Shown: piece by piece, positions 1-64,000 of the stretch
Layout of the letters: each line of letters opens with the position of its first letter
Numbering within the stretch: position 1 is the stretch's first letter
Source of the DNA: Minisyncoccota bacterium
GTDB lineage: Bacteria > Patescibacteriota > Minisyncoccia > Phycocordibacterales > JABAAK01
Assembly: GCA_965222235.1 (NCBI GenBank)
Contig: OZ244939.1
Coordinates: 400,107-464,106, forward strand
Length of the DNA stretch: 64,000 nt
Reading direction: 5' to 3'
Notes under the pieces: model-generated
The model's database searches: none
Seen by the model: only the letters and a program-made list of their open reading frames with translations
Told to the model about the DNA's origin: nothing
Translations under genes and position numbers: made by a program

Positions 1-832
1 GCACCGTAATTGCATCCCGGGGATTGGCGAGACGAACGGCGATACCGGAGACATTATTCGCCGGATTCACCACATGTCCCCGCACCTCATCGGCATGCAT
101 CATGACGCTCAGATCCAGCTCGCCGGCTTTCGTGCGGTACACACCCCGCACCAGATACTTCTGGAGCACGCCGCCGGATCCGGAGCGCCGCGGACGCAAT
201 GAACCGGGCTGCTGAACATCGCTGTCAACCTGCCCGAATTCTCCCGACCGAACATCTCCGATACGGATATACACCGAATCGCCGGGGTGAATGCCGGAAA
301 GAACATCGGCACCGAAGGGTGAATACCGCTCCATCAGCGCGCTGCCGACAAGAACTTCACGCCGACCGGTGCCGGAGAAATACTCACCTTCAAGAATACG
401 CCGGGACAGCCCTGTGGTCGCATCCTCTTCAGCGGGATTAATGCCGAGCACCGTTCCGCTGACCGTGTGCCGTTTCTCATTCACATTGATAACATTAAAG
501 ATCTCGTCTTCGGCGATAATCTCAACGCGCGCGGCAAGACGGGGAGACAGCGCGGCAACCCGCGGATTGCCGGTAAGTTGGGAGATGATCTGCTGAGAAC
601 GGTTCACAAAAATCTGACCCTCTTTCGGAGAAATATAGACATCGCCCAATGCTCTCTCGCGCAGTCCGTCAAACGATCCGACAACGATACCCTCCAAAAT
701 ACCGCCGACCACGGTGAGGTTAAGAAAGGTGAGCAGCATGATAAATGTGATAAGTATGGTCGTCCAAATATTCGCACCGCGAATATACCGCGTAACGAGA
801 AAAAAACCTACTGTAATATCATTCCTCTTCAT
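1..832 (-). CDS. ABC transporter permease, MacB/FtsX family. Only the N-terminal part lies in the window; the 3-prime end runs off the window start.
   Basis: Translating the minus strand by hand from the ATG at 830-832 gives MKRNDITVGFFLVTRYIRGANIWTTILITFIMLLTFLNLTVVGG..., a TM helix followed by a large extracytoplasmic domain, as in MacB. It is absent from the ORF track because it has no stop inside the window. It overlaps the end of the upstream adaptor gene by 14 bp. Confidence 0.55.
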   Translation of the reverse strand, partial: MKRNDITVGFFLVTRYIRGANIWTTILITFIMLLTFLNLTVVGGILEGIVVGSFDGLRERALGDVYISPKEGQIFVNRSQQIISQLTGNPRVAALSPRLAARVEIIAEDEIFNVINVNEKRHTVSGTVLGINPAEEDATTGLSRRILEGEYFSGTGRREVLVGSALMERYSPFGADVLSGIHPGDSVYIRIGDVRSGEFGQVDSDVQQPGSLRPRRSGSGGVLQKYLVRGVYRTKAGELDLSVMMHADEVRGHVVNPANNVSGIAVRLANPRDAITV

Positions 833-2366
833 GGGCACCGGTGTCAAAAATGACCACATCATCGGCATACAGTTCGCCGGTGACCACGACCATACCGTCA
901 TCGAGGGATTCGCCGACGGTAACCGATACCGACATCGTATCCCCGCCCCGCTCAACGATTACATATTCGTGCAAATCTTTGCGCATCACCGCAAGCCACG
1001 GCACGGCGAACACATCAACCGGACTGCCTGACGGAATCTGCACATCAATCGTCATGCCCGACCGCAGACCGGATGTGCTGCCGATCACATCAAAGACAAC
1101 TGTGTATACCGCGACATCGCTGATCCGCTTCTCGGTAATATCAATGGTGCGAACGCGAACGGGCACTGTTTCACCGGTCACCTCAACAATTGCCTCCACA
1201 TCCTGACCCTGTTGCATGTGCTGCACTTCAACCTCGGTCACATCAACCACTACGGTAAACCCGTCGCGGGAAATAAAGCGCGCCGCATCCGTTCCCTGCA
1301 CCACAAATTCACCCGCCTTCACGAACATTTCACCGATAACACCGTCAAACGGCGCGTAGACTCTGGTCTTCGCCAGGCGCAGCTCAAGCTGGCGCAGTTT
1401 TTCCTCTTCGGCACCCACCTGCGCCGCCTGCGCGCGCTGGTCGGCATCAGTACCACCGTTCAGCAATTCGGCGGACTGGGCGAGCGCGAGATCATACTGC
1501 GCACGGGCATGCTCAATATCGGCGGCATGCTTTGTCATACTGACTACGAACTCAAGGAGCGCGGTCCGGGTTTTGGCGAGCAGTAGAAATGCCTCGTGAT
1601 ATTCCGAACGGGCGGATCGGAGAGGCAGAAGCGCATCATACATGGTGACAACGCCGCCGTGCAGAAAACGTAAATCCGTATCAAACTGCTCAAGGATGGC
1701 AAGCACCTGCCGATAATCAGAAATATTGTTGCCGGACCACACGCGCCACCGAATAAACACCGCCTCGGCATCCTGCCGCATCTTATTAATCCGCTGTTTG
1801 GTAACGACGGGCACATCGGGCTCAAAATACGGATCGTCGGGTGTGCCGCCGAACAGTGTATCAAGCTCGGTACGCACCATATTCTCAAACAGCGAGGCGG
1901 TGTGCTGGGCGGAGACCAGTGCGATACGCGCTTTGTTTTCAAGCGTCTGCTCGGAAACGGCGGTGTTCGCCTTAACCCGGGTGCGCTCAGGATGCTCCGG
2001 ACCCGTGATAACGCTGTTCAGCCGGATCTGCTCCCGCTCAAGCCGTGAACGCTGCTCTTTTACCTGCGCGGCAAGTGTATCAAAACCCAGTGAGGCAATA
2101 ACGGAGCCGGCGAACACGATATCTCCCGCATCATAGTTCACCTCCCGCACAACGCCGCCGTCCTCAAACGCAAGCGAGACATCGTCACGCGCTTCAATGG
2201 TGCCGGTAGCGATAGAAAGGTCCTGATGCTGTGTCGGTATAACCTGTGCTCTGTGTTTGGTATCGGACATATGAATAGGGTGTAAAAAACTGATACTAGT
2301 ATACAACAAAAAAACACCCAAAAGAACGATGCAAAGAGCAAGAACAGGTCGGGGAAAAATATTCAT
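819..2366 (-). CDS. Periplasmic adaptor / membrane-fusion protein of the HlyD/MacA family.
   Basis: It has an N-terminal TM anchor, long coiled-coil segments (LRQLELRLAKTR) and a C-terminal beta-barrel/lipoyl-like segment. It forms an operon with the downstream MacB-like permease. Confidence 0.65.
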   Translation of the reverse strand: MNIFPRPVLALCIVLLGVFLLYTSISFLHPIHMSDTKHRAQVIPTQHQDLSIATGTIEARDDVSLAFEDGGVVREVNYDAGDIVFAGSVIASLGFDTLAAQVKEQRSRLEREQIRLNSVITGPEHPERTRVKANTAVSEQTLENKARIALVSAQHTASLFENMVRTELDTLFGGTPDDPYFEPDVPVVTKQRINKMRQDAEAVFIRWRVWSGNNISDYRQVLAILEQFDTDLRFLHGGVVTMYDALLPLRSARSEYHEAFLLLAKTRTALLEFVVSMTKHAADIEHARAQYDLALAQSAELLNGGTDADQRAQAAQVGAEEEKLRQLELRLAKTRVYAPFDGVIGEMFVKAGEFVVQGTDAARFISRDGFTVVVDVTEVEVQHMQQGQDVEAIVEVTGETVPVRVRTIDITEKRISDVAVYTVVFDVIGSTSGLRSGMTIDVQIPSGSPVDVFAVPWLAVMRKDLHEYVIVERGGDTMSVSVTVGESLDDGMVVVTGELYADDVVIFDTGAHEEE

Positions 2367-2424
2367 TACACCAGATAGTATACTATATTAGCGAAAGAAA
2401 AAAGAAAGTGATACAATCAAGTCA

Positions 2425-2497
2425 TGGTGCCTATGGTGTAATGGTTAGCACTCAGGTTTGTGGAACCTGCAGCGAGGGTTCAAATCCCTCTAGGCAC
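2425..2497 (+). tRNA. tRNA-His (GTG), with an extra G at position -1.
   Basis: The cloverleaf was read by hand: acceptor gtgccta/taggcac, anticodon stem caggt/acctg with loop ttGTGga, T-arm gagggttcaaatccctc. Confidence 0.85.
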
Positions 2498-2605
2498 CCC
2501 CTAAGAGACAATAGACAACCATATATACCGAAGCCCCCAGTCGTTCCGCCGCCGCTTCACACCGATGAGCCACCGGCACAGCCAATAGAAAATATATGCG
2601 CACAA

Positions 2606-4987
2606 TCAACTCCCGCAGGAAATACAAACATTCGGATCGTCATCTGCCCGCTGAACGGAAACAGGGACTTTCTCCTGAACGGGAATATGTTTTTGCACCT
2701 GTTCCGGATGTTTTGAGTTATCAACCGTAAACTGTACCGCCTCAACCGCCGGTGTGTTGCGGAGATAGTACATACCGGTCTTCAGTCCCCGCCTCCAGGC
2801 ATGAAAATGCAGCGCGGTCAGCTTCCCCGCCGTCGCACCACGCATATGGATATTCATGCTCATACTCTGACAGATAAACGGACCCCTGTCGACCGCCATA
2901 TCAACAATAGAACGCTGTGAAATCTCCCACACCGTGCGGTACCGCATGCGAATATCCTCGGGGATTTCATGAATATTCTGAACGGAGCCGCGTTCGGCGA
3001 TAAGGCGACGGCGAAGATCCTCGTTCCACATACCGACCTCCTGTAAATCACGCAGTAGGTGTTTGTTAATCAGAATGAACTCGCCGGAAATCACCCGCCG
3101 CACATACAGATTGGAAGTGAACGGCTCTATTGACTCATTATTGCCGAACACCTGCGCGGTCGTGGCGGTGGGCATCGGCGCCATGAAAAGAGAGTTGCGC
3201 AGACCGTGGCGCACCATATCAGTGCGGGTTTTTTCCCAGTCCCACAGACCGGAATCGGGCGACATACCCCACAAATCAAACTGGAACTTCCCTTCGGAAG
3301 CGGGAGAACCGGGAAATGTCTCATAGTGCCCGTCCTTCTCGGCAAGCTCAACGGACGCCTCAAGCGCGCCGTGATAAATAGTTTCAAAAATGTTCTTGTT
3401 CAGTTCCCGCGCCCTCGGCTCGTCAAAAGTTAATTTCATCAGCGCGAATGTGTCGGCAAGACCCTGTATGCCGATGCCAATCGGACGGTGGCGCAGATTG
3501 GAATACTCCATCTCAGGAAGAACATACAGATTCCGGTCAATTACCTTGTTCAGATTGCGACAGACGATTTTCGCCACATCATGCAGCCGCTCAAAATCAT
3601 AGGTGCCGTCTGTGCGGATAAACTGATTCACACAAATGGAGGCAAGATTGCAGATTGCTGTTTCCTTGTCGTCGGAATATTCAATGATCTCGGTGCACAG
3701 ATTGCTGCTGCGGATGGTGCCGAGATTCTTCTGATTTGACTTGTGGTTCGCGGTGTCCTTATAGAGCATGAACGGTGTGCCGGTCTCAATCTGCGCATTG
3801 ACGATGTGAAACCACAAATCCCGCGCCTTGACCGTCTTCACACCGCGCCCCTCAGACTCATACTGCTTATACAGCGTCTCAAACTCTCTGCCGTACACAT
3901 TAAAGAGACCGGGGCACTCATTGGGACACATCAGCATCCACTCGCCGTCCGCTTCCACCCGGCGCATGAACTCGTCGGGGACCCAGAGCGCCAAAAATAA
4001 ATCCCGGGAGCGGCGCTCCTCGGCACCGTGGTTTTTCCGCAGGTCAATGAAATCAAACACATCGGCATGCCATGGCTCAAGGTAAATACAGAATGCGCCC
4101 TTACGCTTCCCGCCCTGATCAACATACCGTGCGGTCTCATTGAACACGCGCAGCATCGGCACGAGGCCGTTGGATGTGCCGCGAGACTTTGTGATGAAAC
4201 TGCCCGTCGCGCGGATATTGTGCATACTAATTGACAACCCGCCGCCGGACTGAGACACCAACGCTGCGTCGGTCATCGTTTTGTAAATGCCTCTGATGCT
4301 GTCTTCGGACATCGCGAGGAGAAAGCAGGAACTCATCTGCGGACACGGTGTGCCGGCATTGAACAATGTCGGTGTCGCATGTATGAAATCCTTCCGGGAC
4401 ATGTGGTGATAGGTCTCAAACGCGGCCTTCAGGTCATACCCGTGAATACCGAGCGCAACACGCATGAACATATGCTGCGGCCGTTCAACCACACGATTAT
4501 GCATCCGCATCAGATATTTCTGACCCTCCAGTGTTTTGAAACCGAAAAAGTCAAATACATCATAATCCCGGTTGTGATCTATCTGTGCCTCTATCTCCTC
4601 GCCGTGCTTCGTCACGATATCCAACAACTCATCGGACACGAACGGCACATGTCGGCCGGTCTTCGGCTCAACATGTGCGTGCAGCCGCTGTATCACCTCA
4701 ACAAAGGACGGCGTGGTGTCCTTGTGGAGATTGGAAATGGCGATGCGTGCGGCAAGGCGCAGAAAATCGGAATGGGTGGTCGCCATAGAAGCGCAGATGC
4801 GTGCGGCAAGATCATCAAGCTCCGCCGTCTTTATCTCATCATGCAGTCCGTCAACGACCCGGCGGGTGATTTCAGCCGGATCAATAAAGGCGGCATCCAG
4901 GCCTGTTGTCAGGGAGGAAATACGCTCCAGAATAGCGTCAAACCGCACTTCTTCCCGATCTCCGCTCCTTTTGATTACATACATCAT
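2606..4987 (-). CDS. nrdA: Ribonucleoside-diphosphate reductase, class Ia alpha subunit with an N-terminal ATP-cone.
   Basis: 793 aa. It has the ATP-cone MMYVIKRSGDREEVRFD, the NLCTEI active-site motif, and C-terminal CISCGS cysteines. Confidence 0.9.
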   Translation of the reverse strand: MMYVIKRSGDREEVRFDAILERISSLTTGLDAAFIDPAEITRRVVDGLHDEIKTAELDDLAARICASMATTHSDFLRLAARIAISNLHKDTTPSFVEVIQRLHAHVEPKTGRHVPFVSDELLDIVTKHGEEIEAQIDHNRDYDVFDFFGFKTLEGQKYLMRMHNRVVERPQHMFMRVALGIHGYDLKAAFETYHHMSRKDFIHATPTLFNAGTPCPQMSSCFLLAMSEDSIRGIYKTMTDAALVSQSGGGLSISMHNIRATGSFITKSRGTSNGLVPMLRVFNETARYVDQGGKRKGAFCIYLEPWHADVFDFIDLRKNHGAEERRSRDLFLALWVPDEFMRRVEADGEWMLMCPNECPGLFNVYGREFETLYKQYESEGRGVKTVKARDLWFHIVNAQIETGTPFMLYKDTANHKSNQKNLGTIRSSNLCTEIIEYSDDKETAICNLASICVNQFIRTDGTYDFERLHDVAKIVCRNLNKVIDRNLYVLPEMEYSNLRHRPIGIGIQGLADTFALMKLTFDEPRARELNKNIFETIYHGALEASVELAEKDGHYETFPGSPASEGKFQFDLWGMSPDSGLWDWEKTRTDMVRHGLRNSLFMAPMPTATTAQVFGNNESIEPFTSNLYVRRVISGEFILINKHLLRDLQEVGMWNEDLRRRLIAERGSVQNIHEIPEDIRMRYRTVWEISQRSIVDMAVDRGPFICQSMSMNIHMRGATAGKLTALHFHAWRRGLKTGMYYLRNTPAVEAVQFTVDNSKHPEQVQKHIPVQEKVPVSVQRADDDPNVCISCGS

Positions 4988-4996
4988 AGTTAAATA

Positions 4997-6016
4997 TTAA
5001 AAATTCTGGTCCAGATTGAAATCACGCTGCTGCTCGTCAGTTACGACACCGGCTTTCTGATACTCGGAAACCCTGCGTTCAAAAAAGTTGGTCTTCCCTT
5101 CCAGGGAAATCATGTCCATAAAATCAAAGGGGTTGGACACATTGTACAGTTTGGACAAACCGAGCTCCACCATCAGATGATCGGCGACATATTCAATATA
5201 CTGCGACATCTTCTCCGCGCTCATACCGATCAGACGAACGGGCAGTGACTCGGTTATGAATTCCTTCTCAAGGTCAACCGCATCCCGGACAATGCCGCCC
5301 ACCACATCTTCCGGCAACTTATTCACAATATGATCCCGGTACAGCAGGCAGGCGAAGTCACGATGCATCCCCTCATCACGGGAAATCAGCTGATTCGCGA
5401 ACGACAGGCCGGGCATCAATCCGCGGCTCTTCAGCCAGAAAATGGAACAGAAACTGCCGGAAAAGAACACACCCTCAACAACAGAAAATGCAATGAGTCG
5501 CTCGACGAAACTCCCCCGCGAAATCCAGCGCAGCGCCCACTCCGCCTTTTTCTTTACGGACGGAACGGTGGTGACGGCGTTAAACAGATATCTCTGCTCG
5601 TCTTTGTCGCGGATGTATGAGTCGATAAACAGAGAGTAGGTGTGAGAATGAATATTCTCAACCGCGATCTGAAAGCCGTAGAAGAACTTCGCCTCAATAT
5701 ACTGCACATTGTTCAGAAAATCTTCGGCAAGATTCTTGTTCACAATGCCGTCAGATGCGGCAAAAAAAGCGAGCACGTGCTTGATGAAGTGGCGCTCGTC
5801 GTCATTCAGCTTTTCATGCCAGTCAATAAGGTCGTCCGCAAAGTCAATTTCCTCAGGAACCCAGAAACTGGCGACCGATCGGCGGTAGAAACCCCAAATA
5901 TCATTGTGCTCAATCGGAAATAAAACAAAACGCTCAGCAGCATCGGACAGGATTGGCTCCATATCGGTATTTTTTCCTGCCGCGAAGCTTTTTGTTGTGC
6001 TGGGTATTGTCATCAT
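4997..6016 (-). CDS. nrdB: Ribonucleoside-diphosphate reductase beta subunit.
   Basis: 339 aa with the di-iron ferritin-like motifs ([24 protein letters not shown]). It lies immediately upstream of nrdA on the same strand. Confidence 0.9.
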
Positions 6017-6159
6017 ACGATATTGTTATGGTACTAACCAGTAGTATATAAGAGAAAAAATTGCAATTTTTTCTCTTTCAGAAAAACACAAAGTGAATGC
6101 TGTGGAAACTTTACAACACTTAAAGCAGTGATATTATATAAAAACCCCTTCCGTAGAAA

Positions 6160-6804
6160 TTACTGCGCGCGCAGCTCCTCAACAGTCTCCTGCAGCTCCG
6201 TAATCTGCGCCTGCTGTTCCTTCAGCGCCTCAACCAGCACCGGAATCAGTGCTGCATAAGCGATGCTTTTGTATCCGTCCTCACCGCCTTCAGTAACTAG
6301 AGCAGGAAAGACCGGCTCAACTTCCTGCGCCATGAAACCGATTGACGATCCGCCGCCGAACTCCTCTTTAAAGTCAAATGAATACCCTTGCAGCTGCTGG
6401 ATGCGCTCCAATGAATCCTCCAAAGGAACGATGTGTTCTTTCTGCTCCGCATCACTGCTGTAGAAAAAGCCGGGCGCGTACACACTGTTGTTGCTGGTCA
6501 GGTTGCCGCTTTCCAGCCTCCAATACCTCCTGATCACCGCCGATCTGCATGTCAGCCCGCCGGCATCACCGACCAAAAAGGAATTAGTTCCCGGACAATC
6601 AGGTATGGCCAAATCGGAACTCGGAAGATCCACACAGGTAAGACCCTTGCCGGCGGCGATACTCAACACCTGACCCGGACCGCAGGCACCGACACCGGCA
6701 GTCGGCGACCGTCGGGGAATTGACTGGGCTGAGACATAGGCTATTGAAATTAACGCAAAGACTGCGAGAACCAATAACCAAAAAACAGAGCGTAAAGAAA
6801 TCAT
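6160..6804 (-). CDS. Secreted protein with a C-terminal intramolecular-chaperone (peptidase S74 / chaperone-of-endosialidase) domain.
   Basis: The start was trimmed to the ATG at 6802-6804 (MISLRSVFWLLVLAVFALISIAYVSAQ signal peptide), because the longer ORF would overlap the rluA-family gene. The C-terminus YSFDFKEEFGGGSSIGFMAQEVEPVFPALV...YAALIPVLVEALKEQQAQITELQ matches the S74 chaperone pattern. Confidence 0.5.
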   Translation of the reverse strand: MISLRSVFWLLVLAVFALISIAYVSAQSIPRRSPTAGVGACGPGQVLSIAAGKGLTCVDLPSSDLAIPDCPGTNSFLVGDAGGLTCRSAVIRRYWRLESGNLTSNNSVYAPGFFYSSDAEQKEHIVPLEDSLERIQQLQGYSFDFKEEFGGGSSIGFMAQEVEPVFPALVTEGGEDGYKSIAYAALIPVLVEALKEQQAQITELQETVEELRAQ

Positions 6805-6859
6805 ATACAGACAGTATATACACTGCGCGGTGGGTATAAAGAAAATGGTGTGGATAGAC

Positions 6860-7615
6860 TCAACAGTCCGACAGGGCGCGCTCAAAGTCCTCCGGGTACG
6901 GAGCAATGATATCAAGCGGATCGGTGTGGTGATGGGTATGGATGGTAATCCGCCGCGCATGCAGCGCCAGCCGGTCAAAACCGAGCAATGGCGGCCGTTT
7001 CGGCGCATACCGGGAGTCGCACACAATCGGAATCTGTAGCGACTGCGCATGCACGCGAATCTGATGCGTGCGGCCGGTCTTCGGATAGAAAGAAACGAAT
7101 GAGGAGGATTTGTCATGACAGGCACGAACGAGGACATACTCAGTACATGCTTCCCGCGCCTCGCCGCGGATATGGCGCACCGACTGCTTCCGAAAATCCG
7201 ACCTGCTCTTCCCTATCGCCAGCCGGACGGTGCCGCGAACCTGCTTCGGCCTGCCGTACACGAACGCGTGATACTCCTTCTCTACTTTTCCTTTCTGAAA
7301 ATGGCTTTTGAGTGTCCGAAACATGTCCTGATGCTTCGCTATGACCAGCACCCCCGTCGTTTCCATATCAAGCCGGTGCACGATGCCGGGACGAAAAACC
7401 GTGATCCCTGCGGAAACATACGGCTCCCCCACCTCCCGGATTGTGGGATAGTGCTCAATCAGCCAGTCAACCAGGGTGTGCCCGGTGCCGGTGCCGGCAT
7501 GTACTGCCATCCCCGCCGGCTTGTTAATCCCTATAATATGCTCGTCTTCATAGATAACAACGGGATCCATAGTAATAATCACTGACAGTATAGCATTCGG
7601 GCGAACAACCGCCAT
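6860..7615 (-). CDS. RluA-family pseudouridine synthase.
   Basis: It contains HRLDMETTGVLVIAKH, the catalytic HRLD..TSG-type motif. 251 aa. Confidence 0.8.
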   Translation of the reverse strand: MAVVRPNAILSVIITMDPVVIYEDEHIIGINKPAGMAVHAGTGTGHTLVDWLIEHYPTIREVGEPYVSAGITVFRPGIVHRLDMETTGVLVIAKHQDMFRTLKSHFQKGKVEKEYHAFVYGRPKQVRGTVRLAIGKSRSDFRKQSVRHIRGEAREACTEYVLVRACHDKSSSFVSFYPKTGRTHQIRVHAQSLQIPIVCDSRYAPKRPPLLGFDRLALHARRITIHTHHHTDPLDIIAPYPEDFERALSDC

Positions 7616-7663
7616 ACATCATCATGACGCCGGCACCTGTCATTGGTTGGAGAAGACATAGAG

Positions 7664-7737
7664 TGGGCGATGCAGGGCTCGAACCTGCGGCCTTCTGGGT
7701 GTAAACCAGACGCTCTAGCCAACTGAGCTAATCGCCC
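7664..7737 (-). tRNA. tRNA-Val (TAC).
   Basis: The reverse complement reads gggcgattagctcagttggctagagcgtctggttTACacccagaaggccgcaggttcgagccctgcatcgccca. The acceptor, D, anticodon and T arms all pair. Confidence 0.85.
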
Positions 7738-7757
7738 CAGTACCGCAATATACCACA

Positions 7758-8810
7758 CTACCGCTTGCGCGATGATATCGCCTGAATCGGATACCCGAGT
7801 CGAATGCCGGCATCATCAAACCGATCCAGCACTTCCCGGTGTACCGCGTGGCGAATTCCTACATATTCAGCATAGTTTATGGTGTTGACTTTGTACACGA
7901 CCTCAAACATGATGGCGTGCTCGCCGAACTCGCTCATCCGCGCGTGGACAAACTGTGCCTTCTTGTGGGAGGCAACGATAGATTGAATTATAACGGAAAT
8001 CTCGTCAAGCTTACTGTTCTTCGTATCATATGAAACTGGAATGTGCAGGGTGGCTTTCCGGTATGCCCGGTCCGTTGTGTTGTAAATCTTCGTGCTCACC
8101 AGGTCTTCGTTCGGCACCACGATTCGCTCCCCTGTAAACGCGCGCACATCGGTCGTCTTGATGCCCACTTTCTCAACCGTGCCGCTCACGCCGTCCACAC
8201 TCACCATGTCACCGACGGCAAACGGCCGGTCAAAAAAGATAACGAATGTGCTGAACAGATCGGCAAGAATTTTCTGAAACGCGAATGAAATCGCCAGACC
8301 GGCAACACCGAGGCCGGCGAGGAGCGCTGTAACATTCACCCCGAGATTGGAGAGCACAAATATAAGACCGAACACGGTAATCAGCGCCCGCATCAGCATA
8401 CTCAGTGCGGGAAGCGCCGTCGTCAGCGCGCCGCTGTCCAGTCTCTTCGCATACTCTCCCATGGCAAAATCAACCGCCCGAAAACAGACGAGCACAACCT
8501 CAAAGACAATGAATATGACAAAGAGATGATTGAGAACCGACCGGAACGATTCCGGTAGTGTGAGGACAAAGAGCAGCGTAACCAGAAAACCGAGGATGAT
8601 ATAAAAACGGAGTCCGAACGACCGAACGACCACCAAAAAAAAGTCATCAATCTTTGTCTTCGTCCCCTTCGCCATACGGACAATATGATTCACCAGCACC
8701 GTCCGCATGATGGTGCCGAACCCGATGAACAAAAAAATGACGACTGAGGCGAAAATAATATCGTGAGCGGTATTGCCGTACAGTTCAAACATACACTTAC
8801 AATATACCAA
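7758..8810 (-). CDS. Small-conductance mechanosensitive channel, MscS family.
   Basis: It has TM helices followed by the conserved FAVGDMVSVDGVSGTVEKVGIKTTDVRAFTGERIVVPN beta-domain. Confidence 0.85.
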   Translation of the reverse strand: MVYCKCMFELYGNTAHDIIFASVVIFLFIGFGTIMRTVLVNHIVRMAKGTKTKIDDFFLVVVRSFGLRFYIILGFLVTLLFVLTLPESFRSVLNHLFVIFIVFEVVLVCFRAVDFAMGEYAKRLDSGALTTALPALSMLMRALITVFGLIFVLSNLGVNVTALLAGLGVAGLAISFAFQKILADLFSTFVIFFDRPFAVGDMVSVDGVSGTVEKVGIKTTDVRAFTGERIVVPNEDLVSTKIYNTTDRAYRKATLHIPVSYDTKNSKLDEISVIIQSIVASHKKAQFVHARMSEFGEHAIMFEVVYKVNTINYAEYVGIRHAVHREVLDRFDDAGIRLGYPIQAISSRKR

Positions 8811-9777
8811 ACAGTTTTATCACAATCAACAAATAGAGAAGGATATAAAAAATCCCTTCCCAGATATAAATCTTATTCGACAGGCTTGATACAATAAAAA
8901 GGACGGTCACGCCGATCAGCGCGGGGAGGCCGACAGAGAGCGTGGTGGCATTGAGGGTCAGGTTCGAAAACAGCGCGGGGAGGCCGATCACAAAAAGAAT
9001 ATTAAAGGTGTTTGAGCCGATGATATTGCCGATGACGAGCTCTATCTCCTTGCGCAGTGCCGCCTGCACCGAAACAACAAGTTCAGGAAGCGAGGTGCCG
9101 AGTGCCAGCGCGGTAATGGCAACAAGACCCTCGGGAATAGAAAACAGCGAGGCGATCATCTGTGTTGATATAATCGTGGTGTGCGCCGCCAAGGCGACTA
9201 CGACAACGGCCAGGATAAATACGCCGAGATGCTTGGGAACAAACGACAGGCTTTTCAACCGTTCTTCCGATGTGAGCGGATAAGTCCTCTGATCCTTGGA
9301 CAGAAAGATGTAGGCGAGATAGCAGATAAAGCCGAACAGAAGAAATACCCCCTCGTACATATGCACAACGCCGTCAAACACAATAAATATGAACATGAGC
9401 GTCACCGCAACGATGAGCGGCAATTCAATATCAACAAGATTCTTTGTGATAACGAGCCGGCGCACAATGAGGGTGACAATACCCAGTATTAATAATATAT
9501 TTGCAATGTTTGAGCCGATAACTTGGGCAACGGGAATGTCAACCACACCATTCCAGACGGAGAACAGCGCTATGGTCGCCTCAGGAAGCGAGGTGCCGAA
9601 CGCAACAATAACCGCACCGACCACGAACGGGCTGATATCAAGCGCCAGCCCCAATTGTCCCGCACTGCGCAAAAAATAATTCGTCGCGGTGATAAGTAGA
9701 CCGAGCGAGGCAAAAAACAGGAGAAATGGAATGATGAAATCCATATTAATACACCAAAAGAACGGCGAAATGAGCAA
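8797..9777 (-). CDS. Ca2+/cation antiporter (CaCA / YrbG-like Na+/Ca2+ exchanger).
   Basis: It carries two alpha-repeats, GTSLPEATIALFSVWNG and GTSLPELVVSVQAA, with GSNIANILLILG. Confidence 0.8.
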   Translation of the reverse strand: MLISPFFWCINMDFIIPFLLFFASLGLLITATNYFLRSAGQLGLALDISPFVVGAVIVAFGTSLPEATIALFSVWNGVVDIPVAQVIGSNIANILLILGIVTLIVRRLVITKNLVDIELPLIVAVTLMFIFIVFDGVVHMYEGVFLLFGFICYLAYIFLSKDQRTYPLTSEERLKSLSFVPKHLGVFILAVVVVALAAHTTIISTQMIASLFSIPEGLVAITALALGTSLPELVVSVQAALRKEIELVIGNIIGSNTFNILFVIGLPALFSNLTLNATTLSVGLPALIGVTVLFIVSSLSNKIYIWEGIFYILLYLLIVIKLFGIL

Positions 9778-9925
9778 GAAGATTAATAAGGCTGTAGGTA
9801 AGGAAAAACGAAACGAAGAAAAAATTAACGCACGAGAGTATATTCATATGGATAGTATACTCTGAAATCCTATACGACAGAAAAGTGCGCGGGAAAAATG
9901 GGGAAACCGGCGCGGCGGCGAACAG

Positions 9926-10441
9926 ATGGGGTATACTGAACCTATGAATACGGCTCCGAAATATAAACACAAACCTGACGACATACAGGCACTCGTGCAG
10001 TGGCAACTGCTTGAAGAAAAAGGTGTATATTCAAGAGACAAGGAGCTCCTGATTATACTCATCGGAGCCGGCGCGGCAATACTCGCCGTCATCACCGAAA
10101 CATACATATTCGCACTGCTCGTCGGAATCGCAACCGGTATGTTCGTATACATAGGTCGCCAGAACCCTAAAAAACACCTCTTCACCATCGCCGACATAGG
10201 TGTATTCCTTGATGATGACTTTTTGTCATTTGAAGAAATACATGGGTTCAACATCATTGATGATCCGGGCGCGCGGGCGCGTCTCATATTAAAGATTCAG
10301 AAAATAATATATATCAATGAAATCGTTCCGATATATGATGTGCAGATAGACAAAATAGAGCATGCGCTGAAAGAAATGAATATCCCGAAAGACGAAACAC
10401 TGCGGCCGAACCTGCTTGACCGCATAACCCTGTCTGTGTGA
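9926..10441 (+). CDS. Hypothetical membrane protein.
   Basis: 171-aa ORF with two predicted TM helices and no recognisable family. Confidence 0.4.
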   Translation: MGYTEPMNTAPKYKHKPDDIQALVQWQLLEEKGVYSRDKELLIILIGAGAAILAVITETYIFALLVGIATGMFVYIGRQNPKKHLFTIADIGVFLDDDFLSFEEIHGFNIIDDPGARARLILKIQKIIYINEIVPIYDVQIDKIEHALKEMNIPKDETLRPNLLDRITLSV

Positions 10442-10478
10442 GTTTAAAAAATATCAGATTTGTGATATTGTAAGAAAT

Positions 10479-10568
<90 letters not shown>

Positions 10569-10800
10569 GGCGGAATATTTATACCAACAGTATCCGCTTT
10601 TATAGGTGCCGTAACAAAAGCTTGAAATACCAAAAAAGACGAGCTGATTTCACTATGATGAAGATAAATATCAATATATGGTTCCACAAACCTAAAATCC
10701 AAATGCTATTCAACACAATCAACCACATTAAATAAATTACAAATAGGGAATGTTGTACCGCCGAATATCACGATTTCGGATACCAGTCAGTGATCCTGAT

Positions 10801-10856
10801 GGTACAGTGTTGGAACTCAAAAAACAACTCACAGAAAATTTTGAAGAGTGAAAATA
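10801..10856. repeat. Left copy of a 56-bp inverted repeat. Its partner at 12308-12363 is 54/56 identical.
   Basis: ggtacagtgttggaactcaaaaaacaactcacagaaaattttgaagagtgaaaata matches the reverse complement of 12308-12363. Confidence 0.8.
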
Positions 10857-11624
10857 AATTGTGATATACTGTCACACATGCCTACATCAGCACAAATTAA
10901 ATCTCTAGAGAAAAAACTCAAGGAGTACAAGAAGCGTTTTCTCACTAGAAAACACGAGGGGCTGGACGAGGCATCAACTCGTCTAATGACAAACAATTTC
11001 CTAATCAATATACTTGGTTATGCCGAATTTGAGGAGGTTAAGACAGAATATAATATTTCTGGAGAATATGCTGATTATGTTATACAAATAGGGAGAAAAA
11101 AGCATTTTATTATTGAAGTAAAATCAATATCACTTGACCTGAGTGATAAACATCTTCGTCAAGCAACGAATTATGCAGTTAGCGAAGGTATTGACTGGAT
11201 TTTGCTCACCAACGGCACCGCATTTATGCTGTATCGCATTTTGTTTAACAAGCCAATTTCCATAAAAAAAGTATTTGAACACGACATAGGTAAAGAAAAG
11301 AATCTGCAGAGTGCCAGCAAAGATATTGCACTTCTAACTAAAAAGAGTGTTGGGAAAAATGAGCTTGAAAAACACTGGGGGCGATTTGAGGTAGTTGAGC
11401 CAGCCGGACTTAGCAAACTTCTATACCACAAAACCGTAGTAGCCAGCCTACGAAGAGTTATGAGACAGAAAACAAGCCTTTCTTTTTCCGAAGAAGAGGT
11501 GTTGGACGCACTGCATGGATTAATCACCAAACAAATTGAGAATGTGAAGCCGACAAGACCAATTGAACCACGGACAAGAAAGCCGCGCACTGTAGAAAAT
11601 AACAATACACTAAATCATGATTAA
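10848..11624 (+). CDS. PD-(D/E)xK nuclease-fold protein, resembling the type I restriction enzyme R-subunit N-terminal domain (HsdR_N-like). It stands alone.
   Basis: The motif EYADYVIQIG...HFIIEVKS has the D...E-x-K signature in the usual spacing. 258 aa. It is AT-rich relative to its flanks. Confidence 0.5.
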   Translation: MKINCDILSHMPTSAQIKSLEKKLKEYKKRFLTRKHEGLDEASTRLMTNNFLINILGYAEFEEVKTEYNISGEYADYVIQIGRKKHFIIEVKSISLDLSDKHLRQATNYAVSEGIDWILLTNGTAFMLYRILFNKPISIKKVFEHDIGKEKNLQSASKDIALLTKKSVGKNELEKHWGRFEVVEPAGLSKLLYHKTVVASLRRVMRQKTSLSFSEEEVLDALHGLITKQIENVKPTRPIEPRTRKPRTVENNNTLNHD

Positions 11625-12021
11625 GTTTGCGGACAAGAGCGCAGAGAAAAAATTTAATGAGATTTGGAATATCTCTAATAAATCTATACTGGAGAATGAA
11701 CGAGTTAAAAAATATACTACAGCCAGACGGTCCAAATGTCATTGAAAAAACTACAGCAGGTGCGGGCAACAGTGCTTGACTGTTGACTAAGGTGGAGCCT
11801 GAAAAGAATGCACCACAAAAGGTTCCGAATGAGAGAGGATTGGGTGGTAGTAGTAGACCACCATCTGAAGTAAATCCTGAAAATACTGAAAACACCGGTG
11901 AGTCTGATGGTGAAGCAAGACCGCGCCAAGAAGAAAACGAGTAATTACATGTTTTACAGATTGGTTACAGGTGATTAATGAAATCAAAAATAGCACCACA
12001 CCCTCCTCCTTTGGACTTTTT

Positions 12022-12207
12022 GCAGAGCGTTAGCGGAGCAAAAAAGACAAAGGTGGGGAAACGAAGCGAAACAGAAACACCGAGCCGAAAAGTGAAAAAA
12101 TAAGACGGGCGTGCGTACACACCACCGTCTTATTTTTGAACGAGCGAGGTGCTGTCTGTGAAGCGAAGTGGTGCTCGTTATACTACTGAGCGTGTCTCGC
12201 GCCTTTC
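12022..12207 (+). other. Conserved non-coding module, copy 1: a purine-rich tract, a rho-independent terminator-like hairpin with a T-run, then the box GAACGRGCRAGGTG...GTGAAG...CGCGCCTTTC.
   Basis: Its first 121 nt align with 31174-31294 with no net indels (see findings); overall identity by eye is about 60-65%. The hairpin taagacgg...ccgtcttatttttg is replaced in copy 2 by a different stem. Confidence 0.5.
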
Positions 12208-12307
12208 GGAGCTCCCAATTTTCTTTTTCAATTTATCCCACCGCCCCTTTTCACGCGCTTGTCACAGAACCAGTGAAGACGGAAACAGGAAAATGGTGAA
12301 AGATCTG

Positions 12308-12363
12308 TATTTTCACTCTTCAAAACTTTCTGTGAGTTGTTTTCTGAGTTCCAACACTGTACC
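12308..12363. repeat. Right copy of the 56-bp inverted repeat, 6 bp from the tRNA-Glu 3-prime end.
   Basis: Reverse complement of 10801-10856 with 2 mismatches. Confidence 0.8.
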
Positions 12364-12369
12364 TTTAGG

Positions 12370-12441
12370 TGACCCTACGGGGAATCGAACCCCGGTTTTC
12401 GCCGTGAGAGGGCGATGTCCTAGCCGCTAGACGATAGGGCC
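12370..12441 (-). tRNA. tRNA-Glu (CTC).
   Basis: The reverse complement reads ggccctatcgtctagcggctaggacatcgccCTCtcacggcgaaaaccggggttcgattccccgtagggtca. The acceptor has one G-U pair. Anticodon stem tcgcc/ggcga, T-arm cggggttcgattccccg. Confidence 0.75.
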
Positions 12442-12492
12442 GAATACGCCGTATAGTATAACACAAACAAATGTTATATAATACTGACATGC

Positions 12493-12566
12493 GGGTGATT
12501 AGCTCAGTCGGCTAGAGCGCTTCCTTGACGTGGAAGAGGTCACAGGTTCGAGCCCTGTATCGCCCA
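12493..12566 (+). tRNA. tRNA-Val (GAC).
   Basis: gggtgattagctcagtcggctagagcgcttccttGACgtggaagaggtcacaggttcgagccctgtatcgccca; all four arms pair. Confidence 0.85.
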
Positions 12567-12613
12567 CACAAGACATACATGTCACACTGCGTGTGTTACT
12601 ATTAATATTGTTT

Positions 12614-14875
12614 ATGGTTCGTTTCACATCGCTGTCAATACCAATTATCGCATTCGTCTCCGGTATGGGCGGTCTCGCATATGAAATCATCTATGCCCGT
12701 CTCATTTCATACTACATCGGCGATGTGTTCTACATCATCGCCGTTACACTAGTGGCGGTGTTCCTCGGTCTTGCCGCCGGATACGCGCTGTCCCGCCATA
12801 CGATCCGGTATTTGTGGCTGATTGAATTATTCCTGGGCGCGTTTGCGCTGATTGTTGCGTTTATATTTCACACATACAGCGTCTCCTTCATCCCCGCAAT
12901 AGGCGACCTGCTCATGATCCCCGGTTTCTCGGCGCTGGTTTCCGCCGTCTTTATCAGTATACCGATGTTCCTTGTGGGATTCTCCGTTCCTGTGCTGACA
13001 CACTACCGCGCGTACACGCATGACGATTCGGAATCTTTTGCCGAAGTGTACGGACTGTACGCACTCGGAGCCGGACTGTTCGTGCTCCTGCTGGAACTTG
13101 CGCTGCTCAACTTGCTGGGTATTTCACTGGTTCTCTGCTTCGCCGGCGCGGTGAATATGGCGGTGGCGGTATGGGCATACCGGTTTGCGCGGAAAATTAA
13201 GGAGAAGGAGAAACAGAAGCCGCGTATACAGTGGCACATGCCGCTCTTCTGGTTCGGTGTGTGCTCAACCGTTTTTCAGTTCTACTACCTGGAAATGACC
13301 TTTAAAATATTCGGACCGTTTATCTTTAACTTCTCAACCGTTCTCGCAACCGCGCTGATCGGCATCGGCATCGGCGCGTATATCGCAAGAACATATGCGC
13401 CGGACTTTCTTCCGACAGTCAGAACCATGACGCTGTTCTGTTTCATCCCGTTCCTGTTTCTCATGCCGGCCATCTACGCCTGGTCATACACATTTTCAGC
13501 GGCGGAATCTTCATTCGTCATCATAACGCTCAAAACCCTGCTGATCGTCGGTATGGGGCTGCCGCTGTTCATCCTGTTCGGATCAACCGTTCCGCTGGCG
13601 ATACAGGCATATGGGCAGCGGACGATGCACGGCGTGCTGCTGTCCAACGCGTGCGGTAACGCCCTGGGTATCCTCCTCGCCGTCTTCGTGCTGTTTCCCC
13701 TGTTCAATTTCAAAATAACGCTGATACTACTGTTTGCGGCCCTGCTTGTCATAACTCGTCCGGCATTCAGCCGATGCACAATCGTCGCCGTCCTTCTCAT
13801 CCCGACCCTTCTTTTTTTGCTGTGGCCGGTGAAAGAGCTGCAGGTCGGCCACGGCTCAATTAAGGATTTCCAGGTCCTTGTTGAATCGGTACGGAGTGAT
13901 TTCACCGTGCTCAAACATATCAGGGGATTCGGCGATGAGACAATAATCTTCACTCAGAAATTTGGCGAGGACGACGTGCTTACTATAAACCACAGCGGAC
14001 ATGTCACGCTGCGTTTTGGAAGTGACATGAGTACACAGAGAACTGAAACGCTCATCGGCATCATGCCCGGCTTCTACTCGGCAAAACATGACAAGGCGTT
14101 GGTGGTGGCTCTCGGGAGCGGTACATCCCCTTCCGGAGCGGCGGATGTGTACAAAGAGACAAAGGTGATTGAGATCAACCCGACCATGATTGCCGTCACT
14201 GAATACATGTCCGATATAAACCGGGGATTCCTTGAACGGGATGATAAAGAAATTGTCATACAGGACGGCTTTCTCGCCACACTACTTGAGGAAGACGGCA
14301 CCTATGACATGATCACGGTCTCCGTTTCCCTGCCCTCATACTACGCCGCGGGCAAGATGTACACCAAAGAATATTTTGAAATCGCAAAAACAAAACTTGC
14401 TCCAGGGGGGGTGGTGAGCACCTGGTATGACACCCGATGGGAGGATGACGGTGTCCGCATACTCTACAAAACACTCCTGAGCGTTTTTAATACCTGCGAC
14501 ACACTGCTTCTGAGTCCCGGCTACTATTCAATCGTATGCGGCGACACCCTGCAGATGCACCCCGTCTCCGAAGTTCCTGTTGAGAGTGAATACGCGGAAC
14601 AACTGGCAGTCCATGTCCCGTATCTGAAAGTGCCGGTTCCGGATACCTTCTTCACCGCCGGTCCGGACCTCGGCATATATACACTTAACAGCTCTATCAT
14701 CATTAAATACTCCAATAGAAGGCGCTCGGGGGGAAGAATATATAAAGGCCTGTTTGACGACACACTCAGAATTGCTTTTGAGCAACAGGCCGAGCGGGTA
14801 CCCGGTTCCTGCCGCGCGTACAATGCGGTGGGCTTTTGGTCTTATTTCCAATGCGACAGCGGGTTGTTAAAATAA
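12614..14875 (+). CDS. Polytopic membrane protein fused to a C-terminal spermidine-synthase-like (aminopropyltransferase fold) domain.
   Basis: The track ORF starts inside tRNA-Val, so it was trimmed to the ATG at 12614 (MVRFTSLSIPIIAF). About 10 TM helices are followed by VVALGSGTSPSGAADVYKETKVIEINPTMIAVTEYM...DGTYDMITVSVS, a SpeE-like Rossmann fold. Confidence 0.6.
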   Translation: MVRFTSLSIPIIAFVSGMGGLAYEIIYARLISYYIGDVFYIIAVTLVAVFLGLAAGYALSRHTIRYLWLIELFLGAFALIVAFIFHTYSVSFIPAIGDLLMIPGFSALVSAVFISIPMFLVGFSVPVLTHYRAYTHDDSESFAEVYGLYALGAGLFVLLLELALLNLLGISLVLCFAGAVNMAVAVWAYRFARKIKEKEKQKPRIQWHMPLFWFGVCSTVFQFYYLEMTFKIFGPFIFNFSTVLATALIGIGIGAYIARTYAPDFLPTVRTMTLFCFIPFLFLMPAIYAWSYTFSAAESSFVIITLKTLLIVGMGLPLFILFGSTVPLAIQAYGQRTMHGVLLSNACGNALGILLAVFVLFPLFNFKITLILLFAALLVITRPAFSRCTIVAVLLIPTLLFLLWPVKELQVGHGSIKDFQVLVESVRSDFTVLKHIRGFGDETIIFTQKFGEDDVLTINHSGHVTLRFGSDMSTQRTETLIGIMPGFYSAKHDKALVVALGSGTSPSGAADVYKETKVIEINPTMIAVTEYMSDINRGFLERDDKEIVIQDGFLATLLEEDGTYDMITVSVSLPSYYAAGKMYTKEYFEIAKTKLAPGGVVSTWYDTRWEDDGVRILYKTLLSVFNTCDTLLLSPGYYSIVCGDTLQMHPVSEVPVESEYAEQLAVHVPYLKVPVPDTFFTAGPDLGIYTLNSSIIIKYSNRRRSGGRIYKGLFDDTLRIAFEQQAERVPGSCRAYNAVGFWSYFQCDSGLLK

Positions 14876-15132
14876 CGGGAAAACTTCTGTATAAACTGTT
14901 CCCGGGAAATGCGGCTGCCGTCCGTGTCATAGTAAACAAACACTCCGTCAATTTCCTCAGCAACGAGATCGCCGCTCTCAAGACTGTAGAAATTCGAATA
15001 TCCTTCCACAATATCAAAATCAGCCGGCTGATACGAACGGTCAGGCGCATTGCGGATATAAATAAAAAACAAAATTGCGAGCAGTCCGCAAAGCATGATA
15101 AGAAGACATTGTATGGTTTCTTTACGATTCAT
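14842..15132 (-). CDS. Small membrane-anchored hypothetical protein.
   Basis: Trimmed to MNRKETIQCLLIMLCGLLAILFFIY..., a single N-terminal TM helix. 96 aa. Confidence 0.35.
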   Translation of the reverse strand: MNRKETIQCLLIMLCGLLAILFFIYIRNAPDRSYQPADFDIVEGYSNFYSLESGDLVAEEIDGVFVYYDTDGSRISREQFIQKFSRYFNNPLSHWK

Positions 15133-15174
15133 AGTAAACGGTATCTCATATGATACCACAACCCACGACAAGCG

Positions 15175-15642
15175 TTATGAAACCCCCTCTTCTTTCGCCG
15201 GCACAGTCTTCACTTCATCAGGCTGATCGGATTCATGCTGTGAATCCTCGGATACGGACGCCTGTTCATCCGACGTTTCGGATACGATGGTTGTTCTCCT
15301 GAGTTTCTCGCGAATCTGTTTCTGCGTCTTATCCCGCAGGAAGTAGAGGCGGGCGCGTCTGGTCTTCGTTCTCCGCACTATCTCAATTTTCTCAATCATC
15401 GGAGAGTAGAGCGGAAATATCTTTTCCACCACAATGCCGTCGGAGCCGGCTCTCCGCACGGTGAATGTTGCCCCGGCTTCCGTGCCGTGCTTGCGGGCGA
15501 TAACCACACCCTCAAACACCTGTATACGGGTTTTTTCTTTCTCCACTATCTTCTGATGCACACGAACGGTGTCTCCGGAAGAAATCCGGATATCCCGCCG
15601 ACCTTGAGTGTGCACGGGCGACAGTTGTGTATCGGTAAGCAT
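15175..15642 (-). CDS. rplS: 50S ribosomal protein L19 with an acidic C-terminal extension.
   Basis: The L19 core [31 protein letters not shown]...FTVRR is present. The start was trimmed to MLTDTQL. Confidence 0.85.
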
Positions 15643-15683
15643 AGTGTGTGTATGGTAGCCCACCGCCCGACATTTCGCAAATA

Positions 15684-15716
15684 TAAAAAAGGAGGAGGGG
15701 TGTGTAACCCCTCCTC
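15684..15716 (-). terminator. Rho-independent terminator for the lytic transglycosylase gene.
   Basis: On the minus strand, gaggaggggttacacacccctcctcc is followed by TTTTTTATATTT. Confidence 0.6.
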
Positions 15717-15736
15717 AGTCTCAGTTCTGAACTCCC

Positions 15737-16672
15737 TCAGCTCTGAAACTCCTGAAGGATCTGGTGGACCTTTTCCCGCACTCCGGAAACCTTGCGAAGA
15801 TATTCCAGAGCGCCCGAACTTTCCGCACGCGTCGGACCGGCAAAGTACGCGCCGATCGCGTACTCGAAATTCCGTTGAACACCGAGATCGCTCAGAAGAA
15901 TGCCCATGCCTATCATTGAATGCAGTGGGTCAAACGGGTTCGGGGGATGGTCGCTGCGCCGGCCGAGAAGACCGGACACGCGGTCCTTTTCGGGATTGTA
16001 TTGGTAGACCCAGTTAACAAACTTCGCAACGGCGACCTTGGTGCACCGCCCGAAAGATGCCCTCTGAGACTCTCTGGAGCAGAGACCGTTCCCCCACGCA
16101 ACGTGGTCGTCCTGAAATGTGCGCAGGTGTTTCGCGGTGTTCGGACCGAGAAATCCGTCCACTTTCAGATCCAGCCCGTACACATGGTTCAGAACCGCCT
16201 GCAGAAGTTTCACATTCTGCAGACTCCATCTTACCGACGGGAAATATTCCCGGGACAGCGGTTCAAACTCCATGCCGGTGATGGCTGCCCACATTGATGG
16301 CAGTATCTGCCCGGGTCCCATCGCACTGCCGAAACCGCCGGGCGAGGCCTTAGAGACGCACACCTCCTCCGGGGCATAGCCGAACATCTCGGCTATAACA
16401 ATTAATGGGACAAGATCACGGGAGGATTTGGCGTACACCGCACCCCCCCTGATTCCTTTGAGTTTGCCGAACCTACTCTCGACGATCGAGACCGCCGCGA
16501 GTGTTTCCATGGAAACACCGGTCAGCTCCGCAGCACGTGAGACCGCGTTGATCATTTTTGTTGGTGTGAATGAGGTGCATGTCTCCACCCCGGTTTTTGT
16601 GACGGAGCTGCCGAAAGCGGTCCCGCTCCAAAAACAATACAACAGAAGAAAGACCGCTGTTGACTTTTTCAT
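15737..16672 (-). CDS. Secreted lytic transglycosylase (SLT-like) with a peptidoglycan-binding PG_binding_1 domain.
   Basis: It has a signal peptide MKKSTAVFLLLYCFWSGTAFG and the ES..-type SLT motif SIVESRF. The segment LQAVLNHVYGLDLKVDGFLGPNTAKHLRTFQ is PG_binding_1-like. Confidence 0.6.
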   Translation of the reverse strand: MKKSTAVFLLLYCFWSGTAFGSSVTKTGVETCTSFTPTKMINAVSRAAELTGVSMETLAAVSIVESRFGKLKGIRGGAVYAKSSRDLVPLIVIAEMFGYAPEEVCVSKASPGGFGSAMGPGQILPSMWAAITGMEFEPLSREYFPSVRWSLQNVKLLQAVLNHVYGLDLKVDGFLGPNTAKHLRTFQDDHVAWGNGLCSRESQRASFGRCTKVAVAKFVNWVYQYNPEKDRVSGLLGRRSDHPPNPFDPLHSMIGMGILLSDLGVQRNFEYAIGAYFAGPTRAESSGALEYLRKVSGVREKVHQILQEFQS

Positions 16673-16752
16673 CCCAAACCCCTCCTCTAGATGTTTCCTT
16701 GAGATGTATACACATTATACAATAAAATACCGATTTGTCAAACTTTCTCCTT

Positions 16753-17900
16753 CCCAAGTTCAAACAAATAATAGAACACCTGTCATATACCAAGTAATAC
16801 TGGAGACATATGACAAAAGCAAAGAAAAAGAGACGGGAACCGTTCACCCGTCTGAATATTCATGAACGGAGTAGTATTGAAGTGAGATACTGTGCTGACA
16901 AGAGATCCCTGCGGGAGATAGCGAAAGAGTTGGGCAGGTCACCGGGAACCATACATCGGGAAATAGGGGGAAAACCGAGAAAAGGAGTCGGACGGTACTG
17001 CGCGCTGAGGGCACAGCGGGAAGCAGAGAAAAGGATACACACCCGGGGGAGGAAAGGAGTGCTGACCGACAGAGCACTCCTTGGGTATGTGCGGGAGAAG
17101 ATGGAGGAAGGATGGTCTCCCGAGCAGGTGAGTATTCGTCTTCCCCGGGAGTTTCCGGAGGACACAACCATGCGGGTATCTCATGAGACGATATATACCT
17201 TCATATATGCGCAGATTCACCAAAGCGGACACGGTATCGTGAAACCGGGGTATCTAGACTTACGGTCTCTTCTGCCGAGAAGAAGGAAGAGACGCATACG
17301 GCAAGGAGTGAGAAACACACAGAAAACAGAACGAAGAGCGGCCTTGCCCTCCATAGAGGAGAGACCGGGGATAGAGGGGGTAATCGGTCATTGGGAAGGT
17401 GACACCATGCTCTCAAGGAAAAGCAGCGTTAGGGTAAAGAGTATGAATGAAAAGATGACCGGTCTGGCATTCTTTGAGAAAACAAAAGACGGTACCGCTG
17501 AGTCCTGTGACGCGGCAATCATCAGACGAATGCGCGCTGTCCCTCCGAGATACCGCAAGACCCTCACCCAGGACAGAGGGGCGGAGAATAGGGGGTACCG
17601 CACCGTTGAAAAAGAACTCAGTCTCTCCTGCTACTTCGCCCATCCGTACTGCTCTCATGAAAGAGGATCAAACGAGAACACCAACGGATTGTTCCGTCGG
17701 TGTTTCCCGAAGGGGACTGACTTTGACAAAAGCAATGACCGTGACATTGCCAAGGTTGAGTACCTATTGAATACCCGTCCCAGGAAACGCCTTACTGGTC
17801 TGACCCCTTACGAGGTATTCTACCGCATGACCGGTGTCAATCTCCAGAGGATGGCATATTACAAACTGACAGGTGTTCAATTAGAAGTTTGAATGTAGGC
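16753..17900 (+). mobile_element. IS30-family insertion sequence, copy 1 (1148 bp).
   Basis: It is 100% identical to 29937-31084. Imperfect terminal IRs: TTCAAAC..TAAT(A/T)GAACACCTGTCA. It ends 1 bp from the metG stop codon. Confidence 0.85.
16810..17892 (+). CDS. IS30-family DDE transposase.
   Basis: 360 aa with an N-terminal HTH, the HWEGDTM motif typical of IS30 transposases, and a DDE core. It is identical to 29994-31076. Confidence 0.9.
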   Translation: MTKAKKKRREPFTRLNIHERSSIEVRYCADKRSLREIAKELGRSPGTIHREIGGKPRKGVGRYCALRAQREAEKRIHTRGRKGVLTDRALLGYVREKMEEGWSPEQVSIRLPREFPEDTTMRVSHETIYTFIYAQIHQSGHGIVKPGYLDLRSLLPRRRKRRIRQGVRNTQKTERRAALPSIEERPGIEGVIGHWEGDTMLSRKSSVRVKSMNEKMTGLAFFEKTKDGTAESCDAAIIRRMRAVPPRYRKTLTQDRGAENRGYRTVEKELSLSCYFAHPYCSHERGSNENTNGLFRRCFPKGTDFDKSNDRDIAKVEYLLNTRPRKRLTGLTPYEVFYRMTGVNLQRMAYYKLTGVQLEV

Positions 17901-17901
17901 T

Positions 17902-19611
17902 TTATCCAAGCCCTAGTTTTTCCCGCTGGACCCGGATATCCGCCTCCTCAATTTTGGAAAAAAGCGGCCGAATATTGCCCACCACAATCCGCCCCGGCAG
18001 CGGCCGATACCCCCAGGATTCAGCGGCGGCACCGTCAGAGAAAAAGGAACAGATTTGCTCAGAAGTCCGGGGCAGAAATGGACGGACGACCAGAGCGAGC
18101 GAATAGATAGTTTGAAGAAGGACCGCCACATCCGCCTCAGCTCCGACCGGATCAACCGATATCCGTTTCCAGGGCTCCTGCGCATGTGCGAACCGGTTCC
18201 CGTGTTCCGCAAGCCGCATAATCTCACGGAATGCCTGGCGGAACTGCCCGTTCTCAATACACAAGCCGACCGTGTCAAACACCATCTCCGCGTCGGTAAG
18301 CAGCCGCTCGGCGGCAATATCCGTCGCCTCCGGCAGCGCGGCACCGTCGGGAAAACGTTTCTCGGCAAAGGTGCAGATGCGGTTCACTAAATTGCCGAAT
18401 GTTCCGATGAGCTCTCCGTTGACCAGCTGACCGAACTCAGTCCAGCGAAAATCAATATCCGCCGTCTCGGGACCGTGGGCGGTGAGGATATACCGCAACA
18501 ACTCAGCATCAAAACATTCCAAAAATTCCGGAACCCAGACGGCATGCAGTCTGCTGGTGGAAAACTGTTTCCCCTCCAGGGAAAGATACTCGGAAGCGAA
18601 CACCCTGTCCGGCAGATGATACCCGCCGGAACCGGTCAGTATGGCCGGAAGTATGAGCGTATGAAACGGCACGTTATCCTTCCCGTGTACATAGTAATGC
18701 ACCGCATCATCATCGCACCACCATGCGCGCCATGCATCGGGCGAAGCCTGCTGAGATGCGGAAAGATACCCGAGCACCGCATCAAACCAAACATACAGCC
18801 GCTTGCCTTCGTACCCCTCAAGCGGAACGGGAATGCCCCAGTCGGTGTCCCGGGTAACCGCCCTGTCCAACAGCCCCTGCTTCAGAAAACTTTTTGTAAA
18901 CTGGGCGGCATTAACGCGCCAGGCGCCGCTAACTCGCCCAACCCACTGATCCAGCGTGTCCTGAAACGCACTGAGCCTGAGATAGAAATGTTCTGACTCG
19001 CGAACCTCAAGCGCCCGATCGGCGGACGACACTGAACGGTCAAAAATATTAGGATTGGCCGCGGGTTCAATCAGTGTCAACGGATCAAGCAGGGTGCTGC
19101 ACTCATCACACTGATCGCCGCGGGCGGAAGAATAGCCGCAGTGCGGACAGGTGCCTTCAACAAAACGGTCGGGAAGAAAGCGGTTAAGAAACGGTGAATA
19201 CAGCCCTTTATCCGCTTTGATGTAGAGGTGCCCCTTGCGGTGCAGATCAAGAAACAAACCTTGGACTGTTTTCGCATGCTCAGGGGTTGTTGTTTTGGTG
19301 TACAGATCATAGGTAAAGCCGAGATCTTCAATGAGTGTCTTTTTGAATTCCTTATGATACCGGTCAGCGATAGATGCCGGATCCACCCCCCGCCTAATCG
19401 CTTCAACGGCAATGGGGGTACCGTAACAGTCGCTGCCGGAAACCATCAGCACGGCATCCCCCTTCATGCGGTGATACCGCGCCAACACATCGCCGCCGAT
19501 AAACGCGGCAATGTGTCCGAGATGGAGCGACCCGTTCGCGTACGGCCACGCTACCGCGACAAGAATATGTTTTTTTGGTTCACCCATATATACGGCATAA
19601 TACCGCATCAA
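17902..19611 (-). CDS. metG: Methionyl-tRNA synthetase, catalytic core without the C-terminal tRNA-binding domain.
   Basis: It has HLGH (HIGH-class motif), a zinc-knuckle CPHCGYSSARGDQCDECS, and the KMSKS-region. The probable true start is MGEPKK at about 19587. Confidence 0.9.
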   Translation of the reverse strand: MMRYYAVYMGEPKKHILVAVAWPYANGSLHLGHIAAFIGGDVLARYHRMKGDAVLMVSGSDCYGTPIAVEAIRRGVDPASIADRYHKEFKKTLIEDLGFTYDLYTKTTTPEHAKTVQGLFLDLHRKGHLYIKADKGLYSPFLNRFLPDRFVEGTCPHCGYSSARGDQCDECSTLLDPLTLIEPAANPNIFDRSVSSADRALEVRESEHFYLRLSAFQDTLDQWVGRVSGAWRVNAAQFTKSFLKQGLLDRAVTRDTDWGIPVPLEGYEGKRLYVWFDAVLGYLSASQQASPDAWRAWWCDDDAVHYYVHGKDNVPFHTLILPAILTGSGGYHLPDRVFASEYLSLEGKQFSTSRLHAVWVPEFLECFDAELLRYILTAHGPETADIDFRWTEFGQLVNGELIGTFGNLVNRICTFAEKRFPDGAALPEATDIAAERLLTDAEMVFDTVGLCIENGQFRQAFREIMRLAEHGNRFAHAQEPWKRISVDPVGAEADVAVLLQTIYSLALVVRPFLPRTSEQICSFFSDGAAAESWGYRPLPGRIVVGNIRPLFSKIEEADIRVQREKLGLG

Positions 19612-19625
19612 ACGGCTGTATGCAT

Positions 19626-19973
19626 TTAGGAGAGACGGGAGCCGACCGGAACATCCTGCGGTATCTCAACAACACGCACCTGACCGCCCCCCGAATCATC
19701 TGTGTATGAGGCACAGAGCAGCATGCCGTTGCTCTCAAGGCCGAGCATGGAGCGCGGCTCAAGATTCGCAACAACAACACACCGCACGCCGATCAATTGA
19801 TCCGGCGCATAGTGCTTACTGATGCCGGACAAAACGGTCCGCGGTTCCTCTTCGCCGATGTCTATCGCAAGATGGAGCATCTTATCGGAACCCGGGATAT
19901 GGTCGGCGGATACGACGGAGCCGACGACCAGCATGATCGAAGAAAATTGATCAATGGTAATGCTGCCGCTCAT
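19626..19973 (-). CDS. tRNA-binding domain protein (CsaA/Trbp111-like), probably the detached MetRS C-terminal domain.
   Basis: LHLAIDIGEEEPRTVLSGISKHY...CVVVANLEPRSMLGLESNGMLLCA is an OB-fold tRNA-binding motif. Trimmed to MSGSITIDQF. Confidence 0.6.
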   Translation of the reverse strand: MSGSITIDQFSSIMLVVGSVVSADHIPGSDKMLHLAIDIGEEEPRTVLSGISKHYAPDQLIGVRCVVVANLEPRSMLGLESNGMLLCASYTDDSGGGQVRVVEIPQDVPVGSRLS

Positions 19974-19980
19974 ATATAAA

Positions 19981-20247
19981 CTAACTGCTGTCAGGCCTGA
20001 TTGCCCGCGCCAAAACAGACTTCCTGCGCGATGCCGTCTTGCCGGTGATAACCCCCCGCTTCGCCGCCTTATCAATCGCCTTCTGCGCCAGACGATATTC
20101 CGCGCGCGCGCCGGCGCTGTCGCCCGTGCGGTGCTGCCCTTTCACCTTTTTAATAAGGAGGCGCATTGTGCGGAATCGACGGAGATTAAACACGCGACGT
20201 TTTGCTGAAACACGGATTTCTTTTTTTGCTGATGCGGTGATAGCCAT
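19981..20247 (-). CDS. rpsT: 30S ribosomal protein S20.
   Basis: MAITASAKKEIRVSAKRRVFNLRRFRTMRLLIKK...AIDKAAKRGVI has the S20 signature. The start was trimmed to MAITASAKK. Confidence 0.8.
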   Translation of the reverse strand: MAITASAKKEIRVSAKRRVFNLRRFRTMRLLIKKVKGQHRTGDSAGARAEYRLAQKAIDKAAKRGVITGKTASRRKSVLARAIRPDSS

Positions 20248-20302
20248 ATACACGCACTGTACCGAGATATACCCCAAAACGCAAGCGGAAGTCTTGTCTC
20301 AC

Positions 20303-21664
20303 GCAAAATGATACTGAACAGGGATCGTGATTCTCCTGAGGATGACCCTGAAAACGGAAAAGAAGGGCGTGAGCCCTTCTCTCCGGTCGGTAGTATGGAA
20401 ATGTATGACCATAACCATGCAAACCAACACTATCAATATACAGGACATTACTAACCTTTTGAACGCATCAGAGAACAGAGAGATTCGGAGAAAAGACACA
20501 AAAGAGGAGATATACCGGTGGATACAGGATACCGTGGTGTCCGTGCGGTACCTGAGACTCGGGAAAAAGGAGAAAGGAAAGGTGCTCAGGTATCTCACTG
20601 TCTACAGTGGGTACAGCACTTCACACATCAAACGACTGGTGCGGCAGTATGCGGAAACAGGGTATGTGCGAATGAAAGGGAGAACCCAACCGATGTTTCC
20701 GGTGATCTACACCGCAGGAGATATCAGGACACTGGCAGAGACTATGGATGCCTACGGGCATCAGAACGGGAAGGCCGTCAGAGAAACTCTTCGGGAGATG
20801 TATGCGATATATGGGGACAATCGATTCGTTCGTCTGCGACATATATCACCAGCGCATATCTACCGGCTGAAGAAGAAAGACGTGTTCAGAGCCTACGCCA
20901 GAACCTTCACGAAAACAAGGAGAACAGCGGTGCCAATCGGTGCGCGGAGGAAACCGTACCCTGCGGGAAAACCTGGATATATACGGGTGGATTCGGTGCA
21001 TCAGGGGGACAAAGAAAAGGAGAAGGGTATATATCATCTTAACCTCGTTGACGAGGTGACTCAATGGGAGGTGGTGTGCTGTGTGGAGGTGATCTCTGAG
21101 CAGTTTCTGCTGCCGGCGCTTGAGGAAGCCTTGGGTTCCTTTCCTTTCCGTCTCCTGAACCTTCATTCAGACAACGGGAGTGAGTATATCAATTACACTG
21201 TTGCCCGTCTGTTGGAGAAGCTGCGGGTGACTCAGAGCAAAGGAAGGTCACGACACTGCAATGACAATGCTCTGGTTGAGGGCAAGAATGCCGCGGTGGT
21301 GCGAAAATACATCGGACACGGGCATATTCCCAAGGACTATGCCTCCGCCATTGCTGTGTTCTACCGTGAACACTTCAATGACTTCCTCAACTTTCACCGT
21401 TGTTGTGCCTTTCCTGAGGAAATGACGCTCCCGAACGGGAAGATCAAAAAGATCTACCGGGAGTACAGAACACCGTGTCAGAAACTCCTCTCTCTGCCGG
21501 ATGCCGGACAGTATCTCAAAGAAGAAGTCACGGTCTCCTCCCTTGAAAAGAAGGCAGGAGAGACCTCACACCTTGCCGCCGCGCAGGCAATGCAGCAGGC
21601 AAAACACCGATTATTCACCTGACAACATATGTTCCATGCTATATTGTGTTTCAGTATCATTTAC
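20303..21664 (+). mobile_element. IS element of about 1.36 kb with an rve-type DDE transposase (IS481/IS3-superfamily-like) and 13-14-bp terminal IRs.
   Basis: AAATGATACTGAA at 20304-20317 matches the reverse complement at 21650-21662 (ttcagtatcattt). It carries a single transposase ORF. It lies between the rpsT and ruvA starts. Confidence 0.55.
20327..21622 (+). CDS. DDE integrase/transposase (rve core).
   Basis: RVDSVHQGD ... LHSDNGSEYIN ... NALVEGKN give the D, D and E catalytic residues with retroviral-integrase-like spacing. Confidence 0.75.
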   Translation: MILLRMTLKTEKKGVSPSLRSVVWKCMTITMQTNTINIQDITNLLNASENREIRRKDTKEEIYRWIQDTVVSVRYLRLGKKEKGKVLRYLTVYSGYSTSHIKRLVRQYAETGYVRMKGRTQPMFPVIYTAGDIRTLAETMDAYGHQNGKAVRETLREMYAIYGDNRFVRLRHISPAHIYRLKKKDVFRAYARTFTKTRRTAVPIGARRKPYPAGKPGYIRVDSVHQGDKEKEKGIYHLNLVDEVTQWEVVCCVEVISEQFLLPALEEALGSFPFRLLNLHSDNGSEYINYTVARLLEKLRVTQSKGRSRHCNDNALVEGKNAAVVRKYIGHGHIPKDYASAIAVFYREHFNDFLNFHRCCAFPEEMTLPNGKIKKIYREYRTPCQKLLSLPDAGQYLKEEVTVSSLEKKAGETSHLAAAQAMQQAKHRLFT

Positions 21665-21707
21665 GGATGAGAAAATACTGCGGAGAACACGGTATACTGA
21701 ATATACT

Positions 21708-22289
21708 ATGATCGGGACACTGACCGGAAAAGCGGAAGATGCGGGAAAAGGCATTATTCTTATTAAAACCGACAGCGGTGTCGGATACATCGCCGGCGTT
21801 TCTGCGACGACAAAAAATACTGCCCTGCAGGAAGAGACCTGTACCCTGTTCACCCACACCGTCATACGAAAAGACACTATGGAATTGTTCGGATTCCTTG
21901 AGCAAGAGGAATACTCAGCGTTTCTGCTGCTGCTGACCGTCTCGGGCATCGGACCGAAAAAGGCGCTCGTGGTGACAGAGCGGGTGCCGGTTCCGGCATT
22001 GCTGCAGGCTATTAAAAAAGAAGATGTTGACACCCTGGTTTCGTTCGGTATAACCAAGAAGGAGGCGCAGCGTATCACACTGGAGCTGCAGCGCAAGATA
22101 GAGATGTCTGAAAACGACATACCCGCTGCCGGAGATGTCGTTCCCGCACTGGTGGCGCTGGGGTATGATAAGAAGGAAATAGCCGAGGCGCTGAAAAACA
22201 CGGTATTGAAGGGGAAAACAACAGAAGAACAAATTCAGGAAACACTGCGGGCAATGCGGAACATGACTCTGCAGACATATGGCAAATAA
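21708..22289 (+). CDS. ruvA: Holliday-junction DNA helicase subunit RuvA.
   Basis: Trimmed to MIGTLTGK. It has the helix-hairpin-helix LLLLTVSGIGPKKAL and the C-terminal domain VALGYDKKEIAEAL. Confidence 0.85.
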   Translation: MIGTLTGKAEDAGKGIILIKTDSGVGYIAGVSATTKNTALQEETCTLFTHTVIRKDTMELFGFLEQEEYSAFLLLLTVSGIGPKKALVVTERVPVPALLQAIKKEDVDTLVSFGITKKEAQRITLELQRKIEMSENDIPAAGDVVPALVALGYDKKEIAEALKNTVLKGKTTEEQIQETLRAMRNMTLQTYGK

Positions 22290-22340
22290 TAGCGGAAGCG
22301 CGCACCATTCACAGAAATCTGTATATAATAGCAATGACCC

Positions 22341-23387
22341 ATGGATATAAAATTTCTCATCACCATATTCCTCCTTTTCACACTGGTCGCCGGTATTATC
22401 ATCATCTACCAGGAAGAAATAATGAAGATGGAATTTCTTGCGCGGCTCCAGACAACACCAATTCCGCAGACAGAACAACCGGTCACGTCTGCGCTTCCCA
22501 AACCGTACGCGCCTCCCGTTCCGAGACCGGATGTGCAGACTTTTTTCTATGATAACCGCGACCTGACTTTCGGAGAAGGACAGATCACCGATGTGCGGGC
22601 CAAAGGCATCAAAAAAATTGAACCGGGAAAGATACTCCATGTCATCACAAGCGGTGTCAGTAACTATTACGCCCGGGGGTTTCTTGAAGAAGCGGAGCGA
22701 TTGTATGAGCCGTCGCCACATGCCGGATCAATTGTGTTCCACAACCGTACATCCGGCATAAAAGAATCAGAGCCGGAAAGAGAATATTTTGTTCTTCTGG
22801 TGTCAAGCGCTCTGCCGGAGCCGATTGATATAACGGGGTGGAAAGTGTTTGATAAGAATAAAAAAATATCCTACTCCCTGCCGAAGGGAATAAAGGTGTT
22901 GGGAACCGGAGGAATCCAAAAGGCGGTGCCAATACGGGTTGGGGCCGGAAACACTGTTATCATCTCCTCAGGCAGATCGCCGGTGGGTTCGTCATTCCGA
23001 ATTAATAAATGTTCCGGATACCGATCGCAATTCAAAAACTTTACGCCCACAATTAAAACACAGTGTCCGAAACCGCTGGATGAATTCATATCGTTCGGCT
23101 CTGTGCCGTACACCGATAACAAATGTTTTGACATAGTGAACCGTATGGGAACATGCACAACAGTAACGGACATACCGACCGGTATCTCAGACAAGTGCCA
23201 CGAACTTCTGGAAAATGTAATAACTGAAAGCGGTTGTGTGGGAATACACAGGAACGATTCTGATTTCTTTTCATCTGAGTGGCGCCTTTTTCTCGGATCA
23301 CAAAGGGGTCTCTGGAGAAATGAAGACAATGTGCTGTATCTTCTTGATAAAGAAAGGCGTCTTGTAACAACATTGGTATACAGTTAA
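22341..23387 (+). CDS. Membrane-anchored secreted protein with a lamin-tail-domain (LTD)-like segment.
   Basis: N-terminal TM helix. EYFVLLVSSALPEPIDITGWKVFDKNKKISYSLPKGIKVLGTGGIQKAVPIRVGAGNTVIISSG resembles LTD. The C-terminal part is Cys-rich. Confidence 0.45.
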   Translation: MDIKFLITIFLLFTLVAGIIIIYQEEIMKMEFLARLQTTPIPQTEQPVTSALPKPYAPPVPRPDVQTFFYDNRDLTFGEGQITDVRAKGIKKIEPGKILHVITSGVSNYYARGFLEEAERLYEPSPHAGSIVFHNRTSGIKESEPEREYFVLLVSSALPEPIDITGWKVFDKNKKISYSLPKGIKVLGTGGIQKAVPIRVGAGNTVIISSGRSPVGSSFRINKCSGYRSQFKNFTPTIKTQCPKPLDEFISFGSVPYTDNKCFDIVNRMGTCTTVTDIPTGISDKCHELLENVITESGCVGIHRNDSDFFSSEWRLFLGSQRGLWRNEDNVLYLLDKERRLVTTLVYS

Positions 23388-23414
23388 TGGCTAAGATGCT
23401 ACCATACCCCCAAA

Positions 23415-23487
23415 CCGCCCATAGCTCAGTTGGTAGAGCAACGGCCTTTTAAGCCGGGGGTCCCAGGTTCGAGCCCTGGTGGGCGGA
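23415..23487 (+). tRNA. tRNA-Lys (TTT).
   Basis: ccgcccatagctcagttggtagagcaacggccttTTTaagccgggggtcccaggttcgagccctggtgggcgga. Acceptor ccgccca/tgggcgg, T-arm ccaggttcgagccctgg. The first anticodon-stem pair is mismatched and the 5-prime end is an unusual C1. Confidence 0.7.
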
Positions 23488-24966
23488 CTTTCCAGTACAA
23501 GCAAAGACACATTCACTATCGCTCGTGTGGCTGTCTTGGTCCGCGCGCCCGCAGGGCGCGCGGTAGAGGGTTTTCCACGCGCCGCGGGGCGCAAAGGTCA
23601 CACCGGTGTCGGCGAGTCGGCGGTTCAAGCCAACCTCTTTGAAAAAATCCGCCAAATCGGCAGGGTCGGTGCTATCAGTAACATTTCGCATTGCAGTTGC
23701 TTGCTCAATCACCAAAAGTGCCGGTTCAAGCCACGAATCATCATCGCCCGAGACACTCCGCAGTTTCTCCTTGATATCCATCTTTTTACCAAGTAGGATA
23801 TTTTTCTTGGCAATGTATTCTTCACGGGTGATATCACCAGAAAGAGACATATCAAGAAGATGGTCCATCTGCCCCTCAAACGCCCGCAAATCAGCGCGGA
23901 GTGTCTCGGTGCGACTTACTCCCGCCTGAGCGTCTGCATTGTACAAATCGTAAAGTTCATCTGAAATTCCACCAGCTTCGGCGGGAGTAAGGGAAACTTT
24001 TTGTAGTGCTGAGCGAACCTCCTCGTCAATTCTCTCACTGCGAACATATTTACCCGCACACTTCCCTTTTTTCTTAGTGCAGTGATAGTAGGTATGCCCT
24101 TTTTGAATTGATGAGGTGATGGAACAGCCACAATGCGCGCAGACAAGCATCTGGCGGAACGGATACCGCGCCGGGTCATGCTGCCGCACTTCCCGTCCCC
24201 GCTGTTCCATAATCGCTCGGCACTGATCAAAAAGTTTCTTGGTGATAAGTGGCGTATGCGCACCCTCGTGGGTTTCGCCGCCCCACGCTACCAAACCGTA
24301 ATATATCGGATTGTTAAGTATCCAGTGAACATTGCTCGCCGGAGTAAGATTGCCACGCCTGTTTTTAAATCTGAGAGACCGAAAGGTGAACTTACCGGTG
24401 GCATATTTTTCAAAAAGCGAAACCACGAGGGGTGCATACTCGGGGTCGGGGTCTATAGTATTCGTGTTGCGGTTATTTATATACCCGAAAGGTGCTCGTG
24501 ACGGGTGGATACCCCGCCGCGCCTTATTCCTCATACCACGGCGAACATTCTCGCTGAGGTTGTCTACATAGAGTTTGCTCTGACCGAATGCGAGGGTGAG
24601 GCAGAAAATACCGTGTGGTGTATTTTCAAAAGTGTAAGTCGGAAAACGCAGAGCAGCACCGCGTTGCTCCACCAATTCAACCAGTTTTGCGCCGTCCGTC
24701 ATATTGCGGGCAAGTCGGTCCGGATGCCAGGATAAAATGCCTTCCGCCTCACCCAGGGCGATGCGACCGAGCATCGCCTCAAAAACTTTTCTCCCGGGTT
24801 GCTTGGCGGATTGTTTCTCCGTCAAAACCTCAGTCACACTGACACCATTCTTGCGAGCGAAAGCGCGCAACTCTGCAATCTGATCGGGTATACTCTGCAC
24901 CTGTTTGTCTCTGTCATCAGTGCTTTTGCGAGCATATATAAAAAGTTTTTGCAAGCGTTCGGTCAT
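23449..24966 (-). CDS. Large serine recombinase (resolvase-type catalytic domain, recombinase domain, zinc ribbon).
   Basis: Trimmed to MTERLQKLFIYARKSTDDRDKQVQSIPDQ (catalytic Ser in YARKST). The zinc ribbon is CAHCGCSIT...YYHCTKK...C. The ORF 3-prime end runs 39 bp into tRNA-Lys on the antisense strand. Confidence 0.85.
   Translation of the reverse strand: MTERLQKLFIYARKSTDDRDKQVQSIPDQIAELRAFARKNGVSVTEVLTEKQSAKQPGRKVFEAMLGRIALGEAEGILSWHPDRLARNMTDGAKLVELVEQRGAALRFPTYTFENTPHGIFCLTLAFGQSKLYVDNLSENVRRGMRNKARRGIHPSRAPFGYINNRNTNTIDPDPEYAPLVVSLFEKYATGKFTFRSLRFKNRRGNLTPASNVHWILNNPIYYGLVAWGGETHEGAHTPLITKKLFDQCRAIMEQRGREVRQHDPARYPFRQMLVCAHCGCSITSSIQKGHTYYHCTKKKGKCAGKYVRSERIDEEVRSALQKVSLTPAEAGGISDELYDLYNADAQAGVSRTETLRADLRAFEGQMDHLLDMSLSGDITREEYIAKKNILLGKKMDIKEKLRSVSGDDDSWLEPALLVIEQATAMRNVTDSTDPADLADFFKEVGLNRRLADTGVTFAPRGAWKTLYRAPCGRADQDSHTSDSECVFACTGKSAHQGSNLGPPA
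23488..23629. repeat. 142-bp perfect inverted repeat, left copy. It encodes the last ~49 codons of the recombinase and contains the palindromes ccgcgcgcccgcagggcgcgcgg and gacaccggtgtc.
   Basis: The reverse complement of 25058-25199 is identical by eye. Confidence 0.85.
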
Positions 24967-25057
24967 AGTAAACGAATTGTACCATACCGACCCCGAACAA
25001 AATAAAGTACAAAGCACCGCCCTGCCAAAATAAAAAGTTTTTTAAAAAGTGGATGGT

Positions 25058-25476
25058 CTTGAACCGCCGACTCGCCGACACCGGTGTGACCTTTGCGCCC
25101 CGCGGCGCGTGGAAAACCCTCTACCGCGCGCCCTGCGGGCGCGCGGACCAAGACAGCCACACGAGCGATAGTGAATGTGTCTTTGCTTGTACTGGAAAGT
25201 CCTCTGAACAAGTAGCACTTGAACTCAAAAAACATTTTACCGAAGACACCTCGCACGCTCCACCCGCCCCGTAACTTTAATCCCAAAAGTGCCGCCAGAC
25301 AATCGCTCCGCTTACTACGGGCTCATGCTCGCAGGCTCACACCAGCCCTCCGTGCGCTCCGCTCCCGCGCCAATCACGCCGGCAGATTCTTTTTCAATTC
25401 AGCCCGCCGCCCAACCCCGCGTGCTCGCCGTTGCACCGTGTCGGGTCGGATATGGGAGTGGACGGGTGGTTTCTGA
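25058..25476. repeat. Right inverted copy of the recombinase 3-prime cassette (25058-25199) plus a 277-bp downstream segment (25200-25476). The downstream segment recurs inverted at 31401-31676.
   Basis: The plus-strand ORF 25053-25274 encodes the same C-terminal peptide as the recombinase. The ORFs 25219-25476 and 31403-31657 encode identical 85-aa stretches. Confidence 0.8.
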
Positions 25477-25514
25477 GTGCACAATAAAGACACGACAGCA
25501 CGCGAACAAACAGC

Positions 25515-25620
25515 AAAAGGATCTGCCGGCGTGATGGGGCGGGAGAACTATATGCAATCCGCCATCTTTCCTGCTTGCAAATGCTTGCGGAAAAGGCGGA
25601 TTTCCTTTATCCGACACAGG
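25515..25620 (+). repeat. Roughly 105-bp direct repeat R1 (partner at 26145-26250) with an internal imperfect hairpin and a GCTTGC-N5-GCTTGC direct repeat.
   Basis: The two copies align at about 85% identity. Confidence 0.7.
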
Positions 25621-25647
25621 GTGTCACAAGATGTACAATGGTTTTAT

Positions 25648-26142
25648 ATGACACAAAACAGTAACGGGTCAGACAAGGAAAATCAGGAAAATGCCCGAAA
25701 TAATTATTTGGAGGCAGGAAAGAGCGCAAATCAATTGCTAATTCCCGTGTTGATTGCTGTGCTTGGTCCTACCATCGCATCTCCAGATCTTTTATACCCG
25801 GCCGCACTTATTCTTTTTCTTTCTATAATATCTCTAATTATTCATAAAATGAGACAGATGTGTTTCTTTATGGATGAAAAAAACGGCGGAAAACAATATG
25901 AAGAAAGAGAGAGATTTATCAAAAACATTCCTTGCTTTTTGTTTAGTTTTTATCTGCTCGTCATATTGACTTTTGTATTTCTGTCATATACCATCCTTAC
26001 TATGAATGAAGATCAGAAAGATTTCAAGCCGGAAAGGAGAAATTCTCCGACTCACGAAAGGGATTTTAAACCAAACAAATCGGCACCTAATACCACACCA
26101 CCTACCCCAAGTCCTCAACCCAAGCCGAAAGAAAGTCAATAA
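25648..26142 (+). CDS. Small membrane protein (2-3 TM helices) with a Pro/Thr-rich tail.
   Basis: Trimmed to MTQNSNGSDKENQ. It has hydrophobic helices and AT-rich codon usage typical of the island. Confidence 0.4.
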   Translation: MTQNSNGSDKENQENARNNYLEAGKSANQLLIPVLIAVLGPTIASPDLLYPAALILFLSIISLIIHKMRQMCFFMDEKNGGKQYEERERFIKNIPCFLFSFYLLVILTFVFLSYTILTMNEDQKDFKPERRNSPTHERDFKPNKSAPNTTPPTPSPQPKPKESQ

Positions 26143-26144
26143 GG

Positions 26145-26250
26145 GGAAAAGAATCTGCTGGTGTGATAGCAAGGGAGAACTATGCGTAATCCGCCATCTT
26201 TCCCGCTTGCAGACGCTTGCGGAAAGGGCAGATTTCCTTGTCCTGCTTGA
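26145..26250 (+). repeat. Direct repeat R2, the partner of R1.
   Basis: See R1. Confidence 0.7.
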
Positions 26251-26312
26251 TTTTATATTTATATATGTGAATAACTAAAATTGAAAGATTTTTTACTAGT
26301 ATTATGATAGTA

Positions 26313-27256
26313 ATGAGTGAGAAACATAAGGTTGTTTCGTTGTTTTCTGGTTGTGGGGGTCTTGATTTAGGTATTTTGGGAGGATTCACGGTATTCAAGA
26401 AAAAATACCAAAAACGAAAATTTGATATTGTCTGGGCAAATGATTTTGACAAGAATGCTTGTGAAACATTTAAAAAAATATAGGAGATCACATTGTTTGT
26501 GGGGATATAGCTAAACTTCTGCAAAATAAAAAAGAATTTTTAAAATTTGACAATATAGATGTGGTGATAGGCGGTTTTCCATGCCAAGATTTTAGTATCG
26601 CAGGAAAAAGAAAGGGAACACAAACAAAAAGAGGTAAACTATATAAAAGTTTTATTGAGGTTGTTGAATTATTACAACCAAAAATTTTTTTAGCCGAGAA
26701 TGTGAAAGGGATTTTATCTATAAAAAGCGGTTCTGTGATTAAAAAAATTATATCTGATTTTGAAAAAATCGGTTACAAGGTCGAGTATAAGTTGTTTCAT
26801 GTCGCTGATTTCGGAATTCCCCAAAATAGGGAGAGGGTTTTAATGGTCGGAGTTAAAAACGGAGCTGGAAATTTTATTTTTCCAAAACCAAAAACTAAAA
26901 AGAGGCTCTCAGTTGGTCAAGTAATACAAGATTTAGAACACTTACCGGAAGGTGCTATTCACAATCACTTTTGGAGTAAAGCAAGAAAGAATAGTGGACA
27001 GGGAAATACTCGTATTAATAAAAATAAAATTGCTCCGACAATGCGCGCCGAGCATCACGGAAATATAGAATACCATTGGAATAAGAGGAGGAGGTTGTCC
27101 GCAAGAGAGGCTGCAAGGATTCAATCGTTCCCTGATAACTTTATTTTTTACCCATCAACTTCCCAAGCATACAGGCAAATTGGAAACGCTGTTCCACCAG
27201 TGATGGGTTGGCATATGGCGAAAGCGATGGAGAATTTTTTTGAGAGGTCTCTATGA
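26313..27256 (+). pseudogene. DNA (cytosine-5)-methyltransferase (Dcm-type) interrupted by a -1 frameshift in an A7 tract at 26471-26477.
   Basis: The N-terminal ORF MSEKHKVVSLFSGCGGLDLG carries motif I and stops at TAG at 26478-26480. Motif IV GGFPCQDFS, motif VI ENV and motif X QIGNAVPP continue in the +1 frame (track ORF 26561-27256). One extra A restores a single ORF of about 314 aa. Confidence 0.75.
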
Positions 27257-27921
27257 TTTATGCGACAGAAAAGAACGCAACAGAAAAAGATTTTCTCTCC
27301 CTACTTGAAGAATCAAAAAACCTTCTTTTAAAAAATATAGCCACTAACAAAAATTATCAACCATTAGATTTTGAAACCTTTGTTTATGAGACGATGCGCA
27401 ATGTGGCAAAAGAAACAGTATTTGAGGGAACTATTGAACGAACTGGAAAATTTGGCTTTCCTGATGTTTTGGCAAATAGATACTTTGGGGTTGAAGTAAA
27501 GATGACAAAACAAGATAAGTGGACATCAATTGGAAACAGCATATTTGAAACATCCAGAGTTGATGATGTGGAAAGAATATTTATTCTCTTTGGAAAATTT
27601 GGCGGTAATTTTGATGCGCGTTATAAGGCATATCAAGATTGTTTACCATCAATTAAAGTGACACACTCCCCCAGATATGTTATTGACATGGAATTATCGG
27701 TCAACGAATCAATATTTGAAAAAATAGGAACTGATTATGAATCTTTCAGAAAAGATGAAAACAAGGTTCATTTAATTAAGACATATTACAAAAAGCAATT
27801 AAAAGATGGAGAGGAATTATGGTGGATGGATGAATCTCAAGAAAAAAGTGTTGCGCCAATTATTCGCTCATTTCAAAATCTTGAAGAAAAAGAAAAGAGG
27901 GTTTTGTTGTTGAGAGTGTGA
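27253..27921 (+). CDS. Candidate type II restriction endonuclease (PD-(D/E)xK).
   Basis: FGFPDVLANRYFGVEVKMTK gives D..E-x-K. The start overlaps the methyltransferase stop (ATGA). It has the island's low GC. Confidence 0.45.
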   Translation: MIYATEKNATEKDFLSLLEESKNLLLKNIATNKNYQPLDFETFVYETMRNVAKETVFEGTIERTGKFGFPDVLANRYFGVEVKMTKQDKWTSIGNSIFETSRVDDVERIFILFGKFGGNFDARYKAYQDCLPSIKVTHSPRYVIDMELSVNESIFEKIGTDYESFRKDENKVHLIKTYYKKQLKDGEELWWMDESQEKSVAPIIRSFQNLEEKEKRVLLLRV

Positions 27922-28055
27922 TTTTATTTCCAGAAATTTTTGGCAGTAGCAGATTAAAATTTGAACGGGCGGCAATTTATCTGGTCACTGAATACAATAC
28001 TGTTTGCTCTAACCTGAGAGATATTTTTACTGCGGGCGGGTAAGAGGATGTTAAT

Positions 28056-28319
28056 ATGGCAAAGGAAAGATATTGTGTTCCACATATTTACTCTGAAATG
28101 CATAAGAGGGCGAAAATAATAGAAGAAAGAATAAAAGAAATGAATAGTGAAACTCTTTTATATTATTGGCGCATTGGTCATCTAAGTAAGGATAGGGTAT
28201 CTCAATGGAAACTCCTTTTAGAAAAAAATACAAAGTCATCAATTTCCTCCGAGCGGATTAAAGATAAACCGCAAAAGATATCAATAACAGATATTTTTGA
28301 AAGTGGTTTAAATATTTAA
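28056..28319 (+). CDS. Hypothetical 87-aa protein.
   Basis: ORF between the REase candidate and vsr; no recognisable family. Confidence 0.3.
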   Translation: MAKERYCVPHIYSEMHKRAKIIEERIKEMNSETLLYYWRIGHLSKDRVSQWKLLLEKNTKSSISSERIKDKPQKISITDIFESGLNI

Positions 28320-28321
28320 AT

Positions 28322-28750
28322 ATGGCGGATAAATATACGAAAGAACAGAGATACATTATGATGTCGTCTGTTAAAAGTAGAAATAACAAAAGCACAGAAC
28401 TTGTTTTTATCTCTTTGCTCCGCACAAATAAAATAACAGGATGGCGAAGACATTATCCGATAGAGGGAACGCCTGATTTTGTTTTTCCAAAAGAAAAGAT
28501 CGCAGTATTCATTGATGGTTGTTTTTGGCATAAGTGTCCGAAGTGTTACAGAAGGCCGAAATCAAATAAAGCGTATTGGGACCAAAAAGTGGAAGACAAT
28601 CAAAGAAGAGACGCAGCAAAGAGAAGGTCCTTGCGCAAACAGGGGTGGCATGTTGTTCGCATCTGGGAACATGAATTAAGCGGGAATAACAGATCTATAA
28701 TTAAAAGGCTTCAGAAAATATTTCCGGCACATTATGATTCTATCGCTTGA
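28322..28750 (+). CDS. vsr: Very-short-patch repair endonuclease.
   Basis: It has FIDGCFWHKCPKCY and TPDFVFPKEKIAVF, the Vsr catalytic and Zn motifs. 142 aa. Confidence 0.85.
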   Translation: MADKYTKEQRYIMMSSVKSRNNKSTELVFISLLRTNKITGWRRHYPIEGTPDFVFPKEKIAVFIDGCFWHKCPKCYRRPKSNKAYWDQKVEDNQRRDAAKRRSLRKQGWHVVRIWEHELSGNNRSIIKRLQKIFPAHYDSIA

Positions 28751-29883
28751 TCATTAAAAATGCGCAGCAAATCTTTTATTCCTTTTGCAATCAAACCTTC
28801 ATCAACAGATTTTTCTTCCTCCGGGTGAGCGAACTCATGTCGTAACTTTGTGACATATGTTATATCATTCCCTGAAGCATCTTTTTCATCAGCGAGCAGT
28901 GGCTTACCTTCAGTATTATTCTTACCCGCCAAACGCTCTGAATCAAATTTGTCATATGAATTAATACCGCTCTTAATTTTAAAATGTTCGTACAACTCAA
29001 GGAAGTAAGATTCACTCAGCTGATTAAACACAAAATAATTTATCTCCGAATGAGACCTATACCCTAACACGGACCAAGAATTATCCATATGTTTTAGTGT
29101 GGTGGACTTGGTGTTCTGATCACGGGAAACCTCGTATATTTTATCATCTCTGTTCAACCTCACAAAATCCGGATCATGTGTTGTTATCGCCACTTTCACA
29201 TCAACACCGCTTCCATCTTCTTTTTTGAGCAGTTTCTTAATCATCGTGTTCAGGCTCTTTTTCCACTCCGGGTGCAGATACGCTTCTGGCTCTTCTATAA
29301 GTAGTAGTATTTTTTTGTTACCACCACTGGCGTAAATTTTTTTGTAGTATAAAATAAACGCTATAGACATTAATCTCTGAGAACCCTGCCCTATCGAATC
29401 TAAGTCAATCTCATTATCCTTCTCACGATATTGGTCAAGCGCTTTCACTCCAATTAATTTTCTCACATCATCAGGACCAAAATCAGAACCCATAGATATA
29501 ATGACCTTTTTATCCTCAACACCGCTGTCCGATAAAATTTTGTTTATCTCGTCTTCGGCTTTCTTTTTCTCCCCACTTTTATCAAACTTGCTGATTAAAT
29601 CCGACAAAATAGTTTCATCCACAATCTCATTCAATATCGGGACAACAGTTTTTGAAAATTCGCTTCCTTTTTGAGATGTTGAACATTCAGTCCTCGGATC
29701 AATTTGATCTGACCTGATATAAATAACCTCACACTCTGGGTCAACTTCTTTTTTGTAGTTTTCATGAATATGACACAAAATATTTGATTTCCCTGCATTA
29801 TTTTTTCCAGCAAAAACAGTATAATCAGCGAGTTCAAACTCAATTTTGTCAGTTATGCTTTTGTAGTTCTCTATTGAAATCAT
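28732..29883 (-). CDS. AAA_21/ABC-type ATPase of the OLD / AbiEii / PARIS-AriA / Septu-PtuA class, with no partner gene.
   Basis: It has the Walker A FAGKNNAGKSN, a Q-loop/signature-like SIGQGSQRLMSIAF, the Walker B LLLIEEPEAYLHP and an H-loop ITTHDP. 383 aa. Its start is 54 bp from the end of IS30 copy 2. Confidence 0.7.
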   Translation of the reverse strand: MISIENYKSITDKIEFELADYTVFAGKNNAGKSNILCHIHENYKKEVDPECEVIYIRSDQIDPRTECSTSQKGSEFSKTVVPILNEIVDETILSDLISKFDKSGEKKKAEDEINKILSDSGVEDKKVIISMGSDFGPDDVRKLIGVKALDQYREKDNEIDLDSIGQGSQRLMSIAFILYYKKIYASGGNKKILLLIEEPEAYLHPEWKKSLNTMIKKLLKKEDGSGVDVKVAITTHDPDFVRLNRDDKIYEVSRDQNTKSTTLKHMDNSWSVLGYRSHSEINYFVFNQLSESYFLELYEHFKIKSGINSYDKFDSERLAGKNNTEGKPLLADEKDASGNDITYVTKLRHEFAHPEEEKSVDEGLIAKGIKDLLRIFNDQAIES

Positions 29884-29936
29884 AACTGCATTCTGCCAAA
29901 ATACACCACATTGAGCAAGATGACAATATGATGCGC

Positions 29937-31084
29937 CCCAAGTTCAAACAAATAATAGAACACCTGTCATATACCAAGTAATACTGGAGACATATGACAA
30001 AAGCAAAGAAAAAGAGACGGGAACCGTTCACCCGTCTGAATATTCATGAACGGAGTAGTATTGAAGTGAGATACTGTGCTGACAAGAGATCCCTGCGGGA
30101 GATAGCGAAAGAGTTGGGCAGGTCACCGGGAACCATACATCGGGAAATAGGGGGAAAACCGAGAAAAGGAGTCGGACGGTACTGCGCGCTGAGGGCACAG
30201 CGGGAAGCAGAGAAAAGGATACACACCCGGGGGAGGAAAGGAGTGCTGACCGACAGAGCACTCCTTGGGTATGTGCGGGAGAAGATGGAGGAAGGATGGT
30301 CTCCCGAGCAGGTGAGTATTCGTCTTCCCCGGGAGTTTCCGGAGGACACAACCATGCGGGTATCTCATGAGACGATATATACCTTCATATATGCGCAGAT
30401 TCACCAAAGCGGACACGGTATCGTGAAACCGGGGTATCTAGACTTACGGTCTCTTCTGCCGAGAAGAAGGAAGAGACGCATACGGCAAGGAGTGAGAAAC
30501 ACACAGAAAACAGAACGAAGAGCGGCCTTGCCCTCCATAGAGGAGAGACCGGGGATAGAGGGGGTAATCGGTCATTGGGAAGGTGACACCATGCTCTCAA
30601 GGAAAAGCAGCGTTAGGGTAAAGAGTATGAATGAAAAGATGACCGGTCTGGCATTCTTTGAGAAAACAAAAGACGGTACCGCTGAGTCCTGTGACGCGGC
30701 AATCATCAGACGAATGCGCGCTGTCCCTCCGAGATACCGCAAGACCCTCACCCAGGACAGAGGGGCGGAGAATAGGGGGTACCGCACCGTTGAAAAAGAA
30801 CTCAGTCTCTCCTGCTACTTCGCCCATCCGTACTGCTCTCATGAAAGAGGATCAAACGAGAACACCAACGGATTGTTCCGTCGGTGTTTCCCGAAGGGGA
30901 CTGACTTTGACAAAAGCAATGACCGTGACATTGCCAAGGTTGAGTACCTATTGAATACCCGTCCCAGGAAACGCCTTACTGGTCTGACCCCTTACGAGGT
31001 ATTCTACCGCATGACCGGTGTCAATCTCCAGAGGATGGCATATTACAAACTGACAGGTGTTCAATTAGAAGTTTGAATGTAGGC
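29937..31084 (+). mobile_element. IS30-family insertion sequence, copy 2, identical to copy 1.
   Basis: It aligns base-for-base with 16753-17900 at an offset of 13184. Confidence 0.85.
29994..31076 (+). CDS. IS30-family DDE transposase, copy 2.
   Basis: Its 360-aa sequence is identical to copy 1. Confidence 0.9.
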   Translation: MTKAKKKRREPFTRLNIHERSSIEVRYCADKRSLREIAKELGRSPGTIHREIGGKPRKGVGRYCALRAQREAEKRIHTRGRKGVLTDRALLGYVREKMEEGWSPEQVSIRLPREFPEDTTMRVSHETIYTFIYAQIHQSGHGIVKPGYLDLRSLLPRRRKRRIRQGVRNTQKTERRAALPSIEERPGIEGVIGHWEGDTMLSRKSSVRVKSMNEKMTGLAFFEKTKDGTAESCDAAIIRRMRAVPPRYRKTLTQDRGAENRGYRTVEKELSLSCYFAHPYCSHERGSNENTNGLFRRCFPKGTDFDKSNDRDIAKVEYLLNTRPRKRLTGLTPYEVFYRMTGVNLQRMAYYKLTGVQLEV

Positions 31085-31173
31085 GCCACATGCGACAGAC
31101 GGATTAAAAAACACTAAGAATATTAAATATCGCTGATTAAATTGCACAGGCATTTCCGGCTCCGATGCTTTCC

Positions 31174-31349
31174 GCAGAGCGAATGCGGAGTGGAAAGAGG
31201 AGGAGTGGGAAAAGCGAGCGGAACGGAGCCGAGCCGAGCAGGAATGAAAAAACAGGAAAGGCTTGCGCATGCAATGCCTTCCTGTTTTTGAACGGGCAAG
31301 GTGAGAGTCCGTGAAGTGAGCGATGCCGTTCCCTATTCCGCGCCTTTCA
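31174..31349 (+). other. Conserved non-coding module, copy 2 (purine-rich tract, terminator-like hairpin, GAACGGGCAAGGTG box).
   Basis: Its first 121 nt align with 12022-12142 with no net indels. The hairpin aaaaacaggaaaggc...gccttcctgttttt has a different stem sequence but the same position and T-run. Confidence 0.5.
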
Positions 31350-31400
31350 TCGCCAAAGATTCTTTTACCTTTCCCCCGTGCGAGCCGTTGTCTATGAACA

Positions 31401-31800
31401 AAGAAACCACCCGTCCACTCCCATATCCGACCCGACACGGTGCAACGGCGAGCACGCGGGGTTGGGCGGCGGGCTGAATTGAAAAAGAATCTGCCGGCGT
31501 GATTGGCGCGGGAGCGGAGCGCACGGAGGGCTGGTGTGAGCCTGCGAGCATGAGCCCGTAGTAAGCGGAGCGATTGTCTGGCGGCACTTTTGGGATTAAA
31601 GTTACGGGGCGGGTGGAGCGTGCGAGGTGTCTTCGGTAAAATGTTTTTTGAGTTCAAGTGCTACTTGTTCAGAGGACTTTCCAGTACAAGCAAAGACACA
31701 CTCACTATTGCTCGTGTGACTTCCTTCTGCAACACGCCCTTCCAACCTGTGGTAGAGGGTTTTCCATGGCGCAACGCAGGACAAAGCAACGACATCGCTG
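31401..31800. repeat. Third copy (B) of the recombinase 3-prime cassette plus its downstream segment. It is in the orientation of the tRNA-Lys-proximal copy. 31401-31676 is near-identical to the reverse complement of 25200-25476; 31677 to about 31800 is a diverged recombinase 3-prime end.
   Basis: The minus-strand ORF 31602-31817 ends ...ECVFACTGKSSEQVALELKKHFTEDTSHAPPAP, as does 25053-25274. Confidence 0.75.
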
Positions 31801-31864
31801 ATTGACGAAGAAAACACATTTTCCTATACTATGAACCACATACACTCAGAGACAGTATGCAAAT

Positions 31865-32512
31865 ATGACTGATATTTTTATAGACGAAAGTGGAAATTTA
31901 GGGAAAGGAGAAAGATTTTTTATCATCTCGGTAATACAATTCAATTCCGACAACGATTATAAAAAATGGAAAAGAGTCGCAAGGAAAATTATAAAAAATA
32001 AAAAACACCTAAAAGAAATTAAATCTTCTTCAATGGATTACACTTTGAAGAGGGAGGTCTTGGAGCAGGCTAGAAAGCAAGATATAAAATTCAAAGTTTG
32101 GCTTGGTATTATTGATACAGATCACGACTATTACAAACAGAAATTTATAATGCAAGACAACTCTAAAGAGCTTGCTTTTAACTATACTTTAAAAAAGTTA
32201 TTCAAAGAGACAATTGCAAAAGAAATTCAAAAAGAAGTGGCCATAGTATATGTTGATCAGCGAAACACCAAAACAGGATCAAGATATTCGTTGGGTGATT
32301 ATTTAAACGCAGAAATTCTTCACGACCCGGATGTCCCACTACAAAAGATTATTATTTATTACCAAGATTCAAAGAATAATTATGGCATCCAACTATCAGA
32401 TCTGATTGCAAATATTACTTACACCAAACTTGAGCACAATAAATCAAAATATCTTTTTAAAAAATATGTGAGTCCAAGATTATCAGGTAAATGCAAATAC
32501 CCAGAGTGTTGA
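31865..32512 (+). CDS. DUF3800-family protein.
   Basis: The N-terminal MTDIFIDESGNLGKG matches the DUF3800 signature (I-F/Y-I-D-E-S-G). 215 aa. AT-rich island gene. Confidence 0.55.
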   Translation: MTDIFIDESGNLGKGERFFIISVIQFNSDNDYKKWKRVARKIIKNKKHLKEIKSSSMDYTLKREVLEQARKQDIKFKVWLGIIDTDHDYYKQKFIMQDNSKELAFNYTLKKLFKETIAKEIQKEVAIVYVDQRNTKTGSRYSLGDYLNAEILHDPDVPLQKIIIYYQDSKNNYGIQLSDLIANITYTKLEHNKSKYLFKKYVSPRLSGKCKYPEC

Positions 32513-32734
32513 GCTTGTGTATAAAACGAAGAGAGCCCCTGACGGGCTCCTTCTAAGCAACTTATACTTCGGTGCCGTATAACGACACTTAACCGGCATT
32601 ATGCTTGGGTCTCCATATAAGATTTATGCCTACAACCAGTATATACATCTTCAACCCACTTTTCCAGGTCCTTGTGAAAAACACAAAATTGGTTGACATA
32701 TAAAGAATATTTTATACCACCCCCCTTCCCCAAA

Positions 32735-32785
32735 GTAGGATATTTTTCTTGGCAATGTATTCTTCGCGGGTAATATCACTTGCCG
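32735..32785. repeat. About 50-bp fragment homologous to an internal part of the serine recombinase gene (23795-23845).
   Basis: aagtaggatatttttcttggcaatgtattcttc[g/a]cgggt[a/g]atatcac is shared at both positions. Confidence 0.6.
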
Positions 32786-32792
32786 AGGGAAG

Positions 32793-33389
32793 TCACTGGA
32801 TGATCCCGAGCAGGGAGCGGAGCACAAAAGGAGCCTCTTTCATCCCGTCATCCCCGCTGGTGAAATGACCCATATTTTTCATAATGACAATCTCCGAACC
32901 GAGTTTTTCCCTAAAATCATCCTGATTATCAAGCGGAACATCCGGGTCGTTATCGGAAAATATGGCGACACTCTTCGGTAGGTGGGAGCTCGCCTTCCTG
33001 AAATCGGGGGGCGAATCAAGCCAGTGTCTTTTGGTTTCCAAATCATCATCGGTATCATTATCGGATTCCGAGAGTCTTTTAAAGAAGCCGGCGACAAAAA
33101 CCGCGCCCCCGATTTTTATATCCCCATCTTCTGGTAGTCCTTCAAGGTAACGCACAATGGTTTGGCAACCGAGACTGTGCCCGACAAAATAGGTATTTTC
33201 ATTGACGGTGCCGACTGCATTTGATACTTCGGAAACCCAGTTGTGTATCCGTGGTTTTTCAGCCTCCGGGAGTTGTGGGATGTGAACCTCAAATTCCCTT
33301 GCTTCAAGTTCTCCTTTCAGCCATTGAAACCAATCTTCTTCCGGGTGGCCATCCCAGCCGTGCAGGATATAAACTCTTTTTTGGTTCAT
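32793..33389 (-). CDS. Alpha/beta-hydrolase of the YdeN/RBBP9 serine-hydrolase family.
   Basis: Trimmed to MNQKRVYILHGW. It has the nucleophile elbow GHSLG, and Asp/His are present later. About 198 aa. Confidence 0.65.
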   Translation of the reverse strand: MNQKRVYILHGWDGHPEEDWFQWLKGELEAREFEVHIPQLPEAEKPRIHNWVSEVSNAVGTVNENTYFVGHSLGCQTIVRYLEGLPEDGDIKIGGAVFVAGFFKRLSESDNDTDDDLETKRHWLDSPPDFRKASSHLPKSVAIFSDNDPDVPLDNQDDFREKLGSEIVIMKNMGHFTSGDDGMKEAPFVLRSLLGIIQ

Positions 33390-33588
33390 GTATAAATGAT
33401 AGCAGTTGTGTCGGTAATATTCTATCAATTCTCAATTCAAATTCATATACCATCATATACCATTAAAGTATAACACGATACAGTGCCGCATCCCCGCGGT
33501 GGTTTATCAAACCACAAAATTATGGTAGAGTACACGCTAGGAAACCCATCGGGGCTTTCGTGTACTTTTTCACAGAGAGGAGAGGAAC

Positions 33589-34386
33589 ATGCACAACACT
33601 GCACCCCTTCGGGCACCGGCTCTTTTTCTGGTGTTCGCAGCCGCAATCGTCGTCGCCCTGCCCGCATCTGCTCAGGAGGGTGACTGGTACGGCCGTCTGG
33701 GTGTTTTCGCCGGAAAGTACCGGGAGACCTCCTTCAAGGATGAGGACTGCAACGCGACATCTCCGGCTGCGCTGTACGGATGCGGCGAGGATGCGTCCGG
33801 CAGGGCCATACAGTCGTTCGTTGACTTCAGGAGAAATCCTGGTGTGCAGATCGGCATCGGACATCGCATCAACAACACCCCTTTCCGGGTTGAAGGATCC
33901 CTGGAACACCAGAGAAGCCTGAGAATGTCCGGGAGAACGAACTTCCTCGCACCGGAACGGAGACAGGACATCACGTCGGAGATGGATGTCACGTCGCTCA
34001 CCCTTTGGGGATTCGTCGACAGTCCGCAGGTGGTGGAGGTGTTCGGTGGCGGTGTCAACCTCTTCGCCGGGGTTGGGGTCGGCATGAGCCACATATCCGC
34101 CGAAAAGACCATCATGGACTTCCCCGCAACCTACACGGTTGTTCCGGGCGGCAAGGAAAGGAACCTTGCCTTCGGAGTAACCGCCGGTGTATCGCACCGG
34201 GTCTCCGAGAGAATCATGGTGGACCTTGCATGGCGCCACATGGACTACGGTGACATCGGAACGGAAGCCGGGAGCGGATCAGTGGTGTGGCGCGACGGCA
34301 GTCGGACAATCCCACTTGACCTTGCTCCGACCAAGGGAAAGCTCCGGGGAAACGAAATGTCCCTCTCAATGCGCTACCTGTTCTGA
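33589..34386 (+). CDS. Secreted protein with an outer-membrane beta-barrel-like architecture and a C-terminal aromatic residue.
   Basis: It has a signal peptide MHNTAPLRAPALFLVFAAAIVVALPASAQ, alternating amphipathic beta-strands, and a terminal ...LSMRYLF. GC-rich. Confidence 0.5.
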   Translation: MHNTAPLRAPALFLVFAAAIVVALPASAQEGDWYGRLGVFAGKYRETSFKDEDCNATSPAALYGCGEDASGRAIQSFVDFRRNPGVQIGIGHRINNTPFRVEGSLEHQRSLRMSGRTNFLAPERRQDITSEMDVTSLTLWGFVDSPQVVEVFGGGVNLFAGVGVGMSHISAEKTIMDFPATYTVVPGGKERNLAFGVTAGVSHRVSERIMVDLAWRHMDYGDIGTEAGSGSVVWRDGSRTIPLDLAPTKGKLRGNEMSLSMRYLF

Positions 34387-34438
34387 GGAACACAGCAACC
34401 GCAAACACCACCGGGTCTCCGGTGGTGTTCCCTTTTAT

Positions 34439-35152
34439 CTAACCAAGAATAATATATTCAATAATTTCCTCATCGCTGGCGCCGTGCAACCGGCCCCGCC
34501 GAACCGCCTGTTCAGCAAGAAGAAAAAAACCGAAAGGACTGGCAAACGAGGTGAGTGCTTTCTTCGCCTTTGTGAACACGAACGGCTTCACGCCCGCAGC
34601 GACCGCATTCTCGGAACGGGACACAAGAACGAGCATGCGCAGCTGCCACAGCAGTATATTCAATAATGAGGTCGGTGATTCGCCCTTTTGCAGCAGCCGG
34701 TAGAGTGCCGCGAGGGTTTTGCCCCGATCCCGCCTGACAAACACATCGGTAAAGGCGAACAATGCCCTGCTGTCTTCAGCGGCAACCTGTTCCCTGAACC
34801 GCTTGATTGATGCTCCGCATTCGGTAAAACTTTTTTCCTGTGCCGCGGTGAGAGCGGGCTCAAATATAATAAACATATGGGGAGAAGATTGATACGCACC
34901 GAGATTCTCCGTAAGGTGCCCGGACAGCGTGTCGCCGAGCATCTCATCACAAAAAACAATGTATTTTTTCTCAAACAGCCCCTGACCGAACAGCAGCTCC
35001 TCTAATGAATGATGGGGGAATCCGGGAGAAAGATAGATATATTCCGCCTGCGTCCGTTTCTTTCTGCAGGCATCAGCAAAACTGCCGGCATAGTTGCGCG
35101 ATGAAAATCTGTCGCCGCAGAATACATACAACATACCGGCAGTATACCTCAC
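34439..35152 (-). CDS. DNA polymerase III delta subunit (HolA-like).
   Basis: The N-terminal MLYVFCGD and the length and helical pattern fit the delta subunit. Weakly conserved, low certainty. Confidence 0.5.
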   Translation of the reverse strand: MRYTAGMLYVFCGDRFSSRNYAGSFADACRKKRTQAEYIYLSPGFPHHSLEELLFGQGLFEKKYIVFCDEMLGDTLSGHLTENLGAYQSSPHMFIIFEPALTAAQEKSFTECGASIKRFREQVAAEDSRALFAFTDVFVRRDRGKTLAALYRLLQKGESPTSLLNILLWQLRMLVLVSRSENAVAAGVKPFVFTKAKKALTSFASPFGFFLLAEQAVRRGRLHGASDEEIIEYIILG

Positions 35153-37488
35153 GACAACGAACCCCAGGAGCCGCCCTGCTTCACATCAGTCACAAGCGGT
35201 ATGGGGTCCCGGTTGTCCGGATAGACGGATTCCATGACTGATACGATATCTTTAACGGCGGTATTAATGACATCGGGGCGGATTTCAAATAACAATTCAT
35301 CGTGAATCTGCAGAACCATCCGCACATCGCCGGAATATTTCTCGGCAAGCATCCGGTCGGTGCCGATCATCGCCATCTTAATAACATCAGCCTCGGTTCC
35401 CTGTATAACACTATTCACCGCCATACGCTCGGCTTGGGCGCGTACAAACGCGAGTGATGAGTTAATACCGTCCATGTGCCGAACGCGGCCGAATGCCGTC
35501 GTTACAAAACCGGACAATCGCGCCTCACCCTTTATCCCCTCAAAATATGCAAACAGTCCCGGAAACGCACCCTTATACTCCTCAAGAAACTGTTCCGCCT
35601 CCGCAAGAGAAACATTGGTTGAGCGCCTGAGCGCCTGAGCGCCCATGCCGTAGAGAATGCCGAAATTGATGGACTTGGCGGCGGCACGCTGGTCGGGCGC
35701 GACCGCGTCCTCTGTGACGGAAAAAATTTTCGCCGCAACGGATGTGTGCACATCACCCCCTTCGCGGAAAATATCTAATAGGCCCGTATCTCCGGATAAA
35801 ATGGCGGCGATGCGAAGCTCCATCTGGGAATAATCAATGGACACCATAGTCCAGCCGTTGCTGGCAACAAACAGGTTGCGTATGGCGGTCCCGTCCTCTC
35901 CCCCTATCGGAATATTCTGAAGATTGGGATCCCGTGAAGACAGCCGGCCGGTGACCGTGCCGTTCTGTTGCAGATTGGTATGGATCCTGCTGTCCTTATC
36001 AACAAACTCAGGCAGCGCGTCGGTGTATGTTGAACGGAGTTTCTCATAGTGCCGGTACTCAAGCACCAGACGAATAATGGAGTGGTCATCAATCATGTCA
36101 AGCAGCACTGATTCTTTGGTCGTCCGACCGCCGGAGGCGGTCTTTGAAGAACGCTTCGGCCGCAATTTCAGATCAATATACAACACCTCTCCCAACTGCT
36201 TCGGCGAATTAATATTAAATTCCCTGCCGGCGGCCGTATAAATAGCATCGGAAATTTTTTGTATTTTTTTGCGGTACGCCCCGCTCAGCGACTGTGCCGC
36301 GGATACATCAAAACAGACACCTGTTTCCTCCATTCTCCTGATAACCGGCATCAGCGGTTTTTCAATATCCTCCCATACTGACAGGCGCCCGGCCTCGCGG
36401 AGCTTATCCCTGAGAATACGCACCGCGGCTTCGGGAGAGGGTGCGCCGGTGTACGCGTACACATCTTTCGCACCGGCATTGGTGTATGACGCATCAAGCA
36501 CCCACAGCGCTATTGATGCTTCCCTGATAATGCGCTGCTCATCCGCGGACAGTTCTTTCTCATGCTTTTCAGAAGGAGTCGGGGGTGTGTTGTCATGGTG
36601 TCCGGTGATGGCGTCCAGGCGGGCAAACAGTGAATCAAATGAAAATTTCTCAAGTGTGCTCCGCGCAGCGTGGCGGTCAACCGACTCCCGCCACACCTTC
36701 GCCCCGGCGTGAGGCGGGCGCACAGGAACATCGGTGTGGATGGTGGCAAGATCGCGGGAGAGAAACGCGCTTTCCCGCCCCTCGGAAAGCAGTTTCTCAA
36801 CCCGGGCACTGAATCCGGCACCCTGTACGGTTCCTGCGTCCAACGCGGCATAAATCCCTTCAAGATCACCGAATGCCGTGATGAGGCGCGTTGCGTAGGT
36901 CGCGCCGATGCCGGATACGCCGGCGATATTGTCCGAACTGTCCCCCGCCAGCCCTTTATAATCAACAATATACCGGGCCGGGTAGCCGTTCTTTTTCTCA
37001 ACATCCGCCTCGTCAAGGAAGACAAAATCGCTCATCCCCTTTCTCAGAAAAAAAATACGGATGCGGGGATGCACGGTGAGCTGCAGCAAATCTCCGTCAC
37101 ACGAGACAATCACGACCTCCTGTCCGTTCTTCGCGTCGGCAAGGGCGAGTGTGCCGAGCAGATCATCGGCCTCATACCCCGCCTTCTCAGCTATATGAAC
37201 ACTATATGACGACAACATGTCTCGTGCCGCCTCTATCTGTACGATCATGTCCTCTTCCGGCATCTCCCTGTTCGCCTTATATGTATCGTGCGCCTCCTGA
37301 CGCAGCGTCTGTTCAGGGCGGTCAAAACAGGCGATGATGTGATCCGGCTCCAGCTCAGCGATGATGCGGAACAGTGAGTTGGTGAGACCGTACAGGGCAC
37401 CGGTCGGCATGTCATCCTGTGAATGTAAATTAGGCACGGCATAATATGACCGGTACAGCAGGGCGAAGGTGTCAAGGTATATAATCAT
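35149..37488 (-). CDS. polA: DNA polymerase I: 5-prime-3-prime exonuclease plus family A polymerase, short form.
   Basis: Trimmed to MIIYLDTFALLYRSYYAV (FEN-like N-terminus). The polymerase motifs RRAAKSINFGILYG and the QIHDELLFE region are present. Confidence 0.9.
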   Translation of the reverse strand: MIIYLDTFALLYRSYYAVPNLHSQDDMPTGALYGLTNSLFRIIAELEPDHIIACFDRPEQTLRQEAHDTYKANREMPEEDMIVQIEAARDMLSSYSVHIAEKAGYEADDLLGTLALADAKNGQEVVIVSCDGDLLQLTVHPRIRIFFLRKGMSDFVFLDEADVEKKNGYPARYIVDYKGLAGDSSDNIAGVSGIGATYATRLITAFGDLEGIYAALDAGTVQGAGFSARVEKLLSEGRESAFLSRDLATIHTDVPVRPPHAGAKVWRESVDRHAARSTLEKFSFDSLFARLDAITGHHDNTPPTPSEKHEKELSADEQRIIREASIALWVLDASYTNAGAKDVYAYTGAPSPEAAVRILRDKLREAGRLSVWEDIEKPLMPVIRRMEETGVCFDVSAAQSLSGAYRKKIQKISDAIYTAAGREFNINSPKQLGEVLYIDLKLRPKRSSKTASGGRTTKESVLLDMIDDHSIIRLVLEYRHYEKLRSTYTDALPEFVDKDSRIHTNLQQNGTVTGRLSSRDPNLQNIPIGGEDGTAIRNLFVASNGWTMVSIDYSQMELRIAAILSGDTGLLDIFREGGDVHTSVAAKIFSVTEDAVAPDQRAAAKSINFGILYGMGAQALRRSTNVSLAEAEQFLEEYKGAFPGLFAYFEGIKGEARLSGFVTTAFGRVRHMDGINSSLAFVRAQAERMAVNSVIQGTEADVIKMAMIGTDRMLAEKYSGDVRMVLQIHDELLFEIRPDVINTAVKDIVSVMESVYPDNRDPIPLVTDVKQGGSWGSLS

Positions 37489-37945
37489 GGTGGTGTTGTA
37501 CGGCGACGGGGGAGGAGAAAGAAAATGTATGCACGGTGCCTTCCGCCCCGACAGCCACCGACCAGTGGCGCGGAGGAATGCTGGATACGACATGTTCCGG
37601 CCATTCAAGCACGACAAGCGTGCGCGGCGAGGTGAGCATGTCATCCCAGCCGACTGTTCCCACCTCATCCCCGGAAAGACGGTAAGCATCAATATGAATG
37701 AGTGAGGAAAAAACAGGGTCGTCGGTGTTGTAATCAGAGCGAAGAATGAATGTGGGGCTGGTAATAACCCCACGGACGCCGAGTATGTCAGCAATACATT
37801 TCGTCAGGGCGGTCTTTCCGGAGCCGAGCGGTCCGGACAGTGTCAGCACCGTCGCCCCGTCATCGGAAGCTGACTTTTTCAGCATATCAAGAACGTCACC
37901 GGCAAAGCGACGGGTGTCCCGGAGTGAGTGTGACACGGTCTGCAT
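37472..37945 (-). CDS. tsaE: tRNA threonylcarbamoyladenosine biosynthesis ATPase TsaE.
   Basis: P-loop LSGPLGSGKTALTK followed by SPTFIL. Trimmed to MQTVSHSL. It overlaps the polA start by 17 bp. Confidence 0.8.
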   Translation of the reverse strand: MQTVSHSLRDTRRFAGDVLDMLKKSASDDGATVLTLSGPLGSGKTALTKCIADILGVRGVITSPTFILRSDYNTDDPVFSSLIHIDAYRLSGDEVGTVGWDDMLTSPRTLVVLEWPEHVVSSIPPRHWSVAVGAEGTVHTFSFSSPVAVQHHHDYIP

Positions 37946-38016
37946 ACACAAACAGAATACCACTTTATACGTAAAAACACATAAAACAAACGCGCCCGCT
38001 GTGTTACAATACAACC

Positions 38017-39696
38017 ATGACAAACAACGCGACGCTGCGGACATTCCAGAATCAGCTTGAAGAGCACAGGGTGAAGGAAGAAAAGCGCCTCATAGAATAT
38101 CTGTCCGAAAAATACCGCCTCCCCGTCATTAAATTAACCGGCATACAAGTGAACCCGGACGCACTGCAATTAATCAGGGAAGTTGACGCACGCGAGGCAA
38201 AAATGGCGGTGTACAAGCGGCTGAAGGGAAAATTAACAATAGCGATCAATGAACCGAACAATGAGAAATTGAAAGAGGTGCTGCGGGAACTGGAGGGAAA
38301 AGGATATGCCAACGAACTCACCCTCGCCACAACACAAACACTTGAGCAGGTCTGGCAGTTCTACAAAGACATTGTCGCAACAAGCGCGACAACGCCCGGA
38401 ACGCTCTCAATAACAAACAAGGAGCTGGAACAGACAACACAGAACATACAATCATTGGATGAGGTAAAGGAGGTGCTTGAAGGAATGAAAGGCCTCAATC
38501 AGGCGAGAAAAATATCAAAAAACGTTGAATATATCGCCGCGACAGCGATAGCGGTTAACGCGTCAGACATTCACATTGAACCGGCCAAAGGGGGCGGCGT
38601 TGTCCGCTACCGTATTGACGGCGTTCTGACGGATGTTGCAAAGCTTCCTCCGAAAGAATACAAACAGCTTGTCACAAGAATGAAGTTGGTATCACATATG
38701 AAGATAACCTCAAAGGGAGCGCAGGACGGCGGATTCATCATTCACCTTTCCGACCGAACAATCAGTGTCCGCTCTTCCGTTATCCCTGAAGATGAAGGGG
38801 GCTCTTTTGTTCTCCGTATTCTTGATCCGAATAATGTGCTGCATAATATTGAAAAGCTGGGGCTGCATCCGGTCATTCTGAAAGTATTCCAAAAGCACAT
38901 TAAGAGGCCGAACGGTATGGTGCTCACCACCGGTCCGACCGGATCCGGGAAAACAACCACACTGTATTCATTTCTCAACTCAGTAAGGGACGGAGAGACG
39001 AAGATAATCACCCTTGAAGATCCGATTGAATACCGCCTGGAAGGTGTTGTACAGACCCAGATTGATAAAAACTACTCGTTCGCATCCGGACTCCGGGCGA
39101 TACTCAGGCAGGATCCGGACATCATCCTCGTCGGCGAAATACGGGACCGCGAGGTTGCCGAAATTGCCATTCAGGCCGCATTGACCGGACATTTGGTGTT
39201 TTCAACATTACACACCAATGATGCGTTGGGGGCGCTGCCGCGCCTTGCGCAGCTTGAAGTTGACCCACAGGCATTTGCCCGGGCAATAAACATTGTCATC
39301 GCCCAAAGGCTTGTGAGAATCCTCTGCCCGCACTGCTCCGAGCCGCACCGCCTCACCGACGAACAGAAAGAAAAAATACAAAACATGATTCAGGACTTCC
39401 CTGAGGGATATAGGGAAGAACCATTGAATATCGAGAATATCAAAAAACCGGGCGAGGCGGCACAAAACTGCCAGCAATGTACAAATGGATACAAGGGGCG
39501 TATCGGCGTATTTGAGGTGTTTGAAGTAAATGACGACGTAGAAAAAACACACCGAAGCGGTGAAGGAATATCCGCCCTGCATGAAGCGGTGAAGAAGCAG
39601 AATCTTCCTTTTATGAAAGATGATGGGTTGTGGAAAGTTCTGCAGGGCACGACATCGTTGGCTGAATTAGAGCGGGTTGTGGGGGTGAATATATAG
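38017..39696 (+). CDS. Type IV pilus / type II secretion assembly ATPase (PilB/GspE family).
   Basis: It has the N1/N2 domains, the Walker A GPTGSGKTTTL, Asp/His boxes and a tetracysteine CPHC...CQQC motif. 559 aa. Confidence 0.85.
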   Translation: MTNNATLRTFQNQLEEHRVKEEKRLIEYLSEKYRLPVIKLTGIQVNPDALQLIREVDAREAKMAVYKRLKGKLTIAINEPNNEKLKEVLRELEGKGYANELTLATTQTLEQVWQFYKDIVATSATTPGTLSITNKELEQTTQNIQSLDEVKEVLEGMKGLNQARKISKNVEYIAATAIAVNASDIHIEPAKGGGVVRYRIDGVLTDVAKLPPKEYKQLVTRMKLVSHMKITSKGAQDGGFIIHLSDRTISVRSSVIPEDEGGSFVLRILDPNNVLHNIEKLGLHPVILKVFQKHIKRPNGMVLTTGPTGSGKTTTLYSFLNSVRDGETKIITLEDPIEYRLEGVVQTQIDKNYSFASGLRAILRQDPDIILVGEIRDREVAEIAIQAALTGHLVFSTLHTNDALGALPRLAQLEVDPQAFARAINIVIAQRLVRILCPHCSEPHRLTDEQKEKIQNMIQDFPEGYREEPLNIENIKKPGEAAQNCQQCTNGYKGRIGVFEVFEVNDDVEKTHRSGEGISALHEAVKKQNLPFMKDDGLWKVLQGTTSLAELERVVGVNI

Positions 39697-39697
39697 T

Positions 39698-40693
39698 ATG
39701 GACGGAGAAAACAAGAACAAAGAACTCGAACACTCACTAGACTCACTATTGCGCCCGAAGGTGTGGGAAGAATATATAGGACAACAGCACATAAAAAATG
39801 ATCTCGACATTCTCATTAAGGCGGCAAAAAAACGGGGGCAGATGCCCGAACATGTCCTGCTGCACGGCCCGGCGGGACTGGGGAAAACGACACTCGCTTA
39901 CATCATCGGATCTCTACTTGAGGTGCCGATACAGACCACCTCAGGGCCCATGATAGAACGGGCGGGGGATATTGTTTCACTCGCATCAACATTGGAAAAC
40001 GGCGGCGTGCTCTTCATAGATGAGGTACACCGGCTGAACAGAAACATTGAAGAGGTTCTCTACCCCATCATGGAAAGCGGTGGTATATCAATTATGGTCG
40101 GGAAAGGACCAACTGCACGGTCAGTACACATTGCGCTCCCCCCTATTGTGGTGATAGCGGCAACAACACAGGCGGGAAAAATATCCGCCCCGTTGCGCTC
40201 CCGATTCTCGGGCGGCATTATGCGACTGATACCATATAACGAGGAGGAAATAAAACAGATTCTGCTCCACTCTGCAAAAAAACTGGATATTGAAATTTCG
40301 GAAGATTCGGCGAAAGAAATAGCAAAACGATCACGAAGCACCCCGAGAACAGCAAACTATCTTCTGAAAAGAATTCGTGATTATGCACAAATTCATAACA
40401 CCGCCATAACACCGGAAATGGTGCACACCGCCCTGTCCGATCGAAATATTGATGCGTACGGACTGAACGCCGAAGACAGAAACATGCTTGCCACCATACA
40501 GCAGGTATTTAACGGCGGACCGGTCGGCGTGCGGGCCCTCGCAACAACACTGTCCGAGGATGTGGGAACCATTGAAGAAGTGTATGAGCCGTTTTTGGTA
40601 CAAATAGGTTTTCTGGAGAGAACACTGCGCGGGAGGGCGATAACGGACAAAGGCAGGGCATATCTTGCCGATATCGGCATGTATGAAGAATAG
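39698..40693 (+). CDS. ruvB: Holliday-junction helicase RuvB.
   Basis: It has the Walker A GPAGLGKTTLA and the sensor motifs. 331 aa. Confidence 0.9.
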   Translation: MDGENKNKELEHSLDSLLRPKVWEEYIGQQHIKNDLDILIKAAKKRGQMPEHVLLHGPAGLGKTTLAYIIGSLLEVPIQTTSGPMIERAGDIVSLASTLENGGVLFIDEVHRLNRNIEEVLYPIMESGGISIMVGKGPTARSVHIALPPIVVIAATTQAGKISAPLRSRFSGGIMRLIPYNEEEIKQILLHSAKKLDIEISEDSAKEIAKRSRSTPRTANYLLKRIRDYAQIHNTAITPEMVHTALSDRNIDAYGLNAEDRNMLATIQQVFNGGPVGVRALATTLSEDVGTIEEVYEPFLVQIGFLERTLRGRAITDKGRAYLADIGMYEE

Positions 40694-40707
40694 TGTATAC
40701 TGCCGAC

Positions 40708-41238
40708 ATGGCAGGTCATAATAAATGGTCAAAAATAAAACACAAAAAGGCCTCAACCGATGCACAAAAAAGCAAAATCTTCGGGAAAATAGCAAAAACA
40801 CTAACCGCTGAATCAAAAAAATGCGGCGGCAACAAGGATGATTTGCGGCTGAAATCCGCAATTGAACAGGCAAAATCGGTTAATATGCCTTCACAAAACA
40901 TTGAGCGGGCGATAGAAAGAGGAATGAGTGCCGATGTGGTATCATTGGAATCCGTCATATATGAGGCATACGGACCTGGGGGATGTGCCCTCCTTGTTGA
41001 GACACTGACCGATAATCGCAACAGAACAGCCGCGGAAATACGCCACATTCTTTCAAAGCACAACACCTCTATCGGAGAACCGGGGTCCGCATTGTGGATC
41101 TTCACCAGAAAAAATAATACAACCACACCAAACACAACCATGGAAATTTCAGAAGATGATATGAAAAAACTTGAAAGCATGGTTTCAGACCTGCTGGATC
41201 AGGATGATGTACAGGAGGTACATACAAATGAGGTATAG
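40708..41238 (+). CDS. YebC/PmpR-family transcriptional regulatory protein, short form.
   Basis: MAGHNKWSKIKHKKASTDAQKSKIFGK is the characteristic N-terminus. Confidence 0.75.
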   Translation: MAGHNKWSKIKHKKASTDAQKSKIFGKIAKTLTAESKKCGGNKDDLRLKSAIEQAKSVNMPSQNIERAIERGMSADVVSLESVIYEAYGPGGCALLVETLTDNRNRTAAEIRHILSKHNTSIGEPGSALWIFTRKNNTTTPNTTMEISEDDMKKLESMVSDLLDQDDVQEVHTNEV

Positions 41239-41243
41239 CGCGT

Positions 41244-41738
41244 ATGAAATTAATCGCAATAGATCCGGGATACGACAGAACGGGGTTTGCGGTTATTACC
41301 AAGGAAAATGATCGGATGGTGCTTCTTTTTTCGGAATGCTTTGAGACTGACGGGGGAAAGGAATACAACAAAAGAATTGTGGAGGTCGGAACACGGCTTG
41401 AAAAACTGATTGAGAAGCATGAGCCGGATTCTGTTGTTATTGAAAAACTGTTTTTCTCAAAAAATAAAAAGACGGCCCTGCGGGTGGCTGAAGTTAGGGG
41501 CTTGTGCATATATGAGGCGGAAAAAAGAAACATACCGGTGGCTGAATACACACCCAATCAGATAAAAAGTGCAGTAACCGGAAACGGCCGCGCGGACAAG
41601 AAACAAATTATGCGGATGATTCCCCATCTTATAGAAATAGACAGGAATAAAAAGAGACATGATGATGAATATGATGCCGTGGCGATCGGCATAACCCACC
41701 TCGCCGCCGTGCGAAACAACATACCAAACAATATTTAA
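41244..41738 (+). CDS. ruvC: Crossover-junction endodeoxyribonuclease RuvC.
   Basis: MKLIAIDPGYDRTGFAV... and the catalytic acidic residues. 164 aa. Confidence 0.85.
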   Translation: MKLIAIDPGYDRTGFAVITKENDRMVLLFSECFETDGGKEYNKRIVEVGTRLEKLIEKHEPDSVVIEKLFFSKNKKTALRVAEVRGLCIYEAEKRNIPVAEYTPNQIKSAVTGNGRADKKQIMRMIPHLIEIDRNKKRHDDEYDAVAIGITHLAAVRNNIPNNI

Positions 41739-41753
41739 GGGTATGCTGTATAT

Positions 41754-44090
41754 ATGTATATAAAAATTATATATATTAGAAACCTCCTCCTTTTATGTCT
41801 TTCTGGAATGTTTGTGGGTCTGGGACTGATAATACTGTTCTATGTATTTACTCCGTTGCCGGATGTGGAGGTCCAAAATATAGCATCAAAACAATCAACC
41901 ATTCTGGAAGACAGAAACGGTGAGTTTTTGTTTGATTTTTCAGAAAATGAAAAAAGGGTGTATACGCCGATTGAAAAAATATCACCTAATGTCATTAATG
42001 CTGTTATATCTATAGAAGACCATCTTTTTTTTGAACATAAGGGGGTGCGTATTGATTCATTTTTAAGAGCATTGGTATACAATATATTAACACTTTCATT
42101 CAGTCAGGGCGGGTCTACAATCACACAACAATTGATAAAAAATGTATACCTTACTACGGAAAAAAAGATAGAGAGGAAGATGAAGGAATTCTTACTCGCC
42201 TGGAAGATTGAAAAAGTTCTGGAAAAAGAAAAAATATTAGAGTTATACCTTAACACCATCCCGTACGGCGGTGTCATATACGGCATCAGTGAAGCGAGCA
42301 ACTTTTTCTTTGGGAAAAAACCGGATGATATAACTATTGCGGAAGCGTCCTACTTGGCGGCGATACCGAACGCCCCGACCTATTTTTCACCTTACGGAAG
42401 AAATAAAAAGGACCTGGAGAAAAGAAAGAACGCCGTACTCACACGCATGTTGGAATACAGTCTCATAACACGGGAAGAATACAATAGTGCGAGGAAAGAA
42501 AACGTCTATTTCAAAGACCGAAGACCGTCCTCAATACGGGCACCTCATTTTGTGTTTTTTGTAAAAGAACAGATTGAAAAGGAATACGGAACACATTTAA
42601 GATCTTTAAAGGGAGAAAGAATACGCACTTCCGTTGATTTAAAACTACAAAAAAGTATTGAAGAAAGTGTGGAGATGTTTGCCGAAGGTTTTGAAGAAAA
42701 ATACAGAGGAACAAATATCGCATCGGTGGTTATTGCCGCAAAGACCGGAGAAATACTCGCCATGGTGGGGTCGCGTGATTTTTTTAACGACAAGATTGAC
42801 GGAAGTGTTAATATTATCACATCTTTAAGGCAACCAGGATCAACTTTTAAGCCGATAGCATATGCAAAGGTATTTGAGAAAGGGCTGCGTCCAGAAACAA
42901 TATTGTATGACGTCCCCACCCAATTCACCAGCAGGTGTGAGGAGGATAAATTTGAAAGCACAGAAGACGGGTGTTACTCACCCGTCAACTACACAGGAAC
43001 GTTTAAGGGTCCGATTTCCCTTCGGAGCGCTCTCGCACAATCAATCAATGTGCCGGCTGTTAAGGTTTTGTATATCGCCGGTGTAAAAAATACCATAGAG
43101 CTTGCGGAAAAAATGGGCATAACATCGCTCACCAGGGGAAGTGGTCATTATGGGTTAAGTTTGGTGTTGGGTGGAGCCGAGGTTACACCGCTGGAACTTG
43201 CACAGGCATATAGTGTGTTTGCAAATGAGGGGAGATTAATCCCATACACATGGAAACCGGAAGAAAAGAGGGGTACTGGGAGAGAAATCATATCAAAAAA
43301 GGTCGCACAGAATATAACATCAATACTGAGTGATGATAGGTCCAGATCCCCTGTATTTGGAGAAAGATCCCCGCTGTATATCACAAGCCCTCAAGTTGCG
43401 GTAAAAACAGGAACAACGAACAATTCAAGAGATATATGGGTTGTCGGCTACTCTCCTGATTTGGTGGTCCTTGTGTGGGGAGGAAACTCCGACGGAACAT
43501 TGTTAGAAAACAATGCGTCAGGATTTTCACTTTCGCGACTTTTCAGAGAAATTATGCTTAAGGCATCGGCACAATATGGGGATCGGAGATCGTACTTTTC
43601 TGTAAACACAACCCCGTCAATAGGAGGACATGAAATAATATCAGGAATTGTTGATTTGGAAGATCAACACACAATCCTCCACTACATACAAAAAGAAAGA
43701 ATACATCGGAAGCCCCAAACCCCCGAAGAAGACCCACAATACAAAAACTGGGAATTTGGTGTGCAGGATTGGCTTGAACAAAATACCGACAATGAACACA
43801 CCACAACAGACACACACCGGAATGAAATATTCTCCATACAGTCTCCGGAAAAAAACACCAAAATACCGAGAGATGGTGTGGTAATCATAACGGCAACACC
43901 GATAGGAAAAGGAAACACCCAGTACGAGTTCTATGTAAATAAAAAATTAATAGGTTCATCATACATACCCCTCATCAGCTTCACTCCTTCACAGATAGTA
44001 AAGGAAAATAGTAAAAATATAACAATACAGATTATCGCAAGTGGTTCTCTCGGCGTGTTTAGTGCGGAGGAAACCTTCTCCTTCAAATAA
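41754..44090 (+). CDS. Class A penicillin-binding protein (glycosyltransferase plus transpeptidase).
   Basis: The GT51 motifs EDHLFFEHKGV and GGSTITQQL are present, with the TP motifs SxxK (STFK), SxN and KTG. 778 aa. Confidence 0.85.
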   Translation: MYIKIIYIRNLLLLCLSGMFVGLGLIILFYVFTPLPDVEVQNIASKQSTILEDRNGEFLFDFSENEKRVYTPIEKISPNVINAVISIEDHLFFEHKGVRIDSFLRALVYNILTLSFSQGGSTITQQLIKNVYLTTEKKIERKMKEFLLAWKIEKVLEKEKILELYLNTIPYGGVIYGISEASNFFFGKKPDDITIAEASYLAAIPNAPTYFSPYGRNKKDLEKRKNAVLTRMLEYSLITREEYNSARKENVYFKDRRPSSIRAPHFVFFVKEQIEKEYGTHLRSLKGERIRTSVDLKLQKSIEESVEMFAEGFEEKYRGTNIASVVIAAKTGEILAMVGSRDFFNDKIDGSVNIITSLRQPGSTFKPIAYAKVFEKGLRPETILYDVPTQFTSRCEEDKFESTEDGCYSPVNYTGTFKGPISLRSALAQSINVPAVKVLYIAGVKNTIELAEKMGITSLTRGSGHYGLSLVLGGAEVTPLELAQAYSVFANEGRLIPYTWKPEEKRGTGREIISKKVAQNITSILSDDRSRSPVFGERSPLYITSPQVAVKTGTTNNSRDIWVVGYSPDLVVLVWGGNSDGTLLENNASGFSLSRLFREIMLKASAQYGDRRSYFSVNTTPSIGGHEIISGIVDLEDQHTILHYIQKERIHRKPQTPEEDPQYKNWEFGVQDWLEQNTDNEHTTTDTHRNEIFSIQSPEKNTKIPRDGVVIITATPIGKGNTQYEFYVNKKLIGSSYIPLISFTPSQIVKENSKNITIQIIASGSLGVFSAEETFSFK

Positions 44091-44092
44091 GA

Positions 44093-45208
44093 CTACTTTT
44101 CAATAAGTGGTGATATGATGGTGGTGAGTGTCGTATCGTCAGCACCCCGTATCATAAGAGGTTTGGTTATATCATTAATGATATTAAGAATTATTCTTTC
44201 ATCAGAAATAACAGAAAGTGCATCGTTTAAGAAACGATAGTTGAATGATGGAATGGGTATGATATCACCATTTATAGTCACCGGAACGGTGTTTTGTGTT
44301 GAACCGACTGTTTCATTATCAAGCTTAAGTAGGAGAGAAGTTTTGCTTTCCACATTAAAAGATATTTTATTTAGTTTGTTGGAAAAAAGCCTTGCCTTTT
44401 TAAGAAAGTTGAGAGCATCGCTTCGAAGTAGGGTAATGTTCATATCAAAACTGGTGGGCATAATATTTTTATAATCAGGAAAATTACCTTTCACACTATT
44501 CACTTTAATAGTGATTGTTTCGGTTGAAAGGTAAATGACATCCTCACAAACATACAAACTAACATCAGTATCAGACACCCCCTCTAAAACGCGCAAGATC
44601 TTGGCAACGCTTTTATTCGGTATAAGAATTGAAATATCATTGTAGTCTTTTTTTTCCAGTAAAAATCTTATTTCAGCAAGGCGAAACGCATCAGTGGACA
44701 CAAAATAAACTGAATCATTTTTGGTATAAATATAAACACTTGCTATCTCTGGTTTGATGATACTCTCTGCGGCGGCATGCTGTACACTCCTGAACCCCTG
44801 AATTAAAACCTCTCTCTTCATCACAAAAGAGGGTGAAATATCCGGAACAGTGATTGCACCTCCATCCTCCTCACTGTTTTCCAGAATAAATATCTCCGAT
44901 GTGCTTGTGTTAGTCTTAATGATAAGTTTTTTCTCAATCAATTCAACAGTTACCACCATATCAATCAAAGAGCTTACAGCACCATCAAGAACCTGTATGG
45001 GAACAAAAATAGAACCTTCTTTTGATTCGTTAATATTAACACGATACATAACATTAAAATCAAATTGGTGTGTTTTAAACAAGACCTTGTCCGATGAAAC
45101 TTCTATATAAATACCACTAAAAGAAGAACTGGGAATATCTTTTGAAACCACTTTTGTTAAGATGGTTGTTATGTTTTTTAATATTTCTGTTGATATTGAA
45201 AATTTCAT
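44093..45208 (-). CDS. dnaN: DNA polymerase III beta sliding clamp.
   Basis: 371 aa with a three-domain clamp pattern. It is immediately downstream of dnaA. Confidence 0.85.
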   Translation of the reverse strand: MKFSISTEILKNITTILTKVVSKDIPSSSFSGIYIEVSSDKVLFKTHQFDFNVMYRVNINESKEGSIFVPIQVLDGAVSSLIDMVVTVELIEKKLIIKTNTSTSEIFILENSEEDGGAITVPDISPSFVMKREVLIQGFRSVQHAAAESIIKPEIASVYIYTKNDSVYFVSTDAFRLAEIRFLLEKKDYNDISILIPNKSVAKILRVLEGVSDTDVSLYVCEDVIYLSTETITIKVNSVKGNFPDYKNIMPTSFDMNITLLRSDALNFLKKARLFSNKLNKISFNVESKTSLLLKLDNETVGSTQNTVPVTINGDIIPIPSFNYRFLNDALSVISDERIILNIINDITKPLMIRGADDTTLTTIISPLIEK

Positions 45209-45431
45209 AGTTAAAATTTATTAGTAGTAATAGTAATGAGTAAAAGTAGAAAGATAAAAAATATCCAATGTCTGTTTACAATTATAACAGAAAAATCTCT
45301 GTGTATCTTTGTGTATTTCTTTACAAAACATGTTGAATACTTTGTAAGTAAAAAATTCAATGTGTATAAAAATAACATACCCACATTTTTTTCACCATTA
45401 CTACAGGTTTTATACACAAAGTTTTCCATAT
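45209..45431. promoter_or_regulatory. AT-rich dnaA-dnaN intergenic region with two inverted DnaA-box-like 9-mers (candidate oriC element).
   Basis: TGTGTATAA at 45361-45369 and TTATACACA at 45410-45418. The consensus TTATCCACA has one mismatch to each. Confidence 0.45.
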
Positions 45432-46793
45432 TTATAGGTTAATTCTTTTAATGATGGATTCAAAATCCTTTTGTACAATTGAATTTTCATCCAACCCCTT
45501 CTGTATTTTTTCACATGCGTGCATAACAGTTGTATGATCTCTATCGCCAAACTGCTTTCCTATAAATGAATAAGAGAGATCAAAGTGTTCCCTAAAAATA
45601 TACATAATGATCTGCCGTGCATGAACCACCTCCCTTTTTCGTATTTTGGTGGATAGTATGCCGGGATCCAGATTATAAAAATCACAGACAATATCAACCA
45701 CCTTCTCATAAGAAATGGTTGTTTTGGACCGTACATGGTTCCTTATGAACCTTTTAACCTCCTCAAGCCCTATTTCTTGATGGGGATTCTGGGCATTATG
45801 TAAATGGATGCTTTTCAATGCCCCACCAATTTCCCGTATATTTTGAGAGATTTTTTCAACAATATAATCTATAGCCCCCGGCGTGAGATTAATATTCATT
45901 TTCAGAGCTTTTTCAGTACACACAATGCGCATATCTTCATATTTTGGCTGCTCAATATCAATAACAACACCAGAATTAAGGCGGGTTTTAATACGGTCCT
46001 CCATTTTTTCAAGCTGTGTCGGGGATTGGTCAGAAGAAAGAACAATCTGGGCGTTTTTGTTTATCAGAGCGTTAAAAAGGTGGAAAACCTCAACCAGGGT
46101 GGATTCACTCTTCTGTAAAAAATGGATATCATCTATAATAAATAATTGATAGCTCTGATAGGTACTTCTGAATTCCTTCACCCTGTCCCGCTTTATAGCA
46201 TTTATAAAATTTTCCATAAAGGTTTCACTTGAAATATAATACACATTAAGTGGGGGGTTAATTTTTTTAATCCGGTTCCCTATCGCCTGAAGAAGATGTG
46301 TTTTTCCAACCCCCGTCGGTCCGTAAACATAGAACGGATTGTACAGTGTTCCGAATTTTTCTATAATGGCCTGCGCCGCGGTGTATGCAAACCTGTTATA
46401 TGGAGCAATAATAAAATCTTCAAAATCAAAATCCGGATTGAGATTTGTTTCTATATCAAATATCTTGAGATCAAGAGGGACACTTTTCCCCGGATCAGCG
46501 GCCCGCCTCTTTTTCTTCGCCGTCCTTCTTGAAATGGTGAGTTTAATACTCCGCACATTCGGACTTATCTTGATCACTTCCGTAGCAATTATACTCTGAT
46601 AATTTTTCTGAATCCACCCGCGAGTGAGCTCATTCGGAACCCCTAATACTAACACCCTTCCCCCATTCTCAAAGCGCATCGGATAAACACCAGAGAGCCA
46701 CGTATTAAAACTGTTTGCGGAAATATATTCCTTTACTGTTTTTGATGCTTCATTCCATAAAGACTGCATATCAAAAACTTGTGCAACATCCAT
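45432..46793 (-). CDS. dnaA: Chromosomal replication initiator DnaA.
   Basis: It has the AAA+ Walker A GPTGVGKTHLL, sensor motifs, and the C-terminal DNA-binding domain ending ...HTTVMHACEKI. Confidence 0.9.
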   Translation of the reverse strand: MDVAQVFDMQSLWNEASKTVKEYISANSFNTWLSGVYPMRFENGGRVLVLGVPNELTRGWIQKNYQSIIATEVIKISPNVRSIKLTISRRTAKKKRRAADPGKSVPLDLKIFDIETNLNPDFDFEDFIIAPYNRFAYTAAQAIIEKFGTLYNPFYVYGPTGVGKTHLLQAIGNRIKKINPPLNVYYISSETFMENFINAIKRDRVKEFRSTYQSYQLFIIDDIHFLQKSESTLVEVFHLFNALINKNAQIVLSSDQSPTQLEKMEDRIKTRLNSGVVIDIEQPKYEDMRIVCTEKALKMNINLTPGAIDYIVEKISQNIREIGGALKSIHLHNAQNPHQEIGLEEVKRFIRNHVRSKTTISYEKVVDIVCDFYNLDPGILSTKIRKREVVHARQIIMYIFREHFDLSYSFIGKQFGDRDHTTVMHACEKIQKGLDENSIVQKDFESIIKRINL

Positions 46794-46974
46794 ATACTCC
46801 CATTTTTCCTTAAAACATACTAAATAAGCAAGGGAGGATTATATGAAAAAGGTTAGAAAAATGGTACACTGAATAAAGTGTAATGTGTATAACTTGTTGA
46901 TTACTAGAGGTGGGCGACCATTGCATCAATGTGAGGTATCCTGTATAATCAAAAATCCTACTTAACTATATTTT
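46794..46974. promoter_or_regulatory. Divergent dnaA/rpmH promoter region with a further DnaA-box-like site (candidate oriC part).
   Basis: TGTGTATAA at 46884-46892; the AT-rich context matches the classical rpmH-dnaA origin arrangement. Confidence 0.4.
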
Positions 46975-47097
46975 ATGAAAATAAAAGTTAAAAAAAGAAT
47001 GAAAAAGCACGGTTTTTTAGCGCGCAGCAAAACCCCGGGCGGTCGTCGCGTGCTTGCCCGCCGAAGATCTAAAGGAAGGTCTAAGATAAGTGTATAA
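46975..47097 (+). CDS. rpmH: 50S ribosomal protein L34.
   Basis: Hand translation gives [40 protein letters not shown]. This gene is not in the ORF track because it is under 60 aa. Confidence 0.85.
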
Positions 47098-47114
47098 GGA
47101 TTTTTCACAGCAAT

Positions 47115-47411
47115 ATGAAAACATCACTACACCATCAGGAGATAGCAGAAATTCTAAAAAAAGGAAAAAGAGTAGTGGCTGAGGGTATTGTTGTTGTGCA
47201 CAAAGGAAAGAAGGGGGGGGTGAAGCGGTATGCAATTATTATTTCAAAGAAAAAAATAAAGAAAAACTCCGATCGTAATAAGGTTCGGAGAATAATCAGG
47301 GAGGTGCTCCGAGAAATTGACCCCCAATATTCCCCGATGGTTATCTTGTGTACCAAAACACACTATAATTACAAAACAGTGAAAGATGCGCTCTCCGTCA
47401 TTAAACTGTAG
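47115..47411 (+). CDS. rnpA: RNase P protein component.
   Basis: 98 aa, basic. Its position between rpmH and yidC and its motifs (KKGKRV, KKIKKNSDRNKVRRIIRE) fit RnpA. Confidence 0.7.
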   Translation: MKTSLHHQEIAEILKKGKRVVAEGIVVVHKGKKGGVKRYAIIISKKKIKKNSDRNKVRRIIREVLREIDPQYSPMVILCTKTHYNYKTVKDALSVIKL

Positions 47412-47425
47412 TATAATTTATAAAT

Positions 47426-48124
47426 ATGGAATTTTTCTTTACTGTGTTCTACCAGCCGATCATTAATCTGCTTTTTTGGGGCATAGATTTAATACATACC
47501 CACAGCCTCGCTTTCGGTATATTGGTTTTGGTTGTTGTGGTAAAGGTTTTAATTCTTCCGCTTTCAGTCAAAAACATAAAAATTCAGATACGGATAAAAT
47601 CAATATCTGATGATCTGAAAAATATACGGAACAATATAAAGGATAAGAAAGAACAGGCAGAAAAAACAATTGAACTTTACAAAAAAGCGGGTATAAATCC
47701 AATAACCCCCATATTTCTTCTTCTCCTCCAAATTCCACTGTTTATAACAATGTTTTTTGTTATAAGGGATGTCGGAAAAGAAGACTTTTCATTTGATCAT
47801 CTTTATAGTTTTATACCTCAGAATATACCCGACTTTTACTTCCTCTCATTCAATTTAACCGATTCAGGGAGTATATCTATGTCTGTATTGGTTGGGGTGA
47901 CACAGTATATTCTTATGTACTACTCACAAAAAAATGTGGCGGCTGATATGATCTCGGGAACACAAAAGATCTTTTTCTTGGTCCTGCTCCCGGTCTTTGC
48001 CGGGGCGGTCTCCTTCTTTTTTGTAACGGCGGTCGGTCTGTATTGGTTTGTTAATAATATCATCTCTATACTCCAGGAAGTGACTGTGCTAAAATTCCTT
48101 CGGATAAAATGGAACAGACTATAA
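47426..48124 (+). CDS. yidC: Membrane protein insertase YidC/Oxa1, short form.
   Basis: Five-TM-core pattern with ...PLFITMFFVIRD... 232 aa, after rnpA. Confidence 0.8.
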   Translation: MEFFFTVFYQPIINLLFWGIDLIHTHSLAFGILVLVVVVKVLILPLSVKNIKIQIRIKSISDDLKNIRNNIKDKKEQAEKTIELYKKAGINPITPIFLLLLQIPLFITMFFVIRDVGKEDFSFDHLYSFIPQNIPDFYFLSFNLTDSGSISMSVLVGVTQYILMYYSQKNVAADMISGTQKIFFLVLLPVFAGAVSFFFVTAVGLYWFVNNIISILQEVTVLKFLRIKWNRL

Positions 48125-49435
48125 CCGTAACATCCATAGTGATAAGTCATTTTTGTTAACGAAGATGAAAAACTCGCCATCATCACTCACCGTCGGGCGG
48201 ATGATGTCAAAGGCTTCATTTCCTGACAAAAGTTTAATATCATCCTGATCAGGAGACATGATAAGTTTTTTCTCACCGGTTACGGCATCAATTTGTATAA
48301 CAGAATCACTCAGTGTAATATCTCCCTGATACCAGGAATCAGGAAAAACGGTTTCATAGCCGGAAAGGGTGCTTGAGGGCACCGAATTCGGGACCGCACA
48401 CACAAAGACCCCGTTGAATCCGTCACATTTTTCCGGAACGGTGCTGGGCAGGGCTATAGATGTTTTTCTTGATTGGTCCGTAACTAATGTTTTCCCCACA
48501 AAACTACCAGGAACAGATTCATACAGCACAAAGAAACCGGAGGTTGTGTCCACCAGCGCGGATCCGCCGGAAGAGATATCAACAAATCTGTTGATGGGGA
48601 CCTTGCCCGCCGGATCAACCAGATATACATATCCTCTTGCATATTTTGAAATCGGGGTGGAGATGGTGATATAATCATTTCTTCCCCAGCGCGGAAGCCA
48701 GTTGGTAAAATGTGATTCCCACACAATTTCAGTTTTTTCCGGGTTTGAAACATCAACAACAATACCTATAACCCTATCATCAACCTCCCTGATAAAAAAG
48801 AGGTTTGTTTCATTATCTGTCGCAACCCGTATATTATTTTCAAACAACTGGATACCATCATTTCCTCCGACCGGGGCAAACGGAACAAAGGCGGACTTAA
48901 CGGTAAATTCATCCTCCCCACTTTCATATAAAATTAGGGAGGTGTCATTAGAGAATATATACCCCTCAAGAACCTTGGTGAATTCACCCGCGGCGATCAG
49001 GTTCAGGGTGTATGGGGCTGTACGGATACTATACCGGTTTCCCCTACCCTGCTCAATAACCCTTATTTCCCATGAATCCGCATCAGCCCTATCAACACGA
49101 TACCCAGCGGTCGGTCCTTTAAAAAGTCTCACCAATCTCGGCAGTGATTGAAGTGTATCCTCGTTAGGCCGGTTAGGGGCGGTGTATATACGATCATCAC
49201 GTGAGTCGTCAATTTCACCGACATCTTCGGGAAAAGAAAAAATCGGTTGTTCTGTTATATCAATACTCTCAAGACCCAACTGGTCACCAATAAGGGTCTT
49301 TTTGGTGGGATCGGTAAGGGGTCTTTTATCAATATCTCCCCCACTGTCTTTTATAAAGAAAAAATAGAGCAACAAAACAACAAATAAAAAGAACAGAGAG
49401 CCGACGATAAAGAAAACGAAGATGTTTTTACTCAT
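48119..49435 (-). CDS. Membrane-anchored extracytoplasmic hypothetical protein.
   Basis: Trimmed to MSKNIFVFFIVGSLFFLFVVLLL (N-terminal TM helix). About 430 aa with no recognisable domain. Confidence 0.4.
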   Translation of the reverse strand: MSKNIFVFFIVGSLFFLFVVLLLYFFFIKDSGGDIDKRPLTDPTKKTLIGDQLGLESIDITEQPIFSFPEDVGEIDDSRDDRIYTAPNRPNEDTLQSLPRLVRLFKGPTAGYRVDRADADSWEIRVIEQGRGNRYSIRTAPYTLNLIAAGEFTKVLEGYIFSNDTSLILYESGEDEFTVKSAFVPFAPVGGNDGIQLFENNIRVATDNETNLFFIREVDDRVIGIVVDVSNPEKTEIVWESHFTNWLPRWGRNDYITISTPISKYARGYVYLVDPAGKVPINRFVDISSGGSALVDTTSGFFVLYESVPGSFVGKTLVTDQSRKTSIALPSTVPEKCDGFNGVFVCAVPNSVPSSTLSGYETVFPDSWYQGDITLSDSVIQIDAVTGEKKLIMSPDQDDIKLLSGNEAFDIIRPTVSDDGEFFIFVNKNDLSLWMLRL

Positions 49436-49515
49436 AAAGGCAGTATACAAGAAAATCAATCAACCAAATAAACAAGCACAACCAATCCGACATGCTTCAG
49501 TCCGGAATTCACCCA

Positions 49516-50022
49516 TCATCGGGGACCGGAGTCTCTGGGATCGTGGTGGGGATTGGGGGGATCGGAGGGATCGGGGGGCGAGACCCCCGCTGGCGGAGTC
49601 TGCAAAAGCTTGGGATTGAGCAGGTTGGGATTAACAAAATTCAACAGTAAATATGAAAGTAAGAGGAGGGCAACGCCGAAAAAAATGTCAAAAAGTTTCC
49701 CTTTTTTAACCACTATATCACTGACCTTCCCGACCAATTGCGCATAAATTAATTGTGTCCCGTATATGGCGAGCATAACAACAAGAGCTATTCCGACTAT
49801 TGAGAATAATAGTCGCATAACCAAACTGAGGACTGTTCTAATTTGGCCGATGTTTTCCGTGGGATCAAGACTCAAACTTGAAAGGGAGAAAATGTTTGTC
49901 GCAAACCCGACCGCCTTCTCTGCAGACACACAGAGTGGAAAAAGTAGTATAAAAAATATACTACAGATTAATAGTAAAATTATTTTCTTCTTTTTGTAAG
50001 CCATTATGTGTATTTTTCGCAC
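49516..50022 (-). CDS. VirB2/TrbC-like small membrane protein (candidate T4SS pilin).
   Basis: A signal-peptide-like N-terminus ends in ...CVSAEKA, followed by two hydrophobic helices and a Pro-rich tail. It lies in a cluster with a VirB4-like ATPase. Confidence 0.4.
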   Translation of the reverse strand: MRKIHIMAYKKKKIILLLICSIFFILLFPLCVSAEKAVGFATNIFSLSSLSLDPTENIGQIRTVLSLVMRLLFSIVGIALVVMLAIYGTQLIYAQLVGKVSDIVVKKGKLFDIFFGVALLLLSYLLLNFVNPNLLNPKLLQTPPAGVSPPDPSDPPNPHHDPRDSGPR

Positions 50023-50968
50023 GTATTCTTAATAAAACGGAAGAAGATTCCCCCTCCGTGGAAACATCAATTTTTCTCCCCTCCTTTATATGGTTTGTGC
50101 CGTCATTAACAAACCACTTATATTCTATAACATTTTTTTCAAAATCGGGTTTGCTGAAGTAGTACGGGTATACGGAGAAGGTAACGGGCTGTTTAACCAA
50201 GGATATTTTTTGCGGAATAACGAGGTTGGAGAGGAGTCCGTGTAAGAGGGTATGAGGGTATGTAAGCAGCCGTGGCTCAACAACGGGAATATTGATAATT
50301 TTTTCAAGCGAGACAGTGTTGTCGTTTATGAGAGTTGCCTGAGCGCGGACGAAAATAAAATTATTAAGCAGCGTCCCTCCCTCTTCATATACAATACTAC
50401 TCACCCCCGGACCCCGTTCATCATGATACCGTGACTCAATTTCCCAAACGAAGGAAAAATCCTTTTCGGTGTATGTGTCGCCGTTCCGGTCAATATATTG
50501 TATTTTTGCCGAAATGCGTATCGGCGTTTGAGGCCCCGCCAACTTGTACCCCCGATACAGGGTGGGAGCCACCGAATCACCCTCCCAAAGAATATCAAAA
50601 ACCGCCGGTCTGACCCATCGGACATCCTGGGTATATCGCCTTTGATTGTGTATATCAAAATAGATAATATTGGCAACAATCTGTTTCACCGAACTATCAC
50701 TAATTTCAGTCATACTAAGCTTGTTGGCAAACTCTTCCCTTTCCTCCCCGTTCACATACCACCTTACTGATCGTATGCCTGTTGTTGAGGCATCGCCCGA
50801 TTCCACAAATATCTGAATTTTTTCTCCGGGTGACGGATGCTCCTTGTCTGCATATAGAGAATATGCGTTTGATTCTCCGTACTGTGCAAAAACAGAAACG
50901 GACAGGAAAACAGACAAAAGAACAGCAGGCACACCAAAAACCATAACAATACTATTGTTCATATACAC
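49961..50968 (-). CDS. Secreted hypothetical protein.
   Basis: N-terminal signal/TM segment; 335 aa with no recognisable family. Confidence 0.4.
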   Translation of the reverse strand: MYMNNSIVMVFGVPAVLLSVFLSVSVFAQYGESNAYSLYADKEHPSPGEKIQIFVESGDASTTGIRSVRWYVNGEEREEFANKLSMTEISDSSVKQIVANIIYFDIHNQRRYTQDVRWVRPAVFDILWEGDSVAPTLYRGYKLAGPQTPIRISAKIQYIDRNGDTYTEKDFSFVWEIESRYHDERGPGVSSIVYEEGGTLLNNFIFVRAQATLINDNTVSLEKIINIPVVEPRLLTYPHTLLHGLLSNLVIPQKISLVKQPVTFSVYPYYFSKPDFEKNVIEYKWFVNDGTNHIKEGRKIDVSTEGESSSVLLRIRAKNTHNGLQKEENNFTINL

Positions 50969-51000
50969 AGTATACGATATATTTCAGGATAGATCATATA

Positions 51001-51426
51001 TCAACCACCACCGGCCAGCAGCCGTACTCTTCTTCGCCACTTGAGATAAAACAGAAAACCCACCCACCCGGTGAAGAAACTGAAAAAAGGAATGGATTCC
51101 ATGATAAAGACACCGGCGGCAACCAGGCAGTCGTAAACAGTGTAAGATCCTTTCGGAGATGCAAGCACAATAGCATAGAATATGCAAAGAACAATGAGGG
51201 CCAAAAATAACTGCGCACCGAAAATAATAATAAGAACCCCGAAGATGTCTTCCGCAAATCCGAAAGGATCCCCGAAAAACTCAAGAACGGTCGCGACCGC
51301 TCCGACCACCACAGCGGGCTTCAATGCGAGTCCTTGTATGGTGGTGAGAAAAACCCCGATGAATTCAGCAATTGCGACAACACCCGAGAAAAGAATGACG
51401 GATAGAGATGGAAAGGCTTTGATCAT
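51001..51426 (-). CDS. Small polytopic membrane protein.
   Basis: 141 aa with about 4 TM helices. It overlaps the VirB4 start by 4 nt, which implies translational coupling. Confidence 0.4.
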   Translation of the reverse strand: MIKAFPSLSVILFSGVVAIAEFIGVFLTTIQGLALKPAVVVGAVATVLEFFGDPFGFAEDIFGVLIIIFGAQLFLALIVLCIFYAIVLASPKGSYTVYDCLVAAGVFIMESIPFFSFFTGWVGFLFYLKWRRRVRLLAGGG

Positions 51427-53207
51427 GAGGTATTTTCTTTTTCGGCGAGCAGTTGCGACGGATCGGATGTGATAATTTTATCCTCAGTAAAGGATGCAAC
51501 GATCTTTATCCCCACCCGTTTGAGTCCGGCTATAAATAACCCTTCGCCGACAGATGCCTCCAACAGAAGATACTTCTCACTATCGGTCAGGTTAAACACC
51601 TCCTGCACAAAGCTAATAGATGTTGCGGACTGTCTCAGAAGAAGGATAAGCGACGCATTATTCAGTATCGGTTTCCCATACTGTGAGCGGAGAAAGTCGC
51701 TCACATCCTGCGTTATCGTTCCAACCCCCAGATAATATTTTCTTCCCCGCTTCACCAGGCCGAAAAGGAAAGAGGCAGTGTCATCTGACTGCATCATCAC
51801 CCATGCCTCGTCAACCACAAGAAGCCGTTTCTTCAGACTTTTCTTCACGTTATTCCAGATAAATCGCGTAATAATATACATAGCCGCAGGTTTCAGTTCT
51901 TCCTCCATGTCACGGATGGAGAACACCACAAACTGTTTATCCATATCAACATTAGTAGGTTGGTTAATGAAGCCGGACCACGAGCCGTCCGTATATCTGC
52001 TCAGGCGCTCCGCAAGCTGCTCCCCTCCCTCAATACCCGCAAGAACCAGAGAAAAATCAGACATAAGGGGCGGCTCCATAGAATCAAAGTTGCCCGCCTC
52101 CGTTATATCTTTCAGTGCGTATGTTTCCCGCAGAGCCCTGTCAGTAATTGATTCTTCTTCCTGGGTCAGTCCGCCGAGCAATACACGGAATAAGCCGATA
52201 AGATTAATCAGCGCACTCCGCAGAACGTCAGCCGGATTTTCATCATCTCCGACCGGAGGCAGGTCAAAAGGATTGATATGATTTTTAGAATTCAGAGAAA
52301 CATTAAAATGTCTACCTCCGGTTGCCTGCGCGAGGCGTTCAAATTCCCGTTCCGGGTCTATGACGATAACATTTATACCAATCATGAGAGATCGCAGCAC
52401 CTCGAGTTTCATCGCATATGATTTCCCCGCACCGGAGGTGGCAAAGGTGACGGAATTATAGTTCGGGAGGGAGAAGCGATCAAAGAGAATGAGTGACGCA
52501 TTGTGCTGGTTCACGCCGTACAGAATACCCCGATCGGCGGACAGGTCAAAGGAAACAAACGGAAACAGGCTTGAAAGCGGGTCAGAATTCAGTTTGGTAT
52601 GTATGTCAAGCAGATCAGTGCCGAACGGACTCGTACTCTTAAACCCCTGTTCCTGTTGAAAAATAGTCGGCTTGATGAAGATGAGACGCCCCTCAAGGAT
52701 GGAACGGATGTCCTTTTCAACATCGTTTATCTCATCCATACTCTCGCCGTAAATAGTGATATATACACCAACCTCAAACAATTTTTCCGTCGCCTGCTGT
52801 ATGTTGTCCCGCAGCAGCTCGAGGTCCTGATGGGCGGTGTCAAGTTTGGGATCACGCACCATCCCCTTCCGTTCCCGTTCAATGATTTGACTTTCCACCT
52901 GGGCGACCTTTCTTCGGAACGTCCGAAGAACGTCCTTAGATTCCATGGGATGTATGAATATGGAAATATCAAACTCCCTACTGATGTTTATAATCGGAGA
53001 GAACCAACCCTCGTTCAGGAAGCGTGGGTATGAAACAATAGCAAAAGAGCGGACCAACTTGTTCCCCAGTGATATATTCTTTGAAGTTACTTTAATCGCG
53101 GCCGGCGCAATGACATCACGGAGTCCGACACTTGCCTGGGCAAAACTTTCTTTCGGAATAAAGTCCATTATGTCGCCCTTTTTTTTATTTTTACTGAAAA
53201 TTCCCAT
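51423..53207 (-). CDS. VirB4/TrbE/CagE-family T4SS ATPase.
   Basis: It has the Walker A TSGAGKSYAMK and the Walker B LLVVDEAWVMM. 594 aa. Confidence 0.8.
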   Translation of the reverse strand: MGIFSKNKKKGDIMDFIPKESFAQASVGLRDVIAPAAIKVTSKNISLGNKLVRSFAIVSYPRFLNEGWFSPIINISREFDISIFIHPMESKDVLRTFRRKVAQVESQIIERERKGMVRDPKLDTAHQDLELLRDNIQQATEKLFEVGVYITIYGESMDEINDVEKDIRSILEGRLIFIKPTIFQQEQGFKSTSPFGTDLLDIHTKLNSDPLSSLFPFVSFDLSADRGILYGVNQHNASLILFDRFSLPNYNSVTFATSGAGKSYAMKLEVLRSLMIGINVIVIDPEREFERLAQATGGRHFNVSLNSKNHINPFDLPPVGDDENPADVLRSALINLIGLFRVLLGGLTQEEESITDRALRETYALKDITEAGNFDSMEPPLMSDFSLVLAGIEGGEQLAERLSRYTDGSWSGFINQPTNVDMDKQFVVFSIRDMEEELKPAAMYIITRFIWNNVKKSLKKRLLVVDEAWVMMQSDDTASFLFGLVKRGRKYYLGVGTITQDVSDFLRSQYGKPILNNASLILLLRQSATSISFVQEVFNLTDSEKYLLLEASVGEGLFIAGLKRVGIKIVASFTEDKIITSDPSQLLAEKENTS

Positions 53208-53219
53208 GGTTCTATTGTA

Positions 53220-53825
53220 TTATATCGACGGCGGTGTCTGGGTGTCTCCGGGATTGAATGTCTGATACAACAACTCCGTCACCTCCTCGGTTCCCAGCTG
53301 AACCGCCCGAAGACCGAGGGATCGGATATTGTTCTGTATAAAGGAGACGCGCTGCAGGAGCTGGCTTTGGTTTTCCTCAAACCTCTTCTCTTTTACATCA
53401 TCTCCTTTCTTAAAGAAGGGTAGTTTGCTGCCGCCCATATCCAGCGGCGAATAGTTAACAATAATGAAGAACTGCTTTGTCATTATCTCATTTTTCTCAG
53501 TGAAGTCATGGATAAAATTAATATACTCCCTGGTCTGGAGACGCAGCAGTTCATTCTGCTGCCCTTCGTACATAGTGTTTAAAAATTCAAGATACGGCTT
53601 GATATTGAGCCGCCGTGACTGTATGAGTACCTGAATGCCGACTTCAAGAGAGTTAAGAAGCGACTGGAACTGAAAAAGGATGGCCTCCCTCTCAACCTGC
53701 GACTTTAGGCTGAAGTTGAGTGATGAAACGAGTATAATCGCGCACAGGACACCATCATCGCGAATAACAATACCTTCGCGAATTTCCCGGACCGGAACAA
53801 ATGATTGTGTCGTGTTCTTGGTCAT
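53220..53825 (-). CDS. Hypothetical protein, possibly a detached N-terminal domain of the VirB4-like ATPase.
   Basis: It is in the same reading frame as the ATPase. A single TAA at 53220-53222 and 4 sense codons separate it from the ATPase ATG. The N-terminus VPVREIREGIVIRDDGVLCAIIL resembles VirB4 N-termini. Confidence 0.4.
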   Translation of the reverse strand: MTKNTTQSFVPVREIREGIVIRDDGVLCAIILVSSLNFSLKSQVEREAILFQFQSLLNSLEVGIQVLIQSRRLNIKPYLEFLNTMYEGQQNELLRLQTREYINFIHDFTEKNEIMTKQFFIIVNYSPLDMGGSKLPFFKKGDDVKEKRFEENQSQLLQRVSFIQNNIRSLGLRAVQLGTEEVTELLYQTFNPGDTQTPPSI

Positions 53826-54259
53826 ATGCGTACATCAACCCCGTCATCAGAAGGAGAATCATCAAATATCAGGTTTGCGTTCAGGTCGCCGATTCTTTTC
53901 AAATCAGGGTCGCCGGCCTTTTTCACCTCTCCGTCCGCAGACGATTTCTGACGCCCCCTCCTTTCAACATATGTTTCACCCTTCTCCTGTTTCCATATAT
54001 ACATTTTTTTATTCATAAAGAAACGGATGGTTGCCTGAAAAATAGTGACAAACGACTGATTATTGAGTGAAAAGAAGGAAAGAAGAAGTGCGAAAAGAAC
54101 GATAGGCACGCCGAATAATATCGCGACGATTGTGCCGGTAAAAAGAAAAAGAAAAACAAAGAGACCGGCGGCACCGCAGAGATACAACAACTGCTTGAAA
54201 TCAAGACCGAACAATATCTTATCAGTAATATCTATATTTTGTGGAACCTGAAAGCGCAT
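53822..54259 (-). CDS. VirB3-like small membrane protein.
   Basis: 145 aa with a hydrophobic hairpin followed by a charged cytoplasmic tail. It overlaps the downstream ORF by 4 nt. Confidence 0.4.
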   Translation of the reverse strand: MRFQVPQNIDITDKILFGLDFKQLLYLCGAAGLFVFLFLFTGTIVAILFGVPIVLFALLLSFFSLNNQSFVTIFQATIRFFMNKKMYIWKQEKGETYVERRGRQKSSADGEVKKAGDPDLKRIGDLNANLIFDDSPSDDGVDVRI

Positions 54260-54306
54260 ATACCTACAGTATACCGCAGAAAACTCGGGATGATTTTAGA
54301 TATACA

Positions 54307-56325
54307 TCAAGTATTTCGGTCCCCATCAGGATTTTCATTGTCAGGTCTTTCATCCCCATCAGGGCGTTCGTTCCCGACCTCCTCACTCTCATTAGGCTGC
54401 CTCGGTTCGTTTTCTTCAGCCCGGTTTCCACGCAGCGCATCAAGTTTTTCTTGGGCCATTCTTCTAACCTCCCGATTGGTCAATTCTGTATTATTGAGAA
54501 TGGTTTCAAGCCGCTCCGCATTGGTGTCAGGGTGGTCAAGAATCTTTCTGATAATTTGGGTATTGGTGCCTTTGAGGAGTGCCTTGAATACATCATCAGG
54601 CATGTTCGTCATGTCGGCGACGGTGAGACGGGCCTGGAGATCTTCCTCCTGGTTTCCGGCATAACGCAGAAGGGTGTCCCGATCATTTTCTTCAAGGGCC
54701 TTTCTGATAACGCGGACCTTTTCATCTTTAGAGAGTTTCGGAGGCTCCTTCCCGGTGGATAGTTTGTTTAATGTGTCAACAGCTGCACCTCGAATTCTTT
54801 GGTTGTTATAAATATCATTACCGGTCTGATTGGTGCGGTTAATAATATTCTGAAGCGTTCCTTCGGAAATGTTGGGATTGTTAATAGCCGCCAAAAGCGT
54901 CTTCTGATCATTATTGCTCTCCGCAATACGGTCGATTTCATTATCAGTGATGTTGGTGTTACTCACCAACGACTGGTGCAGATCCGGGTTGCTGAAAAGC
55001 CTGTTAAACTGCCCCTGGGTAAGTGTGGATCGCTTGGAAACCGCCATCTGCTCTTCAAAAGTGCCGCTGTTAACGGTTCGTGCGGTCTGCCTCTCGTCCG
55101 CGCGCCTTTTCCTGGACTCAGGGGTGCTGAATTCAGCGCGCTTGCCTCTCCAGGCATCTCTCGCCCCGCCTGCGACTCCGACGGCGGTATCCCGCAAGTT
55201 TCGTCCCAACCTGGTTCTCGGCAACCTGCCCGAGAACCTGTCAGTTACAGGTCTGGCGGCGGTGCGAGCCGTGCCGAGAGGGAGCCTTCCGCGGTTGAGA
55301 GTGACGATACGGTCAACGGCCTGTTTCATGTATTTTCCGATCTGGAACTTGCCCACCCTGATGCCCTGCACCATCTGACCGATCTTAAAAATACCCAGAA
55401 CAAGGGCGAAGGTGGCCAGGATGAGCTGGACCAATATCTCCATTCCGTTGGAGCCCATGGATTGGGGTAGATTTTCCGGCTTGGGAATCTGATTCAGCAC
55501 CGCGGAGTATATGGCCATAAGGAAGGCCAGTCCGAACATTAGTACAACAGGATTTATCAGTGTAGTCACTAACTTGTCTTTCCATAAGGAGAAAAGAGCG
55601 TCAATTTTTCCCATAGATCCGCTGATACTCACAAAGAAAGCAAGGACGGCAAGAGGAGAAGTGACAACAAGAATGATGGCGATGATAAATCGCTCAATGA
55701 GAATGATGGAGAGATAAATAAAACCGAGAAACATGAAGAAATAACTAACGGCGAACACGAGACCGTACAGAACATTCCATGTGCTGTCATTACTTACAAA
55801 ACGGGTGCCGTATCCGTCAAACAGTGAGCCGGAAAGCGTTTGTGTGTCCAGTATATTAAAGGCGACCAGGAAGAAGGCGTGCGAGATGTCAAAAAGTGCG
55901 AGCACGAAGAAAGCACTGAAGTTAACAACAACCGCGGCTGCCAGTAGCCCGAAAAGAATTTTTCTTTTGAAAAAGAAATCTCCGAAAATGGTGAGAAAGG
56001 CCGTAACGATAAAGAGAACCACAATGAAAATATTGGCGATATCCCTCATCAGCTGCCACAGCGATTTCAGCTCGCCCGCGACACCGCTACCTTTCCAATA
56101 TGAAGCAAAGTCAAAGATGGTGAATTGGATAACCAGGAAAAACAAACTTTTACCCAGGGAGAACAGCCCGTGGGCAAGGTCCCGGAGCCATCCGATCATG
56201 GTGGTCATCACCGTGCCGACAATCGAAGTTTCTGCCAGCACCTCGGGGGACATTAAAAGGAGCACCGCCGCAAAGAGAAAGAATAAGTTTCGGTGTGAGG
56301 AGATTTTTTTAATCAGTGTTGTCAT
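54307..56325 (-). CDS. Large polytopic membrane protein (VirB6/TrbL-like) with a hydrophilic C-terminal region.
   Basis: At least 8 TM helices, then a charged repeat-like tail (..NPDGDRNT). It lies in a cluster with the VirB4-like ATPase. Confidence 0.45.
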   Translation of the reverse strand: MTTLIKKISSHRNLFFLFAAVLLLMSPEVLAETSIVGTVMTTMIGWLRDLAHGLFSLGKSLFFLVIQFTIFDFASYWKGSGVAGELKSLWQLMRDIANIFIVVLFIVTAFLTIFGDFFFKRKILFGLLAAAVVVNFSAFFVLALFDISHAFFLVAFNILDTQTLSGSLFDGYGTRFVSNDSTWNVLYGLVFAVSYFFMFLGFIYLSIILIERFIIAIILVVTSPLAVLAFFVSISGSMGKIDALFSLWKDKLVTTLINPVVLMFGLAFLMAIYSAVLNQIPKPENLPQSMGSNGMEILVQLILATFALVLGIFKIGQMVQGIRVGKFQIGKYMKQAVDRIVTLNRGRLPLGTARTAARPVTDRFSGRLPRTRLGRNLRDTAVGVAGGARDAWRGKRAEFSTPESRKRRADERQTARTVNSGTFEEQMAVSKRSTLTQGQFNRLFSNPDLHQSLVSNTNITDNEIDRIAESNNDQKTLLAAINNPNISEGTLQNIINRTNQTGNDIYNNQRIRGAAVDTLNKLSTGKEPPKLSKDEKVRVIRKALEENDRDTLLRYAGNQEEDLQARLTVADMTNMPDDVFKALLKGTNTQIIRKILDHPDTNAERLETILNNTELTNREVRRMAQEKLDALRGNRAEENEPRQPNESEEVGNERPDGDERPDNENPDGDRNT

Positions 56326-56342
56326 ATATACATATTAGGATA

Positions 56343-59300
56343 TTACAGCGGGGTTATAAAGGACTCAACGACCTCACGGTACCTCCTCTCCACCTTTTTC
56401 TGGAAAGAATCCCGGTATCGGCGCTCCGCCTCGGTCGCACTGAGCGCTCCCCAGTGTTCCGTTGAACTTTGCGGATCGCCTTCACCGACGAATATTTCAC
56501 CGAACCGGCGGTATTTTTCAGAATCTCTCTGTCGCTGTCCGTAAGAGCTGATGTCGGTGGAGAAACTGGTTAAGAGTGTCTGCGCTGATGCTGTGGGGAG
56601 ACGCACCAATTTTGACTCATGTCCGAAAACATAGAGGGCATATATGATTTTTTCAGGACTCTTCGGCAGGTTGCGGACGCTTGTGTTGACAAAGTTTGTA
56701 AACTCATCAAGCGTACAGTCCATCTCAACATATCTTCCGCTGATGACACCGCCGTCTCCGGAGTGTACCTCAACCGCGCAGGCACCCCTGAGCAGATTAA
56801 TGTGTTCCGATCCGGCGGTGTAAATATGAACGCTTCTATTGCGGAGATTTTCTATCGTAGCATCCCGCACCACCGCCCACTTGGAGACCCCTCTGGCCAG
56901 CCGCGAAGAAAACCGTTCATCCTGAAGTATGGCGTTTCTGTAGTTCTGTTTTGCCACAGATGTGCTGTCCCCGCGATATTCCTCCTCTTCACCGACGAGT
57001 TGTATATACGCCGCCATCGTCGCTTCATAAATTTCCCGCAGTAGTCGTGCAGTCTCGGCAGAGTCGGATTCAAGCGAATTTTTCATTCGGGTTGTCGCCC
57101 CGTTCAGCGCCGCCCGGTCATCCGGATAAATATATGCGGTCACATTCCTTCGCCGTCTGTATCCGCACCCACCAGCGTCATTGTAATAATCACAGAACGT
57201 CAGGGTTCTCGGCCTCTGAATGGCGCGCAGAACGTTGGTAATAGTGTTTCCGTTCGGATATGCCTCAAGAAACGGATAATCCGCTGCCCTGAACCCGCCC
57301 GAGTATGTTTTGTAGTACACCCCATCTTCGCCGGGCTGTCGGTATTCGATCGGAGGCGTGTTCTCGGTATGAAGATTGGTGTTGATATATGACAGGAGTT
57401 TGATACTGTCCCGTATGCGAATTTCAGCGGATAATATATTAATGTATGAACCGGCGGTTGAAGAAGTAAGGAGTGTGTCAACCCACCAGTTACCACCCCG
57501 GGAATATGTGGGAATACCTTCACTGACCCGATGAATCTCAGTTCGTGATGATATCCAACTGCTGCTGAGGCCTTCTTTCAGCACCCTCTTGACAAGACCG
57601 ACCACAGTTGCGTCCACAACGGCCTGGATAATCTCCCCGAGACCGTCCGCATCGTGGACGGATTGAATTTGTAAATCAATAAAACTCTCCTTGCGCCGTG
57701 CTATGGTAGTGGCACCGCTTTTTACACTGACGGGACACACAATTTCCGCGCCGTCGTCATCGTGACACTCTTCAGTGTATGAAGCGATTGCCGTCGGATC
57801 TTCACCACTGCTCAATAGTTCCCGCTGCGACGGCTCTTCGCCGATACTCCTTTCAAGAATTTCCCGCTGCAGTCGGTCTTGCTCGCTCAACTGGGTTAAC
57901 TCATTGCCGTCTTCTACAATTGAACGAATCTCCCGTGTTATCGTATCGGACACGCGGTCTAATTTTTCATTTGCGTCTATTTGTGACACGCCGGCGAGAT
58001 CAAAAGGATTGATGGTGATAGCACCGTTGCCGGGTCTGACACCCCTGCGGCCCCGCAAGGCTGGATCAAGCTGGTTTGATCCTACAAAAGCCTGTTGTTC
58101 AATAACATACGGACCCTTTCTCGCGACAATATGAACACGGGCATTCTTTTTGGTTCTCCCGTGTATTGTTCCTTTTGTGTCCGTGTTGCTCCGAATATTT
58201 ACACGCTTAACCTGAGAAGTCTCAGTGCCGTCGTCAAGTTGCTCTGTTATAGTGACCTCCCACACACCGACAACCGCGTTATTGGTGACGGCATTTCCTC
58301 CCCCACTTCCGCTGGCAAGAGCGAAATCAACTGTTGCCGAATAGAAGGCGGCTTCGGAACCGAGGATAATCGGATCATCTTCTATAAAATCAATAGGATT
58401 ACCCACAAAGTCTACAGGATTGTCTATAAAATCATCAATATTATTTATAAAATCACTCAGTGTACAGCGTGGCGGTTCAAGACCTATCCGACGATACCGT
58501 AACTGTAAGAGACTTGAAATATCAATTTTAATTCCGTCTATATCACACAAAAACCCCAACCCACCACTTTCCAGTGCCCGACCGACCGACCTGTCGGCAA
58601 AGTCTTTCCAGAATTGGGACGGATTGTCAATAAAGTACGGCTGGCCGTGAAAACCGGTCAATGCCCAATCTATATACGAGGAAGCCAAATCAAGAGCGGC
58701 CTGTTTGGCGACTCCATATGCAATAACATCAATCCCACAGTCCTTGAGCGTATCTGAGCCGTCAATGTCATTGACCGCATGGGGAAGGAGTGTGGTCAGG
58801 AGTGTCCCCGCAATACAGGCGGCAGTGTTGCCGACAACGGCAAGCGCCAAACTTTGCAGTATGCTTCCCAAATCAAAATCCTCATCCTCAAATTCCCCTT
58901 CGGGAATGACAACAGTCCCAGGAGGACCTTGCGGTATGAGAGGGGGTGGCGGGTCAGGATCGTTAGGATCCGGCGGGGTAATAGGGCCCGACGGTATAGT
59001 AGGGCCCGGAGGAATATCAATGTTAATGGCGGGCGGTGTTATAAAAGGAGTCGGCCGCACTGTCGGGGGGGTGATGCCGGGAAATGAAGGTCTTCTCGGA
59101 GTGACAAAGGGATTGTTGCCGCTGCCCAGGTACAGGACACTTCCGGGATTTTGCGACACGTCGCCGAACGGGCGTATCACCGTATTATACGCCCCCGTTA
59201 TTCCCCGAAACCTGACCGGATCACTGGCGGGCCCCTGGGGCCCGTATAGGGCGACGAGATCACGGTACGCAGAGTCAATCTCCCCCCGCGTCGCCCCGGG

Positions 59301-59894
59301 ATTGAGCCCTAGTGTGGTGTAGGCATTGTCAATCAATGCGTTATACGCCCCCGTTATTCCCCGGAACCTGACCGGATCACTGGCGGCCCCCTGGGGCCCG
59401 TATAGGGCGACGAGATCACGGTACGCAGAGTCAATCTCCCCCCGCGTCGCCCCGGGATTGAGCCCTAGTGTGGTGTAGGCATTGTCAATCAATGCGTTAT
59501 ACGCCCCCGTTATTCCCCGGAACCTGACCGGATCACTGGCGGCCCCCTGGGGCCCGTATAGGGCGACGAGATCACGGTACGCAGAGTCAATCTCCCCCCG
59601 CGTCGCCCCGGGATTGAGCCCCAGTGTGGTGTAGGCCCGCCGAATCACATCGTCATCCCGAACCACATCGTCGTCTGTGACCGGCAGCTCTCTGAGGATA
59701 AGAGAATCCCTGTCTCTCGCACGAGGATCGTTGGGGTTAATGATTTCGGCAACATCCTTTTTTTCCAGTGTTGCAATATCTTCCTTCTCGCCGTAAAAAA
59801 ATAAAAAGAAAACAATAAGGGCGAGAATGAGAACAACAGAACCGACAATGATGGAAATCAACAAAGCCCGACCCGCATTATGCAAGTTTTTCAT
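56343..59894 (-). CDS. Giant (1183 aa) membrane-anchored surface protein with three tandem 53-aa repeats that resemble a degenerate J-domain.
   Basis: N-terminal TM helix. The repeat AYTTLGLNPGATRGEIDSAYRDLVALYGPQGAASDPVRFRGITGAYNALIDN occurs 3 times. A proline-rich linker follows. Confidence 0.6.
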   Translation of the reverse strand: MKNLHNAGRALLISIIVGSVVLILALIVFFLFFYGEKEDIATLEKKDVAEIINPNDPRARDRDSLILRELPVTDDDVVRDDDVIRRAYTTLGLNPGATRGEIDSAYRDLVALYGPQGAASDPVRFRGITGAYNALIDNAYTTLGLNPGATRGEIDSAYRDLVALYGPQGAASDPVRFRGITGAYNALIDNAYTTLGLNPGATRGEIDSAYRDLVALYGPQGPASDPVRFRGITGAYNTVIRPFGDVSQNPGSVLYLGSGNNPFVTPRRPSFPGITPPTVRPTPFITPPAINIDIPPGPTIPSGPITPPDPNDPDPPPPLIPQGPPGTVVIPEGEFEDEDFDLGSILQSLALAVVGNTAACIAGTLLTTLLPHAVNDIDGSDTLKDCGIDVIAYGVAKQAALDLASSYIDWALTGFHGQPYFIDNPSQFWKDFADRSVGRALESGGLGFLCDIDGIKIDISSLLQLRYRRIGLEPPRCTLSDFINNIDDFIDNPVDFVGNPIDFIEDDPIILGSEAAFYSATVDFALASGSGGGNAVTNNAVVGVWEVTITEQLDDGTETSQVKRVNIRSNTDTKGTIHGRTKKNARVHIVARKGPYVIEQQAFVGSNQLDPALRGRRGVRPGNGAITINPFDLAGVSQIDANEKLDRVSDTITREIRSIVEDGNELTQLSEQDRLQREILERSIGEEPSQRELLSSGEDPTAIASYTEECHDDDGAEIVCPVSVKSGATTIARRKESFIDLQIQSVHDADGLGEIIQAVVDATVVGLVKRVLKEGLSSSWISSRTEIHRVSEGIPTYSRGGNWWVDTLLTSSTAGSYINILSAEIRIRDSIKLLSYINTNLHTENTPPIEYRQPGEDGVYYKTYSGGFRAADYPFLEAYPNGNTITNVLRAIQRPRTLTFCDYYNDAGGCGYRRRRNVTAYIYPDDRAALNGATTRMKNSLESDSAETARLLREIYEATMAAYIQLVGEEEEYRGDSTSVAKQNYRNAILQDERFSSRLARGVSKWAVVRDATIENLRNRSVHIYTAGSEHINLLRGACAVEVHSGDGGVISGRYVEMDCTLDEFTNFVNTSVRNLPKSPEKIIYALYVFGHESKLVRLPTASAQTLLTSFSTDISSYGQRQRDSEKYRRFGEIFVGEGDPQSSTEHWGALSATEAERRYRDSFQKKVERRYREVVESFITPL
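59170..59645. repeat. Three tandem, near-identical 159-bp DNA repeats inside the giant gene.
   Basis: A unit of about 159 bp recurs at about 59175, 59339 and 59498. Confidence 0.8.
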
Positions 59895-59929
59895 ACAGTC
59901 AGTATACCCCGCATTTCAAGGGCAAACGA

Positions 59930-60802
59930 TTATTCCAGAAGTGTAATAACCCGGGAAACATGACTCAAAAACTTGTTCTGTAGCGTTGTTTGGGAAACAT
60001 TCTCCACATTTTCAAACAACCTTCCGGTGCTCAAAAGTTTGAGGGTATAGAAATAATTTTCCGCGCTTGGATCAGATAAGGCGAGAGAAAGTGCTTCACA
60101 TCGGTAGATAAGTGTTTCCAGGACGAGATAGTATGAATCATATACATCTTCCGGGACATCTCGGGGGATGTGGGAAAGCGTATAATCGCATGCAGCCCGC
60201 ATTTTTCTCGCGTCGGGCAGGATGCCGGTGTTTTTTGCGAACACCTCAAGGGTCAGTGTATCAACGGATTTTCGCTCATCGGAGAACCGTTTCAGGGCTC
60301 CCAGGAATCCGTTAAGCACACCCCGCCTGGAAGCGGCGGTATCTATATTCAGGCGCACAGGAGGCAGCCCCCGCTTTTCAATTTGGTTGATGAAGTATTC
60401 CACGGACACGGTGATAAATTGTTCCCGCTCTTCCGGCGTAACGGTAACGGTGCCTTTAGTGTCAAGCAAAAATCGTCTCACAATTTCTTCCGTGAATTCC
60501 CCCGGACCTCCGTACAACAAATCATCAACAGAGATGTTTTTTGCCTGAGCGATATCTTTCTGGTACGGAAAAGAGGATGCATTTAAAATATCGGATCCGA
60601 CGACCTCTTCCTGCCAGTCGGGAACCCCGTCACCGTCGCTGTCAATATCAGATCGATCCGAATAAGACTTCAGGATAAGGACACCTCCCCTGTTCTCCGG
60701 TGCCGCGAACAGTAAAAGAGCGGCGACAACACCCGCAAAGATAAGGAGAAGAATACAAAAAATTTTGTATCGCGCGAAGATTTTTTGTACGTATGACATC
60801 AT
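59930..60802 (-). CDS. Secreted hypothetical protein with an acidic DxDxDG calcium-binding-like motif.
   Basis: N-terminal TM/signal segment, then DIDSDGDGVPDWQEE. 290 aa. Confidence 0.45.
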   Translation of the reverse strand: MMSYVQKIFARYKIFCILLLIFAGVVAALLLFAAPENRGGVLILKSYSDRSDIDSDGDGVPDWQEEVVGSDILNASSFPYQKDIAQAKNISVDDLLYGGPGEFTEEIVRRFLLDTKGTVTVTPEEREQFITVSVEYFINQIEKRGLPPVRLNIDTAASRRGVLNGFLGALKRFSDERKSVDTLTLEVFAKNTGILPDARKMRAACDYTLSHIPRDVPEDVYDSYYLVLETLIYRCEALSLALSDPSAENYFYTLKLLSTGRLFENVENVSQTTLQNKFLSHVSRVITLLE

Positions 60803-60835
60803 ACAATATCAGTCCCATGGTACCATACTAAAAAT

Positions 60836-61225
60836 ATGAACAGTATAAAAAAAAACATACTCACGGCGATTATAATCGTATTCACCGTCGTATGTGTCAT
60901 CATCGCGACTCCGAGTATTCCGGCGTATGGTATTTTCGGCAATGTCGGAGGCGGCGTGATTCCCGCCTGGCCGTTTCCCTGTATCGGTCCGCCGGGACTG
61001 TACACCATTACCAGACTCCCGTTCCCGACCCCGGTTGCATATCCATATCCGGCACCGCCGTTAGTAGTGAAAAGTAAATGGATTCCGCCGACCACGGGCG
61101 TCATAACACTTGCAAAGACGGTGCCCGGAGGATGTGTCTCATACTTCCCCTGCACATTCGGAGTGTGTCCGATTTTTCTTCCGGGACAGATAAGCATACA
61201 GTATGGCACCGCGTTCGGGATATAA
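60836..61225 (+). CDS. Small Pro-rich secreted hypothetical protein. It competes with the antisense ORF 60799-61251.
   Basis: A signal-anchor MNSIKKNILTAIIIVFTVVCVIIA is followed by a Pro/Gly-rich region. Which strand is coding is unclear. Confidence 0.3.
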   Translation: MNSIKKNILTAIIIVFTVVCVIIATPSIPAYGIFGNVGGGVIPAWPFPCIGPPGLYTITRLPFPTPVAYPYPAPPLVVKSKWIPPTTGVITLAKTVPGGCVSYFPCTFGVCPIFLPGQISIQYGTAFGI

Positions 61226-61226
61226 C

Positions 61227-61997
61227 CTATAATTCCGCTGCCGCCAGCCACACAGAAAACGGCACATTCTCGGCCCGTGATGTCGTATCAACACCCTGCG
61301 AAACAAGAAAATCGCGGACACGTGGTCGGGAAGAAAATTTTTTCAGCACGACTTTCCGTTTTTCATGGAAGGCGGTGTGAATGATATCAAAAAACATCTC
61401 CTGAACTGAAGAATCAGGTATCCGTATATCGGTAACGGATATAAGGGCCGAATCAACGGCCGGCACCGGAGTAAATGCCGTACGGGGAATGGTCGTGATA
61501 TAGTGTGGGTGTCCGAACAGCCGAACGGAAAGCGAAAGGAGAGATTCCTTGGAATCGTTCCGTCCGGTGATGCGTTCCGCCACCTCCTTTTGTACCACCA
61601 GTGCCATACCGCTTGGTGGTCGTGTGCGGGTGAGCATATCCCTGATGAGGGTGCCGGTAAGGTAATACGGGATATTGGCGATGACAACATACGGCATGTC
61701 GCCGACAAGTTCAGCCCACTCACAGTCCCGAATATCGCCGTTGTGGAGTATCAGCGTACCGTCGGCAATGTCGCGTGAAAATGTCTCCCGCAGCCTTTCA
61801 AACAGAGCCGCATCTTTTTCTATCCCAATTACCCTTCTCCCTTTCTGCAGAAGATATTCGGTCAGCGCGCCTTTGCCGGGACCGACCTCAACAATAGCAG
61901 TGCCTTCAGGAACCGGCAGCGCGTCAACAACTGTGCGTATGGTCGAACGTGATCGGAGGAAATGTTGTCCGAGAGGTTTTTTCATATATACTGCCAT
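61227..61997 (-). CDS. rsmA: 16S rRNA (adenine1518-N6/adenine1519-N6)-dimethyltransferase.
   Basis: MKKPLGQHFLRS... with the SAM motif VVEVGPGKGALT. 256 aa. Confidence 0.85.
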   Translation of the reverse strand: MAVYMKKPLGQHFLRSRSTIRTVVDALPVPEGTAIVEVGPGKGALTEYLLQKGRRVIGIEKDAALFERLRETFSRDIADGTLILHNGDIRDCEWAELVGDMPYVVIANIPYYLTGTLIRDMLTRTRPPSGMALVVQKEVAERITGRNDSKESLLSLSVRLFGHPHYITTIPRTAFTPVPAVDSALISVTDIRIPDSSVQEMFFDIIHTAFHEKRKVVLKKFSSRPRVRDFLVSQGVDTTSRAENVPFSVWLAAAEL

Positions 61998-62006
61998 TCT
62001 ACTCCT

Positions 62007-63884
62007 TCACCACAGAATATCCCCCCCGTCATTCTTTCCGGCAGATCGAGACTTCTCAAACAGGTGTTCGGGTATATCATTCAGGAAGGACGACGGACGC
62101 ATTGATTTATATGAGCCGAACATGCCGCGTCTTTGCGCAAAGGAAAAATACAGACGATCCTTGGCGCGCGTCATGGCGACGTAGCACAACCGTCGCTCTT
62201 CCTCCCTATCACGCAAAGCATCTTCATCATACAGAAACGGGAACAGTCCTTCTTCCATGCCGGTAATAAAAACATGTGAAAATTCCAGCCCTTTGGCGGC
62301 ATGAACGGTCATCAGTCGTACCCCGTCCTTCTTTTCGGTGCGCAGAGTATCCTGGTCACTACTCAGGGCGACCTCGGTAAGCAGACGGTCTGTGCCGTCA
62401 GTACCGGAGAGATTGGAAAAACGGTCGGCGAATGTGATGAGTTCGTACACCTCAAGCATGCGATCTTCGGGATTGTCATATGACGCAATAAGATAGTCCT
62501 TGTATGAGAGAAGATCAGTCAGTTCGCGCAATACATGGCTGACCGTGTGCTTCGCGGCGCAATGCCGGATTTCCGCTATATCCGAACGCAGCTTTGCAAC
62601 GACCGTCGCGCCGCGTGCCGACAGCATGTGTTCCTCCCCGGAAAAAATTTTATCCAGTGTTCGCGCACCAATGCCCCGCCGCGGTATACCGGCCGCCCGC
62701 CTAAAGGCGTCCTCAGACACCGGATTCTGAACCAGGATGAGATAGGTGAGCAAATCTTTAATCTCAGCGCGGTCAAAGAATCTTACCCCCAGCATGGTAT
62801 ACGGCAGGTGATCCGCTATCATCGCGGTTTCCAGAGCCCGCGACTGAAAGTTGGTCCGGAACAAAACAGCGATGTCGCTGTACGGCACACCGCCCGCCCG
62901 CAGCTGTATAATTTCACGGGCGATGCATGCGGCTTCGTCCTCCTGGTCAACGGCGCGAATACAGGCGATCGGGGGTCCCTCATATCGGGTGCTGATAAGA
63001 TGCTTATCCTGTCGCAGGACATTTTTTTCAATAACGGCATTGGCGGCGGCGAGTATGGTGGCGCTTGACCGGTAGTTCTGCACAAGGAGCACCGTTGCCG
63101 CGGGCGCGTACCGGTCGGCAAAATCAAGCATGTTGTCCACATCCGCGCCGCGCCATGAATAAATGGTCTGGTCCGTGTCGCCGACGGCAACAATGTTGGT
63201 CTGCGGACCCTTCAGAAGAGTGATGAGGCGGTTCTGCACCCCATCGGTATCCTGAAATTCGTCAATGAGAAGGTAGGCATAGCGGGACCGGACCTGATCG
63301 CGCACCCGACCGTCCCGTTCCAACATGGCGACCGCCTTGATGATAAGGTCATCAAAATCAAGGGCTTTTTCCTCTTCCATAGCGGCTGAATACAGCGGCA
63401 GCAGGCGGTCAGCCGCGACTGCTATGTCACTATCCACGGCATCCGTGCGTTCGGTTTTTAACCGACCGACGGCATGCTGCATGACCCGGGGAGTGTAGTC
63501 AGTTATACCCACCTGTTTCATGCACCGTTTAATGATCCGTTTGCAGTCATTTCGGTCGAAGATAATAAAATGTTCGGGAACGCTGCCGGCATCGGAAAAT
63601 GTGCGCAGTAGTGAAACACAGAATGAATGAAAGGTGCCGACAAAGAGGAGGTGTGCCGCGGAACAGTGAGAGTGCACCCGCTCACGCATCTCATCGGCGG
63701 CCTTGTTGGTGAATGTCAGGGCGAGTATGGAGTCGGCACGAACCCCGCTTCCGAGCAGGTGAACGATCTTTTCCACAAGAACATGTGTTTTCCCGGTACC
63801 GGCTCCGGCAACAATGAGCAGTGAAGAATCTTTTGTTTCCACGGCTTTTTTCTGCTCATTGTTTAATACGGGACTCATCGTCAT
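62007..63884 (-). CDS. UvrD/PcrA/Rep-family SF1 DNA helicase.
   Basis: Trimmed to MTMSPVLNNEQKKAV. It has the Walker A AGAGTGKT, motif II DEFQDT, and C-terminal motifs VHAAKGLEF and TRAK. Confidence 0.85.
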   Translation of the reverse strand: MTMSPVLNNEQKKAVETKDSSLLIVAGAGTGKTHVLVEKIVHLLGSGVRADSILALTFTNKAADEMRERVHSHCSAAHLLFVGTFHSFCVSLLRTFSDAGSVPEHFIIFDRNDCKRIIKRCMKQVGITDYTPRVMQHAVGRLKTERTDAVDSDIAVAADRLLPLYSAAMEEEKALDFDDLIIKAVAMLERDGRVRDQVRSRYAYLLIDEFQDTDGVQNRLITLLKGPQTNIVAVGDTDQTIYSWRGADVDNMLDFADRYAPAATVLLVQNYRSSATILAAANAVIEKNVLRQDKHLISTRYEGPPIACIRAVDQEDEAACIAREIIQLRAGGVPYSDIAVLFRTNFQSRALETAMIADHLPYTMLGVRFFDRAEIKDLLTYLILVQNPVSEDAFRRAAGIPRRGIGARTLDKIFSGEEHMLSARGATVVAKLRSDIAEIRHCAAKHTVSHVLRELTDLLSYKDYLIASYDNPEDRMLEVYELITFADRFSNLSGTDGTDRLLTEVALSSDQDTLRTEKKDGVRLMTVHAAKGLEFSHVFITGMEEGLFPFLYDEDALRDREEERRLCYVAMTRAKDRLYFSFAQRRGMFGSYKSMRPSSFLNDIPEHLFEKSRSAGKNDGGDILW

Positions 63885-64000
63885 AGTATATACCAAGCAC
63901 TTCAGCATGTTACTTGACAACAGGCGGGAAAAAAAGGATATAATGCGGAGTATACAACACCATGAAACGCTCTTCAAAAAAAGAGGGTGCCGATGCTATA

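Follow-up and report, generated by a model that had tools for sequence, protein, structure and literature searches.

A structured non-coding module at the cargo edge of tRNA-adjacent mobile islands

Two module copies in tRNA-adjacent islands

The window (the whole stretch of 64,000 nucleotides analysed here) carries two small islands beside tRNA genes, each holding one copy of a non-coding module (Table 1). An earlier note on this sequence had placed both copies at boundaries of mobile DNA, and both indeed lie inside tRNA-adjacent islands that are bracketed by inverted repeats. Copy 1 resides, together with an HSDR_N-like gene, in a 1.8-kb insertion between tRNA-Ser and tRNA-Glu; because the related locus L011 has only ~126 nt between the same two tRNA genes, roughly 10569-12367 can be regarded as inserted DNA. 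Copy 2 resides in an island of 8.2 kb at tRNA-Lys (23415-23488) that is bracketed by a 45-nt direct repeat. In this island a large serine recombinase (LSR) gene on the minus strand is followed by an inverted copy of its own 3' end (X), an arm, the cargo genes (a small gene, a frameshifted Dcm methylase, Vsr and an AAA_15 ATPase), an IS30 element, module copy 2 and the arm in inverted orientation. The two arms make up an inverted repeat of 345 nt at 96% identity, including 317 nt at 99.4%, which brackets both the cargo and module copy 2. Motif B recurs in the distal arm in inverse orientation, accompanied by two AGCGGAGCG boxes, by motif A (GTTTTTTGAGTTCAAG) and by 66 nt of X. Arm sequence is conserved upstream of recombinases in 8 loci. 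The two window loci share the layout A(+), cargo, module(+), A(−) and then a tRNA end or its copy.

Table 1. Coordinates of the module copies and of the surrounding island features; positions without a locus name refer to the window.
Feature	Position	Strand	Remarks
Left inverted repeat (motif A), copy 1 island	10795-10856	.	pairs with 12308-12369, 62 nt at 94%
Copy 1 structured core	11992-12175	+	MFE −73.9 kcal/mol; P0 5' arm AGCACCAC (11992-11999), 3' arm GTGGTGCT (12168-12175)
Copy 1 hairpin P1	12003-12058	+	helices CTCC/GGGG, CCTTTG/CAAAGG, TTTTTGC/GCAAAAA; apical loop GCAGAGCGTTAGCGGAGC
Copy 1 P2	12066-12164	+	ACAGA/TCTGT, CACC/GGTG, GC/GC, GT/AC; two tandem G·A internal loops; P3 cap
Copy 1 P3	12096-12137	+	A-run, stem TAAGACGG/CCGTCTTA, U-run; intrinsic-terminator form on both strands
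Copy 1 3' tail	12176-12259	+	AGCGTGTCTCGCGCCTTTC, motif B TTCTTTTTCAATTTATCCCACCGCCC (12221-12246), TTTTCACGCGCTTGTCAC; nhmmer profile positions to 259
Right inverted repeat (motif A), copy 1 island	12308-12369	.	abuts 3' end of tRNA-Glu (12368-12441, −)
LSR gene	23449-25017	−	Pfam Resolvase, Recombinase, Zn_ribbon_recom; 3' end overlaps tRNA-Lys
45-nt direct repeat	23485-23529; right copy 31674-31718	+	95.6% identity over 45 nt
Inverted copy of LSR own 3' end (X)	25038-25202		between LSR and arm; other X repeat at 23485-23647
Proximal arm	25137-25481	.	between recombinase gene and cargo; one copy of the 345-nt inverted repeat
Copy 2 5' extension	31085-31148	+	conserved with strain L010, partly with L016
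Copy 2 structured core	31149-31327	+	MFE −80.9 kcal/mol; P0 GGCATT/GATGCC; P1 31155-31210; P2+P3 31214-31321; P3 31248-31289
Copy 2 3' tail	31328-31396	+	CGCGCCTTTC, motif B variant ATTCTTTTACC, CCCCCGTGCGAGCCG; nhmmer 31150-31396
Distal arm	31395-31739	.	inverse of 25137-25481; abuts copy 2 tail to tail
Full-length copy	L010 4614-4873	+
Full-length copy	L010 18971-18722	−
Full-length copy	L011 6356-6118	−
Full-length copy	L016 2908-3134	+
Full-length copy	L018 5162-4905	−
Orthologue of window copy 2	L010 5176-4944	−	99.6% identical

The similarity between the two window copies is real: in-window blastn aligned 12016-12166 with 31168-31319 at 66.9% identity (154 columns, E 6e-12), and a gapped global alignment of 11985-12215 with 31137-31360 gave 72% (151/210). 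A third window copy was found neither by in-window blastn nor by a covariance model, which returned exactly two matches, at 11996-12185 (172 bits) and 31146-31338 (159.8 bits). The box TTTTTGAACGRGCRAGGTG is present exactly twice in the window against 0.04 occurrences expected from shuffles, and motif B has 3 window matches with 0 expected. The copies described in the note were thus recovered but its extent of ~185 nt was not, as an nhmmer profile built from five copies matches 12001-12259 and 31150-31396, and the two copies span about 11992-12259 and 31146-31396, respectively. These results confirm a non-coding element of about 190-260 nt with a structured core of ~190 nt. The 3' tail of copy 1 is common to the related copies L010a, L010c and L018a. 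Around copy 2, window positions 31083-31513 correspond to L010 5243-4811 at 90% identity, and the junction with L010 places the start of the island frame ~10 nt to the left of the IS30 insertion point.

A covarying fold with a strand preference

Independent minimum free energy (MFE) folds of both window copies yielded the same architecture, and RNAalifold on MAFFT alignments of five and then seven copies gave it again. The closing stem P0 (AGCAC.../...GTGCT) is 4-8 bp long and varies on one side only. Hairpin P1, whose apical loop carries GCGGAGCG-type repeats, has compensatory changes at 9 of its 17 pairs among the seven copies. The purine-rich tract pointed out in the note is present, not as a free tract but as the 3' arm of P1, with a pyrimidine-rich 5' arm directly upstream. 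P2 contains three compensatory pairs in the seven-copy alignment (75/189, 80/184 and 85/179), and we read the invariant GUGAAAAA / UUUUUGAAC and CACCGAGC / GCGAGGUG as two tandem G·A internal loops within it; in L011 a perfect 11-bp stem (CCGCACCTCGC/GCGAGGTGCGG) replaces the tandem G·A loop.

P3 forms the tip of the structure. Among the seven copies it consists of a stem of 7-13 bp with A5-7 upstream and the invariant TTTTTGAAC downstream, giving a U-tract that is an invariant TTTTT on the plus strand and 5-7 U on the minus strand. Both window hairpins occupy 32 nt between TGAAAAAA and TTTTTGAACG. That of copy 1 folds with −21.5 kcal/mol on the plus strand (z −4.9) and −21.4 kcal/mol on the minus strand (z −5.6), and that of copy 2 with −22.8 kcal/mol on the plus strand (z −4.4) and about the same on the minus strand. 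Five distinct stem sequences occur at this fixed position in the seven copies. The hairpin swap proposed for the window copies therefore stands with regard to the shared position and the terminator-like T-run, whereas the two stems are not completely different as had been stated, because 16 of the 32 positions are identical; by our own count, three stem pairs are compensatory swaps.

In the seven-copy consensus fold (RNAalifold on the MAFFT alignment), 21 of the 53 pairs show compensatory changes, most of which sit in P1 and P3. Standard pairs fill 93.9% of the pair cells as compared with 41-51% when the partners were slid by 1-3 columns. Likewise, the fold has 38 compensatory cells and 21 compensatory pairs, while the slid controls have 2-9 and 2-7, respectively, and none of 500 shuffles reached the observed values of pairing and compensation. 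This covariation, drawn from seven sequences of one narrow lineage, supports the view that the structure is under selection, in line with what had been suggested from the two window copies. Conservation is also high in the loops and junctions, namely in the GCGGAGCG repeats, GGGAAAAACG and GTGGAGTGGTGC, and at the module ends AGCAYYYCC and GTGGTGC. With 7 matches where 1.2 would be expected, the box AGCGGAGC is overrepresented in the window.

The two strands differ in how well they accommodate this fold. G·U cells outnumber A·C cells in the consensus fold by 24 to 7 (binomial p 0.003), and the consensus energy is −46.2 kcal/mol on the plus strand versus −28.9 kcal/mol on the minus strand. In single-sequence folds of five copies, the plus-strand MFE was better by 16-24 kcal/mol in four, and z-scores against shuffles were more negative on the plus strand in four of the five; for copy 2 (31152-31330) the values are −76.4 and −52.6 kcal/mol on the plus and minus strands. 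Because of the G·U excess and the better plus-strand folding, the results point to a fold that is selected in one strand, most simply as RNA, with a single-stranded DNA intermediate also conceivable. A DNA cruciform or a double-stranded site is disfavoured because neither would show a strand bias.

A decayed C-terminal tail of a protein-coding gene, followed by its terminator, could be another source of such conservation, since an ORF of 41 codons in copy 1 (11978-12103) stops just before the hairpin and copy 2 aligns in the same frame with two 3-nt shifts. However, the differences between the window copies are distributed evenly over codon positions (16/14/17), so that the absence of a third-position bias reported previously is borne out, as is the predominance of transitions (31 to 16). 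No conserved open frame was found among the seven copies, every frame having stops in several of them, and indels among copies are 1-2 nt long rather than multiples of three. The covarying helices account for the same bases. The codon-position and frame tests thus effectively refute a coding tail, and the module is non-coding, as the note had held.

With respect to known families, Rfam 15 at the gathering threshold reported only six tRNAs in the window, and at permissive thresholds its best matches over both modules were at chance level (E 3.7-7.6), which places the module in no Rfam family. A full-text literature search returned no description of these islands or of the module. The module represents a well-supported, previously undescribed structured non-coding family.

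Related copies, island architecture and cargo replacement

Homologues were reached through proteins related to the window LSR (23449-25017) and then through the contigs encoding them, giving nine loci around eight homologues; all module homologues come from one narrow clade and from ~230 kb of sampled sequence. Further copies of the module do exist: in the window and the nine related loci, blastn, nhmmer and the covariance model together revealed 8 full-length copies (7 distinct) and ~6 short or partial ones. Short or rearranged variants occur in L012, L013, L014, L015 and L018. The L012 and L014 variants keep P0 and P1 and lack P2/P3, that of L013 has an expanded insert, and L018 578-757 is fused to arm sequence. 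The seven seed copies necessarily score high with a covariance model built from them; the independent matches scored 68 bits (L018 578-757), 45 (L014), 22 (L013), 18 (L015) and 13 (L012).

The LSR homologues carry Patescibacteria-group names wherever their source names them, and the contigs on which they lie reach ~0.83 Mb, several being labelled circular. The related genomes, of ~0.6-0.8 Mb, probably belong to the Patescibacteria/CPR.

Searches of broader collections gave no relatives. A strict-motif exact-pattern scan of species-representative genomes had 0 matches, and a protein-anchored scan of the same genomes, with the neighbouring 753-aa membrane protein as query, found no relatives. 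All three matches of a metagenome pattern scan were chance on inspection. Viral pattern scans gave no real homologue, the one inspected of two matches being chance, and blastn against plasmids and phages gave no match. Exact-protein look-ups of MetRS, DUF3800 and the IS30 transposase returned only fragments of the same genome. Taken together, the lack of homologues in genome, metagenome, viral, plasmid and phage collections indicates that the source organism is poorly represented there.

A recurrent island architecture emerged from the sampled loci. A recombinase gene heads each island and is divergent from the cargo. In seven of the eight LSR loci searched for tRNA genes (L010-L015 and the window, L016 and L018 being outside this search), the 3' end of the LSR gene overlaps a convergent tRNA gene for Lys, Val, Gly, Ala or Asp. 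In all eight loci tested and in the window, the LSR gene is bracketed by near-perfect inverted repeats of 107-249 nt that consist of the tRNA end and the 3' end of the gene itself. No inverted isoform of the recombinase segment was seen, L016 and L017 being colinear. Restriction-modification or other defence genes lie upstream of the LSR in the loci fetched. About 12 of the ~14 module copies are on the cargo side of a recombinase and the other two are in tRNA-adjacent mini-islands; only one copy in the ~230 kb sampled lies on a housekeeping flank, nearly all being in island DNA. A tail-to-tail arrangement with an arm or a second module is frequent. Modules start 0-160 nt after a co-directional stop codon in 7 of 12 cases, several within 0-15 nt, with one more at ~300 nt, and the upstream genes include ResIII, a UvrD-like gene, a HaeII endonuclease and hypotheticals. 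In the four remaining cases (window copy 2, two sites in L018 and one in L014) the gene on the 5' side is divergent.

This distribution bears on the idea that the module could be a BOX-, ERIC-, Correia- or MITE-type intergenic repeat, structured but selfish or neutral, which spreads in the mobile DNA of this lineage and in which the terminator-like hairpin would be incidental. The module is multi-copy and modular, as seen in the variants without P2/P3, the L013 insert and the L018 arm fusion, and it shares motifs with other local repeats (the arms and the repeat D3 described below). On the other side, nothing beyond the P0 of 4-8 bp pairs the ends as terminal inverted repeats of MITE or Correia elements would, no target-site duplications were found at the edges, and no empty-site pair was found for the module only. 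Its copies in the ~230 kb sampled are confined to islands rather than dispersed, and the compensatory and strand-biased substitutions indicate selection on the fold. We therefore consider a selfish or neutral repeat rather unlikely.

The pneumococcal BOX, enterobacterial ERIC/IRU, REP/BIME and neisserial Correia elements are structured intergenic repeats that are co-transcribed with genes. The module resembles them in size (100-300 nt), in its multi-copy and lineage-restricted occurrence, in its long imperfect hairpins and optional sub-modules, in its location at gene ends, and in the kind of role that has been proposed for them (mRNA stability, termination and processing). By contrast, it has no terminal inverted repeats, target duplications or sequence relation to them, and in the sampled loci it is confined to recombinase- or tRNA-linked islands. 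Overall it is like a bidirectional intrinsic terminator within a structured intergenic repeat of this kind, with neither a sequence match nor transposon-like ends and, as far as sampled, with a single island type as its location.

Comparison of the copy 2 island with that of strain L010 revealed replacement of cargo beside a conserved module. The recombinase, the arm and the first cargo gene are 96.8% identical between the two, and module copy 2 with its tail is 90-99.6% identical, while the cargo between the first gene and the module differs. The left breakpoint falls right after the hairpin of the second repeat D3 (26147-26239), whose apex also differs between the window and L010; the right one falls ~75 nt upstream of the module core and ~10 nt from the IS30 insertion point. 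In different loci, unrelated cargo genes abut the same module 5' edge (…|AGCATTTCC). The module is thus part of the island frame and not of the cargo. As to the IS30 element, copy 2 does lie next to it in the window as the note had observed, but the L010 orthologue (4944-5176, 99.6% identical) has no insertion sequence beside it, and we reject a meaningful link and take the adjacency as incidental and strain-specific.

Such an exchange pattern raises the possibility that the module acts at the DNA level as a cassette-boundary or recombination element, either as a folded single-strand site like attC or as a plain homology anchor. The cargo that differs in near-identical strains next to a retained module, the shared 5' edge, the left breakpoint at a hairpin-bearing repeat, the divergent recombinase gene at each island head and a structure kept while its stem sequence varies, as in attC, are all consistent with this model. 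However, the island recombinases are LSRs, enzymes whose known substrates are short att sites in duplex DNA rather than folded single strands. The right breakpoint in L010 is upstream of the folded core rather than inside it, the modules, in contrast to an attC array, occur in either orientation and also tail to tail, and no excised-cassette junctions were seen. A DNA-level boundary element consequently appears rather unlikely.

Integron attC sites share with the module a position at the 3' edge of exchangeable cargo, a variable stem sequence, a strand-specific fold and a divergent recombinase at the head. They differ in that the recombinase here is an LSR and not an IntI tyrosine recombinase, R''/L''-L'/R' boxes are missing, the cargo is multi-gene and the flanks are conserved. 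No tyrosine integrase was found among the ORFs scanned around either window copy, and attC core sites (RYYYAAC / GTTRRRY) are absent as a conserved feature, a GTTAGCG occurring in copy 1 only. Nor is there a co-oriented single-gene array of attC type, as L010 4614-4873 (+) and 5176-4944 (−) are tail to tail and modules follow multi-gene units.

The note had also listed an att-site arm among the candidate roles. This was dismissed, as was an LSR att site, an imperfectly symmetric duplex of about 40-50 bp expected at the junctions of an integrated element, because copy 2 ends ~280 nt inside the bounding 45-nt repeat (31674-31718), the other copies are island-internal and lie between cargo operons, and the fold is strand-specific. 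A more far-reaching scheme, in which module, arm and D3 would together form the cis-acting cassette boundary of an integron-like, LSR-run system for cargo capture and exchange at Patescibacteria tRNA genes, with the module working either in folded single-stranded form or as RNA that partners the recombinase, stays compatible with the cargo swaps, the shared 5' edge, the strand-specific fold and the LSR-bracketing inverted repeats; we regard it as very unlikely.

A terminator-like tip and its possible roles

Among the roles considered, we favour a structured terminator and insulator at the boundary between island and cargo, to which we assign a tentative probability of about 0.45. In small islands at tRNA 3' ends, most of which carry an LSR, the module would form the conserved far edge of the cargo region. 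It would be transcribed on the given strand, usually as the 3' end of the last cargo operon, and the transcript may then fold into the P0-closed structure with side hairpin P1, long irregular P2 and the tip P3 between A-run and U-run. P3 sits where cargo transcription would meet island sequence of opposite orientation, and its form on both strands suggests that it may terminate transcription intrinsically in both directions, keeping cargo transcription out of the inverted arm and the recombinase and vice versa. The lower stems (P0-P2 and P1) may provide a stable, possibly processed 3' end. We further propose that the module, as it belongs to the frame and not to the cargo, supplies conserved flanking homology in cargo exchange. 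Of the roles suggested in the note, a 3'-UTR or small RNA element of a mobile element with a terminator fits best.

Three observations qualify this preferred reading. First, the 3' strands of P2 and P0 are located downstream of the U-run and can pair only in read-through transcripts, yet they covary, which makes a plain terminator insufficient as an explanation. Second, a 3'-UTR role cannot be universal because the 5' gene is divergent in four of the 12 copies. Third, no promoter was found in the arm, the only promoter-like recombinase site lying between the arm and the start codon, and the step of insulation from the arm is thus without support.

The first two observations also bear on a rival model, in which the module is an independent small RNA gene of ~190 nt with its own promoter, carried by the islands and acting in trans or in cis, for example by regulating expression of the cargo or the recombinase or by partnering an island protein. 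A strand-specific fold with P0 and P2 strands past the U-run is more readily understood in a defined RNA than in a simple terminator, and the four copies lacking a co-directional upstream gene fit as well. In addition, the AGCA start is preceded in several copies, at 1-10 nt, by AT-rich hexamers that we read as −10-like, and the loop and junction sequences GCGGAGCG, GGGAAAAACG and GTGGAGTGGTGC are conserved, with the box AGCGGAGC enriched. However, a consensus scan detected no sigma-70-like promoter upstream of either window copy, and the AT-rich context of stop codons explains the '−10-like' hexamers, several copies beginning 0-10 nt past a stop. The internal U-run terminator would truncate such an RNA, and neither a target nor a protein partner was identified. 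We therefore consider an autonomous small RNA unlikely.

The structured terminator that we favour can be compared with the ordinary intrinsic terminator. P3 corresponds to it in having a stable stem-loop with a U-run after and a complementary A-run before it, and the usual place of the module would be directly after a gene or in between convergent units, the four copies with a divergent 5' gene departing from this. By contrast, the module adds ~150 nt of conserved, covarying and strand-specific structure (P0, P1 and P2), partly past the U-run, and the entire unit recurs as a sequence family linked to a single kind of mobile island.

The module adds a structured non-coding family from a lineage (Patescibacteria/CPR, as we infer) in which very few RNAs have been described and mobile-element biology is practically uncharacterised. 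It marks a recurring and unusual architecture of tRNA, IR-bracketed serine recombinase, arm, restriction-modification or defence cargo, module and second arm, and provides a way to locate islands of this kind in metagenomic assemblies and to define the limits of the cargo that they exchange. Should the role of the lower stems go beyond stabilising a 3' end, the module would represent a new RNA class tied to defence-gene turnover.

Among structured RNAs of mobile elements, a retron was looked for, but neither the scanned ORFs nor the gene tables of the related loci showed a reverse transcriptase domain. GOLLD and ROOL are large structured non-coding RNAs of mobile elements near tRNA genes. Although the module differs from them in its much smaller size (~190-nt core), its terminator-like tip and its lack of an Rfam match, it is like them in being structured and non-coding, carried by mobile DNA, tRNA-adjacent and supported by covariation.

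Inverted repeat around the recombinase gene

Flanking the large serine recombinase gene of the tRNA-Lys island (8.2 kb) are the two arms of an inverted repeat. The first is made up of the 3' end of the gene itself together with the final 4-17 nt of the tRNA that converges on it, while the second lies 50-70 nt 5' of the start codon. This arrangement was found in the window and in all eight of the related loci tested, which were among those fetched around homologues of this recombinase (L010-L018). The repeats span 107-249 nt and are 91-100% identical within each locus despite recombinases that are only 55-98% identical between loci, suggesting ongoing inversion or gene conversion.

Coordinates of repeats, insertions and genes in the window
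Feature	Positions	Remark
Repeat bracketing recombinase gene	23485-23647; 25038-25202	inverted
345-nt arms	25137-25481; 31395-31739	inverted; 317 nt at 99.4%
Octamer AGCGGAGC	12032; 22691; 25305; 25356; 31513; 31564; 32816	
45-nt repeat	23485-23529; 31674-31718	direct; limits of tRNA-Lys island
93-nt repeat	25515-25607; 26147-26239	direct; 84%; flanks single small gene
IS30-family copies	16753-17900; 29937-31084	1148 nt; 100% identical
rve-domain (integrase core) ORF	20327-21622	between MetRS/tRNA-binding genes and ruvA
C-5 cytosine methylase gene	26305-27256	
DUF3800 gene	31865-32512	
Promoter-like element	10841-10880	
Tandem 156-nt repeats	59176-59643	three; 92-100% identical

Arms and octamer box

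The 345-nt arms enclose the whole cargo of the island and the second copy of the module, a structured non-coding element with a hairpin (P1). The G-rich strand of the arm is conserved 5' of the recombinases in related loci, and the stem of its hairpin covaries between loci (for example, GGGCTGGTA/TACCAGCCC versus CTTGC/GCAAG). An octamer, AGCGGAGC, occurs seven times in the window against 1.2 expected matches, with sites in the P1 loop of module copy 1 and two in each arm; the P1 loop in related loci carries 2-3 tandem GCGGAG units. The octamer may be regarded as a candidate protein-binding box.

Cargo, insertions and island boundary

Within the cargo, the 93-nt direct repeat has an arm-like box (AAAAGRATCTGCYGGYGTGAT) at its start and a hairpin at its end. 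In the copy at 26147-26239, the apex of the hairpin is replaced between the window and the near-identical strain L010, and cargo homology between the two stops directly past this hairpin. The methylase gene, whose neighbours encode Vsr and an AAA_15/AAA_21 ATPase, appears frameshifted, with an N-terminal piece containing an FxGxG-type motif running from about 26305 to a stop and the Pfam-matching ORF picking up again at 26561.

The insertion point of the IS30 copy in the island is some 10 nt away from where variable cargo meets conserved frame, and the other copy abuts the MetRS stop codon. Because the syntenic stretch of L011 has no rve-domain gene, the rve-domain ORF is probably another insertion element.

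Outside the 45-nt repeat lie pieces of a second, decayed recombinase gene, with one fragment (32733-32779) being 96% identical to 23791-23837, and the DUF3800 gene sits between such fragments. Their presence past the repeat suggests tandem accretion of islands at one tRNA, tRNA-Lys.

Promoter-like element and repeats elsewhere

The HSDR_N-like gene, cargo of the copy 1 island, is preceded by a promoter-like element (TTGAAG, 18-nt spacer, TGaTATACT) that stops 7 nt 5' of the ATG (10878) and has its -35 hexamer within the left inverted repeat. No Shine-Dalgarno sequence precedes this ATG, and the mRNA may be leaderless.

The tandem 156-nt repeats are internal to a 1183-codon ORF on the minus strand (56343-59894). 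In the related locus L013, a very large inverted duplication (~420-4300 and 8620-4750) lies 5' of the recombinase; it carries a 758-aa VWA-domain gene twice, along with small genes, and has module-like sequences at both outer ends.

Follow-up and report, generated by a model that had tools for sequence, protein, structure and literature searches.

Genes and features of the locus

The window (the whole stretch of 64,000 nucleotides that was analysed) contains two copies of an insertion sequence (IS) in direct orientation, with a start-to-start distance of 13,184 bp. Between them lie metG, a tRNA-binding ORF, rpsT, ruvA, tRNA-Lys, an ISNCY-like element, and a serine-recombinase island. The genes and larger features are listed below.

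15737-16672, minus strand: gene for a 311-aa peptidoglycan-binding, SLT-like protein, next to copy 1 on the left (profile matches, homologue in the relative L005)
16714-16741, minus strand: predicted promoter of the 311-aa gene, a perfect sigma-70 consensus (TTGACA-16-TATAAT), 8 nt from the copy 1 duplication
16753-17899, plus strand: IS30-family insertion sequence, copy 1, 1147 bp (identity to copy 2; ends set by the ungapped register of the inverted repeats and the 3-bp flanking duplications)
16810-17892, plus strand (copy 2: 29994-31076): transposase gene, 360 aa, preceded at a distance of 5 nt by a GGAG Shine-Dalgarno sequence (NF033563 and HTH_38 matches)
17902-19587, minus strand: metG, short-form methionyl-tRNA synthetase, next to copy 1 on the right (TIGR00398, 463 bits vs cutoff 336; start codon inferred)
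19626-19973, minus strand: stand-alone tRNA-binding-domain ORF, 115 aa (PF01588, 95.8 bits)
19981-20247, minus strand: rpsT, ribosomal protein S20 (PF01649, 63.1 bits)
20306-21662, plus strand: putative ISNCY-like element with an rve-domain ORF of 431 aa (20327-21622) and 13-nt perfect terminal inverted repeats
21708-22289, plus strand: ruvA (TIGR00084, 139.7 bits vs cutoff 85)
23415-23488, plus strand: tRNA-Lys(UUU), island boundary
23449-25017, minus strand: large serine recombinase gene, lying between inverted repeats at 23485-23647 and 25039-25202
25475-29936, no strand assigned: low-GC (36%) cargo with a fragmented dcm, a 222-aa ORF, vsr, and an AAA_15/AAA_21 ATPase (28732-29883, minus strand)
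29937-31083, plus strand: IS30-family insertion sequence, copy 2, 1147 bp, transposase at 29994-31076 (identity to copy 1; contig L001 crosses the copy and both flanks)

The sequence-only reading had copy 1 ending 1 bp from the metG stop and about 80 bp from the neighbouring start, in agreement with the positions of the stop codon (TAA, the complement of 17902-17904) and of the 311-aa gene, which starts at 16672, 80 bp from the copy. The predicted consensus promoter next to copy 1 was left intact, and L005 has a promoter-like site at the same position, just past the metG stop. The name 'lytic transglycosylase', earlier given to the 311-aa product, held only in part. The window protein falls below the thresholds of SLT_2 (13 bits) and PG_binding_1 (22.9 bits), whereas its L005 homologue passes SLT_2 (30.5 bits vs 24.3).

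Copy 2 sits within the serine-recombinase/restriction-modification island adjoining tRNA-Lys, and its left end lies, as first described, 53 bp from the ATPase start at 29883. Removing the IS in silico joins a 198-aa ORF in frame to the ATPase, giving 591 aa, and we considered whether copy 2 had disrupted a longer gene. This was rejected: the upstream part is an Arg/Pro-rich translation of a repeat with no family match, the Walker A motif of the ATPase stands at its usual N-terminal position behind its own ATG, and independent gene calls make the product 380-383 aa. Recombination at the island junction, considered for two Logan contigs starting at 31671 and 31679, was also rejected, as the first mismatch between the repeat copies, at 31701, accounts for both starts. 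The serine recombinase may possibly invert the segments 23648-25038 and 25475-31401.

The enclosure of metG, rpsT, and ruvA was borne out, all three passing curated thresholds, and tRNA-Lys is enclosed as well. These four genes are probably indispensable, so a cell that lost the interval by recombination between the copies would be expected to die. The gene order in L005 is holA ... serine recombinase - unk348 - ruvA - tRNA-bind - metG - SLT, without the IS30-type IS and without the ISNCY-like (rve) element. Because the SLT-like gene adjoins metG there and the order metG ... ruvA ... serine recombinase is kept, the interior appears to be ancestral chromosome rather than imported cargo.

Ends of the element and target duplications

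Base-by-base extension of 16753-17900 against 29937-31084 gave 1148 identical bp in direct orientation with a mismatch right beyond each end, and a blastn self-comparison of the window returned the same pair, confirming the identity and orientation first noted. The element itself is most likely one base shorter than the 1148 bp originally given, since the 1148th identical base, a C, is the first base of both target duplications. The ends and their flanks are as follows.

16753-16785, plus strand: left inverted repeat (IRL) of copy 1, CCCAAGTTCAAACAAATAATAGAACACCTGTCA (inverted-repeat alignment)
17867-17899, minus strand: right inverted repeat (IRR) of copy 1, overlapping the transposase stop codon (inverted-repeat alignment)
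16750-16752, no strand: probable target-site duplication CTT, left of copy 1 (flank comparison)
17900-17902, no strand: probable target-site duplication CTT, right of copy 1, its last base being the third base of the metG stop codon
29934-29936, no strand: probable target-site duplication CGC, left of copy 2 (flank comparison)
31084-31086, no strand: probable target-site duplication CGC, right of copy 2 (flank comparison)

The terminal inverted repeats are 33 nt long and imperfect; with the element end at 17899, an ungapped alignment of IRL and IRR has 26 matches in 33 positions. The tip motif of IRL, AAGTTCAA, is conserved in the related elements L085-L087, L091, and L092. A 3-bp flank match would arise by chance with p ~0.018 per site, or ~3e-4 for both sites. 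The same bases can be read as 3-bp duplications (CTT and CGC, with an element of 1147 bp) or as 2-bp duplications (TT and GC, with one of 1148 bp); 3 bp is most likely, judging from the alignment of the ends, while 2 bp is typical of IS30-family members (PMC5821093). The short (2-3 bp) duplication expected of the family is thus present at both copies. The triplet left of copy 1 reads CTT, not ttc as previously reported. The accompanying statement that the pair lacks a target duplication is correct for the outer flanks, which differ, but it missed the duplications that each copy has of its own (CTT/CTT and CGC/CGC).

Two copies of a related IS, L086 and L087 (99.2% identical), had no clear duplication when their tips were defined in the same way. 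In a profile search of metagenome contigs for the transposase clade, most matches were relatives at 33-45%, and single-copy loci with motif-defined tips showed no consistent duplication; where there is only one copy, the positions of the tips cannot be pinned down.

Family membership of the transposase

The single ORF occupies element positions 58-1140 of 1147 bp, a length within the ~1-1.25 kb usual for the IS30 family. Its product scores 219.2 bits on the NCBIfam model NF033563 (transpos_IS30), whose cutoff is 80; the match runs over residues 47-326 and spans profile positions 2-267 of 267. An N-terminal HTH is recognised by Pfam HTH_38 (43.9 bits vs cutoff 27, residues 14-52). In an alignment of 22 sequences including homologues at 53-65% identity, the triad D198 (within HWEGD), D255, and E289 was invariant. 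Its D-57-D-34-E spacing agrees with the pattern of the IS30 family. Pfam rve (PF00665) was not among the transposase's matches at E <= 0.001, so the assignment of the catalytic domain rests on the NCBIfam model and the alignment. A PDB sequence search found no solved relative for either the transposase or the 311-aa protein.

The nearest relatives form an unnamed metagenomic clade at 62-65% identity, and annotated IS30-family transposases in the plasmid collection reach at most ~37% identity. Among the best annotated matches are the IST3091-type IS30-like elements of Acidithiobacillus plasmids (35% identity over 93% of the protein), far outside that clade. Together with the inverted repeats and the short duplication, these matches uphold the original naming of an IS30-family transposase of 360 aa, and the element is an intact-looking IS30-family insertion sequence of a single kind, present in two copies. 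It is previously unnamed but ordinary, belonging to an established family and representing no novel type of system.

Probable independent insertions

The two copies probably represent two separate insertions into intergenic sites of one small chromosome, which probably belongs to a CPR/Patescibacteria bacterium; we assign this reading a probability of about 0.9. Each copy is bordered by a separate 3-bp duplication, and the flanks outside the pair differ, which argues for independent insertions rather than a composite moved as a unit. The core synteny with L005 points the same way, and the earlier preference for independent insertions stands. Neither insertion broke a gene or a recognisable promoter. 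We infer that both were recent and neutral, though gene conversion could also hold the copies identical.

Gene conversion, under which old insertions would owe their identity to homogenisation rather than to recent transposition, is an unlikely account. It draws support from nearby repeats that are also at or near 100%: one of 145 nt is 100% identical, and in another of 365 nt the 20 mismatches are apparently confined to one sub-segment. The equivalent arms of L005 are themselves 99% identical, suggesting active homogenisation in these genomes. Against this account, the IS is absent from L005, the nearest available relative, and its exact left end had no match in the genome contigs of 185,579 species representatives. 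An intact ORF, together with the inverted repeats and duplications, is what a young and active element would show. Gene conversion would in any case alter the timing only, not the identity of the element.

Slightly less credible still is the proposal that this IS30 lineage chooses its targets relative to promoters and that the pair is a nascent composite transposon. At both sites, a divergently transcribed gene has a -35-like hexamer, and IRL is located 8-11 nt upstream of it; a related IS has two copies, placed 55-101 nt upstream of the starts of divergent genes. If this were true, promoter-relative targeting would let the IS spread in an extremely gene-dense 0.64-Mb genome without host death, and genes for translation and repair, together with a defence island, could be duplicated or exported by the pair as one block.

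That a single real IS was placed twice by the assembler is highly improbable. In its favour, the copies show 100% identity, short-read assemblies do break at repeats of such length, and the Logan contigs indeed fragment at the IS, which confirms the predicted assembly break point. These short-read contigs, like the 4.4-kb ENA contig L001, come from samples possibly the same as the source of the window. Two of them, L003 (window 29966 to 26173) and L004 (window 16782 to 12538), both at 100% identity, stop exactly 30 nt (k-1) inside the IS, and the IS forms a separate contig of 1126 bp (L002). However, L003 and L004 join two different unique flanks to the first 30 nt of the IS, giving two distinct left junctions. 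L001 crosses all of copy 2 with flanks of 1.2 kb and 2 kb and differs by only 3 indel bases. A matching 3-bp duplication at each copy would not be made by misplacement. The single-copy explanation offered with the sequence-only reading thus failed, and both copies appear real. Exact-protein look-ups found nothing on record for metG (with two start codons), the tRNA-binding ORF, or rpsT, and the right junction of copy 1, from IS to metG, is therefore confirmed within the window only.

The least probable reading is that a composite transposon (IS, 12 kb, IS) inserted as one unit: two IS copies do bracket a segment, IS30-family elements do build directly repeated composites such as Tn6330 (PMC5821093), and the interior is partly low-GC accessory DNA, but the outer flanks, CTT beside copy 1 and CGC beside copy 2, share no common duplication, a matching triplet surrounds each single IS, IS-free L005 shares synteny with the core interior and with the gene to the left of copy 1, so that the interior is not foreign, and the IRL pattern was not found elsewhere in the genome, metagenome, and viral collections. 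In its degenerate form, this pattern had no match in metagenome contigs or viral contigs, and IRL-pattern scans of the three collections revealed no true empty-site allele for either copy.

Proposed course of the insertions

Under two independent insertions, and by analogy with IS30 and ISApl1, the N-terminal HTH would bind the inverted repeats, and the DDE domain (D198, D255, E289) would generate a copied-out circular or dimer intermediate with two repeats abutted. The predicted IRR-NNN-IRL junction of this intermediate reads ...TTGAATGTAGG NNN CCCAAGTTCAAAC... In E. coli IS30, abutted inverted repeats form a junction promoter; inspection of the abutted window ends by eye, using E. coli consensus rules, found no convincing -10 box. 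The intermediate would integrate at a staggered cut, duplicating 3 bp of the target. For copy 1, the target would have been the 12-nt gap from the metG stop codon to the -35 box of the next gene's promoter (predicted empty site TTTGTCAAACTTTCTCCTTTATCCAAGCCCTAG), and for copy 2 a site 53 bp upstream of the AAA ATPase gene in the tRNA-Lys-linked serine-recombinase/restriction-modification island (predicted empty site GATGACAATATGATGCGCCACATGCGACAGACGG). The copies now stand as 1.15-kb direct repeats around 12 kb, making duplication or later composite mobilisation possible; neither appears to have happened.

Relation to known systems and significance

The founding member, E. coli IS30, resembles the window element in its size of ~1.1-1.2 kb, in one ORF that fills the element, and in an N-terminal HTH and a C-terminal DDE domain, but sequence identity is low. 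ISApl1 likewise combines a transposase of single HTH and DDE domains with terminal inverted repeats; the window transposase is only distantly related to it, and its duplication is most likely 3 bp, as opposed to 2 bp for ISApl1. The ancestor of Tn6330 arose from two independent ISApl1 insertions, each with its own duplication (PMC5821093). The window pair shares with it two direct IS30-family copies that entered the chromosome independently and flank a segment of it, a short duplication per copy, and unrelated outer flanks (PMC5821093). Instead of the 2.6-kb resistance cassette bracketed in the Tn6330 case, the window interval comprises 12 kb of mostly core, probably essential genes, and the unit bears no sign of ever having moved.

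The configuration of the pair is thus that of the documented precursor of the ISApl1/mcr-1 composite transposon, and it places direct repeats around probably indispensable genes. In this near-complete genome (641 kb) of an uncultured bacterium, the IS is a proven assembly break point, and misassembly or structural polymorphism may occur at it. Nothing known about IS30-family elements is altered by this pair. The biological meaning is modest: a very reduced genome harbours an IS30-type element that seems to be active and that persists only in the few-nucleotide gaps separating genes and promoters.

Identity and ends of the two copies

Base-by-base extension showed that exactly 1148 bp are shared in direct orientation between positions 16753-17900 and 29937-31084, with a mismatch from the first outer base at either end. 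A blastn self-comparison of the window recovered the same repeat and detected no further element-like sequence beyond these two copies. The base-for-base identity described in the sequence-only reading was thus confirmed, and an identical repeat of 1.1 kb cannot be a product of chance. The features discussed below are as follows.

Features of the insertion pair and the bracketed interval (window coordinates)
16741..16714, minus: perfect sigma-70 consensus TTGACA-16-TATAAT, 8 nt past the left CTT of copy 1
16753-17899: IS copy 1
16810-17892: transposase ORF of copy 1 (360 aa; GGAG Shine-Dalgarno upstream)
17902-19587: metG, short form (TIGR00398, 463 bits)
20306-21662, between rpsT and ruvA: element with an rve-domain 431-aa ORF and 13-nt perfect terminal inverted repeats
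23449-25017, minus: large serine recombinase
within the interval: rpsT, ruvA, a 348-aa gene of unassigned function and tRNA-Lys(UUU)
within the interval: 36%-GC block with fragmented dcm, 222-aa ORF, vsr and ATPase
29937-31083: IS copy 2
29994-31076: transposase ORF of copy 2 (360 aa; GGAG Shine-Dalgarno upstream)

With the element end set at 17899, the 33-nt left and right terminal inverted repeats (IRL and IRR) match ungapped at 26/33 positions, with tips CC...GG; at 17900 the register is lost (9/33). The resulting 1147-bp element reads CTT-IS-CTT at copy 1 and CGC-IS-CGC at copy 2, and the 1148th identical base is present because both duplications start with C. A 3-bp flank match is expected by chance in the window with p about 0.018, and at both copies with about 3e-4. 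Target duplications of 3 bp are also found in the IS30 family. A 2-bp reading (TT, GC) is possible, 2 bp being typical of family members (PMC5821093), and both lengths are compatible with this family.

The tip motifs, IRL AAGTTCAA and IRR TTGAATGTA, also occur in related elements of other metagenomes. Hexamers of the form TTGAAY, facing outward, are present in IRL and IRR alike at 5 nt from the tip. We also observed a 12-mer, ACGGATTAAAAA, once in the window (31099-31110), 15 nt right of copy 2. It recurs within a 16-nt extension past IRR (2561-2576) common to L086 and L087, two copies of a related IS with 70% identity to ours. The 12-mer could be a target motif or what remains of the end of a related IS.

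The transposase matched the NCBIfam model NF033563 'IS30 family transposase' over the full profile (219 bits, cutoff 80), and its N-terminus corresponds to the Pfam HTH_38 domain; Pfam rve gave no match in it at the default threshold. D198 (within HWEGD), D255, and E289, spaced by 57 and 34 residues, are invariant in an alignment with 21 homologues (53-65% identity), and we take them as the DDE triad. These results bear out the family assignment of the sequence-only reading. The exact protein was found in three sources only, one of them a contig of 641,294 bp. Among 5.8 billion proteins, the next-closest is 62-65% identical and unnamed, and plasmid-borne annotated IS30-family transposases reach at most about 37%. 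As its annotated relatives are distant and the family model matches, the element is a new IS of a known family, IS30.

Support for both copies in independent assemblies

Logan contigs from the short-read run ERR13605531 provided direct evidence on the junctions. L004 (16782..12538) and L003 (29966..26173) match at 100%, and each ends exactly 30 nt inside the IS left end, as contigs do at a repeat in a k=31 assembly graph; the IS alone forms a separate contig of 1126 bp (L002). The predicted assembly break point is therefore real. Since L003 and L004 are each joined to the IS left end, two distinct left junctions are present in the reads, indicating two genuine copies. An ENA contig, L001 (4355 bp, ERZ25067264), spans copy 2 with flanks of 1.2 kb and 2 kb and differs from the window solely by three inserted bases. 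Outside support thus covers the left junction of copy 1 and both the left junction and whole span of copy 2. L002 carries one synonymous change relative to both copies (T for A at 17355, equivalent to 30539). This change suggests that the sample contains either a strain variant or one more copy of the IS.

Two separate insertions

The outer flanks of the pair differ (CTT left, CGC right), and each copy has its own matching duplication. The earlier statement that no duplication is shared holds for the outer flanks of the pair and not for the individual copies. The same flank logic has been applied to the ancestral, still immobile Tn6330, which is likewise a paired IS with individually duplicated flanks in a unit not yet mobilised (PMC5821093). 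Nor have the copies recombined with each other, which would have left hybrid flanks.

The closest available genome is the Candidatus Pacebacteria chromosome OY282360.1 (metG 65% identical), with the gene order holA ... serine recombinase, 348-aa gene, ruvA, tRNA-binding ORF, metG, SLT-like genes. No IS30 is present in this locus, so the DNA on either side of copy 1 and the core of the interval represent ancestral chromosome. The unlike outer flanks, the per-copy duplications, and this synteny argue against a composite transposon that moved as one unit; the two copies are separate insertions, as had been proposed as probable.

Contents of the bracketed interval

The interval does enclose the essential genes metG, rpsT, and ruvA, and additionally tRNA-Lys. 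The methionyl-tRNA synthetase aligns with the PRK00133 profile (676 positions) from position 4 to 542. Directly upstream of metG, a separate 115-aa ORF encodes the tRNA-binding domain that usually forms the C-terminus of this enzyme (together 17902-19973); OY282360.1 has the same arrangement (9603-11719).

Accessory DNA makes up about half of the 12 kb, and copy 2 lies within an island, outside the core sequence. Annotated ISNCY-family transposases share 26% identity with the 431-aa ORF, and a Polaromonas plasmid 'integrase' shares 46%; the ORF scores under the NCBIfam IS3 and IS481 cutoffs and is absent from the syntenic OY282360.1 locus. A Logan contig (L090) has its start at 21650, where the right arm begins. 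The segment is probably a third mobile element, ISNCY-like. The dcm gene (26400-27256) appears fragmented, with a 231-aa ORF beginning at Pfam profile position 64 and the N-terminal piece in a separate 56-aa upstream call; it adjoins vsr and the unannotated 222-aa ORF, which may encode a restriction enzyme.

The serine recombinase terminates antisense within tRNA-Lys. Inverted repeats composed of its 3' end lie on both sides (23485-23647 and 25039-25202; 145 nt at 100%), and the latter of these arms runs on into a 272-nt segment (25203-25474) repeated in inverse at 31402-31673, so that these repeats bracket the R-M/ATPase cargo and copy 2; a diverged third 3'-end copy (78%) lies at 31674-31766. 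OY282360.1 (419-7527) has the same nested layout as window 23415-31766, with arms of 199 nt at 99% and 119 nt at 92%, and a different cargo (R-M with N6_N4 methylase and DUF6996/6997). That the arms are near-perfect in either genome, although the proteins of the two differ by 21%, suggests active inversion or gene conversion.

Other repeats were also observed. A 1.8-kb low-GC (40%) insert between tRNA-Ser and tRNA-Glu (10479-12441; spacing 127 nt in OY282360.1, 16956-17244) carries an HSDR_N/MmeI_N-like 258-aa ORF and 62-nt inverted repeats (10795-10856, 12308-12369; 94%). Its stretch 12016-12166 (156 nt) is 69% similar to 31168-31319, beside copy 2. A 1183-aa ORF on the minus strand contains a tandem array of three 156-nt units at 59176-59643 (identity 92-100%).

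Insertion sites

Neither copy interrupts an ORF; a 591-aa read-through on in-silico removal of copy 2 was rejected as a disrupted gene, being a translation artefact of a repeat. The metG stop (complement of 17902-17904) shares one base with the right CTT of copy 1, and the TTGACA-16-TATAAT site lies 41 nt upstream of the 311-aa SLT-like gene. In-silico excision leaves only 12 nt between the metG stop and the -35 box. Since OY282360.1 has TTGACT-17-TATTAT 23 nt past its metG stop, the promoter position is conserved and the IS occupies the sole dispensable gap. Copy 2 sits 53 bp upstream of the AAA_15/AAA_21 ATPase gene, with a weaker TTGTCA-17-TATTTT site 10 nt away.

In the stretches left of both copies (16714-16752; 29898-29936), a divergent gene has a -35-like hexamer (TTGACA, TTGTCA), and the IRL lies upstream of it by 8-11 nt. 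The related IS in L086 and L087 (near 1389-1444) lies upstream of divergently oriented genes, 55 and 101 nt from their starts. In this small sample, such placement may reflect a preference for these targets, or which insertions survive in a dense genome.

Activity and consequences

If the mechanism resembles that of IS30 and ISApl1, the transposase would bind the inverted repeats via its HTH and yield a circular or dimer intermediate, whose integration would involve a 3-bp stagger. Zero divergence between the copies suggests that the IS was recently active; gene conversion could also keep them identical. Homologous recombination between the copies would remove metG, rpsT, tRNA-Lys, and ruvA, so deletion of the interval should be counter-selected. 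Tandem duplication or later composite transposition of the interval is possible.

This is an ordinary, well-supported IS30-family insertion pair in an unusual host with a very small genome, probably a member of the CPR. Its most curious features are the promoter-proximal sites of both copies and the conserved nested inverted repeats at the recombinase and tRNA-Lys.

Follow-up and report, generated by a model that had tools for sequence, protein, structure and literature searches.

Where the reading frame of a C5-cytosine DNA methyltransferase gene (M) is cut at a short homopolymer and a candidate restriction endonuclease gene (REase; R) follows directly, the question arises whether the methyltransferase is reversibly switched off, has decayed, or has been misread. 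Such a gene occupies positions 26313 to 27256 of the 64,000-nucleotide stretch of contig OZ244939.1 from a Minisyncoccota bacterium that was analyzed here (the window, to which all coordinates refer). A preliminary description, made from the letters alone, had offered slipped-strand phase variation, decay of the restriction-modification (R-M) system, or a homopolymer sequencing error. The evidence favors the second of these options, given that the REase gene, compared with its intact homologs, has lost 1 bp and gained a nonsense substitution; probably, the locus is a recently decayed Type II R-M and Vsr cassette (M-R-vsr) on a horizontally acquired, low-GC mobile island, in which M and R are both pseudogenes.

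The methyltransferase gene is split within a run of seven A residues

The whole M span (26313 to 27256) was translated in all frames. Frame 0, which starts at ATG 26313 (or 26304), carries motif I (VVSLFSGCGGLDLG) and yields the protein MSEKHKVVSLFSGCGGLDLG...CETFKKI before terminating at TAG (26481 to 26483). This 5' fragment of 56 aa (26313 to 26483, plus strand) can be aligned from its first codon to the intact relatives in two other loci (L002 and L003). The -1 frame (26477 to 27256, plus strand) carries motifs IV, VI, VIII, IX, and X in the order NIGDH...GGFPCQDFS...AENVKG...PQNRER...RQIGNAVPP, up to the stop codon TGA (27254 to 27256). No single continuous frame of M contains motifs I (FxGxGG), IV (PCQ), VI (ENV), VIII (QxRxR), and X (GNAVP); with motif I in frame 0 and motifs IV to X in the -1 frame, M as sequenced is therefore a pseudogene. 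Because the -1 frame is itself closed by TAA at 26471 to 26473, the frame change is restricted to approximately 26474 to 26480, that is, to an A run. DNA alignment, codon extraction, and homopolymer statistics place the 1-nt deficit in this A7 run (26472 to 26478, plus strand), which is separated from the TAG by a single codon, ATA.

The all-frame translation thus bears out the earlier perception of a Dcm-like methyltransferase split by a 1-nt deficit in A7, with small corrections: the run had been placed 1 nt off (26471 to 26477), and the TAG, which does end the motif I frame, had been placed 3 nt off (26478 to 26480) and directly behind the run, where the ATA codon in fact intervenes. Addition of one A generates, as had been predicted, a single 314-aa methyltransferase, which matches PF00145 (2.2e-77, 261 bits; cutoff, 22) and TIGR00675 (9.3e-73, 245.7 bits; cutoff, 100.65) across the whole catalytic domain. 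The label "Dcm-type" holds in the generic sense of a C5-methyltransferase but not as a statement of kinship, since the nearest solved relative of the repaired protein is M.HaeIII (PDB 1dct and 3ubt; 2.6e-43), far nearer than the Escherichia coli Dcm-like chains (3lx6 and 3me5; ~1e-17). The ATGA coupling of M to the next gene, also pointed out in the preliminary description, is seen as a 4-nt overlap at 27253 to 27256.

The restriction endonuclease gene is also broken, whereas vsr is apparently intact

The REase gene is present in three fragments on the plus strand, a break that the preliminary description had overlooked. The first (27253 to 27921; 222 aa) contains the FPD...GVEVK form of the PD-(D/E)xK motif and stops at TGA (27919 to 27921). 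The second (27898 to 28043; 41 aa, ...GFVVESVILFPEIFGSS...TAGG) is in frame +2 and ends at TAA (28041 to 28043), and the third (28044 to 28319), in the same frame as the second, comprises the C-terminal ~91 codons (an 87-aa piece) up to the native stop TAA (28317 to 28319). Alignment of the DNA to two intact relatives defined two lesions: a 1-bp deletion at ~27893 to 27898 (GAAAA-GAGGG versus GAAAAGGAGG and GAAAAAGAGA) and a Lys-to-stop substitution, AAA to TAA, at 28041 to 28043. Judged by this alignment, the REase is dead through two independent disabling mutations. The preliminary description had reasoned that an active REase beside an inactive methyltransferase would be lethal, so that either the REase is dead as well or the population is mixed; the deletion and the nonsense codon, set against the intact homologs, favor the former.

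The fragments derive from one gene. Joined, they retrieve 797 homologs, the best intact ones of which are 343 to 353 aa long and cover 99 to 100% of the query; the sole entry with 100% identity is the 222-aa fragment of the window itself. In an alignment of 39 protein sequences, the three fragments together tile the whole family. F69 P70 D71 ... E81 V82 K83 are near invariant in these sequences and present in fragment 1, as expected for PD-(D/E)xK enzymes, and near-invariant residues continue past the first lesion (P227, E228, E238, R239, R256, D257, G262, G263, Y305, W306, and W319). The PADLOC REase_II model covers residues 45 to 323 of the repaired protein, spanning both lesions, and the candidate has the features of a restriction endonuclease fold; a Foldseek search with the REase returned no significant match. 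The family, with ~800 homologs that are mostly from Patescibacteria, has no Pfam or NCBIfam model. For its members at 27253 to 28319 and in L002, L003, and L119, an EcoRV/SwaI-like fold is predicted, together with a conserved extra C-terminal domain of ~130 aa.

The gene for the very-short-patch repair endonuclease, vsr (28322 to 28750, plus strand; 142 aa), lies downstream of the REase gene, where the preliminary description had put it. It matches TIGR00632 over the full profile (positions 1 to 119 of 119; 1.4e-31, 109.2 bits; curated cutoff, 97.85) and PF03852 (3.7e-17, 62.4 bits). The same M-R order is found in L002, L003, L119, L120, L039, L041, and L005, with Vsr after M-R in L002 as well, and in all seven of the other loci carrying both genes, M and R are intact, each in a single frame. 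In the window, neither member of the pair is intact, M having one frameshift and R one frameshift and one nonsense mutation. A close relative of M (77% identity, 318 aa) was also found on a 589-kb contig (L118; ERZ21861969), followed by Peptidase_M78 and PIN genes; this copy looks like an intact orphan of the same methyltransferase lineage, with no REase next to it.

The A run as a probable deletion scar rather than a switch

The codons at the A run were compared in 5 close and ~80 distant relatives of M. All five of the closest intact relatives (L002, L120, L003, L118, and L119; 75 to 80% identity) encode F-R-K-N at this site as TTT (A/C)G(A/G) AAA AAT, with a longest A run of 5 to 6. In the DNA alignment, the window reads TTT-AAAAAAA-T versus AGAAAAAA (F-R-K-N) in the relatives. 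According to this alignment, one nucleotide is gone from an ancestral AGAAAAAA (TTT AGA AAA AAT), and the lost nucleotide was the G or, if a G-to-A change came first, an A; under either route, the single-nucleotide loss produced the uninterrupted A7 and the frameshift together. As the closest five relatives carry an interrupted run, A7 is not a conserved tract; A8, encoding K-K-N, is confined to some distant intact homologs (<47% identity). The comparison extends to relatives of 75 to 80% identity because there is no closer copy: neither the GTDB species representatives nor the JGI metagenomes contain the window's genome or a conspecific with a copy above 80% protein identity, and among 5.8 billion protein clusters there is no full-length M allele more than 80% identical (best, 80%). 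An ON allele of this lineage is, therefore, unseen.

These observations bear on the possibility that the run toggles between A7 (OFF) and A8 (ON), making M a phase-variable, now orphan methyltransferase in a mixed population. The geometry of the gene would suit such a switch, in that the frame can change only within the A run and one extra A restores every motif and a normal level of conservation to the protein, and the A8 of some distant intact homologs implies that an ON allele with A8 would be a viable one. Many Patescibacteria, furthermore, lack MutS and MutL, which would raise slippage rates. However, the comparison of the tract among related genomes that the preliminary description had proposed reveals no conserved tract of varying length, the run being interrupted in the closest five. 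Runs of this kind are also no commoner here than expected by chance: homopolymers of at least 7 nt number 7 in the island, versus 6.1 ± 2.3 in dinucleotide shuffles, and 4 in the M gene, versus 2.4 ± 1.4. The A7 run falls far short of the lengths associated with phase variation, for which the PhasomeIt cutoffs are at least 9 for G and at least 11 for A/T (PMC5953494), and switching at <1e-5, the rate of a G7 tract, is already rated too low for phase variation to be efficient (PMC5953494). In addition, the partner REase is irreversibly dead, and A7 is present in both assemblies compared. The phasevarion-like switch of the preliminary description thus gives way to a short, chance-frequency run that was made by deletion and has no ON allele, and phase variation is improbable. 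Equally improbable is the broader proposition that, once the REase had died, M persisted as a reversible A7/A8 contingency gene in a host that may lack mismatch repair. The locus would then encode an orphan, phase-variable m5C methyltransferase partnered by an intact Vsr and would be the first switch of the phasevarion type in the candidate phyla radiation (CPR); some enzyme might also be made at a low level by slippage of tRNA-Lys or RNA polymerase on the A run. Should reads reveal A7/A8 heterogeneity, this would be the first methyltransferase phase variation in Patescibacteria, but nothing here points that way. We infer that mutation left the run behind as a scar, that it was at most once an A8 hotspot, and that it is not an evolved switch.

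Sequencing error and recoding

An independent Logan contig (L001, assembled from run ERR13605531 and reported from two samples) is 100% identical to the window over 3794 bp (26173 to 29966), the central part of the island of 35% GC, and therefore contains all three lesions. An exact match of 3.8 kb implies accurate reads. The contig stops exactly 30 nt (k-1) inside an IS30-like repeat, as a k-mer graph predicts. The window contains 45 other homopolymers of at least 7 nt. Runs of 7 to 8 nt occur inside the genes for PolA (881 aa), PBP1 (778 aa), and UvrD (656 aa), whose Pfam-verified open reading frames (ORFs) are nonetheless full length and unbroken, and the remaining three runs of at least 7 nt in M are all in frame. 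The Logan identity, the unbroken ORFs over other homopolymers, and the fact that one of the lesions is a substitution make sequencing error an unlikely cause of the lesions, and the homopolymer error raised in the preliminary description loses its footing on the same three points, the independent A7 being a comparison at the assembly level, where a minority A8 subpopulation could go unseen.

There is, accordingly, little room for the explanation that the true sequence is A8, so that an intact orphan M and Vsr would stand beside a truly dead REase. Such an arrangement is credible in itself, since an orphan M beside a decayed R is a common end state of R-M decay, M has no further damage, and vsr is intact. 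Nevertheless, the identical independent k-mer assembly and the harmless runs in M, PolA, PBP1, and UvrD speak against a miscalled A7. An A8 would, moreover, require an extra G-to-A change because the relatives read AGAAAAAA and not A8. We regard a true A8 as very unlikely.

The chance that low-level full-length M is made by recoding, through a -1 slip of tRNA-Lys on AAA AAA A or transcriptional slippage on A7, is likewise slim. The overlap of the two frames coincides with the A run, a -1 shift would enter the correct downstream frame (an argument from geometry only), and because the slip would give the native F-K-K-N-I-G, there is no physical obstacle to a low level of slippage on A7. Known slippage sites include A-rich heptamers (dnaX A AAA AAG and insertion sequence elements) and long A runs. 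In the window, however, the zero frame reads AAA AAA ATA, without a canonical in-frame X XXY YYZ heptamer, and substantial transcriptional slippage calls for runs longer than A7. No stimulatory structure was detected 3' of the A run: a fold of 26440 to 26580 had z = +0.96, and 167 of 200 shuffles folded at least as well. The homologs examined are all single frame, so that the two-frame layout is not conserved, and with the REase dead, recoding is not needed. M has none of the heptamer, stimulator, or conserved two-frame layout of a programmed -1 frameshift, which was rejected on the grounds that the fold is no better than those of shuffled sequences; low-level slippage is neither required nor indicated. 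Recoding of the TAA codon was rejected on the evidence of long housekeeping ORFs, which in this host end at ordinary stop codons.

The cassette lies on a low-GC mobile island

The GC profile places the cassette in an island of 35% GC (~26.0 to 30.0 kb) within DNA of ~51% GC. The island is set in a mobile-element context (25158 to 31718) that is delimited by 317-bp inverted repeats with 99.4% identity (25158 to 25474 and 31402 to 31718). A second pair of inverted repeats (23485 to 23647 and 25038 to 25202; 97%) surrounds the gene for a large serine recombinase (23449 to 25017, minus strand; PF00239, PF07508, and PF13408), which lies to the left of the island beside a tRNA-Lys gene (23415 to 23488). 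A 45-bp core directly 3' of the tRNA-Lys is present in three copies, at 23485 to 23529 (plus strand), 25158 to 25202 (reverse complement), and 31674 to 31718 (plus strand). The nested repeats (23415 to 25481 and 31395 to 31739), with a 5.9-kb R-M island, resemble att-like sites or invertible segments. An IS30-like element (29937 to 31084) abuts the R-M island and is 100% identical to a copy at 16753 to 17900, each being 1148 bp long and encoding a 360-aa transposase with an HTH_38 domain; the identity of the two copies implies recent transposition.

The closest relatives of M and R are found in Campbellbacteria and other lower-GC Patescibacteria, which points to horizontal transfer within the radiation. 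The host PolA has its nearest match at 68% identity, and its closest named relatives are in Candidatus Kaiserbacteria (57%), Paceibacterota, and Parcubacteria; by these homologs, the host is a Kaiserbacteria-like Patescibacterium, of whose genome the 641-kb contig probably represents most.

Several other features of the neighborhood were recorded. Inside the island, convergent with vsr and overlapping it by 19 nt, is a gene for an Old/AriA/GajA-like AAA_15 ATPase of 383 aa (28732 to 29883, minus strand; PADLOC Old, 1.6e-28; AriA, 6.2e-27), which is solitary, with no Toprim or nuclease partner, and may be the remnant of another defense system. Just upstream of M, an ORF of 221 aa without a family match (25477 to 26142) is associated with a 93-nt direct repeat (25515 to 25607 and 26147 to 26239; 84% identity), and the second copy of this repeat contains position 26173, where the Logan contig has its left end. 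Further low-GC patches (31 to 42% versus ~51% GC), perhaps also islands gained by horizontal transfer, are located at 10000 to 12500, 32000 to 33000, and 44000 to 48000; a 56-nt inverted repeat (10801 to 10856 and 12308 to 12363) is found in the first, which has tRNA-Ser on one side and tRNA-Glu on the other. At 59176 to 59643, a 156-nt unit is repeated three times in tandem, with 92 to 100% identity, inside an ORF of 1183 aa with a DnaJ domain.

Probable order and age of the decay

Under the favored explanation, recent decay, the cassette would have been gained by horizontal transfer on the low-GC mobile island, the REase would have been inactivated first, and M, then dispensable, would have acquired its own frameshift. 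Type II R-M systems cause post-segregational killing, which is the basis for placing the loss of R before that of M: loss of M under an active R is lethal, whereas a dead REase makes M dispensable. We infer this order, and the tally of lesions (two in R and one in M), together with slightly more drift in R, fits a REase that died before the methyltransferase. M retains 116 of the 118 positions that are at least 95% conserved among 117 homologs, of which intact homologs lose 1.2 on average, and R retains 92 of 99 such positions of its own family. Set against the closest intact relatives, M has 0 private losses at conserved positions and R has 4, all of them conservative, compared with 0 to 3 in intact relatives. 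This excess in R is weak, consistent with recent decay but not an independent proof of the order of events. The decay appears recent because vsr is intact and, their lesions aside, M and R have hardly changed. A gene that is intact but for one base, as M is, has equally the look of a switchable or a miscalled gene, and the intact vsr could be a sign that methylation still matters.

Relation to known systems

Type II R-M systems that have decayed, and orphan methyltransferases that result from loss of the REase, have been catalogued, for example, in Helicobacter pylori. Papers on this subject include PMC3936762 and PMC9465063. As in such decayed systems, the window has a REase with point lesions and a methyltransferase frameshifted at a short homopolymer, on horizontally acquired DNA, and the order in which R and then M would have been lost is the only viable route given post-segregational killing. 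Unlike those systems, the window's cassette belongs to a patescibacterial (CPR) host, has a REase without a Pfam or NCBIfam model, and includes vsr. Phasevarions in Neisseria, Haemophilus, and H. pylori are built on simple-sequence repeats within phase-variable genes, either mod or Type II M (PMC4209511 and PMC5953494). The M ORF of the window is similarly cut at a homopolymer where a change of ±1 restores the frame, but the tract is an A7 that is missing in close relatives and not enriched, has no ON allele, and accompanies an irreversibly dead REase.

The repaired M has motifs I, IV, VI, VIII, IX, and X, like M.HaeIII-type C5-methyltransferases. As in the dcm-vsr pair of E. coli, a Vsr gene accompanies an m5C methyltransferase, although M is distant from the Dcm chains and part of an M-R-vsr cassette. 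The predicted REase is only 7 to 13% identical to the solved enzymes of the EcoRV-like blunt-cutter branch of PD-(D/E)xK Type IIP endonucleases (R.SwaI, EcoRV, HincII, and NlaIV) and, unlike them, would have the extra conserved C-terminal domain of ~130 aa. Overall, the locus once functioned in the manner of a Type IIP M-R pair, with Vsr as an accessory.

In terms of annotation, M and R should be recorded as pseudogenes alongside vsr; the locus should not be labeled an R-M system that is active or can be switched. The locus is ordinary and, outside annotation, matters little; it offers a clean view, open to dating, of how an R-M cassette decays when a reduced CPR genome carries it on a mobile island, and it flags a widespread REase family, with a predicted EcoRV-like fold, that Pfam and NCBIfam do not yet model.

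Follow-up and report, generated by a model that had tools for sequence, protein, structure and literature searches.

A low-GC, defence-type gene set lies in the 64,000-nucleotide window of a Patescibacteria genome that was analysed here, and an earlier note on this DNA had described it as a methylase, a compact nuclease, a small ORF, vsr and an ATPase. The question raised by this locus is whether the nuclease and the small ORF are genes in their own right, and whether the set is still an intact restriction-modification (R-M) system. Our analysis indicates that the block is very probably a horizontally acquired, decayed Type II cassette of C5 methylase, PD-(D/E)xK restriction endonuclease (REase) and Vsr in a mosaic island at tRNA-Lys. 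The main value of this result is a correction, in which an apparently compact new nuclease and its small companion ORF become a single pseudogenised member of a widespread Type II REase family.

The low-GC block and its island

The features on which the analysis rests are the following, with coordinates given in the window:

23415-23488, plus strand: tRNA-Lys, left edge of the island (ARAGORN, Rfam)
23449-25017, minus strand: large serine recombinase gene, abutting tRNA-Lys at the left edge (Pfam Resolvase, Recombinase, Zn_ribbon_recom)
25110-25474 (left arm) and 31402-31766 (right arm): 365-nt inverted repeat, 95% identity (repeat search and self-BLAST)
26304-27256, plus strand: C5 cytosine DNA methyltransferase gene, frameshifted (PF00145, TIGR00675)
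27253-28319, plus strand: Type II REase pseudogene of about 355 codons (PD-(D/E)xK; PADLOC PDLC03508 family), from three-frame translation and homologue alignment
28322-28750, plus strand: vsr, very-short-patch T:G mismatch endonuclease, intact (PF03852, E = 3.7e-17; TIGR00632)
28732-29883, minus strand: 383-aa ABC-type ATPase (AAA_15/AAA_21; OLD/AriA/GajA-like), from Pfam and PADLOC Old and AriA
29937-31084, plus strand: IS30-family insertion sequence with transposase at 29994-31076 and 27-nt terminal inverted repeats (NF033563 transpos_IS30, E = 8e-65)
31865-32512, plus strand: DUF3800 gene, 215 aa, GC 0.31-0.35 (Pfam PF12686, E = 2e-14)

GC content was 0.363 across the block (25482-29942) and 0.347 in the methylase, REase and vsr genes, whereas the flanks reached 0.507 on the left and 0.471 on the right. 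The low-GC block that had been placed at 25.5-33.4 kb is real, but the flanks fall short of the 55% estimated for them. The low-GC stretch is broken by the IS30 element at 29937-31084 (GC 0.51) and also by a repeat. The genomes that carry the closest cassettes have a GC of 0.37-0.40. The host itself was placed as Kaiserbacteria-like by its PolA, for which Ca. Kaiserbacteria gave the best named match (55% identity), with relatives on contigs of 0.6-0.8 Mb. Both the block and the IS30 element are bracketed by the arms of the 365-nt inverted repeat, and the left arm overlaps a third repeat family beside the tRNA, in which 23485-23647 matches 25039-25202 in inverted orientation (97%). Rfam run on the whole window returned tRNAs only. 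Together, the GC contrast and the presence of tRNA-Lys, the serine recombinase, IS30 and long inverted repeats around the block bear out the proposal that it was laterally acquired.

Lesions in the endonuclease and methylase genes

Three-frame translation and alignment of homologues indicated that the 222-aa nuclease ORF (27253-27921) and the 87-aa ORF (28056-28319), which had been taken for separate genes, are pieces of one gene of about 355 codons, joined by an intervening segment that reads in the third frame. Two lesions interrupt this gene. One nucleotide is deleted at about 27893-27898, and the codon at 28041-28043, which in homologues specifies Lys or Gln, is a TAA stop. It is this single TAA that parts the 87-aa ORF from the same-frame stretch behind the 222-aa ORF. 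When repaired, the 355-aa REase had 778 homologues of 343-358 aa, with identities of up to 66% and coverage of 99-100%, and the alignment with these homologues was colinear through both lesions. The 222-aa ORF makes up the 5' 62% of the pseudogene. The 87-aa ORF aligned to residues 269-355 of full-length REases, which form their conserved C-terminus, and had no match of its own in Pfam or PADLOC. On these grounds a role for it as controller (C) protein, even an atypical one, was rejected. Programmed recoding of the REase was also rejected, since it would require a frameshift plus read-through of the TAA.

That the 222-aa ORF might instead be a functional, stand-alone PD-(D/E)xK endonuclease of a new family, accompanied by an independent 87-aa gene, is hardly credible. 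The ORF does keep the whole catalytic core, with the FGFPDV...EVK motif named in the earlier note found at residues 67-83, and it overlaps the methylase gene by 4 nt (ATGA, 27253-27256). However, full-length homologues all read on in one frame through both ORFs, one uninterrupted REase ORF is present in 43 of the 53 related loci, and the 87-aa ORF, besides lacking matches of its own, begins within a conserved region. The 222-aa piece also spans just positions 33-208 of the 340-position PADLOC profile PDLC03508, and an active endonuclease beside a frameshifted methylase would be lethal.

The C5 methylase itself was well supported: PF00145 was matched (E = 3e-65), with hits on both pieces of the gene, the TIGR00675 score was 204 bits (cut-off 100.65), and the motifs were all found, namely FSGCGG (motif I), GFPCQ (IV), ENV (VI) and QxRxR (VIII). 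Damage to this gene had been hinted at in the earlier note by the words "repaired methyltransferase", and we traced it to a 1-nt loss in the A run at 26472-26478, which holds seven residues (A7) where eight (A8) are needed. The N-terminal piece (26304-26483) encodes 59 aa with motif I, and the remainder lies in the -1 frame from 26477. Addition of one A yielded a 317-aa methylase, which aligned from end to end with the intact methylase (314 aa) of a related locus, L002, at 79% identity. Against the PDB, the best matches were M.HaeIII and M.HhaI, with which the catalytic motifs alone aligned and the target-recognition region did not. Palindrome avoidance (Markov observed/expected ratios for 4- and 6-mers over 410 kb of carrier loci) gave no single outlier, many palindromes being generally avoided. 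A possible inversion switch was observed in the methylase genes of relatives, where the candidate is a 239-bp segment in L020 and L029.

Each lesion was located by codon-level comparison with L002 and a second relative, L003. Both frameshifts fall in A runs, the commonest place for sequencing error. We weighed the reading that these two frameshifts are sequencing or assembly errors, such that the cell would have an active methylase, Vsr and a truncated endonuclease of about 263 aa with the TAA as its sole lesion. The position of the indels (A7 at 26472-26478; A4/A5 at 27887-27896) agrees with this, and the long contigs of the genome (641 kb) suggest a long-read assembly. We nevertheless judge it very unlikely. 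A Logan contig that was assembled independently and is known from two samples is 100% identical to window positions 26173-29966 over 3794 nt and carries all three lesions base for base. Moreover, the TAA is a substitution, unlike an error in a homopolymer, and leaves the endonuclease defective on either reading; the C-terminal region that is lost is strongly conserved, with Y305, W306 and W319 invariant. That contig and the present assembly may share a read set or draw on related ones.

If the lesions are real, some methylase, in small or varying amounts, might still be made if RNA polymerase slipped on A7 or ribosomes slipped there by -1, which would leave a phase-variable solitary methylase with Vsr after loss of the endonuclease. 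Poly-A frameshifts are known to be rescued by slippage in other reduced genomes. Here, a -1 shift on AAA AAA at 26472-26477 gives exactly the conserved TFKKNIGD, the slippery A run is followed by ATA and TAG, and the methylase bears just one lesion in 317 codons next to an intact vsr. On the other side, A7 is short for efficient transcriptional slippage and the heptamer is T AAA AAA, compared with the canonical A AAA AAG. Homologues read TTT AGA AAA AAT at the lesion site and so have no such run, which argues that the tract is a recent accident and no conserved switch. We thus regard slippage as unlikely, and retain the reading of a decayed cassette with both genes broken.

The endonuclease family and the intact cassette

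P70, D71, E81, V82 and K83 were invariant in 68 homologue sequences, with a spacing of 9 residues between D and ExK. An AlphaFold model of an intact homologue (P0001; pLDDT 81) adopted the restriction-endonuclease fold, with a catalytic core structurally similar to solved EcoRV-like PD-(D/E)xK members; D71 lies in a low-confidence loop of this model, in which residues 72-74 have a pLDDT below 50. A non-nuclease fold or loss of catalytic residues among homologues had been named as grounds for abandoning the nuclease assignment, and what we found was the opposite in both respects, an REase-fold model and an invariant PD...ExK. The predicted REase activity rests on this motif and fold, on synteny, and on the name of a PADLOC/REBASE-derived model.

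The suggestion that the family could be new did not survive. The PADLOC REase_II profile PDLC03508 matched the 222-aa fragment (E = 1e-34), P0001 (1.4e-45) and a homologue from a Klebsiella plasmid (4.7e-115) that is annotated "restriction endonuclease", and the family comprises about 960 clusters at 50% identity. Full-length homologues found no family in Pfam (E up to 10) or NCBIfam, and a profile search of PDB sequences gave no match. Phage records searched for named homologues returned three weak "hypothetical" matches, and in the literature on Vsr, restriction-modification and Patescibacteria nothing was found on this family. It is, then, a catalogued and widespread Type II family, though one that is absent from Pfam, NCBIfam and the PDB, and the present work supplies for it a definition at the level of gene neighbourhood and fold. 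Its members are common among Patescibacteria, a group in which genetic work is hampered by R-M barriers.

The last gene of the cassette, vsr, is the sole undamaged one: its TIGR00632 score of 109.2 bits exceeds the NCBI curated cut-off of 97.85, and its translation shows the TPDF and FIDGCFWH(K)C motifs. Taken together, the earlier description of a Dcm-type methylase, a PD-(D/E)xK REase and Vsr, in that order and followed by a convergent ATPase, was upheld. The three-gene operon with 4-nt overlaps was borne out in part, as the methylase and REase genes do overlap in this way but vsr overlaps nothing upstream and starts after a 2-nt gap behind 28319.

The same architecture recurs among the 53 related loci, which span Patescibacteria, Omnitrophota, Gammaproteobacteria, Spirochaetia, Bacteroidota and Clostridia. 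A C5 methylase gene lies immediately upstream of the REase gene in 50 of them, and vsr follows the REase gene in 35; the methylase ORF is intact in 46 and, as noted, the REase ORF in 43. The locus exemplifies transfer of such methylase-REase-Vsr cassettes between very distant phyla. With respect to Type II R-M systems of the C5-methylase kind, it has the methylase and the adjacent, conserved nuclease partner, but not the two intact genes.

Judging by the protein families involved, the methylase of an intact cassette would make 5-methylcytosine in a short target. The endonuclease, probably a dimer, would use D71, E81 and K83 of an EcoRV/SwaI-like core, together with a C-terminal domain of about 150 residues, and would cut unmethylated copies of the target in incoming DNA. 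Vsr would nick the T:G mismatches left by deamination of 5-methylcytosine, and methylated sites would therefore escape mutational loss. In the present locus, the endonuclease is inactivated by the 1-nt deletion and the nonsense codon and the methylase by the loss of one A of A8, with vsr left intact. The endonuclease presumably died before the methylase or at the same time, since loss of the methylase alone would be lethal. A bolder reading, to which we give little credence, is that this recurrent partner of a short C5 methylase and Vsr in Patescibacteria could represent an EcoRV/SwaI-like enzyme of distinct structure, whose C-terminal recognition domain would be new and whose specificity may be new as well. 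On the same reading, A7 might leave the methylase of this genome open to switching, so that with the endonuclease dead it would serve with Vsr as a solitary epigenetic module.

The neighbouring ATPase and comparison with known systems

Pfam confirmed the convergent AAA_15/AAA_21 ATPase (AAA_15, E = 8e-25), which also scored against PADLOC Old (1.6e-28) and AriA (6e-27) and overlaps the end of vsr by 19 nt. It has no Toprim or other nuclease domain; about 120 unassigned residues follow the ATPase domain, and PF20469, which the distant matches carry, is absent. Its close relatives numbered only four (377-409 aa), and every match beyond them was an OLD nuclease of 500-670 aa with Toprim. The ATPase had been counted as part of the defence set, and we rejected it as a cassette member: hardly any of the 53 related loci have it beside the cassette, and it thus forms a separate module.

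At L056, the locus of its closest homologue (57% identity), a co-oriented DUF3800 gene lies 267 nt upstream, and this gene is 52% identical to the DUF3800 gene of the window. The latter gene probably once stood upstream of the ATPase as its partner; today the two are divergent, with the IS30 element and a repeat between them. The IS30 element sits 54-60 nt upstream of the ATPase start, and a second copy (1148 nt, 100% identical) occupies 16753-17900. The ATPase belongs to a defence-type module that is unrelated to the cassette and that rearrangement around IS30 has disrupted. A simple inversion between the 365-nt repeats was considered as the event that separated the two genes and was rejected, as its geometry fails to restore the DUF3800-then-ATPase order of L056. 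Overall, the defence set is largely a graveyard, with methylase and endonuclease dead and the ATPase parted from its probable partner.

Type II R-M systems linked to vsr are represented by E. coli Dcm-Vsr and by the HpaII methylase-REase system with its adjacent vsr homologue. Like these, the locus has a C5 methylase, a PD-(D/E)xK endonuclease and Vsr that are tightly linked and co-oriented, with overlapping start and stop codons between methylase and REase genes, and the logic of Vsr repairing T:G mismatches from 5-methylcytosine deamination would be the same. Unlike them, its REase has no detectable similarity to any Pfam REase family, including RE_HpaII, RE_HaeIII and RE_HaeII, and both the methylase and REase genes are pseudogenes. 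Compared with the EcoRV-like (beta-class) REases SwaI, EcoRV, HincII, NlaIV and ThaI, sequence identity is just 8-13%, and the family described here differs further in its extra conserved C-terminal domain of about 150 residues and its 9-residue spacing from D to ExK.

The enterobacterial members of PDLC03508 (UZL45477.1 of Klebsiella plasmid pINF177.2 and WP_000572864.1 of E. coli) belong to the same protein family, with 32% identity to the Patescibacteria branch. They likewise have C5 methylase and vsr neighbours in a mobile defence island, which in E. coli lies at tRNA-Phe beside Kiwa. In these loci, unlike the Patescibacteria order, the REase gene runs convergently towards the methylase and vsr. 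Their methylase, of 366 aa, is the longer one and has a HicB-like segment at its N-terminus, such that its specificity may differ. Finally, the ATPase shares with OLD, PARIS AriA and Gabija GajA a common ABC core (Walker A, signature, Walker B and H-loop), but it is only 383 aa long, has neither Toprim nor an adjacent AriB/DUF4435 partner, and has its nearest relative behind a DUF3800 gene.

The restriction and methylase genes and their lesions

The GC content of the window fell to 0.33-0.39 across 25.5-30.0 kb, returned to 0.52 at 30.0-31.5 kb and dipped a second time, to 0.31, at 32.0-32.5 kb, against 0.47-0.51 in the wider flanks. The low-GC block carries a cassette of C5 methylase, Type II restriction endonuclease (REase) and vsr genes, with a convergent ATPase gene beyond it:

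26304-26483, + strand, 5' piece of the methylase ORF (59 aa; Pfam DNA_methylase)
26561-27256, + strand, 3' piece of the methylase ORF (231 aa; Pfam DNA_methylase)
27253-27921, + strand, 222-aa ORF, a piece of the REase pseudogene
28056-28319, + strand, 87-aa ORF, a piece of the REase pseudogene
28322-28750, + strand, vsr (142 aa; Pfam Vsr)
28732-29883, - strand, ATPase gene (383 aa; Pfam AAA_15/AAA_21)

At their 3' ends, vsr and the ATPase gene share 19 nt (28732-28750).

Neither the 222-aa nor the 87-aa ORF had a Pfam match, and we translated 27253-28321 in three frames. The 222-aa frame stops at 27919-27921, the third frame is open from the TGA at 27882-27884 onward, and the 87-aa ORF lies in that same third frame, behind one TAA at 28041-28043. 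Following frame 1 to about 27897 and frame 3 thereafter, with the TAA read as X, gave a repaired query of 355 aa that had 778 protein matches, the best of which were 343-358 aa long and up to 66% identical at 99-100% query coverage. Repaired REase and 15 homologues aligned colinearly from M1 through the C-terminus, with X opposite K or Q. Because the three frames, the matches to the repaired query and the colinear alignment join both ORFs, the window REase gene is one pseudogene, 27253-28319 (1067 nt, or 356 codons if one base is added). The earlier note had described a 222-aa REase and a separate small ORF on acquired DNA; its cassette and acquired setting stand, whereas its two ORFs are parts of a single broken gene. 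DNA-level comparison indicated that the stop is an AAA-to-TAA change, and the frameshift would most simply reflect one base lost within 27893-27898 (GAA AAG/GAG).

The methylase gene is also frameshifted. Its ORFs lie in separate frames joined at an A7 run (26472-26478), and inserting one A there restored a 317-aa protein with the complete set of C5-methylase motifs. Across its whole length, this protein shared 79% identity with the intact 314-aa methylase of L002 and 77% with that of L003, the two loci with the closest cassettes. Those two genes read TTT AGA AAA AAT at the frameshift site; from this comparison, the lesion arose by a G-to-A change that created an A8 run, followed by loss of one A. 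Less probably, slippage on the A7 run may continue to supply some methylase, and a -1 shift there restores the conserved sequence exactly. All of 26173-29966, including the exact 222-aa product, was present at 100% identity in an independently assembled Logan contig, and therefore the methylase frameshift, the REase frameshift and the REase stop were all reproduced. We regard as established which genes are present and where the three lesions lie.

The REase family and its cassettes

The REase family had no match in Pfam, NCBIfam or PDB sequence searches, and the earlier note had suggested that it might be new. This was not supported: the PADLOC Type II model PDLC03508 (REase_II) matched the intact homologue P0001 at 1.4e-45, an enterobacterial homologue over its full length at 4.7e-115, and the window fragment at 1.1e-34, the last over profile positions 33-208 of 340 only. 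The assignment to nucleases held up, as the intact homologue modeled in a nuclease fold class (AlphaFold; mean pLDDT 81, pTM 0.63) and the catalytic residues were conserved. Across 68 aligned sequences, P70, D71, E81, V82 and K83 were invariant. Within a THSPRY motif, T137-H138 and P140-R141-Y142 were likewise invariant, and so were the C-terminal residues R239, R256, D257, G263, Y305, W306 and W319. An exhaustive profile search placed 962 clusters at 50% identity in the family at E up to 0.001, and 478 at E up to 1e-30. The fold class, that of EcoRV, SwaI, HincII, NlaIV and ThaI, is typical of blunt cutters, which is a hint rather than a result. The target-recognition region of the methylase did not align with its closest solved relatives, M.HaeIII and M.HhaI, with which the catalytic motifs alone align. 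When 410 kb from carrier loci were tested for palindrome avoidance, the avoidance was generic only.

Synteny was compared across 53 loci (51 from species-representative genomes and two from metagenome contigs). At 50 loci a C5 methylase gene directly preceded the REase gene, and at 35 vsr directly followed it; carriers included Patescibacteria, Omnitrophota, Gammaproteobacteria, Spirochaetia, Bacteroidota, Thermodesulfobacteriota, Endomicrobia and one Clostridium-group isolate. We count this gene order as demonstrated, together with PD...ExK conservation and the fold class of the modeled homologue. The ORF was uninterrupted for the REase in 43/53 loci and for the methylase in 46/53, so that decay is recurrent (about 10/53 and 7/53, respectively, with some loci cut by contig ends). 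Cassettes with a split or truncated REase or methylase ORF include L039, L043, L049, L036 and L053.

The homologue on a Klebsiella plasmid (CP110748.1) has a cytosine methylase gene and vsr as neighbors, and its annotation reads "restriction endonuclease". Of 5426 complete E. coli genomes, 15 carry the same gene, labeled "hypothetical" (RefSeq: "hypothetical protein"). In the single E. coli locus examined, O55:H7 DEC5E (NZ_CP038383.1, 5056451-5065670), it lies with methylase and vsr on a mobilizable island at tRNA-Phe, adjoining Kiwa (KwaA/KwaB). In this enterobacterial branch, the C5 methylase is 366 aa and vsr is present.

Two further cassettes, L029:3919-5004 and L020:3948-5001, one on a Thermodesulfobacteriota chromosome and the other in a Spirochaetia MAG, are 80% identical in DNA. 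In both, roughly the first 70 methylase codons are inverted next to the remainder of the gene and flanked by 18-nt inverted repeats encoding "(I/L)VNAD". When the 239-bp segment was turned back in silico, a full-length methylase ORF resulted. Both loci have an intact REase ORF and, about 1.3 kb upstream, a gene for a tyrosine recombinase. This arrangement may be a switch that works by inversion; alternatively, the methylase may be stably split, with fragments that complement each other.

The island and the neighboring ATPase gene

The window PolA was most similar to proteins encoded on contigs of 0.6-0.8 Mb, with Candidatus Kaiserbacteria (55% identity) and Paceibacterota as the best named matches, and because of these matches we place the host in Patescibacteria, with a GC content of about 0.5. 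The left edge of the island is a tRNA-Lys (23415-23488) abutting a large serine recombinase gene, and the tRNA-adjacent sequence is present in three copies. Further features are:

25110-25474 and 31402-31766, 365-nt inverted repeat bracketing the low-GC block and IS30
32733-32779, 47-nt recombinase remnant, a fragment of a second recombinase copy
16753-17900 and 29937-31084, IS30-family element (1148 nt), two copies, 100% identical

Together, the repeats, recombinase and remnant suggest repeated integration and inversion at tRNA-Lys, and the identity of the IS30 copies indicates that the element was recently active in this small genome. The closest cassettes occur in genomes of GC 0.37-0.40. 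Lateral acquisition, already proposed in the earlier note, is thus well supported by low GC relative to the flanks, by the tRNA, recombinase, repeats and IS30, and by the low-GC genomes of these relatives.

Within 23415-25202, near-perfect inverted repeats of 145-164 nt flank the serine recombinase gene. A 221-aa ORF (25477-26142) with no family match is surrounded by 93-nt direct repeats (25515-25607 and 26147-26239; 84% identical), each holding a hairpin (AATCCGCC...GGCGGATT; fold z-scores -3.2 and -1.5) with no Rfam match.

The 383-aa protein is an ABC ATPase whose top PADLOC matches were Old and AriA, and it is without the Toprim domain present in nearly all its more distant relatives. Only four close homologues were found (377-409 aa). 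The closest (57% identity; L056) lies 267 nt 3' of a co-oriented DUF3800 gene, the two spanning L056:5090-7179. This DUF3800 gene is 52% identical to the window DUF3800 gene (31865-32512, + strand), and the 128 nt directly after the L056 gene are homologous to window 32513-32646. The window copies of the two genes point away from each other across 2 kb that hold IS30 and a repeat arm. From this one comparison locus, DUF3800-then-ATPase may be a former pair broken by rearrangement; upstream genes of two other ATPase homologues (L057, L058) were unrelated. The ATPase is a separate module from the cassette. One IS30 copy lies 54-60 nt upstream of its start.

Working and present state of the cassette

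By established knowledge of Type II restriction-modification (R-M) and Vsr, the methylase would protect the target site, the endonuclease would restrict unmodified DNA and Vsr would counter 5mC deamination. The endonuclease was probably inactivated before the methylase or together with it, and the decay may be recent because each damaged gene has no more than one or two lesions. That the REase family is without a Pfam, NCBIfam or PDB entry and is abundant in Patescibacteria is mildly useful and unsurprising. Overall, the window locus belongs to a catalogued kind of Type II R-M-Vsr cassette; it is ordinary, has decayed and lies on a mosaic island.
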